A DNA stretch of 64,000 bases from an uncultured delta proteobacterium (GTDB lineage: Bacteria > Desulfobacterota > Binatia > UBA9968). The position numbers were made by a program, and so were the translations under genes. Of this stretch, positions 1 through 64,000 are shown piece by piece; the first letter of the stretch is position 1, and every line of letters begins with the position of its first letter. The notes beneath the pieces were generated by a model, which was not told where the DNA came from, searched no databases, and saw only the letters and a list, made by a program, of their open reading frames with translations. Where the stretch lies: contig CAWFJP010000027.1 in NCBI GenBank assembly GCA_963816145.1, positions 1 to 64,000 on the forward strand, written 5' to 3'.

Positions 1-1088
1 ACGAGTGCCAATTTCGCGCGCTGAATTTCATTGGTGAGATGCACGCCCTCGATTAGGTTAGTCGAGAAGCCGCACTGTGGACCGATCGCCAATTGCGCCA
101 GTGGAATATAGCGGCTCGCCTCCTCGACGCGTCGTTTCAGGTCGTCAATATTTTCGATCTCGGGAACCCGCGTGGATATCAGGCCGAGTACGACGCGCTT
201 GCCCGGGGGCACGAGGCGCAGGGGCTCGAAGGAGCCGGCGCTGGCGTTGTCGTACTCGAGAAAATAGACGTTGAACTTGAGCGCATTGAAAATCTTCTCC
301 GCGATCGGCTCGTAGCTGGCGTTGGCCTGCCAGTTGGGATTCTGGCTGCGGCAGATGTGCACGGCGAGCTTCATGCCCGGCGGCGCCTGTGCGGCGATCG
401 CGTTCATCGCCCCGATGTACCGGTCGAGAAGGTCGGACCAATCGTCGCCGCGATCGCGCAGGATGGCGCGGACCCGCTCGTCGCCTAATTTGACCAGGGA
501 CGTCTCGTCCATCTGCAGGTGCGTGCAGCCGACATCCGCGAGCGAGCGCAATTCCTTCACGTAGCAGTCGACAAGATCGGACCAGAAGCGGTCAAGATCG
601 GGATAGACGCTGCGACTGATGTTGGCGCGACCGGCGCGGTAGTGGACGTAGCCAGGTCCAGGCAGGGTGATCTTGGGGATCTGGCTGGTGACGGACCGAA
701 GAAAGGCGAAATCCCTGGCGTTGGCGCCGCCGGCCCATTGGAGACGATCGACGACGGCCGGAATGAGCCGAGCGGTCCGTGATCCGAACTTTGTCGATTT
801 GGACCAGCCCTCGCGCTCGGTCTCCCGCAGTTCAACGCCGGTGATCCCGGAGGCCGTGAACGAATCGGAATAGCTCGCGCGGCGGTACTCGCCATCGGTC
901 ACGATCTCCAAGCCGACCGATTCCTGCATGCGAACGATTTCCCGAATGGCATCGTCCTCCATCGCGCGCAGCTCGACCGCGTCCATCTGGCCAGCGTTGG
1001 CCTTGTCGCGCGCTGCAATCAAGCGATCCGGCCGCAGCAAGCTACCGACCTGGTCCGCCCGCGCGCCCCAAACCTCATTTGTCGCCAT
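1..1088 (-). CDS. Cobalamin-independent methionine synthase II (MetE C-terminal-like) family protein, 3' end runs off the window
   Basis: Read manually (absent from the ORF track because there is no stop in the window): ATG at 1088, MATNEVWGARADQVGSLLRP...VTDGEYRR...HICRS...LEYD...LAIGPQCGFS, the Zn-ligand motifs of this family. Confidence 0.85.
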   Translation of the reverse strand, partial: MATNEVWGARADQVGSLLRPDRLIAARDKANAGQMDAVELRAMEDDAIREIVRMQESVGLEIVTDGEYRRASYSDSFTASGITGVELRETEREGWSKSTKFGSRTARLIPAVVDRLQWAGGANARDFAFLRSVTSQIPKITLPGPGYVHYRAGRANISRSVYPDLDRFWSDLVDCYVKELRSLADVGCTHLQMDETSLVKLGDERVRAILRDRGDDWSDLLDRYIGAMNAIAAQAPPGMKLAVHICRSQNPNWQANASYEPIAEKIFNALKFNVYFLEYDNASAGSFEPLRLVPPGKRVVLGLISTRVPEIENIDDLKRRVEEASRYIPLAQLAIGPQCGFSTNLIEGVHLTNEIQRAKLAL

Positions 1089-1152
1089 GGATTGCCCCTC
1101 AATCACCGGTTGGCCTTATCGTTGGGGAAAAAGTATGTCAAGCGCTTTCCGG

Positions 1153-2073
1153 TCATGCCATTCGCTGAACCAGCGCATCGATGAACCCTTCATCGTCGAG
1201 TTCTTTGACCCAATGCATATCCCAGAGAGCCAACGGATTCAGGCCCTGGGCGCCATATTCGTCGCAAGCAACTTCGTAGGTGGCGGCCAGGGCCGGCAGC
1301 GTCGGATACGGTTTGATCTGCAGCTTGCCCACGATGGCGTCAAAATGTTTCTCCAACTCATGCTCATCGCTGATTTTCATCCGCCGCATCGGCTCTCCGG
1401 TGACAACTTTCATCGCTTCGTTTTTGCGATACTTCATCCAGCAAATGCCGTGAATGACCGCTTTCGCATAGTTTTTTAATACGGCGGATTTCTTGCGCGC
1501 GAACTCGGCGGTGCACGCCTGGGCGTAATGGCTGACCACCTCGAGTTCGGGAACCGGGAGGAATTTTAAACCGGCTTCCAAAGGCTCGGCTTGATACAGC
1601 GGATCCATAAAGCAAGCGATGCATTCTCCGCTGACAACTTTCTTCCACTGCCCCCATCTTCCCACGTCCGTGTCGTTGAAGATGGGAACCCCCACCTTGC
1701 CCTCCAATCCCATCATTCTCAGCCAGAGGGTAACCGTGTAAGGCCGGCCCGATTGCCTCACCGCCATGCTTTTGCCTGCGAATTCACTCACGTCCTTGAC
1801 ATGCTTGGGCACCATCAAGTCCAAACCGCGGACGATTCGCGGGGCGCAAAAGAAAGTAATTTTCTTCCCCTTTGTTGCTTCGGCGTAAAGAAATTCCACA
1901 TGGTCGATCAACACATCGGCAGTGTCGTTGAAGAGCGAAGCTTCGAACTCGCCGTAATCTTTGATCTTCAAAACCTCAACGTTGATGCCGTAATGTTTCG
2001 CGGCGATTTCTTTGATGCAGTAGATGACCGGCGTTCGATCGTCGTCGCGATAGGCGACTCTCACAGTGTCCAT
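1153..2073 (-). CDS. SsuA/NMT1/THI5-like substrate-binding-fold protein, no signal peptide
   Basis: 306 aa; family-like C-terminus (IKPYPT...WDMHWVKELDDEGFID); N-terminus MDTVRVAYRDDD is hydrophilic. Confidence 0.7.
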   Translation of the reverse strand: MDTVRVAYRDDDRTPVIYCIKEIAAKHYGINVEVLKIKDYGEFEASLFNDTADVLIDHVEFLYAEATKGKKITFFCAPRIVRGLDLMVPKHVKDVSEFAGKSMAVRQSGRPYTVTLWLRMMGLEGKVGVPIFNDTDVGRWGQWKKVVSGECIACFMDPLYQAEPLEAGLKFLPVPELEVVSHYAQACTAEFARKKSAVLKNYAKAVIHGICWMKYRKNEAMKVVTGEPMRRMKISDEHELEKHFDAIVGKLQIKPYPTLPALAATYEVACDEYGAQGLNPLALWDMHWVKELDDEGFIDALVQRMA

Positions 2074-2460
2074 AGAACATCAACCATTCCTGCTGACTTG
2101 CCCGACGACATGCTTACAGCGACCAATAACTGCTGGCGATCGGCTGCGGCTCGACAAAATTGTTTTCGCGCGATCGAGACGGGCTCGGCTGACCTTCAAT
2201 TCTCCTCAAGCGCAGCTATTTCGTCTCACCAGTCTTGCCGATTCGCACGCTATCATATTATTTATCCTCGATGCCACGAGGTTATTGGCGAACTTTAAAC
2301 GGTCTGAAGGCCGAATCCCGTTGCCAATACAGGCCGACGATGCTGCTCGGTCTCGCGTTTGAGCGAGCGCGTCGACGGGGAACAAATCAAGTCCTTGTGA
2401 ACGCTGCATCGTCTGAACCAATTGAAGCGGAACGGCAATTTTCACTATAGGCTCGTGCGC

Positions 2461-2489
2461 TTGACGACCAACCGATGCGGCGATATAGC
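2461..2489 (+). promoter_or_regulatory. Candidate sigma70 promoter upstream of the CMD-family gene
   Basis: TTGACG-17 nt-TATAGC. Confidence 0.35.
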
Positions 2490-2670
2490 TCGCGACAGAA
2501 AAGAGGGTTAGTTGAATTTCTAGTCGCGTTAGTTGCTCACCTATATTTGGACAAGCCGGAAAATGGGTGACGTGCGCGATCGCCCCGTAATTGTCACGGC
2601 ATCAATCGAGGTTACTATCGAACTGCCGTAAATCCGGCTGCGAGTTAGTAGACAAACAGGGAGAAATACA

Positions 2671-3216
2671 ATGACACGCATTGCCATTCTGACGCCCGAC
2701 GACATGAGCCATGAACAGCGCGCCACGATCGCGGCGGCCAAGGCCAACGGCAAGCCGTACGGCGGTCCATTCTGGGCCTATATCCGCAATCCCAAACTGA
2801 TGCAGAGCTTGCATAATATGACCGACGCCATCGCCGACAGCACGCTGTCCGGCCGCGAACAACAGATCGTCGCCTTGACCGTGGCGCGCTTCTGGAACGC
2901 CAATTATCCGTGGGCGGCGCAGAGCCGCAACGGTCTTAAAATCGGACTCAAGCAGGCAGAGATCGACGCCATCAACGACCGCGCCGCGCTGCCGACCGCT
3001 GACAAGCGCGAATTGCTAGCGCATCGGATCGCCAATGAACTGCTCGCCGACAAGGGACTGAGCGACGCCACCTATGCCGCCGCCGAAGCATCTTTCAGCA
3101 CTGAAGAACTGGTAGCTCTGGTTGCCCGGGTTGGCTCGTTCTCGATGACCTGTTGCACCGCCAATGCGTTTGATATCACGCCCGCCGATGACGCACCTGA
3201 CCGCCTGAAGCCGTAG
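2671..3216 (+). CDS. Carboxymuconolactone decarboxylase/AhpD-like family protein
   Basis: 181 aa; GGPF..IRNP, LSGREQQIVALTVARFW, LSDATY...F...LV.LV..VG pattern; RBS GGGAG. Confidence 0.75.
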   Translation: MTRIAILTPDDMSHEQRATIAAAKANGKPYGGPFWAYIRNPKLMQSLHNMTDAIADSTLSGREQQIVALTVARFWNANYPWAAQSRNGLKIGLKQAEIDAINDRAALPTADKRELLAHRIANELLADKGLSDATYAAAEASFSTEELVALVARVGSFSMTCCTANAFDITPADDAPDRLKP

Positions 3217-3344
3217 AACAGTTGTTGGAGCATCATCGCTACTAGATCACTCGCTTGACGACCATTATTGAAGGGCTCCCGTGTGATCGCGCTGGCCAAG
3301 TGGTGTTGCAACTGAAGAGTGCTAGACGGCGCCGCTAAATTAAT

Positions 3345-3568
3345 GTCCCGTTGGGGAATAATCGAGATCCCTTGGCGCTTCGGCTTCGCTCAGGACGGGA
3401 TCTAGGCAAAGCGCAGATTTGTCATGCCGGCGCAGGCCGGCATCCATCTTCGTTATCGCTGCAAGGCCAAAGACAACCTGGATTCCGGCCTCCGCCGGAA
3501 TGACGGACGGGGAAGTCGACTTCCAGTCGACAAACTTATAACCACTCGGCTTAAAGCCGAGGGTCGTT
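3345..3568. mobile_element. Non-autonomous IS200/IS605-like (PATE-type) element carrying a GTCAT REP doublet; right end approximate
   Basis: Follows ATTAAT; left part homologous to 38393-38462; right hairpin CTCGGCTTAAAGCCGAG; internal GTCATGCCGGCGCAGGCCGGCATCCA...TGGATTCCGGCCTCCGCCGGAATGAC. Confidence 0.5.
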
Positions 3569-3655
3569 GTGTGGGTCCATCGGCGCGGTAATGATCGGGT
3601 GCTCGGCGCGCCAAGTTAAAACCAAATAGTCTAGAGAAAAAGAGGGGATACCAAG

Positions 3656-4882
3656 ATGACGCTGCCGCTCGAACGTTTTCGCATGCTCGATCTGACCAGG
3701 CTGGTGCCGGGTCCCATGGCGACTTGGATGCTCGCCGATCTTGGCATGGATGTTCTGAAAATCGAGGATGTCGCCGACCGGAGTGCTTACCGCGATCAAC
3801 AGGCGGCCCGGGCATCGAGGGACAACGTCTTCGTTAATCGAGAATCGCTAGAACGTGAGGCTCGGTCGAATGCCTGGAACCATACGCACCGAAATAAGCG
3901 CAGCATAGCGATCAACTTGCAGAAGCCGGAAGGTCAAAAGATCTTCCATCGGCTGGTGGCAGACGCAGACGTATTCTTCGGTTCGTTTCGTCTCGGCGTG
4001 TATAAGCGCTTGGGCGCCGACTACGACACGTTGAGCAAAATCAACCCTCAGTTGATCTACGCCACGCTTAGCGGTTACGGCTTCGGCAACAGCTTTACCG
4101 AATGGCCCGGCAACGAACGCAACGCGCAGGGGATGTCCGGAGTGAGCGCGTTGATGACTGGGCAGGACGGCGAGCCCGCGGACATGCTCTGCCAGCCGGT
4201 AGACAGCTATTCCGCCGCCTTGGCGGTGATATCGATCCAGGCCGCGCTGTTTGCGCGCGAGCAGACAGGACGCGGCCAGCAGGTCGACATCGCACTGGTG
4301 GAAGGCGGCACGGCATTCGTCAATGCCAACGCGCCCGACTACTTCCGCAACAAACAGGTCCGCAAACGCGGCTTCCCGAGCATCGGCAATCTGAAATGCA
4401 AGGACGATAAATACTTGAGCAACGCGGCCTTCGCGCAGGCGCACTTCTGGGCGCCGTTTTGCGACGCCGTCGGCCTGCCGGAAATGCGCGACAAGATCCC
4501 GGTCGGCGATGCGGATGCGATCCGCAAGGTCCGCGCGCACATGCTGACAAAGACGCGCGATGAATGGCTCGAGCGGATCCCCAAGGAAATTTCGGTGGTG
4601 CCGATGTTGGAGTTCGACGAAGTGCTGGAAGGAGATTACGCCAGGGAGCGCGCCATGGTGCTGGAACTGGAACATCCGCTGGAAGGAACGGTTCGGCAGC
4701 TCGCGTCGCCGTTCCGTTTGTCCGACACGCCGCCGACCTTTCGCCACTTTGCGCCGGTGTTAGGCGAGCATACCGTTGAAGTTCTCCATAGCATTGGCTG
4801 CGGCGACAGCGAGATTGGTGAATTGGAGAAGTCCGGCGTGGTTCGCGCGAGCCACTGGGACCTGGCAGCTTCGAATCCCTAG
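3656..4882 (+). CDS. CaiB/BaiF family (class III) CoA-transferase
   Basis: LDLTRLVPGP..T..LADLG.DVLKIE, RNKRSIAINL, ATLSGYG, APVLGEHT motifs. Confidence 0.93.
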   Translation: MTLPLERFRMLDLTRLVPGPMATWMLADLGMDVLKIEDVADRSAYRDQQAARASRDNVFVNRESLEREARSNAWNHTHRNKRSIAINLQKPEGQKIFHRLVADADVFFGSFRLGVYKRLGADYDTLSKINPQLIYATLSGYGFGNSFTEWPGNERNAQGMSGVSALMTGQDGEPADMLCQPVDSYSAALAVISIQAALFAREQTGRGQQVDIALVEGGTAFVNANAPDYFRNKQVRKRGFPSIGNLKCKDDKYLSNAAFAQAHFWAPFCDAVGLPEMRDKIPVGDADAIRKVRAHMLTKTRDEWLERIPKEISVVPMLEFDEVLEGDYARERAMVLELEHPLEGTVRQLASPFRLSDTPPTFRHFAPVLGEHTVEVLHSIGCGDSEIGELEKSGVVRASHWDLAASNP

Positions 4883-4926
4883 CGGTCTGTCGAGCTTCGC
4901 AAGCATCTACTTTTGAGCAACGTTCA

Positions 4927-5061
4927 CGTAGTGGTTCAGTTAGACCGAGATCTCTCACTTCGTTCGAGATGACAGATGGACTATTCTGCTGTCATTTCGA
5001 GCGCAGCGAGAAATCTTTTTCCGGATGAAGGTGTGTGCCCAATTCAAACTGAACCACTACC
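4927..5061. mobile_element. 135-bp MITE with IS1595-like ends and 8-bp target-site duplication
   Basis: Perfect 14-bp TIR GTAGTGGTTCAGTT (4928-4941)/AACTGAACCACTAC (5047-5060); AACGTTCA duplicated at 4919-4926 and 5062-5069. Confidence 0.85.
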
Positions 5062-5066
5062 AACGT

Positions 5067-6050
5067 TCAACTGTAGAGGTCGGCGGATTGGTATTGGATT
5101 TTTTCCAACTGCAATGCCAGCGCTTCTATTTGCTCCTGCCAATAGCGCTCGGTGCCGAAGGCAGGAAAGCCCATCTTGAAAGCGCTGTCTGCCCAGCGGC
5201 GGGCGATCCACGCGGAAAAGTGTATCATGCGCAGCGCCCGCAACGGCTCGATGAGCAGTAGCGTCGTCATGTCGAAAGTTCTGATCTGTTCGTAGGCTTC
5301 TAGTAATATCTCCCGCCGCTCTTTGTCGTATTCGTCGTCTCCGCCCGTGAGCATCCAGATGTCTTGAACCGGCGGCGCGTAGAGCATGTCGTCGAAGTCG
5401 ATGAAGTAAGGCGCGTCGCGATCCCACAAAATATTTCCCGAGTGGCAGTCGCCGTGCAACAGAACGTAGTTGACGTCCGCGAAACGCGGAGTGATCGCGT
5501 CGCAAATTTGCGTGACGATGGTTTCGAAGCGACTTGCCAGCTGCAGCGGAATGAAGTTTCCGTCGATCAAAAACTTCAACGGGTCGCGCCCATAAGTTTG
5601 CGGATCGAGCCGTAAACGGGGGGCGCCTTTTACCGCGGCGCCGACGTTATGAAGACGAGCCATGAATCTTCCCAGGCGCGTGAGCTGTTCGGGATTCAGT
5701 TCCGGCTCGAGTCGGCCCGGACGCTTGGGGAAGATCGTGAACATCACTTGGTTGATTGCGAAAATGCTTTGTCCCTGGTCGTCCGTGAGCGGGCAGACGA
5801 CGGGAATTTCGTTTTCTTCGAGGGCCTTCAGGAAATCGTGCTCGGCCTGAATCGTGGCGCGGCTCCAGCGGCCGGGGCGGTAAAATTTGATGACGACGTG
5901 CGGGCCTTCTTCCATCTCGATGTCGTAAACGCGGTTTTCCATGGCATTGAGGGCGTAGAAACGGCCCGTGCAACGCCCGCCTAATTTTTCGGCGGCGTCG
6001 AAAATGACCTCTGGAAGAATCTGCAGAAAGTTGTCTAGCATAGCCGGCAT
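5067..6050 (-). CDS. srkA: Stress-response Ser/Thr kinase SrkA/RdoA (YihE)
   Basis: ALNAMENRVY, KFYRPGRWS, HGDCHSGN, DFDD, IEPLRALRMIHFSAWIARRW. Confidence 0.92.
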   Translation of the reverse strand: MPAMLDNFLQILPEVIFDAAEKLGGRCTGRFYALNAMENRVYDIEMEEGPHVVIKFYRPGRWSRATIQAEHDFLKALEENEIPVVCPLTDDQGQSIFAINQVMFTIFPKRPGRLEPELNPEQLTRLGRFMARLHNVGAAVKGAPRLRLDPQTYGRDPLKFLIDGNFIPLQLASRFETIVTQICDAITPRFADVNYVLLHGDCHSGNILWDRDAPYFIDFDDMLYAPPVQDIWMLTGGDDEYDKERREILLEAYEQIRTFDMTTLLLIEPLRALRMIHFSAWIARRWADSAFKMGFPAFGTERYWQEQIEALALQLEKIQYQSADLYS

Positions 6051-6127
6051 CCTAGACGAGCGTGCCCTCCTTGTACACTCCCGCGGGCGGTGCCTTAGAG
6101 TTTTTGTAAGTCTATCAAAGTCCGGAA

Positions 6128-6499
6128 TTGGCCAAGCGGCGCAAGATTGACATTCTATCGCGGCGAAAGTTCAGCCTAATTGCCAGCGGCACGCAAACCC
6201 GGCCGCAGACTGTCTATTTATTAGATGCGGGCGGCCTGCATCCCCGTGGGGAAGATGCGCTTCGATTTTTGCGATCCCAAGGCTTGGACCACAGGCTCGC
6301 GCGCTGCGGGACAGTCTACACGGAGTCGACGAATAACTGGTACAGCGTAACCTGCACGGCGACCAAGCCCGTCATGCTGCTGCAATCGATTCGCATTGAC
6401 GGCAAGCAAGTTCAGGACAGCTACGCGATCCGCCTCGATAACACTTTGCCGAAGCGCGATCCCCGCGACCGCGATCCCGGCGTGTCGGGATGTAAATGA
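6128..6499 (+). CDS. Hypothetical protein or gene fragment, start uncertain
   Basis: Only the 3' half has coding-like codon usage; no family recognised. Confidence 0.25.
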   Translation: MAKRRKIDILSRRKFSLIASGTQTRPQTVYLLDAGGLHPRGEDALRFLRSQGLDHRLARCGTVYTESTNNWYSVTCTATKPVMLLQSIRIDGKQVQDSYAIRLDNTLPKRDPRDRDPGVSGCK

Positions 6500-6656
6500 A
6501 CCGTCTGTTGCCGAAGGATTGGAAGTTAACAGGCTAGCTTTTTTACCGGTGAGGTTCGACTGGTTGCCGAGCAATTTCGGCCTGGCCTTAATAACTTGCC
6601 AGCGTTGGCAATGCGGCTCTGACGCGCGGAAAAAAGCAACGTCCGGCGATAATGAC

Positions 6657-7007
6657 TTAACCAACAAAACCGTCGACCGGAATCAATCGCTTGCCGACTG
6701 GATCGACGGCGACGAAGAGGCTCTCTAACGCGACGGCGCCGAGCAGCGCAGGTCCGTTCGGGGCGATGAAGCAGGGTGTGGTGACTTCATCGCCGTTGAG
6801 TTTGAGACGCGCTTCAGCGATGGGCCAAGTCGCATTTTGCCCGCCAGCGATGACGACACGCTGAGAATGCGTCGGTTTCAGGTCGAGTTTTTGTGCCAGA
6901 ACTTGTGGTACGACGCTTAGTGTGGCGCCGGTGTCCACCAGGAATTCAACCTCTTCGACATTTCCGGTCGGGCCGGTCAATTGACCTTTGACATGGAAAA
7001 GCCCCAT
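6657..7007 (-). CDS. Clan AA (retropepsin-like) aspartic protease, AF_0612-like
   Basis: FLVDTGAT and ALLGAVALE motifs, 116 aa. Confidence 0.85.
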   Translation of the reverse strand: MGLFHVKGQLTGPTGNVEEVEFLVDTGATLSVVPQVLAQKLDLKPTHSQRVVIAGGQNATWPIAEARLKLNGDEVTTPCFIAPNGPALLGAVALESLFVAVDPVGKRLIPVDGFVG

Positions 7008-7082
7008 CGTCAGTACCTCTCAAGCTTACGGGCACATTCTATCGCGGTCGCTGCATGGCGCAAGGGTGACTAAATGGTTGGG

Positions 7083-7715
7083 TCACTTCTTCTCCAAGTG
7101 CAGCATGCCCTTCTGCGTGTCGATATCCATCTTGAAGTTGCTCAAGAAATTTAGCCCGAGCAGGCCGGCGACCTGGGGGTCGGGGACGGCGTCGTGGATG
7201 GCGATGGCGATGTTGCGGATCTCCAAGCCGCCGATGGAGATCGACTCGATATTGGCGATCGGGGCGTTGATCAAGCCGTTGGCGGTTTGGAAGGGGAGGG
7301 TCTTGGGATTGGCGCCGAGATTGATGCCGAGGTCGCTGGCGACGGCGTTGGAGATCAGCGTGTAGCTGGCGCCGGTGTCGACGACGAATTTGGCCGAGCG
7401 TCGGTTGTTCAAAGTCGCTTGAACCATGGCGATCGCGCCATGTCTTTCCATCGGCACGGAGACTTTGTTGGTCGGCGCGGCCTTTCGCTCCGGCTCTGCC
7501 GGCCTGGGCGAGTCCGGCGCCACGACTCGTCCGGCGCGCGGCCGCTGGTTGGGTGGAACGTCATGCAGGTTGTCGGTGATATGAAGCACGCCGTTTTCGT
7601 CGACCCAGCGGTAGTATTCGGCGCTATAAGCTTGTCCGGTGAGCGCAAGTTGAAATAGTAGGCCGGCACAATATGCGGTGAGAAGCTTCACGAGAGTTGA
7701 TGATAACATTAACAT
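7083..7715 (-). CDS. Exported DUF4124 + retropepsin-like aspartic protease
   Basis: Signal peptide, YRWVDENGVLHITD (DUF4124), FVVDTGAS, FQTANG, GLLGLNFL. Confidence 0.88.
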   Translation of the reverse strand: MLMLSSTLVKLLTAYCAGLLFQLALTGQAYSAEYYRWVDENGVLHITDNLHDVPPNQRPRAGRVVAPDSPRPAEPERKAAPTNKVSVPMERHGAIAMVQATLNNRRSAKFVVDTGASYTLISNAVASDLGINLGANPKTLPFQTANGLINAPIANIESISIGGLEIRNIAIAIHDAVPDPQVAGLLGLNFLSNFKMDIDTQKGMLHLEKK

Positions 7716-7812
7716 AAATGCAGCGGGGGATATACTCTAATACCCAGTAGTTAAGAGTTAACTGGTTCTTTTTGACATGGCACGGCGAATAGTTCCGGCG
7801 AAGCGGAGGTCG

Positions 7813-7933
7813 GTCATGCCGGCGCTTCGACCTTGCCGCAAAAATCTATCCTGCCGGCAATCAGCATTTTTGACCATCGAATATCCCTCTCAACCGCCGA
7901 ATACGCCGAGAATCCGGCTTGCGCCGGAATGAC
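7813..7933. repeat. Degenerate GTCAT-type REP doublet
   Basis: GTCATGCCGGCG ... AATCCGGCTTGCGCCGGAATGAC. Confidence 0.5.
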
Positions 7934-8022
7934 CGAAGGGATTTCAATCTGCTTCAACAGATTTAGAGAATCCCAAGCCTGGCGCATCGTGGGGGGGCGT
8001 CGGGTAGTTCCAGCCCGACGGC

Positions 8023-8051
8023 TTTACAACGCGAAATTCGTATGGTAGAAA
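8023..8051 (+). promoter_or_regulatory. Candidate sigma70 promoter of rpsO-pnp
   Basis: TTTACA-17 nt-TAGAAA with a TG extended -10. Confidence 0.45.
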
Positions 8052-8096
8052 CTTTACAACTAAAAAGGAAAGAAAGAGAGAAGCAGAGCGGAGCAA

Positions 8097-8366
8097 ATGG
8101 GAATCACTGAACAACAGAAACAAAGTACAGTCGAACAGTTCAGGGTTCATCAGACGGACACCGGCTCTCCTGAAGTGCAAGTCGCGTTGTTAAGCCAGCG
8201 CATTGAATATCTCACCGAGCACTTCAAGGTTCATGTGAAGGATCACCATTCTCGTCGTGGCCTCCTTATGATGGTTGGGCAGCGGAGGCGGCTTTTGGAC
8301 TATCTCAGAAAGAACAATCTTGAGAGATATCAAAGCTTGATCCAACGGCTTGGAATACGCAAGTAG
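8097..8366 (+). CDS. rpsO: 30S ribosomal protein S15
   Basis: [35 protein letters not shown]. Confidence 0.99.
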
Positions 8367-8432
8367 CTTCCAGCCGGTCGCCCGCCGTTCCCACTCCTCC
8401 GTTACATTCATCTCCCTTCAGAGGATTTCTCT

Positions 8433-10541
8433 ATGACTAAGAAAGTCGAATTGGATTTTCATGGGCGACCCTTGTCCATCGAAGTCGGCCGTTTGGCCAA
8501 ACAGGCCGATGGCGCCGCGCTGGTTCAGTATGGCGAGACCGTCGTTCTGGTTACCGCGGTGGCGGCCAAAGAACTAAAGATGGAGGCGGACTTTTTTCCG
8601 CTGACCGTCGATTACCAGGAGAAAACCTTCGCCGCCGGCAAGATCCCTGGCGGTTTCTTCAAACGCGAAGGAAGACCGTCGGAAAAAGAAATTCTCACCT
8701 GCCGCATCATCGATCGCTCGATTCGCCCGCTGTTTGCCGATGGGCTGCGCTGCGAGACCCAGGTCATTGCAACGGTATTATCGGCCGACCGGGAAAACGA
8801 TCCCGACGTGATCGCCATGTTGGGCACGTCGGTGGCGCTGCATGTTTCGGACATTCCTTTTAACGGCCCGCTCGCCGGCATACGCATCGGCCGCATTGAT
8901 GGCCGCTTCGTGATGAATCCGACGCAATCGCAATTGGCCGATAGCGACATGGATATTTTTCTCTCCGGTAGTAAAGACGCCATCGTCATGGTCGAGGGCG
9001 GCGCCCAGATCGTGCCGGAAGAGGAGATTCTCGAAGCGCTGTTCGCCGGCCACGACGCGATCCAACCGTTGCTGCAAATCCAAGAAGAGATTCGCCAGGC
9101 GCTGGGCAAACCCAAGCGCCATGTGCCATTGGCCGAGCTGAACCACGCTGTGAGTAAGTGGGTCGAAGAGCTAGCCTTGGCCAAGCTGCAACAGGCGCTG
9201 GAAATTCCCGAAAAGCTCGAGCGCTACAAACGCCTCGCCGAAGTGAAGAGCGAAGTGGTGCCGGCGGCCTTGGCCGAATTTCCCGACAAACAAAAAGATA
9301 TCAAGGCTGCTTTTGAAGAGCTCAAGAAAAATGTTTTCCGCGGTTTGGTGATTCACAAGGAGCGGCGCATCGACGGCCGCGGCTTGAGGGACATCCGGCC
9401 GATCACCTGCGAAGTCGAGGCGCTGCCGCGCACGCATGGATCGGCGATCTTTACCCGCGGGGAAACCCAGGCGCTGGTTGTCACCACGCTGGGCACCGCG
9501 TCCGATGAGCAGCGGGTCGATGCTCTGATCGGCGAGCACTTCAAGAAATTCATGCTGCATTACAACTTCCCGCCGTTTAGCGTCGGCGAAGTGAAATTTC
9601 TCCGCGGTCCCGGCCGGCGCGAGATCGGCCATGGCAATCTCGCCGAGCGAGCGCTGTTGCCCGTGCTGCCGGTCGATGAAAGCTTTCCCTATACCATTCG
9701 CATTGTTTCCGAAATTCTCGAATCCAATGGTTCAACTTCGATGGCGAGCGTGTGCGGCGGTTCGTTATCGATGATGGACGCCGGCGTGCCGTTGACCGCG
9801 CCGGTGGCAGGGATCGCCATGGGCTTGATCAAGGAAGGCGAGCATGTGCGCGTGCTTTCCGACATTCTTGGCGACGAAGATCACTTGGGTGATATGGATT
9901 TCAAGGTTGCCGGCACGGCCGAAGGCGTGACCTCGCTGCAGATGGACATCAAGATCAGCGGCGTCAATCGCGACATCATGGGCCAAGCGCTGCATCAGGC
10001 CAAAGAAGGCCGCATGCATATCCTCGGCATCATGAACCAGACTCTGTCGTCGGGGCGGACCAACGTGTCCGGCCATGCGCCGCGCATCATTACCATCCAC
10101 GTCAAGCCGGACAAGATTCGTGAAATCATCGGCCCCGGCGGCAAAGTCATCCGCGGCATCATCGAGGCTACCGGAGTCAAGATGGATGTCGAAGACGACG
10201 GTTCGGTGACGATCGCCTCGTCGGATGAAGCCGCGGCGCGCAAAGCCATCGAAATGGTCCAGCGCATCGCCGCCGAAGCGGAGATCGGCAAGATCTACAA
10301 AGGCACCGTGCGCAAGATCGTCGAATTCGGCGCTTTCGTCGAGATTCTCCCCGGCACCGATGGCCTGGTGCATATATCCCAGCTCGCTCCCGAGCGCGTG
10401 CGCAAAGTCAGCGACGTGCTCAAAGAAGGCGACGAGGTGATGGTTAAAGTCCTGGAGATCGACCGGCAGGGTAAGATTCGCCTAAGCCGCAAGGAAGCCC
10501 TCGAAGAAATGGCCGGCGGCTCCGACGCGGCGCCGCAGTAG
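8433..10541 (+). CDS. pnp: Polyribonucleotide nucleotidyltransferase
   Basis: [35 protein letters not shown] and S1 domains; follows rpsO. Confidence 0.99.
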
Positions 10542-10555
10542 GGTTTATTACTGCC

Positions 10556-11830
10556 ATGTTCGCCAAGACGGTTCTGGACAACGGCATCCGCGTGGTCTCG
10601 CACGAGATGCAGGATCATCGTTCGGTGAGTCTCGGCATTTGGGTCGAGAACGGCTCGCGCCATGAAAGCGACGCCGAGAACGGCATTTCCCACTTCATCG
10701 AGCATCTGCTCTTCAAGGGCACCGAGCGGCGCACCGCGGCGCAGATCGCCGAGGAGATGGACGCCGTCGGCGGCGTGATCAACGCCTTTACATCCAAAGA
10801 ACATACCTGTTACTACGCCAAGGTTCTCGACGAGAATCTGCCGCTGGCGATCGATCTGCTCAGCGATATTTTCCTCCACTCGAGTTTCGATGCCGAGGAG
10901 ATCGAGCGCGAGCGCTCGGTGATCCTGCAGGAGATTTCCCAGGCGGAAGATACCCCGGACGATTACGTCCACGATCTTTTCAGTATCGATTTTTTCAAGG
11001 ATCATCCGATCGCCCGGCCGATTTGCGGCCGTGAAGCGACGGTCAATAGTTTCCAGCGCGAAGATTTTGTAAAATTTTTCAAAGCGCGTTACCAGCCGCG
11101 CCGGGTGACGGTGGCGGCGGCGGGCAAGATCTCCCACGCCGAGCTGGTCACGGAAATGGCCGCCAGGCTTGGCCAGGTGTGCGACCGCGGCACCGCGCAG
11201 GTCGGCATGCTCGAGGGCGAGCGCAAGCCCGAAATGGGCAGCGGCGTGTATCCCCATTCGAAAGAGTTGGAGCAGGTCCATCTGTGCTTGGGGATGGCCG
11301 GCATTGCCCAGGCCGACCCGCAACGCTATCCAGCCTACGTGCTCAACACGCTGCTCGGCGGCGGCATGAGTTCGCGCCTGTTCCAAGAGATTCGCGAGAA
11401 GCGCGGCAAAGCCTATTCGGTCTACTCGTTTTCCTCGGCCTACAACGATGTCGGCTATTTGGGTGTTTACGCTGGCACCAGCATCGATGCCACGGAAGAG
11501 GTCGTCGAGCTCATCCTCGCCGAGCTCAACAAGCTGGCCACGGTCGGCATCACCGACGACGAGCTACGCCGGACTCAAGGCCAGCTGGTGGGCAGCATGA
11601 TGTTGGGACTGGAATCCACCGATTCGTGGATGAGCCATGTGGCGCGCAATGAAATTTATTTCGGCAAGATAGTGTCGACCGATGAGATTTGCCGGAGCAT
11701 CCGCGCGGTGACGCGCGACGATGTGGTTGCCTTAGCGAACCGCCTGTTTCGTCCCGAAGCGATGACTCTGACCGCGCTCGGCGATTTCAAAGACGAGTTC
11801 AAAATTAAAAGCCTCGCGGCGAGCCATTAG
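10556..11830 (+). CDS. M16 family zinc peptidase
   Basis: HFIEH (HxxEH), NAFTSKE, LGGGMSSRLFQEIRE; usual position downstream of pnp. Confidence 0.95.
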   Translation: MFAKTVLDNGIRVVSHEMQDHRSVSLGIWVENGSRHESDAENGISHFIEHLLFKGTERRTAAQIAEEMDAVGGVINAFTSKEHTCYYAKVLDENLPLAIDLLSDIFLHSSFDAEEIERERSVILQEISQAEDTPDDYVHDLFSIDFFKDHPIARPICGREATVNSFQREDFVKFFKARYQPRRVTVAAAGKISHAELVTEMAARLGQVCDRGTAQVGMLEGERKPEMGSGVYPHSKELEQVHLCLGMAGIAQADPQRYPAYVLNTLLGGGMSSRLFQEIREKRGKAYSVYSFSSAYNDVGYLGVYAGTSIDATEEVVELILAELNKLATVGITDDELRRTQGQLVGSMMLGLESTDSWMSHVARNEIYFGKIVSTDEICRSIRAVTRDDVVALANRLFRPEAMTLTALGDFKDEFKIKSLAASH

Positions 11831-11867
11831 CGCTCGACGCTTTCTTAAACAATAAATCGGTTGGTTC

Positions 11868-12323
11868 GTGGAACAGATTCGCATTCAAATCAAGCGGGTG
11901 CGGCCGGGTGATCGCGCTTCGGAGCTGCCCGGCTACATGACCGAGGGCGCCGCCGGCATGGATCTGTGCGCCGATATCGCGGCCAATATGATCCTGGCGC
12001 CGATGGCTCGGGCGCTGATCCCCACCGGTATCGCCATCGCCTTGCCGATGGGCTTCGAAGCGCAGATCCGGCCGCGCAGCGGATTGGCGTTGAAGCAAGG
12101 CTTCACCATGGTCAACAGTCCGGGCACCATCGACGCCGACTATCGCGGCGAGATTCAGGTGATTGCGATCAATCTGGGCGGCGAACCGATCGTCATCGAA
12201 CCGGGCCAGCGAATCGCCCAGATGGTGGTGCAGCGCGTCGTCCGCGCCGAATGGCAGGAAGTCAGCGAGTTGCCGTCGTCACAACGGCAAGCGGGCGGCT
12301 TCGGACATACCGATAAAAAGTAG
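11868..12323 (+). CDS. dut: dUTP diphosphatase
   Basis: [33 protein letters not shown]. Confidence 0.97.
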
Positions 12324-12375
12324 TTCAAAGGTTCAAGAGCCTGCCCTGAGTACGTCGAAGGGTTCAAAAATTCAA
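12324..12375. repeat. GTTCAA short tandem repeat with a nested GAGCCTGCCCTGAG..GTCGAAGG palindrome
   Basis: GTTCAAAGGTTCAA[GAGCCTGCCCTGAGTACGTCGAAGG]GTTCAAAAATTCAA. Confidence 0.55.
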
Positions 12376-12452
12376 GGCCGGATTACCTTCGATCGGCAAC
12401 TTTCCTGCTTCAATGCTTGGACTTTTATAAAATTGAAAGGCATTTTAGCAGT

Positions 12453-13745
12453 ATGATTTCCCGTTACACGCGGCCGGAGATGGGGCGGATCTGGTCCGAA
12501 GAAAATGGTTTTCAAAAATGGCTCGAGGTGGAAATCCTCGCCGCTGAAGGCTTGGCGCGGTTAGGCAAGGTTCCCAAAGCGGCGATTACACGCATTCGCA
12601 GAAAGGCGCGCTTCAACGTCAAGCGCATTCGCGAGATCGAGGCTGAGGTCAAGCATGAGATCATCGCTTTCTTGAGCAGTGTCGCCGAGTCCATCGGCGA
12701 CGACGCGCGCTATCTCCATGTCGGCATGACTTCGTCGGATGTCATGGACACGGCGTTGGCGCTGCAATTCAAAGACGCCTCGGCGATCCTCGAAGACGAC
12801 ATCAAAAACCTCATGAAGGCGCTGCGCCAGCAGGCGCGCAAGTATAAGTGGACGGTGCAGATCGGCCGCACCCATGGCGTCCATGCCGAACCGATCACCT
12901 TCGGACTTAAGCTGGCGCTCTGGTATCAAGAGATGGCGCGCCATCTGGTGCGCTTTCGCGCGGCGGTGGACGACATCTGCGTCGGCCAGATCTCCGGCGC
13001 GGTCGGCACCTTCGCGCAGATCTCGCCCAAGGTCGAAGCCTATGTCTGCCGCAAAGCCGGATTGAAGCCGGCGCTGGTGTCCAATCAGATCATCCAGCGC
13101 GACCGGCATGCGTATTATTTTGCGACGCTGGCGATCATCGCCTGTTCCCTGGAGAAATTCGCCGTTGAAATTCGTCACTTGCAGCGCACCGAAGTGCAAG
13201 AAGCGGAGGAGCCGTTTACCCAGGGCCAAAAGGGCTCCTCGGCGATGCCGCATAAGCGCAATCCGATTCTCTCCGAAAACGTTTCCGGCCTGGCGCGGCT
13301 CATGCGTTCCTATGCTCTGGCCGCCATGGAGAACGTGCCGCTCTGGCATGAGCGCGATATCAGCCATTCATCCGTCGAGCGGGTGATCGCGCCGGACGCG
13401 ACCATCGCGCTCGACTTCATGCTCCGGCGCATGACCTACGTGCTCGGCAATTTGTGCGTCTATCCGGAAAACATGCGGCGCAATCTCGACAAGAGCGGCG
13501 GCACGGTGTTCTCGGAAAAAGTTCTGCTCGCTTTGGTCGGCAAAGGCATTGCACGCGATGCTGCTTATCGCATGGTGCAGCGACATGCGCTCAAGGTCGG
13601 CCGCGAAGGCGGCGACATGAAGCGCGAGCTGTTGGGTGACCCCGAGATTCGCCGCTCTCTATCGCCCAAGGAGATCGAAGCGATCTGGGGCGTGAAGCAC
13701 CATTTAACCAATATCGATTTTATCTTCCGCCGGGCGTTGCAATGA
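12453..13745 (+). CDS. purB: Adenylosuccinate lyase
   Basis: MISRYTRPEM start, GRTHGVHAEP, GSSAMPHKRNP, WHERDISHSS. Confidence 0.98.
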   Translation: MISRYTRPEMGRIWSEENGFQKWLEVEILAAEGLARLGKVPKAAITRIRRKARFNVKRIREIEAEVKHEIIAFLSSVAESIGDDARYLHVGMTSSDVMDTALALQFKDASAILEDDIKNLMKALRQQARKYKWTVQIGRTHGVHAEPITFGLKLALWYQEMARHLVRFRAAVDDICVGQISGAVGTFAQISPKVEAYVCRKAGLKPALVSNQIIQRDRHAYYFATLAIIACSLEKFAVEIRHLQRTEVQEAEEPFTQGQKGSSAMPHKRNPILSENVSGLARLMRSYALAAMENVPLWHERDISHSSVERVIAPDATIALDFMLRRMTYVLGNLCVYPENMRRNLDKSGGTVFSEKVLLALVGKGIARDAAYRMVQRHALKVGREGGDMKRELLGDPEIRRSLSPKEIEAIWGVKHHLTNIDFIFRRALQ

Positions 13746-13771
13746 TTTTATTTCGCTGAAAGTTGACCATC

Positions 13772-14014
13772 ATGCGCGTAAAAATTTTCGTTTCGCTAAA
13801 AAAGGGCGTCCTTGATCCCCAGGGCAAGGCCATCGAACGGTCGCTGCACACGCTGGGTTACAACGAGGTGCAGGACGTGCGCATGGGCAAGTATTTGGAG
13901 ATCGAGATGGAGTCAGCGTCGCGCCAGAACGCGGAGCTGCGGGTGCGCGAGATGTGCGACAAGTTATTGACCAACACGGTGATCGAAGATTACCGCTTCG
14001 AGATTCAAGAGTAA
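13772..14014 (+). CDS. purS: FGAM synthase subunit PurS
   Basis: LKKGVLDPQGKAI, MCDKLLTNTVIEDY. Confidence 0.96.
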   Translation: MRVKIFVSLKKGVLDPQGKAIERSLHTLGYNEVQDVRMGKYLEIEMESASRQNAELRVREMCDKLLTNTVIEDYRFEIQE

Positions 14015-14155
14015 CTGCTACTGTGCAGAAATCGGGAGTCAGAATCCTGAATCCAGAAGTCAGAAGGATAGAATTATAACGAGGGTCGATGTGCTGGAGA
14101 AGCTCTGTCTCTGTCATTCTCCATTATCAATTTTCCATTATCCATTGAGTTATTC

Positions 14156-14855
14156 ATGCGTTGGGGTGTGATTACTTTTCCCGGTTCCTGCGACGATCAA
14201 GATGTCGTCGACGCGCTAAAGTTCGACTTGAAGCAAAGCGTCGAGCAGCTCTGGCACAAGGACGAGCTCATCGGCGATTTCGATTGTCTGGTGTTGCCCG
14301 GCGGCTTTTCTTACGGCGACTACCTGCGCTGCGGCGCCATGGCGCGCTTTTCGCCGATCATGCGCGGCGTCGTCGATTTCGCCCGGCACGGCGGTTTGGT
14401 CTTGGGCATCTGCAATGGTTTTCAGATACTTTGCGAAGTGGGCTTGCTGCCCGGCGCGCTGGTGCGCAACGCCGGGCTTCAGTTTGTTTGCCAGCCGGTG
14501 CATCTGCGCGTCGAGGAAACCGACTCGCCGTTTACGGGTAATTTGAAAAAGGGCCAGCTTTTGAAAGTTCCCATCAAGCATGGCGAAGGGTGCTACTTCG
14601 CCGATGCCGCGACCCTGGAGCGCATGCACAAAAATCGCCAGATTCTTTTGCGCTATGTCGACGCCAAGGGCAAAGCCACGCCGGCGGCCAACCCCAACGG
14701 CTCGTTGGAAAATATCGCCGGGGTTTGCAACGAAGGGCGCAACGTCTTTGGCTTGATGCCTCATCCGGAAGATGCCTGTAATAAATTACTCGGCAGCGAC
14801 GATGGCGCGAAGCTATTCTTATCGATCACCGCGGCCGTGGCCGAAGGGGTGAAGC

Positions 14856-14866
<11 letters not shown>
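14156..14866 (+). CDS. purQ: FGAM synthase glutaminase subunit PurQ
   Basis: [31 protein letters not shown]. Confidence 0.98.
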
Positions 14867-17093
<2,227 letters not shown>

Positions 17094-17155
17094 CTTCGTA
17101 CGAGAGTTCAATCGTTCAAGGTTCACTCGGATAGGGCGGATCGCTAGATTTAACG

Positions 17156-18580
17156 ATGTCCGACAAATTCCATGAAGAGTGCGCGGTCATGGGCATCTAT
17201 GGCCATCCCGAGGCGGCCAACATGGTTTACTTGGGACTTTACGCGCTGCAACATCGCGGCCAGGAATCTTGCGGCATCGTTACCTCCGACGGCAAGGGGC
17301 TGATCTCCCATCGCCAGATGGGTTTGGTCGCCGACGCCTTCAAAGAAGAAGTCATCAAGCGGCTCGAAGGGCAAAATGCCATCGGCCACAATCGCTACTC
17401 GACCCAAGGCCAGAGCCATCTCAAAAACGCCCAACCCTTCGTCGTCGAATATTCGCAGGGGCCGATCGCGATCTCGCACAACGGCAATCTGGTCAACGGC
17501 ACGCTGCTGCGCAACGAGCTCGAGCAGGCCGGTTCGATCTTCCAATCGACATCGGACACCGAAGTCATCATTCATCTGATCGCGACTTCGAGGGAGCCGA
17601 CGTTGATGGGAAGAATCGTCGAAGCCCTGAGCCGCTGCCGCGGCGCTTATTCGCTGCTCTTCTTGACCCTCGATAAATTGATCGCGGCGCGCGATCCCTT
17701 TGGCTTTCGGCCGTTGGTGTTGGGCCGCTTTCCTGAGGGCAAGAATCGCGGTGCCTATGTGTTCGCTTCCGAGACCTGCGCTTTGGATTTGATCGAAGCG
17801 GAGTATGTGCGCGATGTCGAGCCCGGCGAGATTGTGACGATCGGTCCCGATGGCGTCGAGTCCCTCAAACCGTTTCCGCCGGTGCCTCACGCCAAGTGCA
17901 TTTTCGAATATATTTACTTCGCCCGACCGGACAGCAAACTGTTTGGCCACAATGTCTACCAAGTGCGCAAATCGCTGGGGCGCCAGTTGGCGCGGGAGAG
18001 CGGCGTTAAGGCGGATATGGTTACGCCGGTGCCCGACTCCGGCGTGCCGGCGGCGATGGGCTTCGCCGAAGAATCGAAAATTCCCCTCGAGTTCGGCCTG
18101 ATCCGTAATCATTATGTCGGCCGCACTTTCATCGAACCGCAGCAGACCATCCGCAACTTCGGCGTCAAGATCAAACTCAACGCCCAGCGCGATGTCTTGC
18201 AGGGCAAGCGCGTCATCGTCGTCGACGATTCGATCGTGCGCGGCACCACCAGCCGCAAGATCATCCGCATGCTGCGCGACGCCGGCGCCCGCGAAGTGCA
18301 TCTGCGCATCAGCTCGCCGGCGACTACCGGTCCCTGCTACTACGGCATCGACACACCGACCCGCGGCGAATTGATCGCGTCGGCCAATTCCGTCGAAGAG
18401 ATCCGCCGCTTCGTCGAAGCCGATACCCTGGCCTATCTTTCCAACGACGGCATGTACACTTATTTCAACGGTGAGAAGAAAGGCTTTTGCGACGCCTGCT
18501 TTACCGGCAACTACCCTGTCCACTTCGAAGACGAAGGCCACATCAAACAGCTCCATCTATTCGACGCGCTGAACCGTTAG
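17156..18580 (+). CDS. purF: Amidophosphoribosyltransferase
   Basis: EE-C nucleophile after a short propeptide, [29 protein letters not shown]. Confidence 0.98.
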
Positions 18581-18605
18581 CGCGAAGATCTTGTTCACCA
18601 CGAAG

Positions 18606-18807
18606 TGTCCATGAGGTGACACTCGTCTAAAGAATTTGAAATTGCAGCCCAACCAGCACCACAGGGTTGCTCTCTTGATTCGTCATGCCGGCGAAGGCCG
18701 GCATCCAGGCGACGGAGGGGGGATGGATACCGGCTTTCGCCGGTATGACGGAAGCCTCATGCCAATACGTCGCCCAGATCGTACCTGCACATGCATTTTC
18801 TAAGGAG
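18606..18807. mobile_element. 202-bp IS110-like non-autonomous element (copy 1) inserted in a CACGAAG repeat
   Basis: Homologous to 26400-26589 and 29113-29312; splits CACCACGAAG|ACACGAAG; AG at both junctions; internal GTCAT doublet. Confidence 0.7.
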
Positions 18808-18882
18808 ACACGAAGCTCGGAGAAGTCATTATCGTAAATCTTCGTGTCCTTCGCGGTGAGAATTGAATTCTTCCCTGAAAAT

Positions 18883-18926
18883 ACCAAGGCCAAGAACGCC
18901 GCCTCTGCGGTGTTCTTGGCCTTGGT
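18883..18926. terminator. 20-bp-stem hairpin between convergent purF and SWIB genes, probable terminator
   Basis: ACCAAGGCCAAGAACGCCGC-CTCT-GCGGTGTTCTTGGCCTTGGT (one non-Watson-Crick pair). Confidence 0.6.
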
Positions 18927-18946
18927 CACTCGCAGGCGAGTAAAAG

Positions 18947-19234
18947 TTATTTTACGTGTTTGCTGACCAACTTGGTCATCTCGAACATGGTGACGGTTTT
19001 TTTGCCGCCGAAGACATCCTTCAACGCATCGTCGGCGTTGATGTTGGTTCTCTTCTTTTTGTCTTGCAAGCCGTTCTTCTTGATATACGCCCACAGCTTC
19101 TTGGTCACCTCGGTGCGCGGGATCGGTTTGCTGCCAACCACCAGGGCGAGCTTGGCGTCCGGCTGGACCGGTTTCATGAACGCCGCGTTGGGCTTTCTTT
19201 TCTTCTTCGCTGCTTTCTTTTTTGCTGCTGCCAT
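18947..19234 (-). CDS. Stand-alone SWIB/MDM2 domain protein
   Basis: RBS GGAGGA; NAAFMKPVQP..LA.VVG.KP.PRTEVTKKLWAYIKKNGLQD...MFEMTKLVSKH. Confidence 0.92.
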   Translation of the reverse strand: MAAAKKKAAKKKRKPNAAFMKPVQPDAKLALVVGSKPIPRTEVTKKLWAYIKKNGLQDKKKRTNINADDALKDVFGGKKTVTMFEMTKLVSKHVK

Positions 19235-19307
19235 TTTGTTTTCCTCCTTCAGGAAAATAATTAATTTCGTAGAGGTATAGCAGAGGAGCCCCGTATTTGC
19301 CAACGAA

Positions 19308-21041
19308 TTATTCAGTTTTTCCTCGTAAACGGGCGGTTTCTCCCTCGTGAAGGCAGGGCTCGCCGTCGAACATCTCGGCGGCGACGCCGTAGTCGGATTG
19401 GGCGCGGGCGACGGAAACATACCCCTGGCGCAAATCTTCGAGGACTTTTTCCACCGGCCGGTTTAAGGGATTGCCCAGGCCGCCGCCGCCGGGACGCTCG
19501 ACGCGGATGGTATCGTTGTGTCCGAGCCGGTGATCGCCGAAACGAGATGGGAGACGCTGTGCTGTGTTTGACTCGGGATTGATCAAGCAGGCACCTTTGC
19601 CGCCGGGCAGGCCGGCGCTGCTGCCGAAGGGTTCGATGGCGTGTTTGTCGGTGCGCATCGAGAAGCGCACGTCGTCGGCGAGTATTCGATACTCACGGAC
19701 AAAGCCCAAGCCGCCGCGCCACTCGCCGGCGCCGCCGGAGTCGGCGAGCATTTCGAAGCGCTCGACCCGGGTGGGAAACTCGGACTCGATGATCTCGATG
19801 GGGGCGGTTCTGCAGTTGCTCAGATGGAACGCGGTGGCCGACACGCCGTCCTTGCCGGCGCGGGCGCCGGTACCGCCACTGAAAATTTCGTAATGGACAT
19901 AGGCGCGGTTGCTCTGCGCGTCGCGGCCGCCGAGGACCAAGGCGGCGCTGCCGGAACCGCCGGCGATGCGCCGTTCGGGAACGAAGTGCGCCAGGGCACG
20001 CAGGATCGCTTCGGCGGCGGCCAGCGCCGTCGGCATATAAGTATTGACCGCGGCGGGAAAGCGCGGATCGACGACGCTGCCTTCGCGAAAGGTCGCGTCG
20101 ATGCAGCGGGCGAGGCCCTGGTTGATCGGCAGGAAACGATCGACCAAGGCGACCAGACAATAGGCGCAGGCGGCGCGCACTAGCGGCGGGCGGATGTTCG
20201 CCGGCCCCTGAGTCTGATCGCTCGATTCGCTGAAATCGAAGTGGAGCCGGTCGCCGGTCTTTTTCACTCTTACATGGATGCGAATCGGCTGGCTGAGATC
20301 GATGCCATCGTGGTCGACGAAGCTTTCGCCCTCGGACTCGCCGTCGGGCCAGGAGGCGATCGCCTGGCGCACACGGTTCTCGGTGTGGGCGGAGAGCAGC
20401 TCGGTGGACGCCAATATGACATCCTTGCCGTAGCGCTCCATCAGTTCGCTAATGCGCCGCTCGCCCAGCCGCGCCGCGCCGACCTGGCCGCGCAGGTCGC
20501 CGAGCACCAAGGCCGGGGTGCGGCTGTTGGCCGCGATCATGGCGTCGATCTCTTTGACCGGCTGGAGGCGCGCCATGAATTTTACCGGCGGCAGATGCAA
20601 GCCTTCCTGATAGATTTCCCGGGCGGTGCCGCTGCCGCTGCCGGGTACGGTGCCGCCGATGTCGCTCTTGTGCGCCATGTTGGCGGCGAAGCCGACCCAG
20701 TCACCGCGAAAAAAAATCGGCGTGAACACGCCCATGTCAGGCGCGTGCGGGCTGCCGCCGAGATAGGGATGGTTGGTGATGAAAGCGTCGCCGTCGTTGA
20801 TTTCGTCATTGGAAAAAGTTTTCAAAATCGCCGCGGCGCAGGCCGGGAAGGCGCCCATGTGAAGCGGCAAGACGACATGCTGGGCGATCACTTCGCCGCG
20901 GGCATTCAACACCGCGCAGCTGGCGTCCTGGGATTCTCTGATGATCGTCGAGTAGCCGGTGCGAAAGAGCGAATTCTGCATCTCCTGGACGATGCCGGCC
21001 AGGCGCGCTTGGATGACTTGCAGGGTGATGGGATCGACCAT
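19308..21041 (-). CDS. Hydantoinase B/oxoprolinase family protein (copy 2)
   Basis: DPITLQVI, RTGYSTIIRESQD, NHPYLGGSPHAPD, DSGGAGEWRGG, PGGGGLGNP. Confidence 0.95.
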   Translation of the reverse strand: MVDPITLQVIQARLAGIVQEMQNSLFRTGYSTIIRESQDASCAVLNARGEVIAQHVVLPLHMGAFPACAAAILKTFSNDEINDGDAFITNHPYLGGSPHAPDMGVFTPIFFRGDWVGFAANMAHKSDIGGTVPGSGSGTAREIYQEGLHLPPVKFMARLQPVKEIDAMIAANSRTPALVLGDLRGQVGAARLGERRISELMERYGKDVILASTELLSAHTENRVRQAIASWPDGESEGESFVDHDGIDLSQPIRIHVRVKKTGDRLHFDFSESSDQTQGPANIRPPLVRAACAYCLVALVDRFLPINQGLARCIDATFREGSVVDPRFPAAVNTYMPTALAAAEAILRALAHFVPERRIAGGSGSAALVLGGRDAQSNRAYVHYEIFSGGTGARAGKDGVSATAFHLSNCRTAPIEIIESEFPTRVERFEMLADSGGAGEWRGGLGFVREYRILADDVRFSMRTDKHAIEPFGSSAGLPGGKGACLINPESNTAQRLPSRFGDHRLGHNDTIRVERPGGGGLGNPLNRPVEKVLEDLRQGYVSVARAQSDYGVAAEMFDGEPCLHEGETARLRGKTE

Positions 21042-21045
21042 GGGT

Positions 21046-21138
21046 TAGGCAATAGGCACTAGGCAACAGGCAATAGTAGGAAAAGGACAACGCATAGATC
21101 GGATCTTTCTGTTGCCTATTGCCTATTGCCTAGTGCCT
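21046..21138. repeat. Inverted heptamer (AGGCAAT)n repeat
   Basis: TAGGCAATAGGCACTAGGCAACAGGCAATAG ... TGTTGCCTATTGCCTATTGCCTAGTGCCT. Confidence 0.85.
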
Positions 21139-22864
21139 GCGCGCGCAATTGCGCCGTCGCTGCTTGATTGACGAGGAAATCGTTACCCGCGCTGTCGATC
21201 GCCACGCGATAAACTTGTCGCGCGCGCTCCTGGGTTACATAGCCGTTACGCACGTCGTTGAGGACCCGTTCGGGGTCGCGTTCCAGGGGGTTGCCGAGAC
21301 CGCCGCCGCCAGGGGTGTCGAGGCAAAAAACTTCGCCGGGGTGGAGGACATGGTCGGAGAAGCGCGATGGGATGGCCCGTTCGCTTGGCGTGCCTGGGTT
21401 CAAGACGCAGTGGCCGGTCTTGCCGTCCATGCCGCCGTCGATGCCCTTCGGCGCGACGGTGTGTTTGGTCGAGCGCAAGGAAAAGCGCGCGTCGTTATCG
21501 AGCACCTCGTACTCCCGGACAAAGCCTAAACCACCGCGGAACTTGCCGGGACCGCCGGAGTCGGCGATGAGCTCGAACCGTTTCAAACGGGTGGCGAATT
21601 CCGACTCGATGATTTCGATGGGAGCGATCCTGGCGTTCGATTGATTGACATTCGTTCCCGACACGCCGTCTTTGCCGCTGCGCCCGCCCGAGCCGCCGCC
21701 GAAGATTTCGTACTGCACGTAGCCTTTGCCGGTCTTGTTGCTGCGGCCGCCGATGATGATCGAGCGGCTGCTGCAGCCGTCGCCGACTTTTTTGTGCGGT
21801 GTGATCTGGCTCGACGCTTCGAGGAGAGATTCGACCAGCGCGTGGACGGTCGGATTGTAGGTGTTGACCGGCGCCGGGAAGATCGGGTTGACCACGCTGC
21901 CGTCGCGCACTTTGATTTCGATGCAGCGAGCCAATCCGTAGTTGATCGCCAGCGCTGGGTCGACCAGGCAGGTCATGAGATAGGCGCAGGCGGCGCGCAC
22001 GATGGTCGGGCGAATATTCGCCGGTCCCTTGGTCTGGTCGGCGCTGCCGGTGAAATCGAAGAGCAGCCGGTCACCTTTTTTCTCCATGCGCACATGCAAT
22101 CTGACGGGCTTGTCGAGCTCGATGCCATCGCTGTCGACGAAGCGCTCGCCTTCGCCGACGCCGTCGGGCCAAGAGGCGATCTCGGCGCGGACTTTGGCTT
22201 CGGTCAAGGCGAACAGCTCTTCGAACGATTGCAGGATCGTCTCCTTGCCGTAGCGCTCGATCAATTCTTGAAAGCGCCGCTCGCCCAAGCGTGCCGCGCC
22301 AACCTGGCCGCGCAGGTCGCCGACGACGAGCTCCGGGGTGCGGCTATTGGCGCCGAGCATGGCTTCGATATCTTTGCTGGTTTGAAACTTGTGAACGTAT
22401 TTGATCGGCGGGACATGCAGTCCTTCTTGGTAAATTTCCCGCGCCTGGCTCCAACAGCTACCCGGCACCGGTCCGCCAATGTCGCTTTTGTGCGCCAAGT
22501 TGGCGGCGAAGCCGACCCACTCGCCGTGGAAAAAGATCGGCGACAGCACCGCCATGTCGGGAGCGTGGGGACTGCCGCCGAGATAGGGATGGTTGGTGAT
22601 GAAGGCGTCGCCTTCGTGGACTTCGTCGGGCGTATAGTTTTTCAATATACCCGCAGCGCAAGCGGGAAAGGCGCCCATGTGCAGCGGCAGCACGACATGT
22701 TGCGCGACGACTTCACCTTGGCGATTGAGCAGCGCACAGCTGGCGTCCTGGGACTCGCGAATAATCGTCGAATAGCCGGTGCGGAAGAGCGAATTCTGCA
22801 TCTCCTGGACGATGCCGGCCAGGCGCGCTTGGATGACTTGCAGGGTAACGGGATCGACAGTCAT
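21116..22864 (-). CDS. Hydantoinase B/oxoprolinase family protein (copy 1)
   Basis: Same motifs as 19308-21041; near-identical N-terminus. Confidence 0.95.
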   Translation of the reverse strand: MTVDPVTLQVIQARLAGIVQEMQNSLFRTGYSTIIRESQDASCALLNRQGEVVAQHVVLPLHMGAFPACAAGILKNYTPDEVHEGDAFITNHPYLGGSPHAPDMAVLSPIFFHGEWVGFAANLAHKSDIGGPVPGSCWSQAREIYQEGLHVPPIKYVHKFQTSKDIEAMLGANSRTPELVVGDLRGQVGAARLGERRFQELIERYGKETILQSFEELFALTEAKVRAEIASWPDGVGEGERFVDSDGIELDKPVRLHVRMEKKGDRLLFDFTGSADQTKGPANIRPTIVRAACAYLMTCLVDPALAINYGLARCIEIKVRDGSVVNPIFPAPVNTYNPTVHALVESLLEASSQITPHKKVGDGCSSRSIIIGGRSNKTGKGYVQYEIFGGGSGGRSGKDGVSGTNVNQSNARIAPIEIIESEFATRLKRFELIADSGGPGKFRGGLGFVREYEVLDNDARFSLRSTKHTVAPKGIDGGMDGKTGHCVLNPGTPSERAIPSRFSDHVLHPGEVFCLDTPGGGGLGNPLERDPERVLNDVRNGYVTQERARQVYRVAIDSAGNDFLVNQAATAQLRAQALGNRQ

Positions 22865-22871
22865 GAATTTT

Positions 22872-22946
22872 TAGGCAACAGGCAATAGGCAACAGGCAAT
22901 AGTAAGAAATCCGGATGTTCTACTATTGCCTATTGCCTGTTGCCTC
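22872..22946. repeat. Inverted heptamer (AGGCAAT)n repeat
   Basis: TAGGCAACAGGCAATAGGCAACAGGCAATAG ... CTATTGCCTATTGCCTGTTGCCT. Confidence 0.85.
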
Positions 22947-25015
22947 ATGCCTTCTCCCTTATGATGATATTCCGATAGCCATCCACCGTCGCTTCTTGCT
23001 CGGGTTGGATGACCGTGGTGGTGTCCAGCTGTTCGACGATCGCCGGGCCGGAGATGTTGTGGCCGGGCTCGAACAGGTCGCGGTTATACACCTGGGTGGT
23101 GAGTACGCCGTGTTCCTTGCCGAAGTAGACTTTGCGGTCGCTGAGTTTAGCCTCCTCAACTTTGCGGCCGGTGACTTTGCCGGGCGATAGTTTAGCCTGC
23201 GGCACCAAGCCCAGTGAAATCAGCCGCAGGCTTACCAGCTCAACCGGCTCGCTCTCGGCTTTGTGGCCGGAGTTCTGCTCGTGCATGGTGTCGAAGCGCT
23301 GGCGCATCATCAGCAAGTCATGTTTGGTCAGCGGCGGCATCGAGCAAGGAACCGTCAGTTCGTAGCCCTGGCCGGCATAGCGCAGATCGAGATAGGGTTC
23401 GATCTTGATCTCTTCGTCGGCGAAATCCTTCGCTCCGGAGATCGGCATTGGCGCGCTCGATCAACTGGTGAAACATATGATTGATCTCGGTCAAATCGAG
23501 ATCGTCGAGGCCGACCAGCTTCGAGCGCACATAGTCATGCTTCACATCCGACATCAGCAAGCCCAACGCCGAGTGCACACCGGGCGTGAGCGGCACGAGC
23601 ACGGACGGAATCCCCAGATCCAACGCCATTCGGCCGGCATGCATCGGCCCGCCGCCGCCGAAGGCGACGAGGGTAAAATCGCGGATATCGTAGCCGCGCG
23701 CCGACGAAACGGCTTTGATCGCTTCTTCCATCTTGGCGTCGATGATTTTCAAAACCCCATCGGCGGCTTCGAGGAGATCGAGCTTTAACGGTTTGGCGAG
23801 CTTTTCCTCCAAGACGCGTTGCGCTTTCTCCTTGTCGAGCTTCATGCGGCCGCCAAGGAAATGGTTCGGATCGAGGACGCCGCACACCATGTTGGCATCG
23901 GTAACCGTGATGTTTTCACCGCCGCGGTTGTAACACACCGGGCCGGGATCGGCGCCGGCGCTGTCCGGGCCCACTTGCAGGCCGCCGACGGCGTCGATGC
24001 GCGCGATGGTGCCGCCGCCCGCACTGACAGTATGAATGTCGAGCATCGGCAAGGCGATGGGGCGCAGGTTGATCTTGCCTTGCGTGGTGATCACCGGATT
24101 GCCCTGATGAATCAGCGCGACATCGCAGCTGGTGCCGCCCATGTCGAAGGTGATGATGTTGTTGATGCCGACCCGCTCGCAGGTGCCCATGGACGCGATG
24201 ACGCCGCCGGCGGGGCCGGAAAGCACGGTCGCCACCGGTTTTTCCGCCGAACCTTTGAAGGTCGATACGCCGCCGTTGGACTGCATGATGTAGAGCTTCG
24301 GCGTGGTTACGCCCATTTCGCGCATGCGGTTTTCCAGGCGGCCCAGGTAACTGGCCATGACCGGCTGAATATAGGCGTTGATCACCGTGGTGCTCAGACG
24401 GTAGAACTCGCGGATCTGCGGCAACACTTCATAGGACAGCGACAGCCGCGCCTCGGGAAATTCTTCGGCGAAGAGTTCTTTGATTTTAAGTTCGTGGTCG
24501 GGATTCAAAAACGAAAACAAACAGCACACCGCCACCGACTGCACGCCTTTATTCTTGAGCCGGCGGATCGCCTGGCGCGAAGCTTCGACGTCAATCGCTT
24601 TGAGCGCATTGCCCTTGAAATCGACGCGCTCGGGAATCTCTTCGGTCAAATAGGGCGGCGCGAGCAAGCGCGGCTTCTCGAAGAACAGATCGTAGGTCGC
24701 CGGGCCGTAGCCGCGGGTCTGCTCCATGACTTCGTAAATGCCGCGGAAACCCTGGGTCACCATCAAGCCGGTCTTGGCGCCCTTCTCCTCGAGCAGCGCA
24801 TTGGTGCCGACGGTGGTGCCGTGGCAAAAAAACGAAATATCGCCGGCCGCGACGCCTTGATCGATTAGTTCTTTGACGCCGTTCAAGACCGCTTGAAACG
24901 GTTCCTTCGGTGTGGACGGAACTTTAGTGATGGTAATTTCGCCCGTGTCTTCGTTGAAGAAAACGAAATCGGAAAAAGTTCCCCCGGTGTCGACGGTAAC
25001 TCGGTACTTGGACAT
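22945..25015 (-). CDS. Hydantoinase A/oxoprolinase family protein with a +1 frameshift at ~23423-23425
   Basis: VDTGGTFSD, SGPAGGV, DMGGTSCD, AFGGGG in 23318-25015 and DLRYAGQGYEL, GPAIVEQLDTTTVI in 22945-23448. Removing one A of AAA restores SEGFADEEIKIE (689 aa). Confidence 0.9.
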
Positions 25016-25267
25016 AGTCCGTTCCGTCTACCATGTAATTTTCGCGCCTTCAATCGACGCTGTAATGTCGCAATTGCCGCCGCTTGAAACGTCGATGCCA
25101 ACGGTGCGATGCAGGGCATTGGGAACTGATTGACAGGTCGAACGAACTGGCATTACAAGCGGTATGAGAAATCGATGCATCATAAATAGCTGGCGATGAT
25201 GCCCCCACCTGTGTCCTCCGCCGACCCGGGGGAGGATGAAAGAGGGGGACACGCAGAGGAGAATTGA

Positions 25268-26350
25268 ATGGAGATCATCGACGCTGACGGCCATGTGAAT
25301 GATATCGCCGATCAAGAGGCGATCGCCAAGTATATGCCGGCGGGCAACCGCTCGTCGCAAATCTTTCCGGTGCTCGATCATCTGCATTTCAACTATCTGC
25401 GCCCGGAAGGGAATCGCGTCGCTTTGGAAAATCCCGGTCCAAGGGAATGGGTGCAATTCCTCGATCAAACCGGGATATCCTGCAGCGTGCTTTATCCCAC
25501 CTTCGGCCTCGCCGTCGGCCGCTTTGTCGCCGAGCATTGGGCGATCGCCGCTTGCCGCGCTTACAACACTTGGCTCTACGAAAAATTCACCAGTAAGAGC
25601 CCGCGGCTCAAAGGCATGGCGTTGTTGCCAATCCAGGATGTCGAAGCGGCGGTAGCCGAGCTGCACCACGCTGTCAAGGAGTGCGGCATGTTGGGCGGCA
25701 TGTTGCCGTCCAACGGGGAAGGAATCAAAGACCACCTTGGCGCCAAGGTGTACTGGCCGATCTATGAAGAAGCCGAGAAGCTCGGTTGTGCCCTGGCGGT
25801 GCATGTCGGTTCGCTGCACCATCTCGGCATGGATGGATTTAGCACCTACTACCCGGTGCATGCCCTCGGCCATCCGTTTGGCATTGCCATCCAAGCGGCG
25901 GGCTTGTTGGCCCATGGCATTTTTGAACGCTTCCCGAAGATCCGCGTGGCCTTTCTCGAAGGCGGCTCGACTTGGGTGCCGTTTTTTCTCGATCGCCTCG
26001 ACCGGTCGTATCACCCAAGCCATCTTCAAGTGGACTTGGACAATCAGCTCGTTGGTGGCCCCAAGGCCGGTGAGAAGGCGAGCGACTATATGCGTCGGCA
26101 GATGCGCGACGGCAGGATGTACGTCGGCTTTGACGTCGATGACGAGGGTCTGGGGTTCGCCGTGGAGAAGGCTGGGAGGGAAGCGTTCGTTTTCGGCAGT
26201 GACTTTCCTCATGAGGTGTTCAACGCCGAGAAATGCCGCCATGAGATTGATCAGTTGCTCGCGCGCGGCGATTTGAACGACACCGACAAAGCGGCTGTGC
26301 TGGGTGGCAATGCGCGGCGATTCTATGGCTTGGACACGAATAGCAGGTAG
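25268..26350 (+). CDS. Amidohydrolase_2 family protein
   Basis: IIDADGH, VLYPT, CRAYNTWL, FLEGG, FGSDFPH. Confidence 0.92.
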   Translation: MEIIDADGHVNDIADQEAIAKYMPAGNRSSQIFPVLDHLHFNYLRPEGNRVALENPGPREWVQFLDQTGISCSVLYPTFGLAVGRFVAEHWAIAACRAYNTWLYEKFTSKSPRLKGMALLPIQDVEAAVAELHHAVKECGMLGGMLPSNGEGIKDHLGAKVYWPIYEEAEKLGCALAVHVGSLHHLGMDGFSTYYPVHALGHPFGIAIQAAGLLAHGIFERFPKIRVAFLEGGSTWVPFFLDRLDRSYHPSHLQVDLDNQLVGGPKAGEKASDYMRRQMRDGRMYVGFDVDDEGLGFAVEKAGREAFVFGSDFPHEVFNAEKCRHEIDQLLARGDLNDTDKAAVLGGNARRFYGLDTNSR

Positions 26351-26399
26351 ATTGTTTGCGTTTTCAACGCGTCGTTGAGGATCTTTTTCCACCACGAAG

Positions 26400-26589
26400 T
26401 GATTCATGAGCTTACGCTCGTCCACAGAGTATGAAATTGCAGCCTCCCTGCACGCCGCCCGATTCGTCATGCCGGCGAAGGCCGGCATCCAGGGGCGGGA
26501 GGGGATGGATACCGGCTTTCGCCGGTATGACGGAACCTTCGTGCCAAGTCGTCGCCCGGATCATACCTGCACATGTATTTTCGATGGAG
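26400..26589. mobile_element. 190-bp IS110-like non-autonomous element (copy 2) inserted in a CACGAAG repeat
   Basis: Splits CACCACGAAG|GACACGAAAATCACGAAG; homologous to copies 1 and 3. Confidence 0.7.
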
Positions 26590-26734
26590 GACACGAAAAT
26601 CACGAAGGTCGGAGAGTTCTTCGTCCGCGCCCTCCGACATCCTCTCCCTTGACGGGAGAGCATTGAGGTGAGGGTGCTGATAAAAATCGATAGCGCGCGA
26701 AGCACAACCAATCTCTGAGTGGAGCAAAATTACG

Positions 26735-28192
26735 ATGAACAAAGAACAGCGCATGGAAGCAGCTTTCGATCTGCGGAAGTTCATTGACCAGGTCCGCTCC
26801 GACGGCGAACTCGAAGAAATTGCCGGTGCCCATTGGAATCTTGAGATCGGCGCGCTGACGGAATTGTTTGCCGAGCAGGTCTCGACGCCGGCGCTGCTCT
26901 TCGATGAGATCCCCGATTATCCCAAAGGTTTGCGTGTGTTGAGCAATGTGTTGTACTCGCCGCGGCGCCAGGCGCTGGCGCTGGGGGTGGCGCCGGAGCA
27001 GCGCGGCATTCCTCTTGTCCTGGAGATTAAACGGCGATTGGCGGAAATGAAGCCGCTGCCGCCGAGCGAAGTAAAAAGCGCGCCGGTGTTGCAGAACATG
27101 TTGGCGGGCAGCGCCGTTGACATCGGCAAATTTCCCGCGCCCCAGTGGCATGAAAAAGACGGCGGGCGATACATCGGCACATTCGACGCGGTGATCGCGC
27201 GCGATCCGGACAGCGGTTACGTCAATGTCGGCACCTATCGTGTCCAAATGCACGATCAAAATACCGTCGGACTGTGGATGATCCCCGGCAAGCACGGCAA
27301 TTTGATCGCGCAAAAATATTGGAGCCAAGGGAAAGACTGCCCGTTTCTGATCGCCTGCGGCGTGCCGCCATCGATGTTGCTCGCCAGCTCTCTCGGCATC
27401 CCCTGGGGCGTCTGCGAGTACGATTTTCTCGGCGGTTTGCTCGGCGAACCGGTGCTGGTGGTGACGTCTGAACTGACCGGCCTGCCGATGCCGGCCAATG
27501 CTGAAATCGTATTAGAAGGGTTTGCGCCGCCGCCGGAAAAGGTTTCCCACCCCGAAGGGCCGTTCGGCGAATGGCCCGGGTATTACGCGTCTGGCACGAT
27601 TGACCGGCCGGTGGTGAAAATTTCCGCGATCTATCATCGTGACGATCCGATCATCACCGGCGATCCGCCGCTGAAGACCTATCTCAACACAGATATGTAC
27701 AAGTACGTCCGGGCGGCCAACATCTGGTCTTCCATGGAGCGTGCCGGGATTCCCGATGTTCGCGGCGTCTGGTTCCCGCGCCAGGGACGCTTCGTCGTTA
27801 CCGTGGCGATACGCCAGCGCTATGCGGGCCACGCGCGCCAGGTTGGCCATGGCGTGCTGGCAACGCGGGACGGCGGACGCGACACGCGCTTAATCATCGT
27901 GGTCGACGAAGATATCGACATCACCAATTTCAACGAAGTGATGTGGGCGGTGGCGACGCGCTGGGACCCCAGGCGACAGTCGGAAATCGTCAGCGTGCCC
28001 GCTAGCGACCTGAATCCGACGCTGACGGCGGCGGAGCGCGCCGCTGGGGAGATGGTGAGCTCTTGCCAAATCATCGACGCCTGCCGGCCGTTTGCCAGCA
28101 AGGACCAATTCCCTGAAGTGAGCGGGGTGAGCCCGGAGTATAAGGCGAAGATCTTACAGCAGTGGGGCCATTTGTTTGGCAAAAAAGCGTGA
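26735..28192 (+). CDS. UbiD family prFMN-dependent (de)carboxylase
   Basis: DGGRYIGT, NVGTYRVQ, EGPFGEWPGYY, IVVDEDIDI, WAVATRWDP. Confidence 0.93.
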   Translation: MNKEQRMEAAFDLRKFIDQVRSDGELEEIAGAHWNLEIGALTELFAEQVSTPALLFDEIPDYPKGLRVLSNVLYSPRRQALALGVAPEQRGIPLVLEIKRRLAEMKPLPPSEVKSAPVLQNMLAGSAVDIGKFPAPQWHEKDGGRYIGTFDAVIARDPDSGYVNVGTYRVQMHDQNTVGLWMIPGKHGNLIAQKYWSQGKDCPFLIACGVPPSMLLASSLGIPWGVCEYDFLGGLLGEPVLVVTSELTGLPMPANAEIVLEGFAPPPEKVSHPEGPFGEWPGYYASGTIDRPVVKISAIYHRDDPIITGDPPLKTYLNTDMYKYVRAANIWSSMERAGIPDVRGVWFPRQGRFVVTVAIRQRYAGHARQVGHGVLATRDGGRDTRLIIVVDEDIDITNFNEVMWAVATRWDPRRQSEIVSVPASDLNPTLTAAERAAGEMVSSCQIIDACRPFASKDQFPEVSGVSPEYKAKILQQWGHLFGKKA

Positions 28193-28197
28193 GAGAG

Positions 28198-28270
28198 GAG
28201 ATCTCTCACTTCGTTCGAGATGACAGAAACGCATTCTTCCGTTGTCATTTCGAGCGCGGCGAGAAATCTC
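28198..28270. repeat. REP doublet of the same type as the 4927-5061 MITE cargo
   Basis: AGATCTCTCACTTCGTTCGAGATGACA ... TGTCATTTCGAGCGCGGCGAGAAATCT. Confidence 0.8.
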
Positions 28271-28319
28271 TCCGGTGTTTAGGTTAGTGAGTTGCACTAC
28301 AGATGAAAGGACTTGAACC

Positions 28320-29039
28320 ATGCTTACCAAAGAAGATGTCTTACAGGCGGTTGCCGAGTCGTGGTGGGAAGCCAAGCCGAAGATCATCGAGTTCGTCAAT
28401 CATCATCTCACCAAAGACGGGACGAGGATCTTTACGCCGGAGCATACCTACTTTGCGGCGCATTTCCCGCGCTGGTTCGGCAACGTCATCGCCAATTGCC
28501 CGGACCTCGGCCCGCGCTCCTACATGATCAGCAATATCTACGTTGAAGAAGTCGACGATCCGACGATTCACGACACCCATCATGGCAGCATGGTGACCTT
28601 CGGCGAGGGCTTGGGCATGACGCGCGAGGAAGTGCTCGGTCATGTGCCGAGCATACCGATGCGCATGGGCATCCACTACTGGGACAACATGAGCCGCACC
28701 CGGCCTTGGCTCGAAGGTTTCGCCGCGGTTGGCTCGTTGGAGCTGACCAATCACGGCGCGCTGGCGGCGCGCTACGGCGAGGTGGCGTTGAACGCGCGCA
28801 AGAAATGGGAACCGCTGGGACTCGATGGCAAATACTTGGTTCATTGGGAGGCGGCGGATGCCGCTGATCCAGGAGAGGGCGGTCATGCCGACCAGACTGT
28901 GCGCATACTCGCTCAGTACGCCAAGAGCGATGAAGAAGGCCGGCGCGTGCTCGAAGTTGTGCGCGAGAGCATCAGCGTGTTTCGCTTCATCTACGATCAC
29001 ATCGCCGAGCGGGCGATCGCCGCGGGAAAAACGCGGTGA
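28320..29039 (+). CDS. Heme-oxygenase-like (PqqC/TenA/CADD superfamily) iron-containing redox enzyme
   Basis: FPRWFGNVIANCPD, NIYVEE...H, FGEGLGMTREE, WLEGFAAVGSLE. Confidence 0.75.
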   Translation: MLTKEDVLQAVAESWWEAKPKIIEFVNHHLTKDGTRIFTPEHTYFAAHFPRWFGNVIANCPDLGPRSYMISNIYVEEVDDPTIHDTHHGSMVTFGEGLGMTREEVLGHVPSIPMRMGIHYWDNMSRTRPWLEGFAAVGSLELTNHGALAARYGEVALNARKKWEPLGLDGKYLVHWEAADAADPGEGGHADQTVRILAQYAKSDEEGRRVLEVVRESISVFRFIYDHIAERAIAAGKTR

Positions 29040-29112
29040 GCGGCGCTTTTGCCAAAAATAGGTGGATTGACTGATGCCGGCTCACAGGGAGATGATTTCA
29101 TTCACCACGAAG

Positions 29113-29312
29113 TGTTCATGAACTTACGCTCGCCTACAAAGTATGAAACTGCGGCCTCCCCTGCACCGCATGGCTCCTCCCTTGATTCGTCATGCCGACG
29201 CAGGCCGGCATCCAGGGGAGGTAGGGGATGGATACCGGCTTTCGCCGGTATGACGGAAACCCTATGTCAATTCGTCGCTGAGATCTTACTTGCACATCTG
29301 TTTTCTAAGGAG
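29113..29312. mobile_element. 200-bp IS110-like non-autonomous element (copy 3) inserted in a CACGAAG repeat
   Basis: Splits CACCACGAAG|GCACGAAGATCACGAAG; homologous to copies 1 and 2. Confidence 0.7.
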
Positions 29313-29407
29313 GCACGAAGATCACGAAGGAAAGAGAATCATTTTTTCCAAACTTCGTGTCCTTCGTGGTGCGCGTGAACCTAAAACGAAATGGTATCGT
29401 TGCAGCG

Positions 29408-30481
29408 CTACGCGGCCTGCACCAAAGCCCGGTAGTGGCCGGCCTTGGAAATCGGCGCTAATCCATTGACGATCACTTTCCAGCTGTCGCCCAAGTCTTC
29501 GCTGCAAAAAATTTCACCTGCGGTGGTTGCCGCGAAGATCGACGTTGCCGCGCCGGCTTCTTCAAGGCAGAACGCTTCGATGCTCGCTTGCAGGCGGTCG
29601 GGCAGGCCGTTCTTGAGAATCTCCCAGCTGCGTCCGCCGTCTTTGCTGCGCGAGATGCGCGCGCCGGCAAAGTGGGTGTTGCGCCAGGTGCCTGGCGCGT
29701 CGTGGGCAGCGGTCATGAAGATAAGCTTGGGATCGCTCGGGCGAAATACGAAACCATCCGGGTAGCCGCCGATGTCGTCTTCTCTACGGGTCCACTGTTC
29801 CCAGGCCGCGCCGCGTTGCGGGCCGGTGTAGAGACCGCGGCCGGTGACAGCAAACAAAAAATTTGCGTCGGTCGGGTGAATCATCAGCCGGTGGACGTCT
29901 TCGTAGAGGCCCGGGAACTCTTCCCAGTGCTCGCCACCATCCGCACTACGTAGTAAACCGCCGACCTCGATGGAGGCATAGATGGTGTTCGGATGCTCGG
30001 GATCGAAGTTGATATGTTTGACATGGCCGATATGGGGCGGCGCCGGAAAGCTCCACTTAGGCACGCTCGGCACCGCGCGCAGATTGGGCAGCTCGCGCCA
30101 TTGCACAGCCAAGTCATCGCTGACGAAAAGATGCGCCGGCTCGGTGCCGGCGAACACGCGCGGGCGGCCGTTGAAGTTTTGCGCCGCCAACGAGTAGACG
30201 TTGTTTTGGCTCATGCCGCCGTTGCGCGCTTCCCAGCTTTTGCCTTCGTCGGCGCTGGCCATGACGCCGCCGTGAAAGGCTCCGGCAAAAAGCAAGCCGC
30301 TCACGGGCTCGCGGATAATGGCGCTGATATGTTTGTCGGCGAGGGCGCGCGGGCCGATGCGCCATTCTGCGCCGTCGCGTTCGATCGTGACGACACCTTC
30401 GCGGGTGCCGACGAGAATTTGTTTAGAGGGAGTCGTGTTCGAATAAATCGTAGTTCCGCCGTGGGATAAGCCGATGGCCAT
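29408..30481 (-). CDS. BNR/Asp-box beta-propeller protein, no signal peptide
   Basis: Repeated SxDxGxxW (SADEGKSW, SADGGEHW, SKDGGRSW, SEDLGDSW); RBS AGGAGG before MAIGLSHGG. Confidence 0.85.
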   Translation of the reverse strand: MAIGLSHGGTTIYSNTTPSKQILVGTREGVVTIERDGAEWRIGPRALADKHISAIIREPVSGLLFAGAFHGGVMASADEGKSWEARNGGMSQNNVYSLAAQNFNGRPRVFAGTEPAHLFVSDDLAVQWRELPNLRAVPSVPKWSFPAPPHIGHVKHINFDPEHPNTIYASIEVGGLLRSADGGEHWEEFPGLYEDVHRLMIHPTDANFLFAVTGRGLYTGPQRGAAWEQWTRREDDIGGYPDGFVFRPSDPKLIFMTAAHDAPGTWRNTHFAGARISRSKDGGRSWEILKNGLPDRLQASIEAFCLEEAGAATSIFAATTAGEIFCSEDLGDSWKVIVNGLAPISKAGHYRALVQAA

Positions 30482-30679
30482 GGTTCTATCCTCCTGCTTG
30501 CTTCTCATCCGGGTAAGATGGCTTACCTTTCCACTTCGCTATTTTGCTGTCAAGTTCGATGAGTGGACGCGGTCCTGTCGATCAAGACGTTCGAATTATT
30601 CAAATCGCCGGAAACCGCCGCCGAAGTTTGACAGGGGCGATGGTTTAGGGGAATCTTCTTGCCAGAAGAGGTAAATGCC

Positions 30680-32029
30680 ATGAAAGCCGAGAGCGCCTAC
30701 GGAGCGGGGACAGAACAAATCCACAATTTTACCAAGGAAGAAAATGAAGCGCTGACGCGGGTTGGGCCCGGCTCGCTGATGGGCAATCTGTTCCGGCAAT
30801 ATTGGATTCCGGTGACGCCGGCGGCCGATATGCGCGAGCCCGGCGGACGACCGCTCCGGGTGAAGTTGCTCGGCGAAGATTTAGTATTGTTCCGGACGAG
30901 GAACGGCCGGTTGGGACTGATCCGTTCATTTTGTCCGCATCGCCTGGCGCCGCTATTTTACGGTCGCGTCGAAGCGGATGGGCTGCGCTGTCCTTATCAT
31001 GGTTGGATGTTTGCTCCGGACGGCAAGTGCCTCGAGATGCCGAACATCCCCGCTGAGATCGCCTTCACCGAACAAATCCATCATTCCGGTTATCCTTGCG
31101 CCGAGCGCGGCGGCATCATCTGGACCTACATGGGTCGCAGCCCGGCGCTGCCGGAGATACCGGACCTGGAATTTCTCCGCGTCACCGACGACGACCGGCA
31201 GTATCGAATGTTTTTTCAAGAGTGCAATTATCTCCAAGTGCTCGAAGGCGGCATCGATCCGACTCATGTCATGTGGCTGCACTCGCCCTACGATCTCGGC
31301 GACGAGGAACTCACGGCGACGCAGCAGCCGGATCAGCACCGCGTGGCGCAGCGCTCGGGCGCGCGCACGCCGCTGGATGTCGTGATCGCCGACAGCGCCG
31401 GCGGTTTTACCTACGGTGCCCGAAGGCCCGCGGCAGCCGGCAAGAGCTTGTGGCGCATCAATCAATTCGTCCTGCCTTTTTACACGATGCCGCCGGGCGG
31501 CGATCAAAAACAGGCGAGGGCCTACGTTCCGGTAGACGATGAAAGCTGCGTCAAGTGGCAAATCAAATGGTTTCCGAGCAAGAGCATCAAAGAGGCGTCG
31601 AAGGAAACCCTGCGCGGCGCTTTTGCCGAGGAAGCCTATGATCCGCCGACCAATGCGCTGCCGTTCGGCCATGTGCGCATGAAGGCGAACAAAGCGAACG
31701 ATTATCTGATGAATTGGGAACTGCACAAGAACCGCCGCTTCGGCATCGCCGGGGTGAACTTGCAGGATGTCTGCGTTACCGAGAACGAAGGCCCGCAAGC
31801 GATCCTGGACCGCACCCAAGAGAATCTCTGCGCCGGCGACATGACCATCATCAAAGCGCGCTTGCTGCTGATGGAGGCGGCGCGGGCGCTGCGCGACAAG
31901 GGGGCGCTGCCCGAAGGCGCCCGCGCGCCGGGGGTCTATCGCGTGCGCGGTTGCGCGGTCACGATTTCCGATGATGTCGATTGGCTTGAAGGGGCGCGGG
32001 AGTCGATGACGGTGGCGGCGCTCGACTAG
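30680..32029 (+). CDS. Rieske non-heme iron oxygenase alpha subunit (LigXa/phthalate 4,5-dioxygenase-like)
   Basis: LTRVGPGSLMG, CPH...CPYHGW, EGGIDPTHVMWLH, DRTQENL. Confidence 0.92.
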   Translation: MKAESAYGAGTEQIHNFTKEENEALTRVGPGSLMGNLFRQYWIPVTPAADMREPGGRPLRVKLLGEDLVLFRTRNGRLGLIRSFCPHRLAPLFYGRVEADGLRCPYHGWMFAPDGKCLEMPNIPAEIAFTEQIHHSGYPCAERGGIIWTYMGRSPALPEIPDLEFLRVTDDDRQYRMFFQECNYLQVLEGGIDPTHVMWLHSPYDLGDEELTATQQPDQHRVAQRSGARTPLDVVIADSAGGFTYGARRPAAAGKSLWRINQFVLPFYTMPPGGDQKQARAYVPVDDESCVKWQIKWFPSKSIKEASKETLRGAFAEEAYDPPTNALPFGHVRMKANKANDYLMNWELHKNRRFGIAGVNLQDVCVTENEGPQAILDRTQENLCAGDMTIIKARLLLMEAARALRDKGALPEGARAPGVYRVRGCAVTISDDVDWLEGARESMTVAALD

Positions 32030-32144
32030 GATCAGAGCAGACTCACCACAGAGGGCGCAGAGATCACAGAGAATAGGATTCGGATTGGGAATTCTAACCG
32101 CAGGGGTCGCCACGATCGCCCCCACCTTCATCCTCCCCCGCGCT

Positions 32145-32276
32145 GAGACTGTGTCGCAACTGTCATTTCGAGGTGAAGCCGAGAAATCTCTTCTTCGTAT
32201 GTGGCTGAAAACACGAGATCCCTCGCTGCGCTCGGGATGACAAATGTGGGGCATTTGCGCATTACGACACAGCCGC
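32145..32276. mobile_element. ~132-bp MITE (IS5/IS1182-like ends) inserted in the loop of a CCCCCGCG REP hairpin
   Basis: Ends AGACTGTGTCGCAA/TTACGACACAGCC; short flanking duplication (GCT); near-identical inverted copy at 52480-52611. Confidence 0.85.
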
Positions 32277-32404
32277 GCTGCGGGGGAGGAAAGAGGAGGG
32301 GGATTAGCCGCAAAGCTTGTTTCGAGCCGAAGCGAATGAACTGAAGCCGCGCAAACTGCACAAATCGCTACCGGTGGGAGAGGCTTTAAAACCAGGCCTC
32401 CTGG

Positions 32405-33448
32405 TTAGCGGAACGGCCGGCCCGGTGGATCGAATTTCGGGTTGACTCCGGTTTCTTTTAGCACGTCGTCCAAGAAGCGGGTGTCGGTCCATTCGTTGAC
32501 ATCGATCTTGGGGACTTTTTCGAAGGCGGCAGTTTGGTAGTAGAAGTCGGCGGTTTTTTTGTAACTTTCGAGGTTCATCAGGCCGTTGACCGCCCATGAG
32601 GTTCTAAAGCCGTTCCATAAATTCACCGCATCGGCGCGCTCGAGTTTGGCGCGGCGCTTGGTGATCGCCGCGACCCAGGCTTCCTGGTTTTCGGCAAAGT
32701 GGCGCGCGGTCTTGACGATCGCCGCCGTGAAGCGGCGCAGCTGCTCGGGCTTTTCTTCGATGACTTTCGCCGTCGCGGCATTGACTTTTTCCACCACCGT
32801 GGCGTTTTCGAAAAACGTGTTGTGATCGACGAGAATCCTGACACCGGGCTCGCGCTGTATCGATGCCCAGGTTCCCACCGACATGGAAGTGGCGTCGACC
32901 CGGCCGGCGACCAGAGCTTGGGCGCGGGTGGTCGGCACGCCCATCGCCACCACCGTGAGGTTAGCTGGATTGACGCCGAGGGCTTTCAGCGTGAGCATCG
33001 ACTGGGTGTGATCGACGCTGCCAAGCCGCGCCACGGCGAAGGTCTTTCCCTGAAGCCCTTGCAGCGATTTGATTTCGTCGCGCGCCGCAATGAGAAAATA
33101 TAATCGCGCGTCGGGCGAATGGATGGCGCGCATGGGCGCGTTTTTCGATGCTGTTAGGCGGATCACTTCCGAGGTGGACACGTTGCCGACATCGATATCG
33201 CCGGAGATCATCGCGGCGATCGCCAGCGGCGTGCCCTGGAATTCGATCAATTCGATATCGAGACCTTCGCGTTGGTAAAATCCCAGGTCCTTGGCGAGCC
33301 AAAGCACCGAATTGGGCAGCGGCGGCACCGGCGAAGAGCCGAGGCCAACGCGCAGCCGTAAAACCTCTTTCGGTTTCGCTTCGGCGGCAATTGCAGGCGC
33401 CGCATGGAGCAGCAAACCGAGGACCAAAAGCGTGATGAGTCGTTTCAT
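32405..33448 (-). CDS. SsuA/NMT1-type ABC substrate-binding protein
   Basis: Signal peptide MKRLITLLVLGLL...AIA; WLAKDLGFYQREGLDIE; LQGKTFAV. Confidence 0.9.
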   Translation of the reverse strand: MKRLITLLVLGLLLHAAPAIAAEAKPKEVLRLRVGLGSSPVPPLPNSVLWLAKDLGFYQREGLDIELIEFQGTPLAIAAMISGDIDVGNVSTSEVIRLTASKNAPMRAIHSPDARLYFLIAARDEIKSLQGLQGKTFAVARLGSVDHTQSMLTLKALGVNPANLTVVAMGVPTTRAQALVAGRVDATSMSVGTWASIQREPGVRILVDHNTFFENATVVEKVNAATAKVIEEKPEQLRRFTAAIVKTARHFAENQEAWVAAITKRRAKLERADAVNLWNGFRTSWAVNGLMNLESYKKTADFYYQTAAFEKVPKIDVNEWTDTRFLDDVLKETGVNPKFDPPGRPFR

Positions 33449-33603
33449 CGATTCTTTCCCTGTTTTTTCATATCGCGAACAGCAAGTTCGTAACACTCGG
33501 CCTATAACCAGTCAACGCCAGCGCTTGACGTTGTCTCCCCTGCGCTGTAAACGAAACAGAAGTGCTGCGCCCGCTTTTGTCGGTCGCGCGAAGGAGATAA
33601 GGC

Positions 33604-34578
33604 ATGAGTTCCAACGAAAAAATTGTCGTGTTCGGGCCGGCGCTGCCGATGAATCTGGCGCCCATGTGGGTGGCCCACGACAAGGGCTTTTTCAAAGAAG
33701 AAGGACTGGATGTCGACCTGCGGCCGGTGCAAGGCATACCGGACAGCCAGCATCCGCGCCATCAGTGGCGCAAAGACGGCGCGATTATTTTCCAATCGCC
33801 CGGCGGCTCACCGCCGTTTCGCTCGGTGCTGGAAAAGCGCGATCATATCGACGGCGAAGTGAACGTCGTGTCGATCGCCAACCGCACCGCGCATGTCTTT
33901 GTCGCCAAGCCCTATGTCAAAGACGTTGCTGATTTGAAAGGTCGCAAGATCGCCGGCGATCTCAAGGGCGGGTCAAGCATGGACGCCAAAATGGTCATGC
34001 GCCACTTCGGCGTCGATCCGGAAAAGGATGTGACCTGGATCGATAGCCGGGGCAAGCCGCCCAACACCGAGCGTTTTCGACTGGGGCTGTTCGAAAGAGG
34101 CGAAGTCGATGCGGTTTGCTGCGATCCACCGCACTGGAACATCGCCGTGCAGATGGGCGGTCATGCGCTGCAGTCGTGCCGCGATCTTTTTTCGATTCCC
34201 GAGGCGGGCTTTTCCACTTCACCCGCGGTCATCGCCGAGAAGCCCTTCGTGGTGAAGGGGATGATTCGCGCTTTGTTGCGCGGCGTCATGGTGGCGCGCC
34301 ACAGCAAACAAGAGGCTCTCGACTCGATCCTGCGCCATAACCATTTCATCAACCGCGAGCTGGCGACCATCGCTTACGACGAAGTGCACAAAGAGTGGGG
34401 GCCGGTGCTCGATTTGGATGCCTATCAGCGCAAGGTGGATTTCTACACCAGCGAGTGGAACCTGGCGAAAAAACCGGTGAGCGATTACTACAATTTTAAG
34501 TATTTGAAAGAAGCGCTCGACGAGTTGGGCTTGCTCCATACTTGGGATTCGCGGTTGGAATTTAAAGATAAGGCGTGA
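33604..34578 (+). CDS. SsuA/NMT1/THI5-like substrate-binding-fold protein, no signal peptide
   Basis: PMWVAHDKGFFKEEGLDVDL, DLKGRKIA, GVDPEKDVTW; RBS GGAG; hydrophilic N-terminus. Confidence 0.85.
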   Translation: MSSNEKIVVFGPALPMNLAPMWVAHDKGFFKEEGLDVDLRPVQGIPDSQHPRHQWRKDGAIIFQSPGGSPPFRSVLEKRDHIDGEVNVVSIANRTAHVFVAKPYVKDVADLKGRKIAGDLKGGSSMDAKMVMRHFGVDPEKDVTWIDSRGKPPNTERFRLGLFERGEVDAVCCDPPHWNIAVQMGGHALQSCRDLFSIPEAGFSTSPAVIAEKPFVVKGMIRALLRGVMVARHSKQEALDSILRHNHFINRELATIAYDEVHKEWGPVLDLDAYQRKVDFYTSEWNLAKKPVSDYYNFKYLKEALDELGLLHTWDSRLEFKDKA

Positions 34579-34671
34579 GGCTGCAGGCGCGAGGCGTGAG
34601 GCTCGAGGGAAGAAATAGGGAATAGACAGCAGGCTATAGGCAATAGTCGGAAAGAAAAATTGGAGAATTGA

Positions 34672-35700
34672 TTGCGGCGGGCTCTACTCAATTTACTAAT
34701 TCTGTTGGCCGTGGCTGCGCCGGCTTCGGCGCAATCGAATTTTTACGAAGATAAGACCATTCGGCTTGTAATTGGCTTTTCCGCGGGCGGAATCAGCGAT
34801 CTGTGGGGGCGGGCGCTGTCGCGGGCGATGAGCCCACATATCCCCGGCAAGCCGCAGATCGTTCTGCACAATATGCCCGGCGCCGGTTCGCTCACCGCGG
34901 CGAATTATCTTTACAGCGTCGCCAAACCGGACGGCCTGACCATAGGGTTCTTCACGCCTGGGTTGTTTTTCAACCAGCTCATCGGTTCCAAAGAAGTTCA
35001 GTTCGACTGGGCCAAGTTCGTCTGGATCGGTTCTCCGGAACAAACTCAACGGATCATTTACATCCGCGGCGACTCGCCGTTCAAAACCATCGACGACATG
35101 CGCGGCGCCGCCGAGGGGCCGCGCTGCGGCGCCACGGCGCTGGGCACCGTGGGGCACTATTTCCCGCGCTTGGTCGAGGAAGCCTTGGGTGTGAAATTCA
35201 ATCTGGTCATTGGCTACCCTGGGGCGGCAGAAATCGATCTGGCGATTCAGAAGAATGAAGTGCAGTGCCGCGCCGGCAGTTTGGAAGGCTATTTTGGCAG
35301 CGAGCCGAGCAAGAGCTGGGCGAAGAATGGCTTTGCCCGGGTGCTGATCACCGGCGGCGCGAAGCGCGATGGACGGATTCCGGACGTCGCGACGCTCCAT
35401 GAGCTCATGGACAAACGCAAAGCGCCGGATGTCACGCGTCGCTTGGCGACGGTGCTGCTGTCTCCGGATTATATCGGCAGGCCGCTGGCGACGACGCCGG
35501 GCGTGCCGGCTGAGCGGGTGAAGCTATTGCGCGATGCCTTCAACAAGGCGCTGGCCTCGCCGGAGTTGGTCGCCGAAGCAAAGACCCGCGGCTGGGAACT
35601 CGAACCGGTGACCGGCGAGGAACTGGAAGCGATCGGCAAGCGCGTGATGACCCAGCCAGCCGACGTGATCGAGCGAATGAAAAAAATCCTCGGCCATTGA
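34672..35700 (+). CDS. Tripartite tricarboxylate transporter substrate-binding protein (Bug/TctC)
   Basis: Signal peptide, KTIRLVIGFSAGG, NMPGAGSL.AANY, KPDGLT, PGVPAERVKLLRDAF. Confidence 0.92.
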   Translation: MRRALLNLLILLAVAAPASAQSNFYEDKTIRLVIGFSAGGISDLWGRALSRAMSPHIPGKPQIVLHNMPGAGSLTAANYLYSVAKPDGLTIGFFTPGLFFNQLIGSKEVQFDWAKFVWIGSPEQTQRIIYIRGDSPFKTIDDMRGAAEGPRCGATALGTVGHYFPRLVEEALGVKFNLVIGYPGAAEIDLAIQKNEVQCRAGSLEGYFGSEPSKSWAKNGFARVLITGGAKRDGRIPDVATLHELMDKRKAPDVTRRLATVLLSPDYIGRPLATTPGVPAERVKLLRDAFNKALASPELVAEAKTRGWELEPVTGEELEAIGKRVMTQPADVIERMKKILGH

Positions 35701-35752
35701 TCTTGGGTGCCTAGATGCGAGAAATCGCAGCCGGAGAAGAATTAATATTTCT

Positions 35753-35830
35753 CACCACGAAGGCACGAAGGACACGAAGATTTCGGATATATAATTTCTT
35801 CCCTTCGTGCTCTTCGTGTCCTTCGTGGTG
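35753..35830. repeat. Uninterrupted CACGAAG inverted repeat (further copies 37155-37234, 41224-41303)
   Basis: CACCACGAAGGCACGAAGGACACGAAG ... CTTCGTGCTCTTCGTGTCCTTCGTGGTG. Confidence 0.85.
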
Positions 35831-35851
35831 ATATCGATTTGGAGTAACCGC

Positions 35852-37075
35852 ATGTATAAAACCAGCAAAGAGGAAAACGAAATTCTCACGCGCACCGGCA
35901 AGGGGACGCCGATGGGGGAGTTTTTGCGGCGCTATTGGTGGCCCGTCGGGATTTCCGCGCATTTAAAAATCAAGCCGACGTTTATTCGCGTATTCGGCGA
36001 AGATTTAGTTCTGTTTCGCGACGGCAATGGCAAAGCCGGCGTCATCGGCGCTTACTGCGCGCACCGCCGGGCGAATTTATGCCTCGGCGATGTCGAGAAG
36101 GACGGCGTGCGCTGCCGCTATCATGGCTGGTTGTACGATCGCGATGGCCAGTGCCGGCAGATTCCCGGCGAGCCGCCCAACAGTGAATTGAAAAAGGAGT
36201 CGATCCGCTTGCCGGCTTATCCGGTGCAGGAGTTGGGCGGTTTGATCTTTGCCTATTTCGGACCGCAGCCTGTGCCTCTGGTGCCGCGCTATAATTTTCT
36301 GGTCGGCGAAGGCGAGGTTTACATCACGGTCCAAGGCATTCAGAACTGCAACTGGCTGCAATGCGTCGAGAACGGCATGGACCCGGTGCACCCGAGCTTC
36401 ACCCATGGCGGCGCCTGGCCGGATATCATGAGTACGGAGCCGGAATTGGGCTTCCATGAAACCGAGTGGGGCATGGTTTACAAGGCGTATCGCAACACCA
36501 AAGAGCCGGGCCTGCTCAACTACCGCGAGCATCACTTACTCATGCCCGGGGTCAGTTGCGGCGGCAGCGGCGGACGTTATCTTTCCGGCGAGAAGGCCGG
36601 GACGCCGGTGTCGGCGGCGCGCTGGAGCGTGCCCATCGACGACACCCACACGTTGCTCATGCGCGTGCGCTTCAAGCCGTCGGACAATCCCGGCAAATAT
36701 GAAGGCGATCCGTTCAGCCGCCGTTGGAAGCCGCCGCAGCAATTCATCGTGCCTTACAAAGAGTATCTGGACTCCGACAACCCCGAGTTGGGCTATCCGA
36801 TCCCGCCGCTCCATTTCATCGAGGACGGCATGGTGGTCGACAGCATGCCGCCGATCGCCGACCGCGAGAACGAAAACCTCGGCCCGGCGATCGATGACGG
36901 CATTATCAAACTGCGCCAGATGTATTTGCGCGAGATCGACAAAGTGAAGCGCGGCGAAGATCCAAGATGCATTGTGCGCGATCCGGCGAAGAATCAGGTG
37001 ATCGTCATTCCGGCTTATGAAAAATGGGTGCCGGAGAGCGAGCGTAATTTGGGAAAAAGCGCGGCGGTGGGATAA
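35852..37075 (+). CDS. Rieske non-heme iron oxygenase alpha subunit
   Basis: GTPMGEFLRRYWWP, CAH...CRYHGW, ENGMDPVHPSFTH, DRENENLG. Confidence 0.92.
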   Translation: MYKTSKEENEILTRTGKGTPMGEFLRRYWWPVGISAHLKIKPTFIRVFGEDLVLFRDGNGKAGVIGAYCAHRRANLCLGDVEKDGVRCRYHGWLYDRDGQCRQIPGEPPNSELKKESIRLPAYPVQELGGLIFAYFGPQPVPLVPRYNFLVGEGEVYITVQGIQNCNWLQCVENGMDPVHPSFTHGGAWPDIMSTEPELGFHETEWGMVYKAYRNTKEPGLLNYREHHLLMPGVSCGGSGGRYLSGEKAGTPVSAARWSVPIDDTHTLLMRVRFKPSDNPGKYEGDPFSRRWKPPQQFIVPYKEYLDSDNPELGYPIPPLHFIEDGMVVDSMPPIADRENENLGPAIDDGIIKLRQMYLREIDKVKRGEDPRCIVRDPAKNQVIVIPAYEKWVPESERNLGKSAAVG

Positions 37076-37076
37076 T

Positions 37077-37125
37077 CCCCCACCTTCATCCTCCCCCGCG
37101 GCGCGGGGGAGGAAAGAGGAGGGGG
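37077..37125. repeat. CCCCCGCG-type REP palindrome (further copies 25202-25248, 32119-32302 interrupted, 39986-40034, 48057-48105)
   Basis: CCCCCACCTTCATCCTCCCCCGCGGCGCGGGGGAGGAAAGAGGAGGGGG. Confidence 0.85.
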
Positions 37126-37265
37126 TCGGCCGCAAAGTTCAGATAGGGATGATTCACCACGAAGGACACGAAGATCACGAAGTTCGGAATATCAATTGTC
37201 CGAAACCTTCGTGTCCTTCGTGCACTTCGTGGTGAAAAAATGAAGTGTTTCCAACAGGAGAACTT

Positions 37266-37586
37266 ATGGCGATTCATGTCGTGAATGAAAATGATGTCGA
37301 GCAGGTCAAGAGCGGGCGCGGCTTTACCAAGTGGCTGCATGTTTCGCCCGGCGGCGCGGGGCCGGAGATGATGATTCGCCATTGGGGACCGGACACCGAT
37401 ATACCGGTTCATAGCCATCCCTATCACGAAATGTTCTATGTGCTTGAAGGCGAGATCGAGATCGATGGTAAGACATATTCCGCCGGCTCGTGCATCTATA
37501 TCGAAAAGAACACGCCCTACGGGCCGACCCGGGCGCCCAAGGGCGGCAAGGTGTTGCGCTACGCCGAAGCAGGGGTCGGCAAGTAG
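37266..37586 (+). CDS. Cupin domain protein
   Basis: PVHSHPYHEMFYVLEGE; RBS AGGAG. Confidence 0.88.
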   Translation: MAIHVVNENDVEQVKSGRGFTKWLHVSPGGAGPEMMIRHWGPDTDIPVHSHPYHEMFYVLEGEIEIDGKTYSAGSCIYIEKNTPYGPTRAPKGGKVLRYAEAGVGK

Positions 37587-37587
37587 C

Positions 37588-38391
37588 ATGGATGCTTTTA
37601 TCGACGCCGACGGGCTGAAGACTTTCTACGTCAAAGCCGGCAACGGTTTCCCGGTGGTGCTGTTTCATGGCGCCGCGCCGGGGGCCTCGGCTCAAGTCAA
37701 CTGGCAGTTGAACATCGAACCGCTAGCGGCCGCCGGTTTTACCGTCTATGCCTACGACCAAGCGGGATACGGCCGCAGCGAGAACCCCGCAGATCTGTCC
37801 ATAGAGTATCGCGTCAGTCACGCCAAGGCTTTCGTCAATGCGTTAAAACTTAATCGCTACCACGTCGTCGGCAACTCCGTCGGCGGTTATCTCGCCGCTC
37901 GGCTCGCTCTCGAAGATCCTCGGGTCGGCAAATTCGTCACCACCACCAGCGGCACCTTGGCGCCGAAAGGATCGGCGGAGTCCCAAGCGCTGGGTCAAAA
38001 ACATTCCGAGGAACTGCGCGAGTATGTGCCGGGTCTGGAAAATATGCGCGCGCTCACGCTGGGCACCCTGCACCGCAAAGAGCTGGTCACCGAAGATCTC
38101 GTCCGGGCGCGCCACGAGATGAGCATCGGCAAGAATCAAGAAGCGGCGCAGTTGCGAAAAGGTGTGAAGCCGCCGCGGCCGCTGACCGATGAATTGCCCA
38201 AACTCAAGACCAAGACCTTGCTTCTCTGGGGCAACCAGGACCGAGGCGTTTCGGTGGAGCGAGGCCTATTGCTGTTTCAACTGATTCCCAACGCCGAGTT
38301 TCATCTGTTCGACCAGTGCGCCCACTGGGTGCAGTGGGACCAGGCCCAACGCTTCAACCGGGTGGTGAGCGATTTTCTTGGCGGCGATTAA
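37588..38391 (+). CDS. Alpha/beta hydrolase, BphD/HsaD-like C-C hydrolase
   Basis: HGAAPGAS...NW, GNSVGG, WGNQDR, CAHWVQW. Confidence 0.88.
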   Translation: MDAFIDADGLKTFYVKAGNGFPVVLFHGAAPGASAQVNWQLNIEPLAAAGFTVYAYDQAGYGRSENPADLSIEYRVSHAKAFVNALKLNRYHVVGNSVGGYLAARLALEDPRVGKFVTTTSGTLAPKGSAESQALGQKHSEELREYVPGLENMRALTLGTLHRKELVTEDLVRARHEMSIGKNQEAAQLRKGVKPPRPLTDELPKLKTKTLLLWGNQDRGVSVERGLLLFQLIPNAEFHLFDQCAHWVQWDQAQRFNRVVSDFLGGD

Positions 38392-38392
38392 T

Positions 38393-38462
38393 GTCCCTTT
38401 CGGGGATGGTTGAAATCCCTCGCCTTCAGGCGAAGGGAAGATTTGTCATGCCAGTCGACGAA
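38393..38462. mobile_element. Internally deleted copy of the 3345-3568 element
   Basis: ATTAAT|GTCCC...GAAATCCCTCGCCTTCAGGCGAAGGGAAGATTTGTCATGCC joined directly to AGTCGAC. Confidence 0.5.
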
Positions 38463-38539
38463 TTAATTGGCGCCGGTCGCTGTCGCACCTTTGATGCTCG
38501 AACTGGTGAAACGGCCAAGATAATTTCCGGGAGATAACC

Positions 38540-38953
38540 CTGCTGACCAAGCGACAAGCCGAAGAATCGGTGATCACCCGTCTCAAATCGCGGTGCGCTG
38601 CCGGAGAGATTTCACTTGCCGAGTGGAGCGGTTCGGAACGCGCTTTCGGTTGGGTTTTTGAAGTGTCGGTGATTGGCGCCAACAATAGCGCATCGTCAGC
38701 ATCCGCTATCCCGCGCTGGGTGATCGTCAACAAACATTCGCAGCAGGTGGTTGCCAGTTCCCTGGCTTCTGATGTAGAGCAGTTTGTCCGGCTCTATGAA
38801 AAGCTGTTGGCGCAAAACCAAACACGCAGTCAGGGTTGGTGCGGTACTCTGCCGTTGCCTTTTCCATGGTCGCTGTGGCGTAAACGGACGGTTGCGGAGC
38901 GGGCGAGAGAGGGTGGCTTCTACGAGATCGGCGGTAAGGAAGGTGAGCCATGA
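38540..38953 (+). CDS. Hypothetical protein, possibly YrhB/Imm35-like; start uncertain (CTG 38540/38543 or GTG 38570)
   Basis: LTKRQAEESV...ERAFGWVF...VIVNKHSQQV...VEQFVRLYE. Confidence 0.45.
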   Translation: MLTKRQAEESVITRLKSRCAAGEISLAEWSGSERAFGWVFEVSVIGANNSASSASAIPRWVIVNKHSQQVVASSLASDVEQFVRLYEKLLAQNQTRSQGWCGTLPLPFPWSLWRKRTVAERAREGGFYEIGGKEGEP

Positions 38954-39948
38954 TTAGAGCGTTGATCGCATGCGGTATTGTCGCGGCTGGGCTGTTTCTG
39001 GCGCCCAGTGCGCAAGCTCAAGATAAAAAACTCGAGCGGCTGCGCGTTGGCGGCGGCTCGGCGTCGACGACGCAGATGTCGCTGTGGTTCGCTAAGGAAG
39101 GAAACTTTTTCGATAAGCATGGCCTCAACGTCGAGGCGATCAGCATCCCGGGCAGCTCGCTGGCGCTTCAAGCGATGCTCTCCGGGGAATTGCCGATCAT
39201 CCAGCTAGGCGGCGCCGCCTCGATCCAGGCGAACCTCGCCGGCGCCGATACCGTGATCATCGCGACCATCGTCAAGAAATTTCTCTTCTGGGTTTACGCC
39301 GTGCCGGGCATCAACCGGATGGAAGACCTCAAGGGCAAGGTTTTCGGCGTTACCCGCTTCGGCACGCTTTCGGATCTCGCCTCGCGCATCGCTCTACGCG
39401 CCCATGGCATCGAGCCGGACCGAGACGTGACCATGGTCCAAACCGGCGGCCCGGCGGAAGGTTTATCGGCAATGGCCGCGGGGAAGGTCACCGCTGCTTC
39501 CTTAGCGCCGCCTGGGACACTGCAGGCGCGCAAACTGAAATTCAAACTGCTCTTCGACATGAGCAAGCTCGATGCCGAGTACCATATCAACGGCGTGTTG
39601 ACGACGCGAAGGTTCTTGCGCAGCAACGAGGATACGGTGCGGCGTTTTCTCAGAGCCTACATCGAAGGCGCGGCGCGCGCGCAGAAGGACAAGAGCTTCG
39701 CGTTTAAGGTCATGGGCAAGTATTTTCGCACTGACGACAAAGATATTTTGGAAGAAAGCTACGACACGACGATCCGGACCAATTTCGCGATACCGCCTCA
39801 TCCTTCAATGCCCGGCGTGGCGAGCTTGATCCAAGAGCTGGAGAAACAGAATCCCAAGGCCAAGGGAGCCAAACCGGAGGAGTTCGCCGATGGCCGGCTG
39901 GTGCGCGAGATCGAGCAATCGGGATTTCTCAAAACTATCGGTCAATAA
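38950..39948 (+). CDS. SsuA/NMT1-type ABC substrate-binding protein
   Basis: Signal peptide; WFAKEGNFFDKHGLNVE; DLKGKVFGVTRFGTLSD. Confidence 0.92.
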   Translation: MIRALIACGIVAAGLFLAPSAQAQDKKLERLRVGGGSASTTQMSLWFAKEGNFFDKHGLNVEAISIPGSSLALQAMLSGELPIIQLGGAASIQANLAGADTVIIATIVKKFLFWVYAVPGINRMEDLKGKVFGVTRFGTLSDLASRIALRAHGIEPDRDVTMVQTGGPAEGLSAMAAGKVTAASLAPPGTLQARKLKFKLLFDMSKLDAEYHINGVLTTRRFLRSNEDTVRRFLRAYIEGAARAQKDKSFAFKVMGKYFRTDDKDILEESYDTTIRTNFAIPPHPSMPGVASLIQELEKQNPKAKGAKPEEFADGRLVREIEQSGFLKTIGQ

Positions 39949-39951
39949 GAT

Positions 39952-40078
39952 GTTCAAATCGTTCAAAACGTTCAAATCGCTCAAACCCCCACCTCTTTCC
40001 TCCCCCGCGACGCGGGGGAGGATGAAGGAGGGGGCTTGAGCGGAGCGCAGCGGTTGAACGGCTGGAACGTTTTGAACG
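39952..40078. repeat. Inverted GTTCAA nonamer repeat enclosing a CCCCCGCG REP (related: 17107-17125, 44686-44843, 48107-48150, 63747-63778)
   Basis: GTTCAAATCGTTCAAAACGTTCAAATCGCTCAA ... TTGAACGGCTGGAACGTTTTGAAC. Confidence 0.8.
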
Positions 40079-40082
40079 GGCT

Positions 40083-41117
40083 TTAGATTTTATAAAACCG
40101 CTTGGCGTTGTCGTAGATGATTTTCTTTTTCGCCGCCGGGCTCAGATCCTTGCGCGCGAAGTGTTCTTTGACCAGCTTCTTCATATCGGTGCGCGTCGCT
40201 TCGTGGGGGAAGTCGGAGGCCCAGAGCAGGCAGTCGTCGCCGAGCAGTTCGACGTCGCGTTTGGTCGTCACTTCTTCACCGCATTGAAAATAAAGCTGCT
40301 TGCGCGCCAACAGTTCGCTCGGCAGCACCGGCCGCTCCGACGGCGGCACGCGCTGAAGGCGATCCTCGATCTTGTCGATCAAGTAGGGTGTCCAACCGCT
40401 GCCGGCTTCGAGAAAACCAAGGCGAAGCGTTTTCAGTTTATTCATCACACCGGAAAACATGATGTTGGTGAACTGGCGCATCTGCGGGATCACATGGGTC
40501 AGCGCCGCCGCTTCGTTGGGCACGAGATAGCGGTCGTTATCGCGCAACGAGTTGCACGAATGGATCGACAAAGTGCAGCCGAGCCGGTCGGCTTCCTGGT
40601 AGACCGGCCAGTATTGCTTGTGGCCGAGGGGCAATTGCAGCCCATCGGCGGGAAGAATGCCGCCGACTAGACCGTATCGTTTAACCACGCGACGCAGTTC
40701 CTTGACCGCGGCTTTCGGGTCCTGCAAGGGCAACAGGGCCATGCCGCGAAAGCGGCGGTCGTGGGTCAAGAAGCGATCGTGCAGGTAGTCGTTGTAGGCG
40801 CGGCAGAGTTCGGCGGCGTAAGTCGGATTGCCGATCTGGCCGACATGCATGAAGCGGGTCGGATACAGAACGGTCAGCTCGAAGCCTCCTTCATCGAGTT
40901 TATCGACCCACTCACGCCAATCCGGCACGCGAAAATCGGACGGGCGAAAGTCGTTGGCCGGTATCGAGCGATGCCAGCCATGATGCGGCGTCAGCGGGAA
41001 ATAGAGCATGGCGTCGCGCCGGTTGCGGTAACCGGCGGACATATATTCGATGATTTCCGCGTCGGTCTCGCGCACATGGCCGTCGGCGTCGATGATCCGG
41101 CTGGCGTTTTGCTTCAT
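40083..41117 (-). CDS. Amidohydrolase_2 family protein
   Basis: IIDADGH, VLYPT, CRAYNDYL, FLEAGSGW, WASDFPH; RBS GGAGG. Confidence 0.92.
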   Translation of the reverse strand: MKQNASRIIDADGHVRETDAEIIEYMSAGYRNRRDAMLYFPLTPHHGWHRSIPANDFRPSDFRVPDWREWVDKLDEGGFELTVLYPTRFMHVGQIGNPTYAAELCRAYNDYLHDRFLTHDRRFRGMALLPLQDPKAAVKELRRVVKRYGLVGGILPADGLQLPLGHKQYWPVYQEADRLGCTLSIHSCNSLRDNDRYLVPNEAAALTHVIPQMRQFTNIMFSGVMNKLKTLRLGFLEAGSGWTPYLIDKIEDRLQRVPPSERPVLPSELLARKQLYFQCGEEVTTKRDVELLGDDCLLWASDFPHEATRTDMKKLVKEHFARKDLSPAAKKKIIYDNAKRFYKI

Positions 41118-41422
41118 ACTGCCTCCACAATATCGTTGTGAGTTTTTGTCGCACGCGCCGCGCCGAGTTGTCAATTGAAAGTTGCCAATCGACTCGCGAC
41201 GCTTTGATGTGAGAAGCGGATCTCACCACGAAGGGCACGAAGACCACGAAGTTCGGAAATATTGGATATCCGATCCCTTCGTGTCCTTCGTGCCTTCGTG
41301 GTGTAAGAGTCATTGTCATTTCGCGGTTGCTGCTCGTTATGCCAAATGTGCCGCCGGTCCTCGGATTTCGAACACTACTCATGGACTTCTCTCGATGCGT
41401 GCGTTAACCTTATGAGTTCGAA

Positions 41423-44400
41423 ATGGGATATTTGACCGACGAGCTCAGCGCCGAGACCGCGCCGATTACCCAGAAGCGCGGGCGCACTTATTTTGCTCAT
41501 GGCGCGGTGCGTTTGCTCGACACGGGCGATCGCGTGGTGTCCGCCAGAGTCCAAGGTTCGCAGGTTTACCGGGTAAAGTTGTCGGTCGCCAACGGCTTCA
41601 TCGACTACTCTTGCACTTGCCCGTTTTTCACTAGCGATCTTAACGCCTGCAAACATATCTGGGCGACGGCGATTGCGGCCGAGGAGCGCGGTTGCCTCAA
41701 GAAAATTCTCGATTCCGACAATCATCTGAGCAGCCGCGGCGCAAACGATTTGCTGCCGGGCTCGGTGCAGGGCCGAACGCGTCCGGTAAAAGGCCAGCTG
41801 CCCGGTTGGAAACAGCAGCTGCAAACCATTCGTCACGCCCTGACGCCGCCGGTGTCGCCGTTCAACGACCGCCCGCCACCCGAACGCGAGCTATTTTATC
41901 TGATCGATGCCGATTACACGCTGAGCCGGCAAAAGTTGACCCTCGAAGTTGCCCGGCGCGAACGCAAGACCAACGGCGAGTGGGGCAAACTCAAAAGCCA
42001 GCGGCTCTACTCGCGCGAGGTCGATGCCCTGACCGATCCGGTGGACCGGCGCATCGCCGCCATGCTGTTCGGCGCGCGCCAGGACTTGGGTTATACCTAT
42101 TCGTCCTACTACGATTCCGCGCCGTCATTGTTCGCCGTGCCGGACAATCTCTGGGAGCTGGCGCTGCCGCTGATGTGCCAGACCGGACGCTGTATTTTGC
42201 GCAGTCCAAGGTCGGACGGCGACCGACCGCTTGAGTGGGACGATGGCCCGGCTTGGGAGCTATGTCTCAAGGTCGAGCGCGAAACCGACAGCGAGCGTTA
42301 TCGGCTTGCCGGTTCGCTGCGCCGCGGCGAGGCCGAGTTGAATCTGTCCCAGCCGGTTTTGCTGCTCGCCGGCGGTCTGGTTTTTTACGATGGGCGCATC
42401 GCGCGCTTGAACGATCACGGCGCATTCGCTTGGGTCTCGGTGCTAACCGGGCCGACTGCGGTGTCTTTCTCGGTCGAAGACAGCGAGGTGTTTCTCGACG
42501 AGCTGGTGTCGATCCCGAACCGGCCGCGCTTGGAGTTGCCGGCCGAATTGCAATTCGAAACCGTTGCCGGCGTGCCGCAGCCGCGGCTGTTTCTGAAAGC
42601 CGGCAAACGCAACAGTTGGAGCAGTGAACGGCTTACCGCGGAGTTGTCTTTCGATTATGACGGCGCGGTCGTGCCGCAGCGGGAACGAGGCGGCGGATTT
42701 TATCAGAAGGAGCGGCGCCGTTTGGTGACCCGCGACCTCGCCGCAGAAGACAAGGCGCTCACGCGGCTCAAGCAATTGGGTTTTCGCAAGGGCTGGGAAG
42801 ACGAGCGCAGCGATTTGCAGTTGACGCCCGATCAGTTGGCCCGGGTGGTGCGTGTGTTGTCCGTCGAAGGTTGGCATATCGAGGCCCAGGGCAGTCTTTA
42901 CCATACCGCCGGGGCGCTGACGATGCACGTGAAGTCGGGCGTCGATTGGTTCGGCATCGACGGCGCCGCCGAGTTCGGCGACAGCAAAGTCGGCATGCCG
43001 CGCTTGCTGCGCGCGATCAAGCACGGCGAGCAGACGGTGCGCTTGGACGACGGCTCCCTCGGCATCATTCCCGAAGAGTGGATGAAAAAATTCGGTATGC
43101 TCGCCGGCCTCGGCACTTTCGAAGGCGACGGCGTGCACTTCGCGCGCTCACAGGCGGGATTGCTCGACGCTTTGCTGGCGAGCGAGCCGGCGGTTTCCTT
43201 CGATGCCGTGTTCGAGCGGGTGCGCCGGGAGCTGCGCGATTTTTCCGGGGTGGCGGCCGCGGCGCCGGGCGGCGAGTTCCATGGCGAGCTGCGCCACTAC
43301 CAGCTCGAAGGCTTGGGCTGGCTGCATTTTCTCCAGCGCTTCGGCTTCGGCGGCTGCCTGGCCGACGACATGGGGCTGGGCAAAACGATTCAAGTGCTCG
43401 CGCTCCTCGAAGCGAGACGCGAACTGCGCCGCAACGATGCCGAGAATTCGCCGCCGCCGGCGCTGGTGGTGGTGCCGCGCTCGCTGGTGTTTCACTGGAA
43501 AGAGGAAGCGGCGCGCTTCACGCCCAAGTTAAGCATTCTCGATCACACCGGCGTCGCGCGCTTAAAGCCCGGCGATCACTTCGATAACTACGATGTCGTG
43601 CTGACCACCTACGGCACGCTGCGCAGCGACGCCGCGCAGTTCAAAGATATTCGTTTCGACTATTGCATCCTCGACGAAGCCCAGGCGATCAAGAACTCGA
43701 GCACGCTGGCGGCCAAGGCGGTGCGTTTACTCAAGGCCGACCATCGTTTGGCGATGAGCGGCACGCCGGTGGAAAACCATTTGGGCGAGCTGTGGAGCCT
43801 GTTTGAATTCCTCAATCCCGGCATGCTCGGCACGGCGTCGGTATTCGCCCGCGCCGGCAAGAATCCCGATGAGAGCACGCGGCTAGTGCTCGGCAAAGCG
43901 CTGCGGCCGTTCATTCTGCGCCGCACCAAGGGGCAAGTCGCCCCGGAGCTGCCGGAGAAAACCGAGCAGACGATTTATTGCGACCTCGAAGGCAACGACA
44001 AGAAGCTCTATGACGAGCTGCGCGACTACTACCGGGAGCGGCTGCTAAAGAACGGCGCCGGTGAAAATTCCGGGCAGTATAAGATTCAAGTGCTCGAAGC
44101 GCTCTTGCGCCTGCGCCAAGCCGCCTGCCACCCGGGTTTGATCGACAAGAAAAAAATCGCCGAGCCGAGCGCCAAGGTCGATACGCTGTTGGACCAGCTC
44201 GACCAGGTGCTCGATGAGAATCACAAAGCGCTGGTGTTTTCCCAATTCACCAGCCTCTTGGCGATCGTGCGCAGCCGCTTGGACAAGCAGAAGATCCCCT
44301 ACGTCTATCTCGACGGGCGCACGCGCGACCGTCAGGCCAAGGTCGAGCAGTTTCAGAACGACCCCAACGCCAAATTGTTTCTGATCAGTTTGAAAGCCGG

Positions 44401-44674
44401 CGGCCTGGGGTTGAATCTGCACGCCGCCGAGTACGTCTACCTGCTCGACCCCTGGTGGAATCCCGCCGTCGAAGCCCAAGCCATCGACCGCGCCCACCGC
44501 ATCGGCCAGACGCGCCATGTGTTCGCCTACAGATTGATCGCCCGCGACACCGTGGAAGAAAAAGTCTTGGAGCTGCAGAAGTCGAAGCGCGACCTCGCCG
44601 AGGCGATCATCACCGCCGATAACAGCGTGATGCGCAATCTAACGCGGGACGATCTGGAACTCTTACTGTCGTAA
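41423..44674 (+). CDS. SWIM zinc finger + SNF2 family helicase (SSO1653-like)
   Basis: CTC...CKH, LADDMGLGKT, DEAQ, SGTPVEN, SLKAGGLGLNL, QAIDRAHRIGQ. Confidence 0.95.
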   Translation: MGYLTDELSAETAPITQKRGRTYFAHGAVRLLDTGDRVVSARVQGSQVYRVKLSVANGFIDYSCTCPFFTSDLNACKHIWATAIAAEERGCLKKILDSDNHLSSRGANDLLPGSVQGRTRPVKGQLPGWKQQLQTIRHALTPPVSPFNDRPPPERELFYLIDADYTLSRQKLTLEVARRERKTNGEWGKLKSQRLYSREVDALTDPVDRRIAAMLFGARQDLGYTYSSYYDSAPSLFAVPDNLWELALPLMCQTGRCILRSPRSDGDRPLEWDDGPAWELCLKVERETDSERYRLAGSLRRGEAELNLSQPVLLLAGGLVFYDGRIARLNDHGAFAWVSVLTGPTAVSFSVEDSEVFLDELVSIPNRPRLELPAELQFETVAGVPQPRLFLKAGKRNSWSSERLTAELSFDYDGAVVPQRERGGGFYQKERRRLVTRDLAAEDKALTRLKQLGFRKGWEDERSDLQLTPDQLARVVRVLSVEGWHIEAQGSLYHTAGALTMHVKSGVDWFGIDGAAEFGDSKVGMPRLLRAIKHGEQTVRLDDGSLGIIPEEWMKKFGMLAGLGTFEGDGVHFARSQAGLLDALLASEPAVSFDAVFERVRRELRDFSGVAAAAPGGEFHGELRHYQLEGLGWLHFLQRFGFGGCLADDMGLGKTIQVLALLEARRELRRNDAENSPPPALVVVPRSLVFHWKEEAARFTPKLSILDHTGVARLKPGDHFDNYDVVLTTYGTLRSDAAQFKDIRFDYCILDEAQAIKNSSTLAAKAVRLLKADHRLAMSGTPVENHLGELWSLFEFLNPGMLGTASVFARAGKNPDESTRLVLGKALRPFILRRTKGQVAPELPEKTEQTIYCDLEGNDKKLYDELRDYYRERLLKNGAGENSGQYKIQVLEALLRLRQAACHPGLIDKKKIAEPSAKVDTLLDQLDQVLDENHKALVFSQFTSLLAIVRSRLDKQKIPYVYLDGRTRDRQAKVEQFQNDPNAKLFLISLKAGGLGLNLHAAEYVYLLDPWWNPAVEAQAIDRAHRIGQTRHVFAYRLIARDTVEEKVLELQKSKRDLAEAIITADNSVMRNLTRDDLELLLS

Positions 44675-44850
44675 TCCGGAACGGATCGTTCAAATCGTTC
44701 AAGCGGTTCAAACCGTTCAAGCCGCCGGATACCGGAGTCCGGATGCCGTTCCCCGCTGCATCCGGGCGACGATCTGGCAAATTCTCCGGTGCCGAATTCC
44801 GGCGACGATTTGAACGGCTTGAGCGGTTTGAACGACTGGAACGCGCTTCA

Positions 44851-45897
44851 TCACCCGCCCTTGCGGGTGATTTCCTTCATCAGCCTGTGCCAGCTGTCGA
44901 GCGATTCTTCGTATTGCGCGATGGTGCCGCCTTTTTCCGGGTACCAGCGTTTGAAGCCGTAATCTTTCTGGGCGACGCCGAAGAATAAATCTTCGTAGAG
45001 CTTTTGGCCGTCCGGGCTCATCAGGAAGTCGACGAACAGGAGCGCGGCGTGGGGGTGCGGCGTGTTGACGTAGACCGCCGCGCTGCCGGCGCTGGCAACG
45101 ACCAAGTCCATGGGCACCCAGGCGACGGGCGCGCCACGTTTGGCGGCCACGTTGGTGGCGCTGAAAAACTGGCTCGGCGAACCGTAGATTTCTCCCGCGG
45201 CAACCAGTTGGGTGAGGGCGCTGCCGGCCATCATGTGCACGCGGATATTCTGTTCCTTCAGTCTCCTAACCCACGCTTCGCCTTTCGCTCTAACCATGGC
45301 GCCGATGATGCGCGCGCCGGTGTCTTCGCCGGCAATCCCTAAATTGTCGCGCAGCGCCGGATTCAACAGGCCATCGAAATTCTTGGGGACATCGGCGGCC
45401 TTAACGAGATTCTTGTTGTAGCCAAAGCCAACATAGGATTCACGCACAGTCGTCCATAGGACAGTATTCTTGGTCGCCCGTTCTTTTGCGTCTTCAGGAA
45501 ACGCTGCGAGGTGCGGCGAGGTGTAAGGCAACAGTATCTGGCCCTCGCGAAATGTCATCATGCCGCCGGGCGTGGTTTCGATGGCATCGGCGATGTGGCG
45601 GCGCGCTTTGGCTTCGGTGAGCAGGCGCTGCGTCAGAGCGCTTGAGCCGGTGCGAAAGGTATCGACGCTGACGCCGGGATATTTTTTCTCGAAGGCGGCG
45701 GCGATCTGCTTGTTCTGATCGGTGGCCAGGGTGGTGTACCAGACAACTTTGCCTTCGCGCTTGGCGCCGTCGAACAAAATCTTTTCGCGGTCGGCTCCGG
45801 TGTAAGCGCCGAGCTCGGCCGGGGATTTGGCGGATTGGCTCCAGGCGCTGGTCGCGCAAAACGAGAGAATTACCAGAGCGGTGATGATGAGCTTCAT
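44851..45897 (-). CDS. Extracellular solute-binding protein (Fe/polyamine cluster type)
   Basis: Signal peptide; AKREGKVVWY, FEKKYPG, PHPHAALLFVDFLMS.DGQ. Confidence 0.9.
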   Translation of the reverse strand: MKLIITALVILSFCATSAWSQSAKSPAELGAYTGADREKILFDGAKREGKVVWYTTLATDQNKQIAAAFEKKYPGVSVDTFRTGSSALTQRLLTEAKARRHIADAIETTPGGMMTFREGQILLPYTSPHLAAFPEDAKERATKNTVLWTTVRESYVGFGYNKNLVKAADVPKNFDGLLNPALRDNLGIAGEDTGARIIGAMVRAKGEAWVRRLKEQNIRVHMMAGSALTQLVAAGEIYGSPSQFFSATNVAAKRGAPVAWVPMDLVVASAGSAAVYVNTPHPHAALLFVDFLMSPDGQKLYEDLFFGVAQKDYGFKRWYPEKGGTIAQYEESLDSWHRLMKEITRKGG

Positions 45898-45981
45898 GGT
45901 GCGCTAGATTAGTAAAAATAGTTTTGCGCTGCAACGCGCTGGAGTGCTTGATGCAAGCTGGCTCAGTTTGAAATGACCGAT

Positions 45982-46123
45982 TCCCCCTTTGGCAAAGGGG
46001 GATCAAGGGGGATTTGCCGGCGATGCGGGGGTAATTTTTATCGCGGATCCTTATTGTTCTATGGGACGATGGCGCCGCTCGGGTGGGGAAAAATCTCCCC
46101 TACCCCTCTTTTCCAAAGAGGGG
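45982..46123. repeat. CCCCCTTT..AAAGGGGG REP doublet preceded by a partial IS1595-like end (TGGCTCAGTTTGAA, 45959-45972)
   Basis: TCCCCCTTTGGCAAAGGGGGATCAAGGGGGATTT ... AAATCTCCCCTACCCCTCTTTTCCAAAGAGGGG. Confidence 0.7.
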
Positions 46124-46293
46124 TAACGGATGGTAAGCGATAGCTTTAGCGGTTGATCAAAAATTTTATGTGTTCCGCAAGCGGCGCTCCGATCTTGGTG
46201 CTACAGGGGATTGCTGCGGCTTCTTGGTTGACAGCTACGCCCTAGTCTCGGTAAGCTCGAAAAAATACCCGGCAATTCTAAGGAGGCTCTTTC

Positions 46294-48009
46294 ATGGCTT
46301 ACGATATTTTGATCAAAGGTGGACGGATTTACGACGGCAGCGGTCTGCCGTCTTATTTAGGCGACGTGGCGGTGCAGGATGGCAAGATCGTCGAGACCGG
46401 GCGGATCAACGGCCGCGCCAAGCGCGTGGTGAACGCCGACGGTTTGGCGGTGTCGCCGGGCTTCATCGATTTCCACACCCATCTCGATGCGCAACTTTTG
46501 TGGGACCCGCTGGCGACCTCGTCCTGTTATCACGGTGTGACCACGGTCATTCCCGGTAACTGCGGCTTGTCGTTGGCGCCGTGCAAAGAGCCGGACCGCG
46601 ACACGATCTTGCGTAGCTTCGAGCGCGTCGAGGCGATCACTTTTCCGGCGTTGAAGGCCGGCGTGCCTTGGGGCTTTACCACCTTCGGCCAATATCTCGA
46701 CACGATGCGCGGCAACCTCGGCGTCAATGTTGCTTCGCTGGTCGGCCACTGCGCGCTGCGCCAGTATGTCATGGGCGCAGCTTCCCTCGAACGCGCCGCG
46801 ACGCCGGCGGAAATCCATCAGATGAAAGAAGTGTTGAAGGCCAGCATCCGCGCCGGCGCGGCCGGCTTCTCGACCAATCAGAACCCGGTGCATATGTATG
46901 CCGACGGCACGCCGATCCAGAGCCGCTTCTCCACCGACGAAGAGATCATCGAGATGGCCTGCGCGCTCGGCGAGATCAATCAAGGCGCGGTGCAGATTTC
47001 CCGCGGTTCGCTAGGCGTATCGGTGTCCATGCCCGATAGCGTGAAACTGTTCGAGGAAATATCCAGCCGCTCCGGCCGGCCGGTGATTTGGCAGAGCATC
47101 ACGCACCGTTGGGACAAACCCAACGAATGGCGCGAGCTATTGGACCTGGCCGGCGCGACCATTGCCCGCGGCGTGCAGTCCTATCCGCTATGCAACGCGC
47201 GCTTGTTCAATAACCGGTTGACGATGAAGACTGCGCAAGTCTTCGACGATCTGCCGACCTGGAAGGCGATTCTGTTCCTGCCGCTGGCAGCGCGCATTGA
47301 GGCGATCAAAGATCCCGAGACGCGCAAGAAGATGCGCTACGAAGCGGTGGAAGAAAAGAAATCGTCGCGTTTCTCGCGCCGCTGGGACCTGGTTTATTTA
47401 ATCAACGCGGTCAAGCCCGAGAACAAGTGGCTCGAAAAGAAGAGCGTCGCCGAGATCGCCAAGATTCGCAATCAAGACGTCATCGACGCCTTCCTCGATC
47501 TGTCGTTGGAAGAAGGGTTGGACACCGAGTTCCAAACCTCGAGCACCAACGGCGACGAGAAGGCGGTGGCGGAGATCATCAAGAGCCCCTATGTGCTGGT
47601 CGGCCAGTCCGACGCCGGCGCGCATCTGATCTACGACGCTGGCTTCGGCTATGCGACGCGCTTGTTGGGCTACTGGGTGCGCGAGAAGCAGATCATGACG
47701 GTGGAAGAAGCCGTGCGCAAACTGACCTTCATGGTGGCGTCGATCTTCGGCCTGCCGGATCGCGGCCTGTTGCGCCGCGGCATGGCGGCGGATGTCTGTA
47801 TCTTCGACCCGGCGACGGTGCGCGAGTGCGATGCCGAGATGGTGCAGGATCTGCCGGGCAACGAGAAGCGCTACATTCAGAAAGCCGTCGGCATCGAGAT
47901 GACCATCGTCAATGGCCAGGTGCTGGTGGAAAAGGAAAATCACACCGGCGCGTTGCCCGGCACGGTGCTCGGCGGCGGCAACAACGCAGCGCTGCAGGCT
48001 GCCGCGTAA
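46294..48009 (+). CDS. N-acyl-D-amino-acid deacylase family amidohydrolase
   Basis: PGFIDFHTHLD, HGVTTVIPGNCG, SDAGAH, DRGLL..G.AAD. Confidence 0.92.
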   Translation: MAYDILIKGGRIYDGSGLPSYLGDVAVQDGKIVETGRINGRAKRVVNADGLAVSPGFIDFHTHLDAQLLWDPLATSSCYHGVTTVIPGNCGLSLAPCKEPDRDTILRSFERVEAITFPALKAGVPWGFTTFGQYLDTMRGNLGVNVASLVGHCALRQYVMGAASLERAATPAEIHQMKEVLKASIRAGAAGFSTNQNPVHMYADGTPIQSRFSTDEEIIEMACALGEINQGAVQISRGSLGVSVSMPDSVKLFEEISSRSGRPVIWQSITHRWDKPNEWRELLDLAGATIARGVQSYPLCNARLFNNRLTMKTAQVFDDLPTWKAILFLPLAARIEAIKDPETRKKMRYEAVEEKKSSRFSRRWDLVYLINAVKPENKWLEKKSVAEIAKIRNQDVIDAFLDLSLEEGLDTEFQTSSTNGDEKAVAEIIKSPYVLVGQSDAGAHLIYDAGFGYATRLLGYWVREKQIMTVEEAVRKLTFMVASIFGLPDRGLLRRGMAADVCIFDPATVRECDAEMVQDLPGNEKRYIQKAVGIEMTIVNGQVLVEKENHTGALPGTVLGGGNNAALQAAA

Positions 48010-48166
48010 GAATTTCGGATTGTCTCCCGCAAAGGCGCCAAGGCGCAAAGTTCGGACCTACCATTCCTTCCTCCCCCGCGACGCGGGGGAGGACCGAGGA
48101 GGGGGCTTGAACGGAGCGTCAGCGGTTGAACGGCTGGAACGATTGGAACGGAAGTTAGGGGAGATC

Positions 48167-49562
48167 ATGGGCGCTACTGAGAAAATTGCCAGGTTCATAG
48201 TCGATACTGACTACAAGAGTTTGCCGCGCGAGGTCGTGGCTAAGGCCAAGCGCTCGGCGCTGGATTGCGTGGGCGCGGCGCTTGCCGGCATTTCAGAGCC
48301 GGTCAGCCAGACCGTTACGGGTTACGTCACCAAACTCGGCGGGGCGCCCCAGGCGTCGGTGTTCGGCGCCGGCGTCAAACTTGCGGTTGCCGACGCGGCT
48401 CTCGCGAATGGCTCCATCGCCCATGCGTTGGACTACGACGATTGCGGTGTCAAGATCGGCCACCCCAGCGTCTTGGTTTTGCCCGCCGTGTTGAGCCTCG
48501 GCGAGCATCTCGGCGCCTCGGGCCAGGATCTCCTCGCTGCTTACGTCGTGGGACTTGGAAGTCGAGGGCAAGCTGGCATTGCATGCGGACTTCAAGCTCA
48601 TGCAAGCTCGGTTGAACCATCAAACCTGGTACGGTTCCATCGGCGCGGCGGCGGCTTGCGCGAAGCTGCTCAAGTTAGATGTTGCGAAAACACGGATTGC
48701 TTTGGGCATCGCGGGAAACTCTGCCTGCGGTTTGTCGGCGAACCACGGCAGCATGGCCGGCGCGATGGCGGCGGGCAACGCCTGCCGCAACGGCGTGATC
48801 GCCGCGCTGATGGCGCAAGCGGGGATTACGGCCAACTCTAATATCATCGAAGGAAAGAACGGTTTCTACGACACACTGGTGGGCCCGGGCCACTACGACG
48901 CCGAGCGCATGGCGGACGGTTTGGGCAAGCCGTTTTACATCGAGTCGCCAGGCATCAGTCTAAAAATGTATCCGAGCTGCTACCACACGCACCGGGCGCT
49001 CGATGGTATGTTCCAATTACTCAATGAGCACCATCTCGACGACAAAGACATCGCCGCCGTTGATGTCGGCACCTCGGAGCGCGCCTTGCGCGTGCTCGCT
49101 TTCTCCGAGCCAGCAACGCCGTACCAAGCCAAGTTCAGCATGCCGCACTGCATCGCCGCCGCCGTGGTGGACCATGCGGTAACGCTCGAGACTTTCACCG
49201 ATCACAAGCTAAACGATCGCAACATCGTCGAAGCCCGCAAGAAGGTTCGGCTTTCCTTCCCCAACGTGCCGATCTGGCCGGGCCTGGCGGACGTCGGCCC
49301 GGACACCGAGTTCGTCGGCAATCCGGTGACGATCCAGACGACCGATGGACGGAGCCTGAGTGCGAGAGTGGATATCCCGCGGGGCGACGCCTCGCTGCCG
49401 CTCACTGACGACGAACTGTTAGGGAAATACCGTGACTGTGCGCGCGCTCAGTTAAGCCAGGACAACATCGAGCGCAGTGCCGGCTTGGTTCGCGGGTTAG
49501 AGAAGGTGGGGGATGTCGGGACGCTGATGGCTATTCTCAGATCGCCGTTGCATAGGGCTTAA
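48167..49562 (+). CDS. MmgE/PrpD family protein with a +1 frameshift at ~48554-48556
   Basis: ANGSIAHALDYDD, HPS, KMYPSCYHTH, AKFSMPH. Removing one base restores YVVGLEVEGKL (464 aa). Confidence 0.88.
49433..49562 (+). repeat. 130-bp direct repeat, copy 1 (3' end of MmgE/PrpD gene)
   Basis: Ungapped match to 59081-59210, 115/130 identical by manual count. Confidence 0.92.
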
Positions 49563-49603
49563 GATTTGAGACGCTACTTATAGCATGTTGCGGGTGAACT
49601 TTA

Positions 49604-49879
49604 ATGAAGAAGGTTGTCTTGGCGAAAGCGAACGAGGATTTTTCTCTTGATTTAAAGTTTAACGACAATACGGTTCGGAGATTCGATGCGCGACCGTACC
49701 TCGACTTTGGGGTGTTCAACGAACTAAAAAATATCGCCTATTTTAAACAAGTGAGCATCGCATACGGAACCGTACAATGGCCGCACGAGGAAGATTTTAG
49801 CCCAGATACGTTATACCTCGAAAGCCGACCCATTGAGAACTTCAACGACTCTGCGGTGACGGAAGGAATGCCAAATTAG
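49604..49879 (+). CDS. DUF2442 domain protein
   Basis: L.LKFND...R.FD..PYLDFGVF.EL....YF.QV....GTVQWP...DFSPDTLY. Confidence 0.8.
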   Translation: MKKVVLAKANEDFSLDLKFNDNTVRRFDARPYLDFGVFNELKNIAYFKQVSIAYGTVQWPHEEDFSPDTLYLESRPIENFNDSAVTEGMPN

Positions 49880-49918
49880 TTTAAGAGACGCATATCTCCC
49901 CGCTTTCCATTGCCCTGT

Positions 49919-50125
49919 ATGACAGAAAACAAATCAAAACCGTTACCGCGATCGAAATCGGTCGATGAGCTTGTGGGATTCTTCGACAAACACGACATGG
50001 GCGAATATTGGGAACGATTGCCGAAAGCTGCATTTGAAGTAAACATCAAAACCCGAAAACACCTGGTCGCGATCGACGAAGCCGTTCCCTCCACTAGGGC
50101 GAGTGATTGGGAAGGATTGTTATGA
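49919..50125 (+). pseudogene. CopG/BrnA-like antitoxin, C-terminally truncated
   Basis: LP..KSVDELV.FFD.HDMGEYW...HLVAIDE, then the sequence diverges just before the 36-bp repeat; the expected ribbon-helix-helix tail is missing. Confidence 0.55.
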
Positions 50126-50141
50126 TATCAAAGTCTGACCC
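50106..50141 (+). repeat. 36-bp direct repeat ending in TGACCC (second copy 52699-52734)
   Basis: ATTGGGAAGGATTGTTATGATATCAAAGTCTGACCC vs ATTGAGAAGGATTGTCATGATGTCAAAGTCTGACCC (33/36). Confidence 0.85.
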
Positions 50142-50238
50142 TGGCTCCCTGTGATTCACCTGTTCAGGCCTGAATGAGCGGGTCTTTGTGCCGGGGGAGA
50201 TGTCAATATTGTATTGAAGTTCAAAAGGCTCCATTAGG

Positions 50239-52209
50239 ATGCGCGAGCAATTTTACCAGAGCCACGGCCTGCCTCCAGAACAGGCGGCAATTCGAGACAA
50301 GTGCTTTCATCCGTCGGGCACCTTCGTCGAGTTTCCGATGGAGGACATCGAGACTTCGATTCCGGAGCGCTTTGACAAGATGGTGCGGTTCTACCCGAAA
50401 CAGATCGCTGTCGCCACGCGGTCAGAATCGCTCACGTATGAAGCGTTGAATCACGCCGCGAACCGCGTCGCTAATGCACTCTTGGCGTTGAGCGACGCAC
50501 AACTGGAGCCGGTGGGACTCCTCTTGCCTAAGAGCGTTGCGTTGGTCATCGCGATGCTCGGGACCTTGAAGGCCGGGAAGACCTGCGTACCGATGGACCC
50601 GACGTTTCCGGCGACCCGGCTTTCGCGAATGTGCGAAGACCTACAAGCCCGTTTACTCGTCGTTGATCAAAGCACCGTTGAAGTGGCGAAGGGGTGCGCC
50701 AATAAAGAACGGTTCTTGAATGTCGATGACCTGGACAACCGAGCTGACGCGAGTCCGAACGTCGCGTTTCGACCGGACGATTCAGCCTGCATATTTTACA
50801 CTTCGGGGTCTACCGGTTTGCCCAAGGGTGTCATTGAGAACCATCGCAACCTGCTGTACCACACGATGCGAGATACCAACGACTACCATATCTGCGCCGA
50901 GGACAGATTGACGTTTGTTGCTTCGTCAGGGAGGGATATCTTCCGCGCCCTACTTAACGGCGCCGCGGTCTACCCCCTGGACATTCGTCAGGAAGAATTT
51001 ACCGGATTGGCTCACTGGATGATGAAAGAAGAGATCACAGTTCTGAATTGCGTGACTTCGGTCTTCCGGAACTTCGCGAGCGCGGTGAACACCAGCGAAC
51101 AATTCCCCCACCTGCGCCTGATCGGGTTGACTGGCGAGACTATCTACAAAAGCGATTTTGAGCTCTTTCGAAATCGGTTTTCCGACAAATGTGTTCTGGT
51201 TAATCGTTATGGCCCCAATGAAGCGGGCCGGATTGCCCAGTATCTGATGGACAAGAGTACCGTTTTCACGAGTAACGTTGTACCGGTTGGCTACCTGGCT
51301 TCAGGAAAAGAGATCCAGCTTGTCGATAACGACGGCAACCCGGTCGCGGTTGGGGCGATCGGCGAGATCGTGGTCAGAAGCCGTTATCTGTCCCCTGGGT
51401 ATTGGCGGCAACCTGAGCTGACCCACGATACATTTCAGGCTGATCCTTTGAACCCGCAGAACCGGGTTTATCACACCGGAGACCTTGGCTTGATGGAGCC
51501 GGATGGCCGTCTCCTGCATCTCGGACGAAAAGACTTTCAAGTCAAGATCAGAGGAAATCGCGTCGACACAATGGCTGTAGAAACCGCGATCCTCGGTCTC
51601 GAATCAGTGCGCGAGGCCGCTGTGGTTGCGGTGGAAAGTGGTGCCGGCGATCCGCATCTCGTGGCCTATGTCGTCGTGAACGGGACGCCCGTGCCGACGT
51701 CGAGCTCTGTACGAGACGCGCTCAAGGACCAGTTCCCAGCGTTCATGATTCCGTCAACGTTCGTTTTTATGGACAAGCTGCCCGTTACCGGCATCGGTAA
51801 GGTTGACCGCAGAGCGCTCCCCGCGCCTGATTGGGGCCGGCCGGGCCTTGACGTGCCCTATGTTGCTCCGCGAAACGAAATTGAAGAAAAGCTGGCGGAC
51901 ATTTGGGCCGAAGTTTTGCATCTGGAAAGGGTCGGAGTTCTGGATAACTTTTTGCATCTGGGCGGTCATTCAATCACGGCGGTGCGCGTCGTCACTAAAA
52001 TAATTCAATCCATGCAGATCGAACTGCCGATCAAAGCTCTGTTTGATTCACCCACGATCGCCGACATGGCCGCACTAATTGCTCGGAACGAGTTGAGCGT
52101 GGCCGACGCCCAAGCGCTGGAACACATGCTCAATGAAGTGGAAGCGATCACGGAGGGGGAAGCGAGTAAATCGCTTGCGCGAGGACAAAAGGGCGAGCGC
52201 CCGCGCTGA
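50239..52209 (+). CDS. Stand-alone NRPS-like adenylation-thiolation (A-PCP) protein
   Basis: YTSGSTGLPKG, NRYGPNE, YHTGDLG, GRKDFQVKIRG, GKVDRRAL, PCP DNFLHLGGHS. Confidence 0.93.
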   Translation: MREQFYQSHGLPPEQAAIRDKCFHPSGTFVEFPMEDIETSIPERFDKMVRFYPKQIAVATRSESLTYEALNHAANRVANALLALSDAQLEPVGLLLPKSVALVIAMLGTLKAGKTCVPMDPTFPATRLSRMCEDLQARLLVVDQSTVEVAKGCANKERFLNVDDLDNRADASPNVAFRPDDSACIFYTSGSTGLPKGVIENHRNLLYHTMRDTNDYHICAEDRLTFVASSGRDIFRALLNGAAVYPLDIRQEEFTGLAHWMMKEEITVLNCVTSVFRNFASAVNTSEQFPHLRLIGLTGETIYKSDFELFRNRFSDKCVLVNRYGPNEAGRIAQYLMDKSTVFTSNVVPVGYLASGKEIQLVDNDGNPVAVGAIGEIVVRSRYLSPGYWRQPELTHDTFQADPLNPQNRVYHTGDLGLMEPDGRLLHLGRKDFQVKIRGNRVDTMAVETAILGLESVREAAVVAVESGAGDPHLVAYVVVNGTPVPTSSSVRDALKDQFPAFMIPSTFVFMDKLPVTGIGKVDRRALPAPDWGRPGLDVPYVAPRNEIEEKLADIWAEVLHLERVGVLDNFLHLGGHSITAVRVVTKIIQSMQIELPIKALFDSPTIADMAALIARNELSVADAQALEHMLNEVEAITEGEASKSLARGQKGERPR

Positions 52210-52361
52210 TTAGAGAACTATCAGCGACCGGCAATCTGCCCTCATGTGCGAGATCTACAGGAGTTCTGCGCGGGTCGCGTCTTGCATTGCGAGTATGATC
52301 GATTACAAGACCTGGCACATAGGCTCGATATGGCACAAAAGCTCTTGGCCCCGAATCTCTC

Positions 52362-52479
52362 CTCGCGCCCGACCGCGCGGCGATCAAGTGTATCCTGGAC
52401 GTCGAACGCAAAAGAAATCCCGCCGTTGCCAAGTTCAAAGCGGAGAGTTTTTATGATTCCACGTTCATCAACGAGTTGC
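52362..52479 (+). pseudogene. C-terminal fragment of an SsuA/NMT1-type binding-protein gene
   Basis: LAPDRAAIKCILDVERKRNPAVAKFKAESFYDSTFINEL; 52361-52398 matches 63963-64000 at 36/38. Confidence 0.6.
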
Positions 52480-52611
52480 GAGGCTGTGTCGTAATGCGCA
52501 AATGCCCCACATCTGTCATCCCGAGCGCAGCGAGGGATCTCGTGTTTTCAGCCGCATACGAAGAAGAGATTTCTCGGCTTCACCTCGAAATGACAGTTGC
52601 GACACAGTCTG
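52480..52611. mobile_element. ~132-bp MITE, inverted copy of 32145-32276
   Basis: Two internal mismatches relative to copy 1; flanked by a TGC duplication. Confidence 0.85.
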
Positions 52612-52849
52612 TGCGCAAAGAAGGGTAGTGACCGGCCGCGTGCCGAATTGAACCGAGCCGCGCGCACGAACGTCGCGGGAATCCGAGTCGAGCCAGGAAT
52701 TGAGAAGGATTGTCATGATGTCAAAGTCTGACCCCGAGTCCTAAGCTTCCAATGTGATTTTCAACCTGGCGATTTCGAGCAAGCGTATAACGTCTTGTGC
52801 GGCTTCAGAGGTCGATGCAATGTCGGCGACCGGCGTGACGTGAGGAGCA

Positions 52850-53782
52850 GTGGGCGTGGCGAGTATCGTGCTTTCTAGGCTGATGCAGGCGGTGCCCTCG
52901 TTACTGGGAGTGACGATCATCGCGTTCGTGCTGCTCCAGTTAAGCGGCGATCTCACTCAACTGCTGCTGCCAATGGAGGCTTCCGAGGAAGTGCGCGCGG
53001 ATTTTCGCCGCGCGTATGGCCTCGATCAGTCGATCCCAGTCCAGTATGGCCACTACCTAACGCGCTTGCTGCATGGCGACTTCGGCCAATCCTTTGCCTA
53101 TCGTCGGCCGGCGCTGGAGGTGGTGTTGGAGCGGCTGCCGGCGACGCTGGAGCTGTCGGCGGCGGCGTTGCTGATCGCCTTGACCGTCGCTATTCCCGCC
53201 GGCATTATTTCCGCGGTCAAGCGCAATTCAATCTTCGATCATATCTCCATGGGCCTGGTGTTGCTGGGGCAGTCGGTGCCGACGTTTTGGCTGGGCATGC
53301 TGATGATCCTGATATTCGCGGTGGGGTTGCACGCGCTGCCGGTCTCCGGCCGGGGCAGCTTTGCGCAACTAGTATTGCCGAGCGTGACGCTGGCGATGTG
53401 GCTGCTGGCGCTGGTTGCAAGGCTGACGCGCTCGGGGATGTTGGAGGTGCTGTCCCAGGACTACATCCGCACCGCGCGGGCCAAGGGTCTGGCCGAGATC
53501 GTGGTGACCACGCGGCACGCGGTGCGCAACGCGCTGGTGCCGATCGTCACGGTGGTGGGTTTGCAGGCTGGCGGATTGCTCGGCGGCGCGGTCATGACCG
53601 AAGCGGTGTTTGCATGGCCGGGCGTGGGCACACTGGTGCTGGAGTCGATCTTGAAGCGCGACTACCCGGTGGTGTTGGCGGCGTTAATCATAGTAGCCAT
53701 GGCCTTCGTGCTGATCAATCTGCTGGTAGATTTACTCTATGGCTACCTGGACCCGCGGGTGAGGACGGCGCGTCGTGGCTAG
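52850..53782 (+). CDS. Peptide/nickel ABC transporter permease (DppB-like)
   Basis: GLDQS...QY, GDFGQS, RLPATLELS, DYIRTARAKGL, TEAVFAWPG. Confidence 0.95.
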   Translation: MGVASIVLSRLMQAVPSLLGVTIIAFVLLQLSGDLTQLLLPMEASEEVRADFRRAYGLDQSIPVQYGHYLTRLLHGDFGQSFAYRRPALEVVLERLPATLELSAAALLIALTVAIPAGIISAVKRNSIFDHISMGLVLLGQSVPTFWLGMLMILIFAVGLHALPVSGRGSFAQLVLPSVTLAMWLLALVARLTRSGMLEVLSQDYIRTARAKGLAEIVVTTRHAVRNALVPIVTVVGLQAGGLLGGAVMTEAVFAWPGVGTLVLESILKRDYPVVLAALIIVAMAFVLINLLVDLLYGYLDPRVRTARRG

Positions 53783-54677
53783 TGAGATTGCATTGGCTGT
53801 GGCCGAGCCGGAACCGACGGTGCGCGACGGTTACCGTACGTTACGGCGACTCGCGCGGGGGCGCACCGGCTGGGTTGGAGCCGTCTTGCTAGTTCTGATC
53901 ATGGGGGTCGCGCTAGCAGCGCCGCTGGTGGCGCCATACGGTTTCAACGAGATGTCGTTAGCAAATCGGCTGCAGCCACCGGTGTGGCTGGCTGGCGGAA
54001 CTTCCGCGAACCTGCTGGGGACCGATCCGCTGGGGCGGGATATGCTGAGCCGGGTGATCTGGGCCGCGCGCACGTCGCTCAGCGTCGCCGGCATCAGTGT
54101 GCTGGTGGCGCTCTTTTTCGGCGTGACGATCGGACTCTTGTCCGGCTATTATGGCGGCTGGCTCGACATGTTGATCATGCGGCTAGCGGATATGCAGTTG
54201 TCGTTTCCGTACTTGTTACTGGCCATTGCCGTGATGGCGCTGCTCAAACCTACGCTGGCTAATCTGATCATTGTCCTGGCGCTGCGCAGCTGGGTGGTGT
54301 ACGCGCGCACGGTGCGCAGCTCGGTGCTGGTGGTCAAGCGGAGCGAGTTCGTCGAGGCGACCGTCGCGCTCGGTGCATCGGACCGGCGAATCATCACGCG
54401 TCATCTCACCCCCAACGTGATCGCGCCGGTCATCGTGATCAGTAGTTTTCAACTGGCGGAGTTGATCATCGCCGAATCGTCGCTGAGCTTTTTAGGATTA
54501 GGTGTACAGCCGCCGACGCCAAGTTGGGGCGGCATGCTCAGTCAGGGTAGGGAGTACCTGACCAGCGCGTGGTGGCTGGGCTTGTTCCCGGGGCTGGCGA
54601 TCATTCTGACCGTGCTGGGTATAAATTTGTTCGGCGATGCGCTACGGGACGCAATGGACCCGAGGCTGAGAATGTAA
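53775..54677 (+). CDS. Peptide/nickel ABC transporter permease (DppC-like)
   Basis: LLGTDPLGRD, ESSLSFLGLG, PSWG, GDALRDAMDP. Confidence 0.95.
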   Translation: MASEIALAVAEPEPTVRDGYRTLRRLARGRTGWVGAVLLVLIMGVALAAPLVAPYGFNEMSLANRLQPPVWLAGGTSANLLGTDPLGRDMLSRVIWAARTSLSVAGISVLVALFFGVTIGLLSGYYGGWLDMLIMRLADMQLSFPYLLLAIAVMALLKPTLANLIIVLALRSWVVYARTVRSSVLVVKRSEFVEATVALGASDRRIITRHLTPNVIAPVIVISSFQLAELIIAESSLSFLGLGVQPPTPSWGGMLSQGREYLTSAWWLGLFPGLAIILTVLGINLFGDALRDAMDPRLRM

Positions 54678-54708
54678 ATTTTGGATTTTCGATTTTGGAT
54701 TTTGGATT
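54678..54708. repeat. (TTTTGGA)n heptamer tandem repeat
   Basis: ATTTTGGATTTTCGATTTTGGATTTTGGATT. Confidence 0.7.
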
Positions 54709-54750
54709 AAAAAGGCAGAATTGGCCGGAGTCAAATTGGGATGCGTAACT

Positions 54751-56029
54751 ATGCGGCTTGAGCTTGGGTCGTTTAATATTGATTGCATTGAGTTCGGGGT
54801 GCGGACCGCGGTGGAGAACCGGACGCTGGTCGTCAATCGTGAAGAGGTGCGACGGCTGGTGCTTGTTGATTCGCACTTCGCGGACGTGCGGGTACATCTG
54901 GCTCGGCCAGGCGAGATGGTCAGAATCATCAACGCCAAAGACGCGGTGGAGCCGCGCTGGAAAGTGAAAGGGCCGGGCGGGGTATTCCCCGGATTTGTCT
55001 CTGCGCCGACCACGGTGGGCGAGGGGCGGACGCATCGGCTTGGCGGGGTGGCGGTGTTGGAAGTGGCGGAGCCTGTGCCGGGCGAGCAGACTCATTTCCG
55101 CGAACAGATCCTCGACATGTCCGGGCCGGGCGCGGAGTTCAGCCCGTTTGCCCAAACGCTCAACGTAGCGCTCGAGTTCACGCCGCACCCGAGCCTGTTT
55201 TCGTCGTCGGTGGACGCTAAGGACGTGCTGGGCGGGACCAGTGCAGCCGAGGACTACGGACGCGCGACCACATTGGCGTGTCTAAAGGTCGCCGCTTATC
55301 TGGCTAGGACCACGGCGGAGCAGCTGCCCGGACGAGTTGGAGACGTTTGAGCTGACGCCCTGCGCGCCGGAGTTGCCCCGTGTGGCCTGCCTGTACCATA
55401 CCCAAGCGAACTACGTGTACGGCGCGAAAATCCCTCTGCCGCTGGGAACGCTTGTTCATCCGAATGAGTTGTTCGACGGTGCTCTTGTCGGCTGGCGTCA
55501 GGCCTATCGCTCGACCTACTGGGACCAGAACAACCAGGCCATGCGCGAGCTTTATCTGGCCCATGGCAACAGCGTAAATTTCGTCGGCTGTGTGCTGTTC
55601 TACGACCTCACGCCGGAACGGGAGCAGAAGGAGCGTGTGAGCAGCGCCGCGGCGAAGTTGGTGCGGCTGCTTGGCGCCCAGGGCGCGCTCGTGCTTGGCA
55701 TCAACGGCAGCAACTACGCCATCGATACCATGCTCGCGATTCAAGAATGCGAGAAGCTGGGCATCAAAACCACTTTGATCTATCTTGACGTCGGCTACGG
55801 GCCGGACGATCCGGGCTTCGTGCACGCCGCGCCGGAGGCGGACGCGATTGTCTGTATCGGCAGCCGCGACCGAAAAATAACTCTGCCGCCGACAGCGAAA
55901 GTGATCGGCGGGCAACGGCTGGCGAGCAGCGATGCCGACCCGCGCGGCGAGGTGACCGTCAACCAGCGCGACATCCACACCGCGTGCAGCGCGCAGGGAT
56001 TTACTCGGCAGACGACGAGGTTTTATTGA
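54751..56029 (+). CDS. Glycine/sarcosine/betaine reductase component B alpha/beta-type subunit (GrdE/GrdG/GrdI-like), +1 frameshift at ~55327-55329
   Basis: MRLELG, ARPGE.VRI...KD.VEPR.K, GEGRTH.L.G.AV, DMSGPGA.FSPF, HPNE..DGA.V, ADAIV..G. Removing one C of CCC restores LPDELETFE (425 aa). Confidence 0.88.
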
Positions 56030-56073
56030 GATGTTAGAGTCTCGATTTTGACACGTAACCAGGGGAGGGACAC

Positions 56074-57387
56074 ATGAATACCATTCGCGTCGTACTTTAC
56101 CTGAATCAGTTCTTCGCTGGGCTTGGGGCGGAGGAATACGCGGGAACCGGGCCCGGGAAGAAGTCAGGGGCGGTGGGGCCAGGTATCGCGCTGCAGCAAG
56201 CGCTGGGCGAGGGGGCGCAGATCGTCGCGACGGTGTACTGCGGCGACAATTACGCCAACGAGCATGCCAACGCCATCGATGCGATCTTGGCGCTAGTGTC
56301 CGAAGAGCGGCCGGATATTTTGATCGCAGGTCCGGCCTTCGCCTCTGGGCGGTACGGGCTGGCGTGCGGCGAGCTGTGCGTGCGGGCGCAAGATGAGCTG
56401 GGAGCGTTGGGCATCGTGGCGGTGACCGGCATGCACCCGGACAATCCGGGCGTTGACCTGTACCGAACCAAGGTCCACATCGCGCGCACGCGTGAGAGTG
56501 CCGCTGGCATGAGCGACGCGATGAAAGTCATGGCGCGGCTGGCGCTGAAACTTTACGCTCGCGTGCCGCTCGGGACGCCGCAAGAAGAAGGGTATATTTC
56601 CACTGGGCGGAGAGTCCATTTTGTCGCCGAGCAGACGGCGGCGCAGCGTGCCATCGAAATGCTGGTCAAGAAGATGAGCGGCCAGCCGTTCGCCACCGAG
56701 TGGCCCACGCCGAGCTACAGCCAGGTGGAGCCGGCGCCGCCGGTGCGGGATATCGCCCATGCCAAGATTGCATTGGTCACCACGGGAGGTGTGGTGCCGC
56801 GCGGCAACCCGGACCGGCTCGAGTCGGCCTACGCGAGCAAGTGGCTGAGGTATCCGATTGGCGAGCTGAACGATCTCAAGCCCAGCGATTGGCAGTCGAT
56901 TCACGGCGGCTTCGACACGACCAACGTAAACGAAGACCCGAACCGGATGGCGCCGCTCGACGCGCTGCGTGAGTTAGAACGAGAAGGAGCGTTCCAGGAT
57001 CTGGACGACGAGCTTTACACGACCACTGGCAACACCGCGGCCATCCCGACGGCGCGCCGCTTCGCGCAGGAAATGCTCAAGGTGTTACGCGCCAACGACG
57101 TGCAGGGGGTGATCCTCACTTCCGCCTGAGGGTCATGCTCTCGCGGCGGCGCCGTGATGGCTAAGGAATTCGAGTCGGCAGGCATGCCGGTGGCGTACGT
57201 AACCACGCTGGACGGGCTGGCCCGCTCAGTGGGCGCGCCGCGCATCGTGCGCGGCAAGGCGATTACCAACGTCGCGGGCGACCCCAACCTGCGGCCAAGC
57301 GACGAGAAGGCGTTGCGCAAGGAGATAGTTGCCAAGGCGCTAAAGGCGCTCACGACGCCAGTAAACGAACCGACGTCATTTGATTGA
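56074..57387 (+). CDS. Glycine/sarcosine/betaine reductase selenoprotein B (GrdB-like), 437 aa with Sec352
   Basis: YLNQFFAG, CGDNY, AGPAF.SGRYGLACG, IALVTTGGVVP.GNPD, HGGFD. The two track ORFs 56074-57129 and 57154-57387 are in one frame, joined by TCC GCC TGA GGG TCA TGC = S-A-U-G-S-C. Confidence 0.92.
57131..57162 (+). promoter_or_regulatory. Putative bacterial SECIS hairpin
   Basis: Upper stem TCGCGGC/GCCGTGA with G-first loop GGC starting 18 nt after the UGA; lower stem GGTCA/TGGCT. Confidence 0.65.
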
Positions 57388-57485
57388 GATTAATTCCGGT
57401 ACACGCTGCCTAGCGAGCGATCGCGGGTGTTCTCATGAGGCGGCCTAATAATGATGCGGGGATGTCGAGAAGCTAAGAAGGAGCG

Positions 57486-59015
57486 ATGATGAAGGCTGAT
57501 TTCCGAGTACGATCAAGTATGCTCGTTTGGGGAGCGTTGCTGGCGCTGCTCACCTCGTCGTCGGCGGCCCATGCGGCGCAATCGGCCGGACCAGCGCAGT
57601 GGACCTTGGCCGTGATCGAAGAGACCACCTCGGTGGATCCGGGCGCAGCCGCGGCAGCCAACGCCACGGTGCTGGTGCTGCGCCACCTGTTCGAGCCGCT
57701 GGTCGCGTACGAGGGCGCGCCGTTCAAGCTGACGCCGAGATTGGCCAGCTCGTGGACGGTGAAGGACAACCGCTGGGAGTTCAAGCTGCGTCAGGGTGTG
57801 AAGCACCATGACGGCACGCCGGTCACCGCCGAGGACGTGAAATATTCGCTCGACATCTACCGCCAGGACGGTTCGCCGCGCAAAGCCAACACCGCGGGCA
57901 TCACCAACGTCGAGGCGGTGGACCCACAGACGGTGCGGATCACCACCGACGGCCCGCGCCCCGGCTTGATGGCCAACCTGAGTCTGCTGCTGATCCTCTC
58001 CAAGAAGGCCAGAGAGAAGATGGGCGTTGACGAGTTCGGCAAAAAGCCGGTGGGCAACGGCGCCTATAAGTTCGTCGAGTTCGTGCGCGGCCAGCGCTTG
58101 GTGCTGGAAGCCAATCCCGATTACTACCGCGGCCGCGTGCAGCCGAGCCGGCTGGTGCTGCGACCCATCAGCGACCCAGCCACACGCGTGGCGGAGCTCA
58201 AAACCGGCGGCGTGCAGATCATCCAAGATCCATCGCTGGCGCAGCTGCAAGAATTACAGACCGATCCGAACACGGAGCTGAAGCTGCTCAAGGGCGGACG
58301 GTTGATCATCCATCCGTTCAACACCACCGAGCCGCCGTTCGACGACGTGCGCGTGCGCCGCGCGGCGAACTACGCGGTGGATCGCGCATCAATTCTAAAG
58401 CGGGTGTTGGAGAACTATGGCGAGCTGTTGCGCGGCCCGTACTCATCGGCGTGGCCGGGCTACGATCCCAAACTCAATCCTTATCCGTACGATCCGTCCA
58501 GGGCCAAGAAACTGCTGGCTGAGGCGGGCTACGCGAACGGGATCGAGGCGAACTTCAGCATCACCAGCGGCGCTTTCCTAAAGGATCGCGACATCGCTGA
58601 GGTGATCGCCAGCCAACTGGCCGAGGTGGGTATCAAGGTGCGGCTAGTGCCGACCGAGCGCGCCACGCTCCAGACCACCTGGCTGGCCGGCGATTTCAAA
58701 GGCATCACCTCGGTGGCCTGGGGGACCGCCGCCGATCCCGACGCGATGCTCGGCTGGGCGCTATACCAGCGCAAGGGTCACAAGCCCGATGACAAGCTGA
58801 ACGGGCTCATCGACAAGAGCCGCAAAACGGTCGACCCCGAGCAGCGCACCAAGGTGCTAATGGAGCTTGGCCACTACGTGCACGACCAGGCTTACTGGCT
58901 GTTCATGCACGCCCAGGACGAAATATACGCCAAGCGTAAGGAGGTGCGCTGGGAGCCTGTGCCTGAAGGCCAGAGCTTCGCGAACGTGAGGTACTACACC
59001 GTGACGCCGCGGTAA
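57486..59015 (+). CDS. Family 5 (DppA/OppA-like) ABC substrate-binding protein
   Basis: Signal peptide; LASSW...WEFKLRQGVK.HDG.P.TAEDVKYS, PVGNGAYKF, PFDDVRVRRA.NYAVD. Confidence 0.95.
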   Translation: MMKADFRVRSSMLVWGALLALLTSSSAAHAAQSAGPAQWTLAVIEETTSVDPGAAAAANATVLVLRHLFEPLVAYEGAPFKLTPRLASSWTVKDNRWEFKLRQGVKHHDGTPVTAEDVKYSLDIYRQDGSPRKANTAGITNVEAVDPQTVRITTDGPRPGLMANLSLLLILSKKAREKMGVDEFGKKPVGNGAYKFVEFVRGQRLVLEANPDYYRGRVQPSRLVLRPISDPATRVAELKTGGVQIIQDPSLAQLQELQTDPNTELKLLKGGRLIIHPFNTTEPPFDDVRVRRAANYAVDRASILKRVLENYGELLRGPYSSAWPGYDPKLNPYPYDPSRAKKLLAEAGYANGIEANFSITSGAFLKDRDIAEVIASQLAEVGIKVRLVPTERATLQTTWLAGDFKGITSVAWGTAADPDAMLGWALYQRKGHKPDDKLNGLIDKSRKTVDPEQRTKVLMELGHYVHDQAYWLFMHAQDEIYAKRKEVRWEPVPEGQSFANVRYYTVTPR

Positions 59016-59080
59016 ATGGGTAAGCGTCGCCTGGACTCTCAAGGCGGGTGAGTGTCGCGTGCATTGATTCCATGTTGGAC

Positions 59081-59210
59081 TGACTGTGCACGCGCTCAAC
59101 TAAGCCAGGACAACATAGAGCGCAGTCTTGGCGTGGTTCGCGAGTTAGAGAAGGTGGGGAATGTCGGGACGCTGATGGCTATTCTTAGTTCGCCGTTGCA
59201 CAAGGCTTAG
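59081..59210 (+). pseudogene. Direct-repeat copy 2: orphan 3' end of an MmgE/PrpD gene
   Basis: DCARAQLSQDNIERSLGVVRELEKVGNVGTLMAILSSPLHKA*, parallel to the end of 48167-49562. Confidence 0.9.
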
Positions 59211-59494
59211 GGGTTCGGGTTTACGAGCATCGGTGAAATTAGCCAATGCCAAAGCACGGGCATGGGCGAGCAAGGCGCGCGCCGAGTGTCGCAAATCATC
59301 CTCACGATCCGCTCGCAGGCGATGATCCGTCTCGACACTGGATTTTTTGATTCGTACGCTGGTTCGCAATCACCTCAAGATATCAAGTTGAGTTCCGATC
59401 GAGAGCGGGCTTTGATGCAGAATTATCTTGCGGTTTGATTGCAATGAGCACCTTAGGTTAGACTTCCAAGAACAATACCGGTGGAGGTTCATCG

Positions 59495-59728
59495 ATGATT
59501 CGGAATACAGCTAAAGTCATTACCCAGGCGTTGTCGTTACCGCCACGGTCTCGCGCACGGCTTGCCGATAGATTGCTCGAAAGCCTTGATGAACCGAGGC
59601 AAAGAGAAATGAGCAAACTATGGGCCGACGAGGTCGAAGATCGGATAGATGCTTACGAAAATGGCGAAATTAAAGTCATCCCAGGAGAACAAGTCTTTGG
59701 TAATTTGAGAACAAAGAGAAAACGATGA
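59495..59728 (+). CDS. Putative addiction module antitoxin (TIGR02574-like)
   Basis: ALSLP...RARLADRLLESL...W..EV.DR...Y..G....IPGE.V; overlaps the toxin start (ATGA). Confidence 0.88.
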   Translation: MIRNTAKVITQALSLPPRSRARLADRLLESLDEPRQREMSKLWADEVEDRIDAYENGEIKVIPGEQVFGNLRTKRKR

Positions 59729-60027
59729 GGCTCTACGGCTTTCTTGAGCCGGCCCAGATCGAGTTTGAAGAGGCAGTAAAGTTTTATAACCAACAGAAAG
59801 AAGACCTGGGAGACGACTTTGCTGCGGAAGTTTTGAATGCGATAAACCGAATTCTGACTCATCCTGAAGCCTGGACCAAGCTTTCCAAAAGAACCAGACG
59901 GTGCCGAACAAAACGTTTCCCGTACAGCGTAATCTATCAAATTCGAGGTGATCGGATTTTAGTCGTGGCTGTCGCTCACTCAAAAAGAAAACCTAAGTAC
60001 TGGCACGATAGGCTGAGAACGATTTGA
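59725..60027 (+). CDS. RelE/ParE family toxin
   Basis: A..EF.EA..FY, LG.DF, RFPYSVIY, VAVAH.KRKP.YW. Confidence 0.88.
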   Translation: MRLYGFLEPAQIEFEEAVKFYNQQKEDLGDDFAAEVLNAINRILTHPEAWTKLSKRTRRCRTKRFPYSVIYQIRGDRILVVAVAHSKRKPKYWHDRLRTI

Positions 60028-60257
60028 TTGTGCATAAGCCAGGATTTCGGGAGCGCGAAATGCGGTGACGGTGCAGACTCGTTGGGTAAAGAGAAATGCT
60101 TTCGACGTCGCAATGACCATTGTGAATGCCCAAAAGATTCCACTTGAAGAAGTTCGGGTTGGAGAAAAGCATCAGCCTGCCCCTCATAATCCCCCTTCGC
60201 CTCGCCCAAATAGATTTTCAACAGATGGATAACCGCTTCGCCAAACGGAAGAGGCGA

Positions 60258-62174
60258 TCAGGTCGAACTCCTTGCCGTAACGGTAGGATAGCCCAGCGCG
60301 GACAAACCGGCGGTAATTTCATCGAGGATCAGCGGATCGTCGATGGTGGGCGGAACTTGATAATCGATCCCGTCGGCAATTTTTTTGATGGTGCCGCGGA
60401 GAATCTTGCCCGAGCGCGTCTTGGGGAGCCGCTTGACCACCGTCGCGACTCTGAAAGAAGCCACGGCGCCGATCCTTTCGCGCACCATCTGGACCACCTC
60501 GCTGACGATCTCGCCGTCTGAGCGTCGCACGCCTGCCTTGAGCACGACCAGGCCCAGCGGAATTTCCCCTTTGATCTCGTCGGCGACTCCCAGGACAGCG
60601 CACTCGGCGATGTCGGGATGAGACGCCAGCACCTCTTCCAGCGCGCCGGTGGAGAGCCGATGACCGGCGACGTTGATGATGTCGTCGGTGCGGGTCATCA
60701 CCCAAAGATAGCCGTCCTCGTCTTTGTACCCCGCATCGGCGGTGAGGTAGTAGTTGGGAAACCTGGCGAGGTAAGCCTTGCGGTAGCCTTCATCGTTGTT
60801 CCAGAGTGTCGGTAAACAACCGGGCGGCAACGGCAGCTTGACGACAATACTGCCGATCTGAGCCGCTGGCATTTCCCTGCCGTCATCGTTCAACACCCGG
60901 ACATCGTAACCGGGCACCGGTTTGGTGCACGATCCCGGTTTTACCGGAAGCATTCCCAATCCGATACAATTGGCGCCGATGGGCCAGCCCGTTTCGGTCT
61001 GCCACCAGTGATCGATCACCGGCACGCCAAGCTGCTTTTCCGCCCACAGGAGCGTGTCCGGATCGCAGCGCTCGCCGGCGAGAAAGAGTGTGCGCAAGCC
61101 GCTCAAGTCGTACTTGCGGATCAATTCGCCGTTGGGGTCTTCGCGTTTGATCGCGCGAAATGCCGTTGGCGCCGTGAACAAGACCTTCACGCCGTGCTGT
61201 GAAACGACCCGCCAGAACGCGCCAGCATCGGGAGTGCCGACCGGTTTGCCCTCGTAGAGCACCGTGGTGTTGCCGTTGAACAGCGGCGCGTAGACGATGT
61301 ACGAGTGGCCGACGACCCAGCCCACGTCGGATGCCGCCCAATACACTTCACCCGGCTCCACGCCGTAGACGTGCTGCATGCTCCATTGGAGCGCGACCAG
61401 ATGCCCGCCATTGTCGCGCACGATTCCTTTGGGCATGCCGGTAGTGCCCGAGGTGTAAAGGATGTAAAGCGGATCGGTGGCCTCGACGGGAACGCAGTCC
61501 GCCGGTTTTGCCCCCGCCATCTCTTCTGACCAGTCGAGGTCGCGCCCGCCGATCATCGACGCCGTTTCCTGCGGCCGTTGGACGATAATGCAGCGCTCCG
61601 GCTTGACCGCCGCAAGTTCGATCGCCTTGTCGAGCAGAGGTTTGTAAGGAATGATACGGCCGGTTTCGATGCCGCAGGTCGCCGAGATAATTACCTTCGG
61701 CCGCGCATCGGTGATGCGATTGGCGAGCTCATGGGCGGCGAAACCGCCGAAGACCACCGAATGAATCGCGCCGATGCGCGCGCATGCCAGCATCGCGACG
61801 ATCGCCTCCGGCACCATGGGCATGTAAATGATGACCCGGTCGCCTTTCCGAACTCCTTGCCCGGCAAGCACGCCGGCAAAGCGCGCCACTTGATCGAGCA
61901 ATTCTCTATAGGTGAACGTCCGGACGATTCCGGTCACCGGGCTATCGTAAATGAGCGCCGGCTGATTCGCCCGCCCACTTTCGACATGACGATCGAGCGC
62001 ATTGTAGCAAGTGTTGAGCAATCCGCCGGCGAACCATCGATAGAACGGCGGCCGCGAGTCATCGAGCACCCTGTCCCACTTTTTATCCCAGTGAACCGCT
62101 TCGGCCGCCTCGGCCCAGAAATTCTCGGGATCGTTCAGCCAGCGGGTATAGACGGCGTCATAGGTATCTCTCAT
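60258..62174 (-). CDS. prpE: Propionyl-CoA synthetase
   Basis: NTCYNALDRHV, YTSGTTG.PKG.VRDNGG, DHWWQTETG, INVAGHRLSTG, PKTRSGKILR. Confidence 0.88.
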   Translation of the reverse strand: MRDTYDAVYTRWLNDPENFWAEAAEAVHWDKKWDRVLDDSRPPFYRWFAGGLLNTCYNALDRHVESGRANQPALIYDSPVTGIVRTFTYRELLDQVARFAGVLAGQGVRKGDRVIIYMPMVPEAIVAMLACARIGAIHSVVFGGFAAHELANRITDARPKVIISATCGIETGRIIPYKPLLDKAIELAAVKPERCIIVQRPQETASMIGGRDLDWSEEMAGAKPADCVPVEATDPLYILYTSGTTGMPKGIVRDNGGHLVALQWSMQHVYGVEPGEVYWAASDVGWVVGHSYIVYAPLFNGNTTVLYEGKPVGTPDAGAFWRVVSQHGVKVLFTAPTAFRAIKREDPNGELIRKYDLSGLRTLFLAGERCDPDTLLWAEKQLGVPVIDHWWQTETGWPIGANCIGLGMLPVKPGSCTKPVPGYDVRVLNDDGREMPAAQIGSIVVKLPLPPGCLPTLWNNDEGYRKAYLARFPNYYLTADAGYKDEDGYLWVMTRTDDIINVAGHRLSTGALEEVLASHPDIAECAVLGVADEIKGEIPLGLVVLKAGVRRSDGEIVSEVVQMVRERIGAVASFRVATVVKRLPKTRSGKILRGTIKKIADGIDYQVPPTIDDPLILDEITAGLSALGYPTVTARSST

Positions 62175-62521
62175 GGCGTTCCCTCCGACGTTACCGGATG
62201 CCGTTCCTTTCACTCAAAGATCGTGCTGTGATCGAGCCTATTCCGACGGCTAGGTCCGGCGCAAGCGCACACGAGGGAGGCAAATCGGAGGCAAATCTTC
62301 GTCAACAGCGTTACTCCCTTCACTCCCCTGCGCTCCGTTCAAGCTCTTCGGAATCAGACCTCTTGCGCCCGGCGGAAGCTCTGTGTTCGACGTGATGGAT
62401 CAGAGGTCCGAGTGCCTTAATTTAGACGCGCATTGTCTCGACTCGCTGGTTAAAGCCTGCGCGGATTGACAGCTCCAGGATCGATCCACTAATGTCGGAA
62501 TTATCGACGAAGGGGGGTACC

Positions 62522-63625
62522 ATGAACAGTCAAAATAGGAATCCCGTCATCGACGCCGACGCTCATGTCGTGGAGTGCGCGCATACCTGGGACTTTATGG
62601 ACAAGTCCGAAGAGAAGTATCGTCCGATACCCTTGGAAGCGCGCGAAGAAGCCGGTGTGCGCCAACAGTTTTGGCTGGTCGATGGTAAAGTCCGCGGTTT
62701 TCGCTTTGCGGTTCTCTCAGACGAGCTCATGGCCAAGCGCCAACAACAGGTCGGTAGGAAGTTCGCCGAGCAGGCGGAGTCTCGCGAGCTGGCCAATGTC
62801 GATCTGCGTCTCGAGCACATGGATCAAACGCAGGTCGATATTCAGGTGTTGCACAACACCATGTTCATCGAGTCGTGCACCGACCGTCCAGCGGTCGACG
62901 TGGCGCTCTGCAAGAGTTGGAATCGCTGGCTGGCCGACATCTGGAAGCAGAGCGAAGGGCGCCTGCGTTGGTCGTGCATGCCGCCGCTGCTCAGCATGCC
63001 GGACGCCCTCGATCAGATTCGCTGGTCGAAGGAAAACGGCGCCTGCGCTGTCTGCCTGCGCCCCGTCGAGGGCAATCGTCTGCTCGCCGACTCCTACTTT
63101 TACCCCATCTACGAAGAGGCCCAGAAGCTCGACATGGCGATCGCCATCCACATCGCCAACGGCAACGCCTGGCTCAACGATCTCTACGGCAACCATCCGG
63201 TGCGCATCGCCACGACCTTTCACCGCTTTAGAATACCGACGGTGGGGGCGTTTAACGACATCGTTATGAGCGAGATCCACGACGTCTTCCCCAAGCTCCG
63301 CTTCGGCTTTATCGAAGCGAGCGCCCAGTGGGTGCCCTGGATCATGCATGAAGCGAAGATCCGCTTTCGAACGCTCGGCCGGCCGTGGCCGGAGAATCTG
63401 CTCAAGGAGTTCGGCTTATTCGTCAGCTGTGAAAATTGTGATGATATCGCGTACATCGTGCGCGAGGCCGGTGAGGACAATCTGGTCATCGGCACCGATT
63501 ACGGTCACACCGATTCTTCGAGCGACCTCGATGCCATCAACATTTTTCGCGGACGCGACGATCTATCGCCCGCCGTCAAAGAGAAAATTTTGAGCGATAA
63601 TGCGCGCTCTCTCTACGCTTTGTAA
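62522..63625 (+). CDS. Amidohydrolase_2 family protein
   Basis: VIDADAHV, CKSWNRWL, FIEASAQW, IGTDYGH. Confidence 0.92.
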   Translation: MNSQNRNPVIDADAHVVECAHTWDFMDKSEEKYRPIPLEAREEAGVRQQFWLVDGKVRGFRFAVLSDELMAKRQQQVGRKFAEQAESRELANVDLRLEHMDQTQVDIQVLHNTMFIESCTDRPAVDVALCKSWNRWLADIWKQSEGRLRWSCMPPLLSMPDALDQIRWSKENGACAVCLRPVEGNRLLADSYFYPIYEEAQKLDMAIAIHIANGNAWLNDLYGNHPVRIATTFHRFRIPTVGAFNDIVMSEIHDVFPKLRFGFIEASAQWVPWIMHEAKIRFRTLGRPWPENLLKEFGLFVSCENCDDIAYIVREAGEDNLVIGTDYGHTDSSSDLDAINIFRGRDDLSPAVKEKILSDNARSLYAL

Positions 63626-63801
63626 AACTTGTCAGGAATGCCGGCGTGGAGAAACTGCGCGCTCTCTGGCTAATTACGACGTGGTTCACGCCTATGTACT
63701 GATGGCGAATCATTACGGTTAACACGCCGCCGCCGGCGCCAAGGCCATTGAACCTTTGAACTGTTGAACTTTTGAACGGCGCGCTTAGAAGGAAACTCAT
63801 A

Positions 63802-63871
63802 GGGTCGGGCCTTTAGCTTACAGTAAAGGTTTCCGCATTTGGCTATTGGCTATAAAGTAAAAGCGTGACCC
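63802..63871. repeat. GGGTC...GACCC imperfect inverted repeat
   Basis: GGGTCGGGCCTTTAGCTT ... AAGTAAAAGCGTGACCC. Confidence 0.55.
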
Positions 63872-63873
63872 TA

Positions 63874-64000
63874 TGTGCATTGGCAAAATATACGAAGATC
63901 AACGACGCCGCATTTCTGCGCGAGTACCATAGGAAAATTATCCTGCCGAGGCTGAGCCAATCCCTCGCGCCCGACCGCGCGGCGATCGAGTTTATCCTGG
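63874..64000 (+). pseudogene. 5'-truncated SsuA/NMT1-type binding-protein fragment running off the window
   Basis: ALAKYTKINDAAFLREYHRKIILPRLSQSLAPDRAAIEFIL; in-frame TAA at 63853 upstream. Confidence 0.55.

Follow-up and report, generated by a model that had tools for sequence, protein, structure and literature searches.

We conclude that the three short inserts in CACGAAG repeats of the window (the whole 64,000-nt stretch analysed here) are non-autonomous miniature derivatives of a bridge-RNA-guided insertion sequence (IS) of the IS110 family, probably moved in trans; we put the probability of this reading at about 0.88. The initial annotation had proposed a non-autonomous IS110 derivative, and that proposal is now supported by an IS110-family element of the same genus that has the same ends and occupies the same position in the repeat.

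Three inserts occupy one position of a palindromic repeat

Each of the three homologous inserts begins directly after CACCACGAAG and ends in GGAG, and their coordinates and junctions proved to be exactly those first annotated (Table 1). The 3' ends read ..AAGGAG, ..ATGGAG and ..AAGGAG (copies 1, 2 and 3) and are followed by A/GA/G and CACGAA(G/A). Alignment of the three gave a mean column identity of 83%, and the left-end motif occurred exactly 3 times in the window, compared with 0.08 expected. Removing an insert regenerates a repeat of the intact type, CACCACGAAG-(A/GA/G)-CACGAAG, while the host repeats differ among the three copies in their loops and spacers. Terminal inverted repeats are absent, and the junction is ambiguous only by the AG common to the flank (..GAAG) and the insert end (..GGAG); on all these points the initial annotation was right. 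In place of the terminal inverted repeats and target-site duplication that strictly define a MITE, the inserts have just a subterminal GAAAT/ATTTTC pair besides the AG core, and "MITE" is applied to this element, which has no inverted termini, in the loose sense used for MITEPpu9.

Table 1. Positions of the inserts, their modules and the host repeats in the window
Feature	Position	Strand	Remarks
Host repeat 1, left-arm outer heptamer CACCACGAAG	18596-18605	+	left target half and AG core
Miniature element copy 1, 202 bp	18606-18807	+	downstream of purF-like gene; orthologous empty site in G003, G019, G022
Host repeat 1 remainder: (a)CACGAAG, loop, CTTCGTGTCCTTCGCGGTG	18808-18858	.	opposite arm is an unoccupied target
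Host repeat 2, outer heptamer CACCACGAAG	26390-26399	+	
Miniature element copy 2, 190 bp	26400-26589	+	between amidohydrolase and UbiD-like genes
Host repeat 2 remainder: GACACGAAAATCACGAAG and decayed right arm	26590-26625	.	
Host repeat 3, outer heptamer CACCACGAAG	29103-29112	+	
Miniature element copy 3, 200 bp	29113-29312	+	downstream of TenA/PqqC-like gene
Host repeat 3 remainder: GCACGAAGATCACGAAG, loop, CTTCGTGTCCTTCGTGGTG	29313-29371	.	opposite arm is an unoccupied target
Left-end module common to autonomous IS (copy 3)	29113-29152	+	29/34 identical to IS left end; kept in distant IS relatives
Left-end module, copies 1 and 2	18606-18645, 26400-26439	+	equivalents of 29113-29152
Nested double-hairpin palindrome, REPIN-like, inside element (copy 3)	29186-29258	.	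elements without the palindrome exist in G009
Nested double-hairpin palindrome, copies 1 and 2	18679-18753, 26463-26535	.	equivalents of 29186-29258
Right-end module common to IS, GTTTTCTAAGGAG (copy 3)	29300-29312	+	12/12 identical
Right-end module, copies 1 and 2	18795-18807, 26577-26589	+	equivalents of 29300-29312
Intact unoccupied CACGAAG palindromic repeat	35753-35830	.	3 + 3 heptamers
Intact unoccupied CACGAAG palindromic repeat	37155-37234	.	3 + 3 heptamers
Intact unoccupied CACGAAG palindromic repeat	41224-41303	.	3 + 3 heptamers

CACGAAG is itself abundant, with 35 occurrences in the window compared with 10.7 +/- 3.2 in shuffled sequence, and 394 unoccupied sites of the same form as the target are present genome-wide. 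The occupied repeats are symmetric palindromes broken in one arm (heptamers 1 + 2 on the left, up to 3 on the right), and insertion is seen only after the outermost of three identical heptamers. We take both the host repeat and the nested double hairpin within the inserts to be REP/REPIN-like palindromes that fill intergenic gaps.

An empty site was recovered for copy 1. Three related genomes (G003, G019 and G022) lack the 202 bp there: after the gene to the left of copy 1 they have ..gttcaaCACGAAGg(a/g)CACGAAG.. or a closely similar sequence. Copies 2 and 3 gave no clean empty/filled pair in the relatives, because the intergenic regions there are rearranged or have no repeat. These observations bear on the view that repeat and insert form a single unit, namely a longer form of the palindromic repeat that spreads by the repeat's own mechanism, with the short repeats as its deletion derivatives or the reverse. 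Such co-spreading would explain why every copy is embedded in a repeat, and would also be expected to give the copies in CACAGAG-type repeats (see below) a sequence subgroup of their own. It is at odds with the interruption of symmetric palindromes in a single arm, with loops and spacers that vary from copy to copy (the CACAGAG subgroup included), with the orthologous repeat arm that has no insert, and with the full IS that has the same ends at the same position. We regard it as largely refuted and very improbable.

Neither a circle junction nor a tandem joint of right end to left end was found in the window's genome; head-to-tail junctions of this kind are present at locus L117, where a miniature element adjoins the IS, and at Dehalococcoidia loci. 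Among contigs of public sequencing runs (4 of 24 compared), one each in X1 and X2 joins position 29110 to 29311, skipping exactly 200 bp; the two runs are possibly one data set, since their tables are near-identical. We rejected this joint as evidence of excision: its shorter side consists of just 27 nt of repeat sequence, so that the contig may stem from any intact repeat elsewhere.

A complete IS110-family element has the same ends

The partner scan covered 28 IS110 loci of the genus (30 less two unpublished loci of genome G005). At 2 of the 28 (L086 and L102), the left end of the element lies ~240 nt upstream of a transposase gene, on the same strand. The complete IS, at locus L086/L115 on contig C456 of genome G009, is 1,537 bp long (..ttcacCACGAAG/TGTGTCATGAGCTTACGCTCG...ATTTTCGAAGGAG/gaCACGAAGagCACGAAG) and consists of a 242-nt left end, a gene for a 421-aa DEDD recombinase and a 29-nt right end. 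A long non-coding left end with a short right end is the layout of the IS110 group (PMC11208160) and not that of IS1111. The transposase matched the Pfam families DEDD_Tnp_IS110 (PF01548, 1.3e-32) and Transposase_20 (PF02371, 2.7e-18), as well as the IS621 transposase chain 8wt6_A (E 4.5e-11).

The same left and right ends are borne by L086/L115 and ten more loci, whose transposases are 76-100% identical. The upstream flank at these IS loci is ..CCACGAAG in 10 of 11 and ..CTACGGAG in the other, and a further heptamer follows the right end at 7 of the 11; insertion of the IS is thus specific in both sequence and orientation. Like the miniature element, the IS has no terminal inverted repeats: its ends, TG(T/A)..CATGA and ..TTTTCGAAGGAG, share AG alone with the flank junction, and any target duplication is no longer than these two bases. 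This shared AG fits an IS110-type core dinucleotide, and an AG dinucleotide is likewise described for ISPpu9 (PMC12288879). The first ~37 bases (29/34 identical) and the last 12 bases are common to IS and element. That the IS had instead entered a different element and thereby acquired these ends is unlikely, because distant IS relatives in other phyla have the same end architecture.

A DEDD recombinase gene between the same ends, for which the initial annotation had suggested a search, is thus present in relatives and absent from the window's own genome (G000; 99.5% complete, 31 contigs), in which no autonomous copy was found. The only clear IS110 gene in that genome, on contig C13, encodes a protein 33-37% identical and has unrelated ends, and is not the partner. 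A start resembling the left end on contig C24 runs into ordinary genes; the guide-bearing left-end pattern gave a single hit (C1:10718), a chance match within a coding region; and a search for left and right ends 230-6000 bp apart returned one pair, also a chance match.

The transposase between the shared ends also weighs on a different assignment, in which the insert is either a hairpin-ended derivative of an IS200/IS605 element (PATE) or a REPIN mobilised by a Y1 HUH transposase or RAYT, and enters single-stranded DNA on the 3' side of a short target, for example GAAG. Inserts that have no inverted termini or target duplication, follow a fixed sequence and contain a small hairpin 7 nt inside the left end would suit this mechanism, and Y1 genes are present in the genome (3 IS200-like, 3 longer). 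However, the 6 clear (over cut-off) Y1 loci have neither the ends of the element nor CACGAAG repeats beside them; these loci bear end hairpins of their own, unrelated to the element, whose ends flank a DEDD transposase instead. A Y1 enzyme would moreover need a recognition sequence of more than 4-5 nt, because, of three identical heptamers, just the outermost precedes an insert. We consider mobilisation by a Y1 enzyme extremely improbable.

Guide-like stretches in the IS's left end

Within the 242-nt left end are two guide-like stretches with the same sequence as parts of the target and of the IS. One corresponds to the left target flank and core (CACGAAG-UG) and the other to the right IS end and core (CGAAGGAG), and across distant relatives these stretches vary with target and donor at homologous positions, as expected of bridge-RNA guides. 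We compared the left flank with the interior of the left end by an anchor-free longest-common-substring search in 14 IS copies or lineages, the hosts of which include Dehalococcoidia, Limnochordaceae, Maioricimonas, Paenibacillus and Alicyclobacillus. In 12 of the 14, a conserved GAGCCCG directly preceded the longest match in the same sense (8-12 nt); mismatched pairings averaged 5.9. For the right end (left donor), the match lay directly after GAGCACG in 7 of 14, and also in L127, against a weak control in which mismatched pairings averaged 7.2 and reached 11.

Covariation is seen in the stems that flank the guides: the stem that closes the target loop has 66 of 75 cells paired, and AU is swapped with GC and UA with CG. 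Within their loops, both long guides are on the 3' side. No consistent complementary segments that could serve as the short right-target and right-donor guides (RTG and RDG) were found in the IS left ends. Judged by its sequence and covariation, the structured left-end RNA is a candidate bridge RNA.

The miniature element retains the ends and not the guides

At 190-202 bp, the miniature element has no room for a transposase gene, and its homology to the IS is limited to the ends; alignment of the interiors scored 18, compared with 15.8 +/- 2.3 for shuffled sequences. The left-end module contains TG.. as right-donor bases, together with a 5' hairpin (GAAC-TTAC-GCTC type); its ATGAAA(C/T) forms the left half of the subterminal inverted repeat. 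The right-end module contains the ATTTTC half of that repeat, the left donor and the AG core. Between them, the nested double hairpin is an independent repeat family and no part of the IS, and in some copies the interior is replaced by other modules. The predicted fold of the element consists of the nested palindrome and the small 5' hairpin only, with no convincing pairing between left and right ends. Rfam gave no match in the window at the gathering threshold and none at two IS loci (E <= 1).

It had been suggested that the conserved ends hold donor sites or bridge-RNA remnants. The ends are indeed kept, as ~40 nt on the left with the 5' hairpin and 12-13 nt on the right; the guide-bearing part is absent. 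The target-matching CTTCGTG near the end of copy 2 is no guide: this heptamer falls outside the parts that element and IS have in common, and it stays unchanged (no CTCTGTG) in copies within CACAGAG-type repeats.

The family is large, old and spread through the genus

The 7.8-Mb genome of the window contains 57 copies with the left end, 49 of which also have the right end. When the 9-mer preceding each insert was compared with ACCAC(GAAG/AGAG), 0, 1, 2 and 3 mismatches were found in 35, 14, 7 and 1 copies; at most one mismatch was thus seen in 49/57 preceding 9-mers, compared with 25/80,639 random genome 9-mers. Of the 49 copies that have a right end, 39 are followed by another heptamer within 4 nt. 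Beyond this genome, the left-end motif is present in 22 of 31 genomes of the genus. The IS-bearing G009 also has ~93-bp elements at the same repeat position that are barely more than two IS ends.

Median pairwise identity among the copies of the window's genome is 0.78, and a single pair reaches at least 0.97, as the result of a segmental duplication; by this divergence the copies are old. With no partner IS and copies ~78% identical, the family in this genome looks like an orphaned fossil, the IS having been lost or never assembled. About 8 copies lie in CACAGAG-type repeats and form their own sequence subgroup. These repeats mismatch the known guide at two core-adjacent positions, and our searches recovered no IS whose guide reads CACAGAG. 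It is possible, and we suggest only tentatively, that the genus-wide orphan swarm, with its CACAGAG subgroup, preserves in nature the traces of mobilisation in trans and of guides retargeted from one repeat subfamily to another.

Persistence of the family across the genus despite a rare IS raises the question of whether the element, besides being or having been mobile, has been retained for a host function, as an RNA structure in 3' UTRs or a small RNA; a host role has been proposed for Ssr9 in MITEPpu9 (PMC12288879). Each of the three copies in the window is sense-oriented and closely follows a gene on the + strand, and the interior double hairpin is conserved. Genome-wide, the upstream neighbour has the same orientation as the element in 27 cases and the opposite in 30 (from naive ORF calling, an unreliable measure), which, together with the missing Rfam match and the exchange of the interior for other modules in some copies, makes retention for the host unlikely.

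Discussion

In the model that we propose, the insertion point of the IS has CACCACGA-AG on one side and G(N)CACGAAG on the other and falls within the outermost heptamer of the palindromic REP-like repeat, with AG as the probable crossover core. The miniature element retains the cis-acting parts only, namely ~40 nt at its start and 12-13 nt at its end. These comprise the two halves, GAAAT and ATTTTC, of the subterminal inverted repeat as well as the donor bases on either side of the AG core. Between its ends the element has acquired unrelated sequence, such as the nested double-hairpin repeat. The inserts have neither the gene nor the two guide stretches, and would therefore have been moved in trans, with a full-length IS supplying recombinase and bridge RNA for excision, presumably as a circle, and for insertion.

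This kind of element is already known, but the present family is large and extends genus-wide. The closest precedent is MITEPpu9 with its partner ISPpu9, of the IS110 group, in Pseudomonas putida KT2440 (Pares-Guillen et al. 2025, PMC12288879). As described there, MITEPpu9 is likewise a gene-less module bounded by the left and right end boxes of the IS itself, lies within REP/BIME palindromes, recombines at AG at both ends, is presumed to be mobilised in trans by the IS110-family transposase and also occurs in tandem with the IS. It is reported in 8 copies in one strain lineage, whereas our family has 57 copies in a single genome and its left-end motif is present in 22/31 genomes of a genus; MITEPpu9 carries the sRNA gene ssr9, whereas the interior of our element is a nested palindromic repeat with no known sRNA; and the host repeat here is made of tandem heptamers. 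REP/REPIN-RAYT systems and BIMEs resemble the host repeat and the nested double hairpin, but these REP-like repeats act here as target and passenger and are not the mobile unit under study, and no RAYT association was found.

The IS itself resembles IS621 of E. coli as described by Durrant et al. (2024, PMC11208160): both have a DEDD recombinase of the same Pfam families and a long left and short right end without inverted termini; both target REP sequences and use a core of 2 nt; and in both the left-end RNA has stretches that match left target plus core and left donor plus core, each with covariation. They differ in the core (AG here, CT in IS621), in the length of the transposase (421 aa, compared with 328 aa for the solved chain 8wt6_A) and in the placement of the long guides, which are on the 5' side of the loops in IS621. 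ISPpu10 of P. putida is also an IS110 element with all insertions in one stem-loop-forming intergenic repeat, for which target structure was proposed as an additional layer of specificity; its abstract describes no miniature derivative of the kind found here (bioRxiv 10.64898/2026.03.19.712850).

Our analysis indicates that an IS with a bridge recombinase can give rise to a large family of passengers that have neither gene nor guides. Passengers with ~40 and 13 terminal bases offer a natural estimate of the minimal requirements in cis for donor recognition, and the family provides dozens of natural donor and target variants in which guide mismatches can be read directly. It accounts for part of the nested intergenic repeat structure in these uncultured soil and wetland bacteria. 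The left-end RNA of the IS, readily alignable across several phyla, is a candidate for studies of variation in bridge-RNA architecture.

Three inserts at one position of a heptamer repeat

Re-reading of the sequence at all three sites bore out the positions and junctions that the initial annotation had claimed for three gene-less inserts of ~200 bp, each lying within a palindromic intergenic repeat built of CACGAAG heptamers. The inserts lack inverted termini, as had been claimed, and AG, the last two bases of flank (GAAG) and insert (GGAG) alike, is indeed the only sequence by which the junction can shift. The three copies align with a mean column identity of 83%. Their left-end motif occurs exactly 3 times in the window (0.08 expected), and the CACGAAG heptamer 35 times, compared with 10.7 +/- 3.2 in shuffled sequences.

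Coordinates of the inserts and of associated repeats and genes (window positions unless a genome and contig are given; G000, the window's own genome; G003, a genome of the same genus)
Feature	Location	Remarks
Insert copy 1	18606-18807	follows CACCACGAAG, ends GGAG, then rest of CACGAAG palindrome
Insert copy 2	26400-26589	follows CACCACGAAG, ends GGAG, then rest of CACGAAG palindrome
Insert copy 3	29113-29312	follows CACCACGAAG, ends GGAG, then rest of CACGAAG palindrome
Unoccupied palindromes	35753-35830, 37155-37234, 41224-41303	three heptamers per arm
~70-bp REPIN-like double-hairpin palindrome	3421-3490; in inserts 18679-18753, 26463-26535, 29186-29258	CATGCCGGC..GCCGGCATC / GATACCGGC..GCCGGTATG
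~131-bp repeat	32145-32274, 52480-52610
~75-bp palindromic repeat	39952-40069, 48069-48141
Synteny breakpoint at copy 1 site	18596-19300
Alternative module after CACCACGAAG	G000 C2:186587, C4:22720, C9:37153, C31:222569, others; G003 L069
Near-identical copy pair	G000 C14:233208-233405, C22:4068-4265
IS200-like Y1 genes	G000 C29:53351-53707, C16:103640-103993, C14:561347-561700	own end hairpins

A 12.4-kb stretch was searched against 31 genomes of the genus and the matching intergenic regions were compared. Downstream (3') of a purF-like gene, the repeat arm of three relatives (G003, G019 and G022) reads ..gttcaaCACGAAGg(a/g)CACGAAG.. or very nearly so, and the 202 bp of copy 1 are absent. This comparison argues for an inserted element rather than a long form of the repeat. 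Because the relatives show rearrangement to the right of this site, the empty/filled pair is clean only at the left; for copies 2 and 3 the same search gave no clean pair, as their sites are too rearranged. Synteny also breaks at the copy 1 site: in every relative examined, the purF-like gene to its left and the hydantoinase cluster to its right are on separate contigs or distant from each other.

An old, multicopy family with a composite interior

We searched the whole of the window's genome (7.82 Mb, 31 contigs) with a loose left-end core and found 57 copies of the element; in 49 of them a right end could be recognised at a distance of 180-222 bp. Immediately before the insert, the 9-mer matched ACCAC(GAAG/AGAG) with 0, 1, 2 and 3 mismatches in 35, 14, 7 and 1 copies, respectively; by comparison, only 25 of 80,639 sampled genomic 9-mers had one mismatch or fewer. 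A further heptamer began within 4 nt of the right end in 39 of the 49 complete copies. The target form, ACCAC(GAAG/AGAG) plus the next heptamer, is present at 394 sites when both strands are counted, such that roughly one target in 8 is occupied. A repeat that holds an insert is a symmetric palindrome broken in a single arm, with a loop that varies between copies, and ~8 copies, forming a sequence subgroup of their own, sit in a sister repeat built of CACAGAG.

The copies in this genome are old: their pairwise identity has a median of 0.78 (5-95%: 0.60-0.88), and the sole pair at or above 0.97 lies on C14 and C22. Its two members have flanks that are identical over 100 bp or more to either side, reflecting either segmental duplication or contig redundancy of the assembly.

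The insert is a composite. Its first ~45 nt and last ~14 nt are conserved in all copies, and the central ~70 bp form a REPIN-type double hairpin, TTCGTCATGCCGGCGAAGGCCGGCATCCAGG...GGATACCGGCTTTCGCCGGTATGACGGAA, which some copies replace with a different interior module. Outside the element, the genome contains ~98 short matches to the first hairpin and 40 to the second; the double-hairpin palindrome is an independent repeat family. A long form of ~145 bp exists, and the depth summed over this repeat in metagenome contigs from soil and wetland reaches ~16,000, against ~10 on its flanks.

Other repeats share the window. The ~131-bp repeat has ~70 genome copies at 90-100% identity and is far younger than the miniature IS110 elements, while the ~75-bp family numbers dozens of copies genome-wide. 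In ~10 places CACCACGAAG precedes another module, GAC.TAGCGCGGCAGAGCCGCAAC..TTCGGAATATCTC..CGCAAAG x3, which combines two types of heptamer repeat; this module fills the site orthologous to window copy 2 in G003.

An autonomous IS110 partner with the same ends

The initial annotation had proposed a search for a DEDD recombinase gene of the IS110 family between the same ends. Such a gene was found in a related genome, G009, and not in the window's own, where the one clear IS110 gene (contig C13; 33-37% identical to the partner) has ends unrelated to the insert and was rejected. Y1/HUH transposase loci were also rejected as partners, having neither the insert ends nor flanking CACGAAG repeats; two of the three IS200-like Y1 genes in the genome are 85% identical over 651 bp.

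A Pfam PF01548 search of the 31 genus genomes returned 30 loci, of which 28 were scanned for the insert ends (two from the unpublished genome G005 were omitted) and 2 matched. One of these, L086 (G009:C456), is complete. It reads ..ttttcacCACGAAG / TGTGTCATGAGCTTACGCTCGTCCACAGAAGATGAAAATGG.. at the left junction and ..CCAAATTTTCGAAGGAG / gaCACGAAGagCACGAAG at the right, and occupies the same position of the same repeat as the inserts. Its 1,537 bp comprise a non-coding left end of 242 nt, an ORF of 421 aa and a right end of 29 nt. Both domains typical of IS110 are present in the ORF, which also matched the sequence of the IS621 transposase structure (E 4.5e-11). The insert consensus resembles this IS at the ends only (left 29/34, right 12/12 identical); the search for interior homology gave a best score of 18, versus 15.8 +/- 2.3 in shuffles.

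A scan of species-representative genomes yielded 79 loci, and we analysed the 11 with transposases 76-100% identical to the partner's, all from MAGs labelled Candidatus Binatia, delta proteobacterium and similar. The left flank was ..CCACGAAG in 10 and ..CTACGGAG in 1. Beyond the right end, a further heptamer followed at 7 of the 11, a miniature element lay head-to-tail at one (L117), the heptamer was absent at 1, and 2 were cut or unreadable. At the same repeat position, G009 also carries elements of ~93 bp with little beyond the two IS ends, others of ~230-250 bp that contain a nested palindrome, and a left-end footprint of 30 bp (L205, G009:C470).

In L205 the IS left end stops after 30 nt, at CACAGAG, and is joined straight to the next CACGAAG, which looks as if recombination had occurred at an internal AG. 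The IS-miniature junction of L117 (a Binatia-labelled MAG) and the IS-IS tandems (RE/LE) of L125/L128 on a Dehalococcoidia chromosome resemble junctions of donor type that have become fixed chromosomally.

Guide stretches in the left end

No Rfam model matched the partner IS. A five-copy relative on the Dehalococcoidia chromosome (57% identity) differs in both its target (..GTTCGGAAT) and its right end (..GTAGCAAT). Retained in its left end are the 5' hairpin, ATGAAAATGGG, GAGCCCG, ATTGTCGCC and GAGCACG. The bases after GAGCCCG equal the left flank (GUUCGGAAU in Dehalococcoidia, CACGAAG(UG) in the partner), and those after GAGCACG equal the right end (GUAGCAAU and CGAAGGAG, respectively). By eye, the same two correspondences were seen in Limnochordaceae, Maioricimonas, Paenibacillus, Alicyclobacillus, Thermomicrobiales and others. 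The target in Maioricimonas sp. (Planctomycetota; locus L136, IS relative 50% identical) is again a heptamer repeat, CACGGAG (..CCACGGAGTT / .. / ACACGGAGGTG), and heptamer-repeat targets thus recur in a distant phylum.

An anchor-free comparison took the longest same-sense match between a 40-nt left-flank window and the left-end interior in 14 cases. In 12 of these the match was 8-12 nt long and directly followed the GAGCCCG-type anchor; of the remaining two, one was a tandem copy and the other had its flank cut short where the contig ended. Pairing flanks and left ends of different lineages gave a mean of 5.9 and a maximum of 10, the maximum arising from A-rich targets common to lineages. 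A right-end match after the GAGCACG-type anchor was found in 7 of the 14 and in a further locus, L127, against a weak control (mismatched pairs: mean 7.2, maximum 11). In a 15-sequence alignment, 66 of 75 cells of the target-loop closing stem were paired, with AU/GC and UA/CG exchanges; the donor-loop closing stem, in an imperfect alignment, had several pair types and 93 of 135 cells paired. G-U pairs were consistent with the sense strand.

The available text of Durrant et al. (PMC11208160) describes, for IS621, guides of 8-9 nt matching the top strand and located on each loop's 5' side. In the partner, unlike in IS621, each guide appears to follow the terminal hairpin of its loop, on the 3' side. 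According to the same text, bridge-RNA structures vary across the family, so this placement may be known variation. Short right-hand guides were looked for in the partner left-end RNA and not found.

What the miniature element keeps

In these ISs, ATTTTC lies 7-9 nt from the tip of every right end and GAAAAT ~35 nt in from the tip of the left ends. The pair is a subterminal inverted repeat, of a kind mentioned for the family in the available text of Durrant et al. (PMC11208160). The miniature element retains both halves (ATGAAAT.. and ATTTTC), together with the 5' hairpin and the donor bases that adjoin the AG core, and these retained IS parts account for its conserved ends. Neither GAGCCCG nor GAGCACG is present in it, nor is either guide stretch. 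The initial annotation had suggested that the ends may hold donor sites or bridge-RNA remnants; they keep donor bases but not the guide-bearing part of the RNA. The CTTCGTG near the end of copy 2, offered earlier as a target match, is not within the region shared with the IS, and it does not change in step with the CACAGAG repeats.

With the guides absent, both recombinase and RNA must come in trans, and we infer that the full-length IS would mobilise the miniature elements. Current mobility, a circular intermediate and the exact crossover are putative parts of this scheme. One contig in each of two public runs skips exactly the 200 bp of copy 3; the shorter side of these contigs is only 27 nt of repeat, so they may derive from any intact repeat, and the runs, whose tables are near-identical, may be one data set.

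Distribution and relation to known systems

A 24-nt left-end motif (up to 3 mismatches) was present in 22 of the 31 genus genomes including G005 (21 of 30 without it), with 49 hits in the window's genome, 38 in G019, 36 in G022 and 17 in G009; the reversed motif gave 0 hits. The guide-bearing left-end pattern was confined to G005 and two of the other 29 published genomes, G009 and G024. Its single match in the window's genome, inside a coding region, was dismissed as chance. MAG assembly often loses multi-copy ISs, and absence of the IS is therefore not proven.

IS110-family elements that target REP sequences are well known, among them IS621 (PMC11208160), ISPpu9 (PMC12288879) and ISPpu10 (bioRxiv 10.64898/2026.03.19.712850). 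The present element does not appear in the available portions of the literature we found on non-autonomous IS110 elements or MITEs. A precedent is MITEPpu9, a registered gene-less module with IS end boxes, an AG core and insertion into REPs, listed with 8 copies in the accessible part of PMC12288879, as compared with 57 copies in one genome here. On that precedent, our element is of an already described kind and not a new type; its novelty lies in the host group and the scale, in its being an orphan in this genome, and in its nested structure.

Follow-up and report, generated by a model that had tools for sequence, protein, structure and literature searches.

Five genes on the forward strand lie together at positions 52850-59015 of the window (the whole stretch of 64,000 nucleotides that was analysed; Table 1): two encode DppB-like and DppC-like ABC permeases; one, read in two frames, a GrdE-family protein; one a GrdB-family selenoprotein; and the last a family-5 solute-binding protein. 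The two permease genes overlap by 8 nt. Coordinates, strands and Pfam matches confirm the original prediction of a co-oriented array in which a GrdE-like and a selenocysteine (Sec)-containing GrdB-like protein are flanked by peptide-type permeases and a binding protein. That prediction also held that the window encodes no ABC ATPase, selenoprotein A (GrdA), GrdC or GrdD, thioredoxin system or sel gene. A scan of 54 open reading frames of at least 90 residues in the window bore this out, with no match to any of these families. Rieske oxygenases had been noted as well, and two Rieske-domain proteins are indeed encoded, at 30659-32026 and 35807-37072.

Table 1. Features of the import and reductase locus, in window coordinates.
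Feature	Position	Strand	Evidence
DppB/OppB-type ABC permease	52850..53782	+	Pfam BPD_transp_1 (154 bits) and BPD_transp_1_N
DppC/OppC-type ABC permease	53775..54677	+	Pfam BPD_transp_1 (106 bits) and OppC_N
GrdE-family protein, N-terminal part, first frame	54721..55350	+	Pfam Gly_reductase positions 1-172, 158 bits
+1 frame break (additional C within a run of C)	about 55326..55329	+	Alignment with four orthologues
C-terminal portion of the GrdE-family protein, in the second frame (which is open from 55319)	55337..56029	+	Gly_reductase positions 190-425, 118 bits
GrdB-family selenoprotein of 437 residues with the motif TSA-U-GSC-SRGG	56074..57387	+	Pfam GRDB, 442 bits
UGA predicted to be read as selenocysteine, codon 352	57127..57129	+	TGA=U reading; homologue alignment
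SECIS-like hairpin CGCGGC-GGC-GCCGUG (candidate)	57142..57156	+	Starts 15 nt past the U of UGA
Family-5 (cluster C) periplasmic solute-binding protein, signal-like N-terminal segment	57486..59015	+	SBP_bac_5, 306 bits

The GrdB-family protein far exceeds the cut-off of PF07355 (22 bits), and it matches TIGR01918 at 469 bits (cut-off 65.45) from end to end, with residues 5-436 aligned to positions 1-430 of 431. Reading its TGA as U keeps the frame open for 85 further codons. The resulting U352 lies in the motif TSAUGSCSRGG, which retains the U-x-x-C arrangement. Of 78 homologues drawn from related loci, 77 have TGA in this column, as does every one of the genome's six GrdB paralogues. The genome also carries selA, selB, selD and tRNA-Sec. 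An in-frame codon, a conserved column and the presence of the Sec machinery together predict selenocysteine insertion at codon 352. The SECIS-like hairpin downstream sits within conserved coding sequence and is kept in all eight members of the GrdB clade described below, with one compensatory pair and three G-U changes. Its single-sequence folding energy does not go beyond that of shuffles (z = -0.57), so that it is a weakly supported candidate element. Sequence searches found no solved-structure relative of the GrdB-like or the GrdE-like subunit.

The Gly_reductase match of the GrdE-family protein starts at residue 11 of its first open reading frame, and the true start is likely the ATG at 54751. 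In Clostridioides difficile GrdE, a labelled peptide spanning residues 242-266 places the pyruvoyl site at Cys242 (PMC9908766). The window protein has glutamine where this cysteine aligns (DGALVGWR-Q versus DGAILSGN-C of Acetoanaerobium GrdE), as do L039, L040, L041 and L042, four related loci described below; four Rokubacteria/Methylomirabilia rows have arginine. Among 72 GrdE-family open reading frames, the cysteine of the SGN-C site is present in 21 (17 from Bacillota, two from Spirochaetota, and two unlabelled rows that group with GrdF) and absent from 51: two partners of betaine-type GrdH, which have phenylalanine, and 49 others that include the window clade. The window subunit is therefore predicted to be of the uncleaved, pyruvoyl-free kind, like the betaine reductase partner, although another processing site is conceivable. 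A pyruvoyl-free subunit would not be expected to form a Schiff base with the substrate.

The transport genes resemble those of Dpp, Opp, Gsi and opine importers: two BPD_transp_1 permeases with an OppC_N domain, and an SBP_bac_5 binding protein. They differ in three respects: the two ATPase genes of an Opp/Dpp operon are missing from the window; the enzyme pair is inserted between permeases and binding protein; and the proteins fall below all NCBIfam equivalog cut-offs, including the DppB-like permease (highest match Opp2B, 334.5 versus 350) and the binding protein. The nearest solved relatives of the binding protein bind peptides, opines, glutathione or haem (8upi, 6tfq, AgaA, HbpA, AccA, YliB); family-5 proteins are not known as typical binders of betaine. 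The genome contains ten dppB/dppC pairs and a single adjacent pair of oligo_HPY ATPase genes, on contig C11.

Importer and enzyme genes recur together elsewhere. The order dppB-dppC-grdE-grdB-SBP is found at L039, L040, L042 and L043, whose GrdB proteins are 84-92% identical to that of the window, and at the Chloroflexota locus L041 (68%). Three Rokubacteria/Methylomirabilia loci (L046-L048) have the order SBP-dppB-dppC-grdE-grdB. The five-gene module is found in MAGs labelled Binatia, Chloroflexota and Rokubacteria, and the eight-row clade of the window GrdB comprises exactly the lineages that bear it. This recurrence under three phylum labels supports the predicted coupling of the enzyme pair to transport. 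Among 40 related genomes the module is patchy, with an orthologue of the binding protein in two (G004 and G008), each of which carries GrdA and GrdC. GRDB matches are common in this set: 37 of 41 genomes (the window's own and the 40 relatives) have between 2 and 10. The window's genome (7.8 Mb) has six GrdB and eight GrdE paralogues, most of them adjoining binding-protein genes.

Beyond the window, the genome encodes one copy of GrdA on contig C2 (184 bits, cut-off 130; one TGA, motif CFVUTAAGAM), directly downstream of grdC. The latter falls into four frame pieces in this assembly, of which the three scanned sum to 466 bits (cut-off 450). A single full-length GrdA is found in 34 of the 41 genomes and GrdC, likewise single-copy, in the same 34; GrdC exceeds its family cut-off in 30 of the 41, a count that includes G000. 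GrdD gave a top match of 20 bits in the window's genome (a 378-residue open frame on C14) and was found in none of the 41 genomes by a profile search that returned 602 and 577 bits for two Firmicute controls, and that would miss a very divergent or non-homologous stand-in. Wider samples gave GrdD in 1 of 121 genomes drawn from the phylum (versus GrdA in 6), in none of 101 from the class of G045 (GrdA in 12), and in none of 81 from the phylum of G043 (GrdA in 16).

The original prediction of a reductase without GrdA, GrdC and GrdD, working outside the glycine reductase complex, thus holds for the window and for GrdD; it is not supported for the genome, in which Sec-containing GrdA, grdC, selA-selB-selD and tRNA-Sec were located. 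Because no GrdD was found, there is no full grdACD set elsewhere. The locus is a real, conserved form of a known system, with its partner proteins encoded elsewhere in the genome.

We lean, at slightly better than even confidence, toward the view that the locus encodes a "protein B" dedicated to one imported compound, whose product would enter a GrdA and GrdC that other sets share and that lack GrdD. In such a five-gene import-and-cleave module, the Dpp/Opp-type importer would take up a small carboxylate, its ATPases probably borrowed from the genome's single Opp-type pair. In the cytoplasm, the two-subunit homologue of glycine/sarcosine/betaine reductase protein B would act on this carboxylate: Sec352 of the GrdB-like subunit may attack the carbon adjoining the carboxylate, expelling an amine or another onium-type or good leaving group, while the pyruvoyl-free GrdE-like subunit would form no Schiff base. 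The selenium-bound acyl (carboxymethyl) group would then pass to the genome's single selenoprotein A and on to GrdC, encoded beside it; acetyl-CoA or acetate would presumably be released from the GrdC thioester. GrdD, the alpha subunit of protein C, forms acetyl phosphate; GrdC is the beta subunit. Since this lineage has no GrdD, the last step must differ from the clostridial one.

The stand-alone reductase of the original prediction would work like PrdA/PrdB of D-proline reductase, a Sec subunit with a Gly_reductase-related partner that functions without GrdA and GrdC. The imported compound would be cleaved reductively and the product released directly, with the enzyme's own Sec-x-x-Cys pair re-reduced by a thiol system. 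A self-contained module, patchy among relatives and common to several phyla, suits this idea, as do the retained U-x-x-C motif and the failure to find GrdD in these lineages. Moreover, five of the 37 GRDB-bearing relatives (G001, G009, G020, G021 and G032) showed neither GrdA nor GrdC, so in some genomes protein B may work independently of both; two of these five, however, are only 65-67% complete, the other three being 93-95% complete. Against this idea, GrdA and GrdC occur in every checked genome that has the module or a clade member (G000, G004, G008, G043 and G044) and in all five genomes reached through loci, and grdC-grdA lies directly beside grdE-grdB or grdB in other family members (L122, L123 and L050). 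The PrdB profile (TIGR04483) gives only 87.7 of the required 300 bits, covering residues 224-426. D-proline reductase also differs from the window pair in its PrdA, which is described as pyruvoyl-dependent (PMC9908766); the window partner lacks the cysteine. We regard a stand-alone enzyme as unlikely.

Less probable still is an ordinary glycine, sarcosine or glycine-betaine protein B that merely neighbours a peptide transporter and acts, for example, on glycine from imported peptides. Public gene callers do label close homologues glycine reductase or betaine reductase; the top NCBIfam rows are GrdF, GrdB and GrdH; and the missing cleavage cysteine fits the betaine type. However, the window GrdB misses the three equivalog cut-offs by 158 to 365 bits: glycine GrdB (TIGR01917), 443.7 versus 602.2; sarcosine GrdF (NF040794), 488.7 versus 800; and betaine GrdH (NF040795), 410 versus 775. 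Rows from Firmicutes and Spirochaetes in that search do exceed theirs. In a quick IQ-TREE analysis of 83 rows, midpoint-rooted only, the window's eight-row clade (SH-aLRT 99) lies inside a 31-row set of environmental sequences, and outside the separate 30-row clade (SH-aLRT 95) into which the labelled GrdB, GrdF and GrdH rows fall. The claim that this is not a characterised GrdB, GrdF or GrdH, and does not nest among them, therefore stands on these scores and this tree. Furthermore, glutamine at the Cys242 position argues against Schiff-base chemistry of the glycine or sarcosine type, and an importer linkage conserved across three phyla argues for a dedicated substrate.

The split grdE gene raises a separate concern. 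The window reads CTGCCCGGAC where L039, L040, L041 and L042 have xxG-CCGGAC, and both public contigs that cover the site (runs X1 and X2; only two exist) omit the base at 55326. The two halves form one frame in orthologues, and are otherwise open and 84-93% identical to the intact L039 protein. The break is probably an assembly error: a real frameshift, a possibility the original prediction had raised, is unlikely because orthologues are intact and the difference is one base in a homopolymer. Two frames for grdE and four pieces for grdC could mean that this strain is losing the pathway, and no public run contains the exact strain (the best shares 0.67 of sampled words); true mutations and a non-functional copy are nonetheless very improbable, given that this assembly similarly splits an unrelated MmgE/PrdD gene (47912-49559) and a xanthine-dehydrogenase-type subunit (L009), that the C8 GrdB tail is split after a run of lysine codons, and that relatives of 10-50 contigs have split GRDB or GrdC matches off contig ends (G003, G004, G017, G018, G019, L042, L043).

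Textbooks treat the glycine, sarcosine and betaine reductases as enzymes of strict anaerobes that ferment amino acids. Of these, betaine reductase (GrdH/GrdI) of Eubacterium acidaminophilum and its relatives shares several features with the locus: both have a Sec-containing GRDB-family subunit and a Gly_reductase-family partner without the cleavage cysteine (GrdI is reportedly uncleaved and carbonyl-free), in both cases a single GrdA serves several protein B sets, and both have an uptake system encoded alongside. They differ in that the window GrdB lies outside the GrdH branch; that its partner has glutamine, not the phenylalanine found beside GrdH-labelled proteins at L105 and L106; that its importer is a peptide/opine-type ABC system and not a betaine carrier; and that it comes from a soil MAG whose large genome encodes Rieske oxygenases and has no detected GrdD. 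Clostridial GrdB/GrdE and sarcosine-type GrdF/GrdG share with the window pair both families, the Sec position and the U-G-x-C motif, but not the lack of a pyruvoyl-site cysteine, nor an operon devoid of grdA, grdC and trx genes.

A precedent comes from Cloacibacillus, in which a number of protein B sets, specific for different substrates and each encoded close to a transporter, are described as feeding one common reductase system (PMC10838667). The fluoroacetate reductase of C. porcorum MFA1 (FarB/FarE with FarA) is likewise a pair of protein B homologues whose genes accompany that of a dedicated transporter; FarB/FarE are proposed to expel a good leaving group through attack by Sec and to deliver into a common Grd system (PMC10838667). 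Unlike the window pair, Far belongs to an anaerobic Synergistota host with grdC and grdD (gene-map legend, PMC10838667) and has an MFS antiporter in place of an ABC importer. The FarE profile gives 64 and 48 bits, versus a cut-off of 675.

The same selenium machinery appears in large soil genomes with oxygenase genes in an altered form: many substrate modules, each adjoining the gene for a binding protein or importer, without the pyruvoyl-forming residue and without the subunit that forms acetyl phosphate. If active, these modules would draw small nitrogenous carboxylates, or similar ones, into a soil sink so far unrecognised, could release volatile amines, and would create a need for selenium in abundant uncultured phyla. 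More tentatively, and with distinct doubt, these loci could represent an undescribed, widespread branch of Stickland-type selenium reductases in soil, groundwater and marine lineages labelled Binatia, Rokubacteria and Chloroflexota. Pyruvoyl-free protein B sets, each with its own importer, would reductively split onium-type or opine-like carboxylates, release amines such as trimethylamine, and pass the acyl group through one GrdA to GrdC alone, yielding acetyl-CoA rather than acetyl phosphate. Such a pathway would supply carbon and nitrogen instead of yielding ATP by fermentation. The binding protein offers a direct experimental handle on the substrate.

The window encodes a real, conserved and Sec-dependent protein B module that is coupled to an importer, and whose enzyme pair belongs to the GRDB (Sec subunit, GrdB) and Gly_reductase (partner, GrdE) families. 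Its five genes lie closely spaced on the plus strand; gene order, strand, Pfam families and the in-frame TGA all bear out what the original prediction had read from the DNA. Two of its other observations also stand: across the window, 54 open reading frames of at least 90 residues were scanned, and none is an ABC ATPase, selenoprotein A (GrdA), GrdC, GrdD, thioredoxin or sel gene, while two encode Rieske proteins. A signal-like amino terminus can be read from the sequence of the binding protein, whose nearest solved relatives bind a mixed set of ligands: peptides, opines, glutathione or haem.

Features of the module, of the surrounding window and of the rest of the genome (window positions unless a contig is named)
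Feature	Position	Strand	Remark
Hydantoinase cluster	19308-28189		Two hydantoinase B genes, one hydantoinase A gene, one UbiD-family decarboxylase
MmgE/PrdD-family gene	47912-49559		Two overlapping frames
NRPS-like adenylation and carrier-protein didomain gene	50239-52206	+	AMP-binding, AMP-binding_C, PP-binding; about 640 nt upstream of dppB
DppB/OppB-type permease	52850-53782	+	Pfam BPD_transp_1, 154 bits
DppC/OppC-type permease	53775-54677	+	Pfam BPD_transp_1, 106 bits; 8 nt overlap with dppB
AT-rich tandem motif, dppC-grdE spacer	54680-54712		TTTGGATTTT, two copies
GrdE-family, first frame	54721-55350	+	Pfam Gly_reductase positions 1-172, 158 bits
GrdE-family, second frame	55337-56029	+	Pfam Gly_reductase positions 190-425, 118 bits
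GrdB-family gene	56074-57387	+	Pfam GRDB, 442 bits
TGA in GrdB frame	57127-57129		Read as Sec
Hairpin CGCGGC-GGC-GCCGUG	57142-57156		Begins 15 nt past first base of UGA
Family-5 solute-binding protein	57486-59015	+	Pfam SBP_bac_5, 306 bits
Acetyl-CoA-synthetase-like gene	60258-62210		
Amidohydrolase gene	62492-63622		
grdC	C2:210846-212232		Locus L013, about 8314-9800; four frame pieces
Opp-type (oligo_HPY) ATPase genes	C11:46079-47386		Adjacent pair
selA-selB-selD	C30:562492-566803		Adjacent; selD itself with in-frame TGA
tRNA-Sec	C30:576761-576855		About 10 kb downstream of sel cluster

When the TGA is read as Sec, the GrdB frame runs 85 codons further, and the 437-residue product spans TIGR01918 end to end (469 bits). 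Public gene callers name the close homologues glycine or betaine reductase and cut them at the UGA, to 348-352 residues. The window clade carries the Sec motif U-G-S-C-(S/N)-R-G-G-A, whereas Firmicutes carry U-G-T-C-T-R-C-G-A. The hairpin that follows the codon is kept in all eight aligned clade members, with one compensatory and three G-U changes. It overlaps the conserved RGGA codons, and the 64 nt after the UGA, folded as a single sequence, reach an energy no better than that of shuffles (z = -0.57). The hairpin is compatible with a bacterial SECIS element, short of demonstrating one. A GrdB homologue with no in-frame TGA, 44% identical to the window protein, lies in a MAG labelled Bathyarchaeota (locus L113, 242-1570); it may be a natural Cys form.

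A survey of related loci found the enzyme pair recurring with permeases and binding protein, as the original prediction had proposed to check. The closest public loci, with GrdB 84-92% identical, come from MAGs labelled Candidatus Binatia, "uncultured delta proteobacterium" and, in one case, Lacipirellulaceae. Searched by tblastn with the window proteins, four related loci (L039, L040, L042 and L043) hold dppB-dppC-grdE-grdB-SBP, SBP being the binding protein; the same order recurs in a Chloroflexota MAG (L041, GrdB identity 68%). Three Rokubacteria/Methylomirabilia loci (L046-L048, GrdB identity 59-62%) have SBP-dppB-dppC-grdE-grdB, and one short contig (L044) holds grdB-SBP only. The adenylation, acetyl-CoA-synthetase-like and amidohydrolase genes beside the module have no match of at least 40% identity among the first 20 related loci, and in those orthologous flanks that were scanned with Pfam neither a common enzyme nor an ABC ATPase turned up. 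The module has a patchy distribution within the order. Only two of 40 relatives (G004 and G008) have a binding-protein orthologue (E 1e-150 or better), each with a GRDB gene just upstream and with both GrdA and GrdC. This patchiness, together with 60-68% identity across phyla, suggests that the cassette may have moved laterally.

The GrdE gene is broken into two frames, and the original prediction had counted a genuine frameshift there against itself. At the break the window reads CTGCCCGGAC where four orthologues read xxG-CCGGAC, a difference of one extra C, and in every orthologue that holds both halves the two share one frame. The best public sequencing run shares 0.67 of the sampled words. 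Four runs were compared over the region, and two of them, X3 and X4, have no sequence at the break. Two contigs from public runs, of two studies, do cover it, and both are one base short at 55326. Being about 93-95% alike, they come from relatives and not from the strain itself. Other genes of this assembly are split likewise: a molybdopterin dehydrogenase subunit (locus L009), grdC, and the tail of the GrdB gene on contig C8. In relatives of 10-50 contigs and in the two "MFD" MAGs (L042, L043), GRDB or GrdC matches are also split at sites that are not near contig ends; partial matches in some many-contig MAGs lie mostly at contig ends. An assembly indel is a good deal more probable than a genuine frameshift, a judgement based on relatives and on the other splits. 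A second break in the window divides the MmgE/PrdD-family gene, the first reading frame covering MmgE_PrpD_N positions 1-143 and the second positions 127-240 together with the C-terminal domain; such a split is consistent with assembly indels.

The window is one contig (C27) of a 7.82 Mb assembly of 31 contigs, rated 99.5% complete. Decoding genes are present: selA, selB, selD and tRNA-Sec all stand on C30. The genome has one selenoprotein A gene (CFVUTAAGAM motif; 184 bits, cut-off 130), intact and with its Sec codon, and grdC lies directly upstream. This grdC is fragmented; it is intact in relatives. Its DNA is only 73% identical to the same-genus orthologue L121, with noisy gaps; the breaks may be assembly errors or mark a pseudogene. 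The piece with the FCAG motif matches the ACP_syn_III and FabH profiles, marking a FabH-like region. GrdD was not found, the best match in the genome scoring 20 bits in an open frame. The original prediction, which had placed the module without GrdA, GrdC and GrdD, thus holds for the window and fails for the genome, where GrdA and GrdC are encoded on C2 and GrdD alone was not found.

Among 41 same-order genomes, this one and the unpublished G005 included, GRDB occurs in 37 (up to 10 matches each); GrdA in 34, as one full-length copy with one TGA; and GrdC in the same 34, over its cut-off in 30. The GrdD profile search returned none in 41. Leaving out G005, the tallies are 36, 33, 33 and 0 of 40. 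GRDB and GrdA occur together in 32 of the 41; two have GrdA only, two have neither, and five have GRDB without GrdA (G001, G009, G020, G021 and G032; completeness 65, 93, 67, 95 and 95, respectively). Positive controls for GrdD, a Soehngenia and an Acetoanaerobium genome, scored 602 and 577 bits. One genome each of Rokubacteria, Chloroflexota and Dehalococcoidia (the last complete) has GrdA and GrdC, with GrdD not found. Broader draws agree: GrdD 1/121 and GrdA 6/121 in the phylum of the window's own genome; 0/101 and 12/101 in the class of genome G045; and 0/81 and 16/81 in the phylum of genome G043. The sole GrdD-bearing member of the first draw (G090) has GrdD adjoining GrdA.

What is missing from this organism is thus one subunit, not the whole complex, and several phyla show the same gap. 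The proposal that the module works outside the classical glycine reductase complex is only partly borne out; the full grdACD set that had been named as the contrary case was not found elsewhere in the genome either, for want of a GrdD match. Neighbours of grdC-grdA include no PlsX-like or Pta-like substitute for GrdD, within an ORF scan that covered the loci other than the highest-GC L125 and L127.

Several other genes were noted near grdC-grdA. A DUF255 thioredoxin-like gene sits beside grdC-grdA-grdE-grdB in two relatives (L122 in G029, L123 in G025), and another beside this genome's own pair on C31 (L009:11908-13503). A pyridine-nucleotide-disulfide oxidoreductase recurs near grdC-grdA; in L123 it is accompanied by a radical SAM/DUF3641 gene. 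Pfam DUF5940 is the C-terminal domain of GrdC proteins (L049:4268-5725, L050:9262-10806, L123:8772-10220). On the Dehalococcoidia chromosome, grdB-grdC-grdA are contiguous.

Alongside the single GrdA gene, the genome carries six GRDB genes, all of which have a TGA in the same alignment column, and eight Gly_reductase genes. Those besides the window's (five GrdB with Sec, seven of the GrdE family) are spread over contigs C5, C31, C8, C29, C4 and C1 (L008-L012, L032). On C5, C31, C8 and C29 the pair has binding-protein genes (NMT1/THI5, SBP_bac_5 or ABC_sub_bind) no more than a few kb away; none was seen near the C4 GRDB gene. A single GrdB on C29 is accompanied by two GrdE genes, and C1 carries a GrdE with no GRDB match nearby. 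The Sec motifs of the other paralogues differ (UGTSTRSG, UGSSTRCG, UGTGTRSG, UGTCSRSG), and U-x-x-C is kept in only two of the six. A genome-wide search for importer ATPases found one oligo_HPY pair, on C11, for ten dppB/dppC pairs, which suggests that Opp-type ATPases are shared among importers; the absence of ATPases from the module is not special to this locus.

Where does this protein B belong? The window GrdB missed all four NCBIfam cut-offs for the named enzymes: GrdF (sarcosine), 489 against 800; GrdB (glycine), 444 against 602; GrdH (betaine), 410 against 775; and PrdB (D-proline), 88 against 300. The scan covered 34 further family members out of 82 prepared references. Eight passed an equivalog cut-off (four GrdB, four GrdF; seven Firmicute-type rows and one Spirochaete), and one betaine-type row scored 774 against 775. 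The remaining 25, all non-Firmicute and non-Spirochaete and including four paralogues from this genome, matched the broad subfamily model only. A quick IQ-TREE run (SH-aLRT support only, midpoint rooting) used 83 rows, 77 from loci plus the genome's six paralogues; the TGA-less L113 was excluded, as were loci whose grdB is truncated or frame-broken. The window GrdB falls in an eight-row clade (support 99) with L039, L040, L041, L045, L047, L048 and L049, nested among 31 rows of environmental sequences. A separate 30-row clade (support 95) contains the labelled GrdB, GrdF and GrdH rows together with three other paralogues of the genome. In this midpoint-rooted tree the window protein lies outside the clade of labelled rows; nesting inside it is what the original prediction had named as evidence against itself. 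As the glycine, sarcosine, betaine and proline enzymes are now defined, the module belongs to none of them.

The partner subunit differs as well. According to PMC9908766, a cysteine gives rise to the pyruvoyl group of Clostridioides difficile GrdE, and the labelled peptide spans residues 242-266. Residue 242 of Acetoanaerobium GrdE aligns as the Cys of DGAILSGN|C, ungapped from the conserved DGA. Among 72 GrdE-family reading frames of at least 380 residues found in the loci, 21 have Cys at this site (17 Bacillota, two Spirochaetota, and two unlabelled rows sitting with GrdF). The other 51 do not: the two partners of the GrdH-type protein have Phe, and the cysteine is likewise missing from 49 more, seven of the eight paralogues of this genome among them. 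The window GrdE, which is in two pieces and was aligned apart from these, has Gln; its clade has Gln or Arg, and two genome paralogues have Thr. Betaine reductase protein B reportedly has no carbonyl group, a finding attributed to Meyer et al. in 1995 and to Andreesen in 2004. The window protein resembles the betaine system in that each partner is without the cleavage Cys (Phe in one, Gln in the other). By this analogy the window protein B would be expected to form no Schiff base and to attack directly, through Sec, a substrate with a good leaving group, although the partner may be processed at another site.

These features suggest a working model. The binding protein would capture a small carboxylate in the periplasm and hand it to the two permeases for import, the ATPases being encoded away from the module. 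A pyruvoyl-free protein B would then cleave a bond at the carbon next to the carboxylate through Sec attack, given a good leaving group. The Se-bound acyl group would pass to the single GrdA and on to GrdC. Lacking GrdD, the pathway has no evident way to acetyl phosphate; this absence and the FabH-like region of GrdC are the grounds for proposing that the product leaves a GrdC thioester as acetyl-CoA or acetate. The DUF255 thioredoxin-like protein and the pyridine-nucleotide-disulfide oxidoreductase are candidates for re-reduction. The module, then, probably feeds a shared GrdA/GrdC system that has no GrdD.

Part of this arrangement has precedent. For Cloacibacillus, PMC10838667 describes a number of protein B sets that differ in substrate, are each encoded close to a transporter gene and all supply one common system, and a fluoroacetate far operon that includes its own transporter. 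Occurrence of grdH homologues outside anaerobes is noted in a passage of PMC9321204, citing Jameson et al. 2016. The idea of multiple transporter-linked protein B sets is accordingly already in print. Three other points were not found in the mostly non-subscription literature searched: a protein B module embedded in an ABC importer; a general absence of the cleavage Cys in environmental clades; and GrdA plus GrdC without GrdD.

The rest of the window offers minor observations. No Rfam family matches at gathering scores anywhere in it, and hence there is no riboswitch lead; the counts of promoter-like sites (3, with 2.2 expected) and of terminator-like sites (10, with 6.2 expected) are uninformative. 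Besides the hydantoinase cluster and, upstream of dppB, the NRPS-like gene, the window contains several NMT1/THI5-type binding-protein genes and amidohydrolases at dispersed positions. The 10-mer of the dppC-grdE spacer motif is present 92 times in the genome, where length alone would predict about 15, and strings resembling the translated motif also appear in the spacers flanking grdC and grdA (L013).
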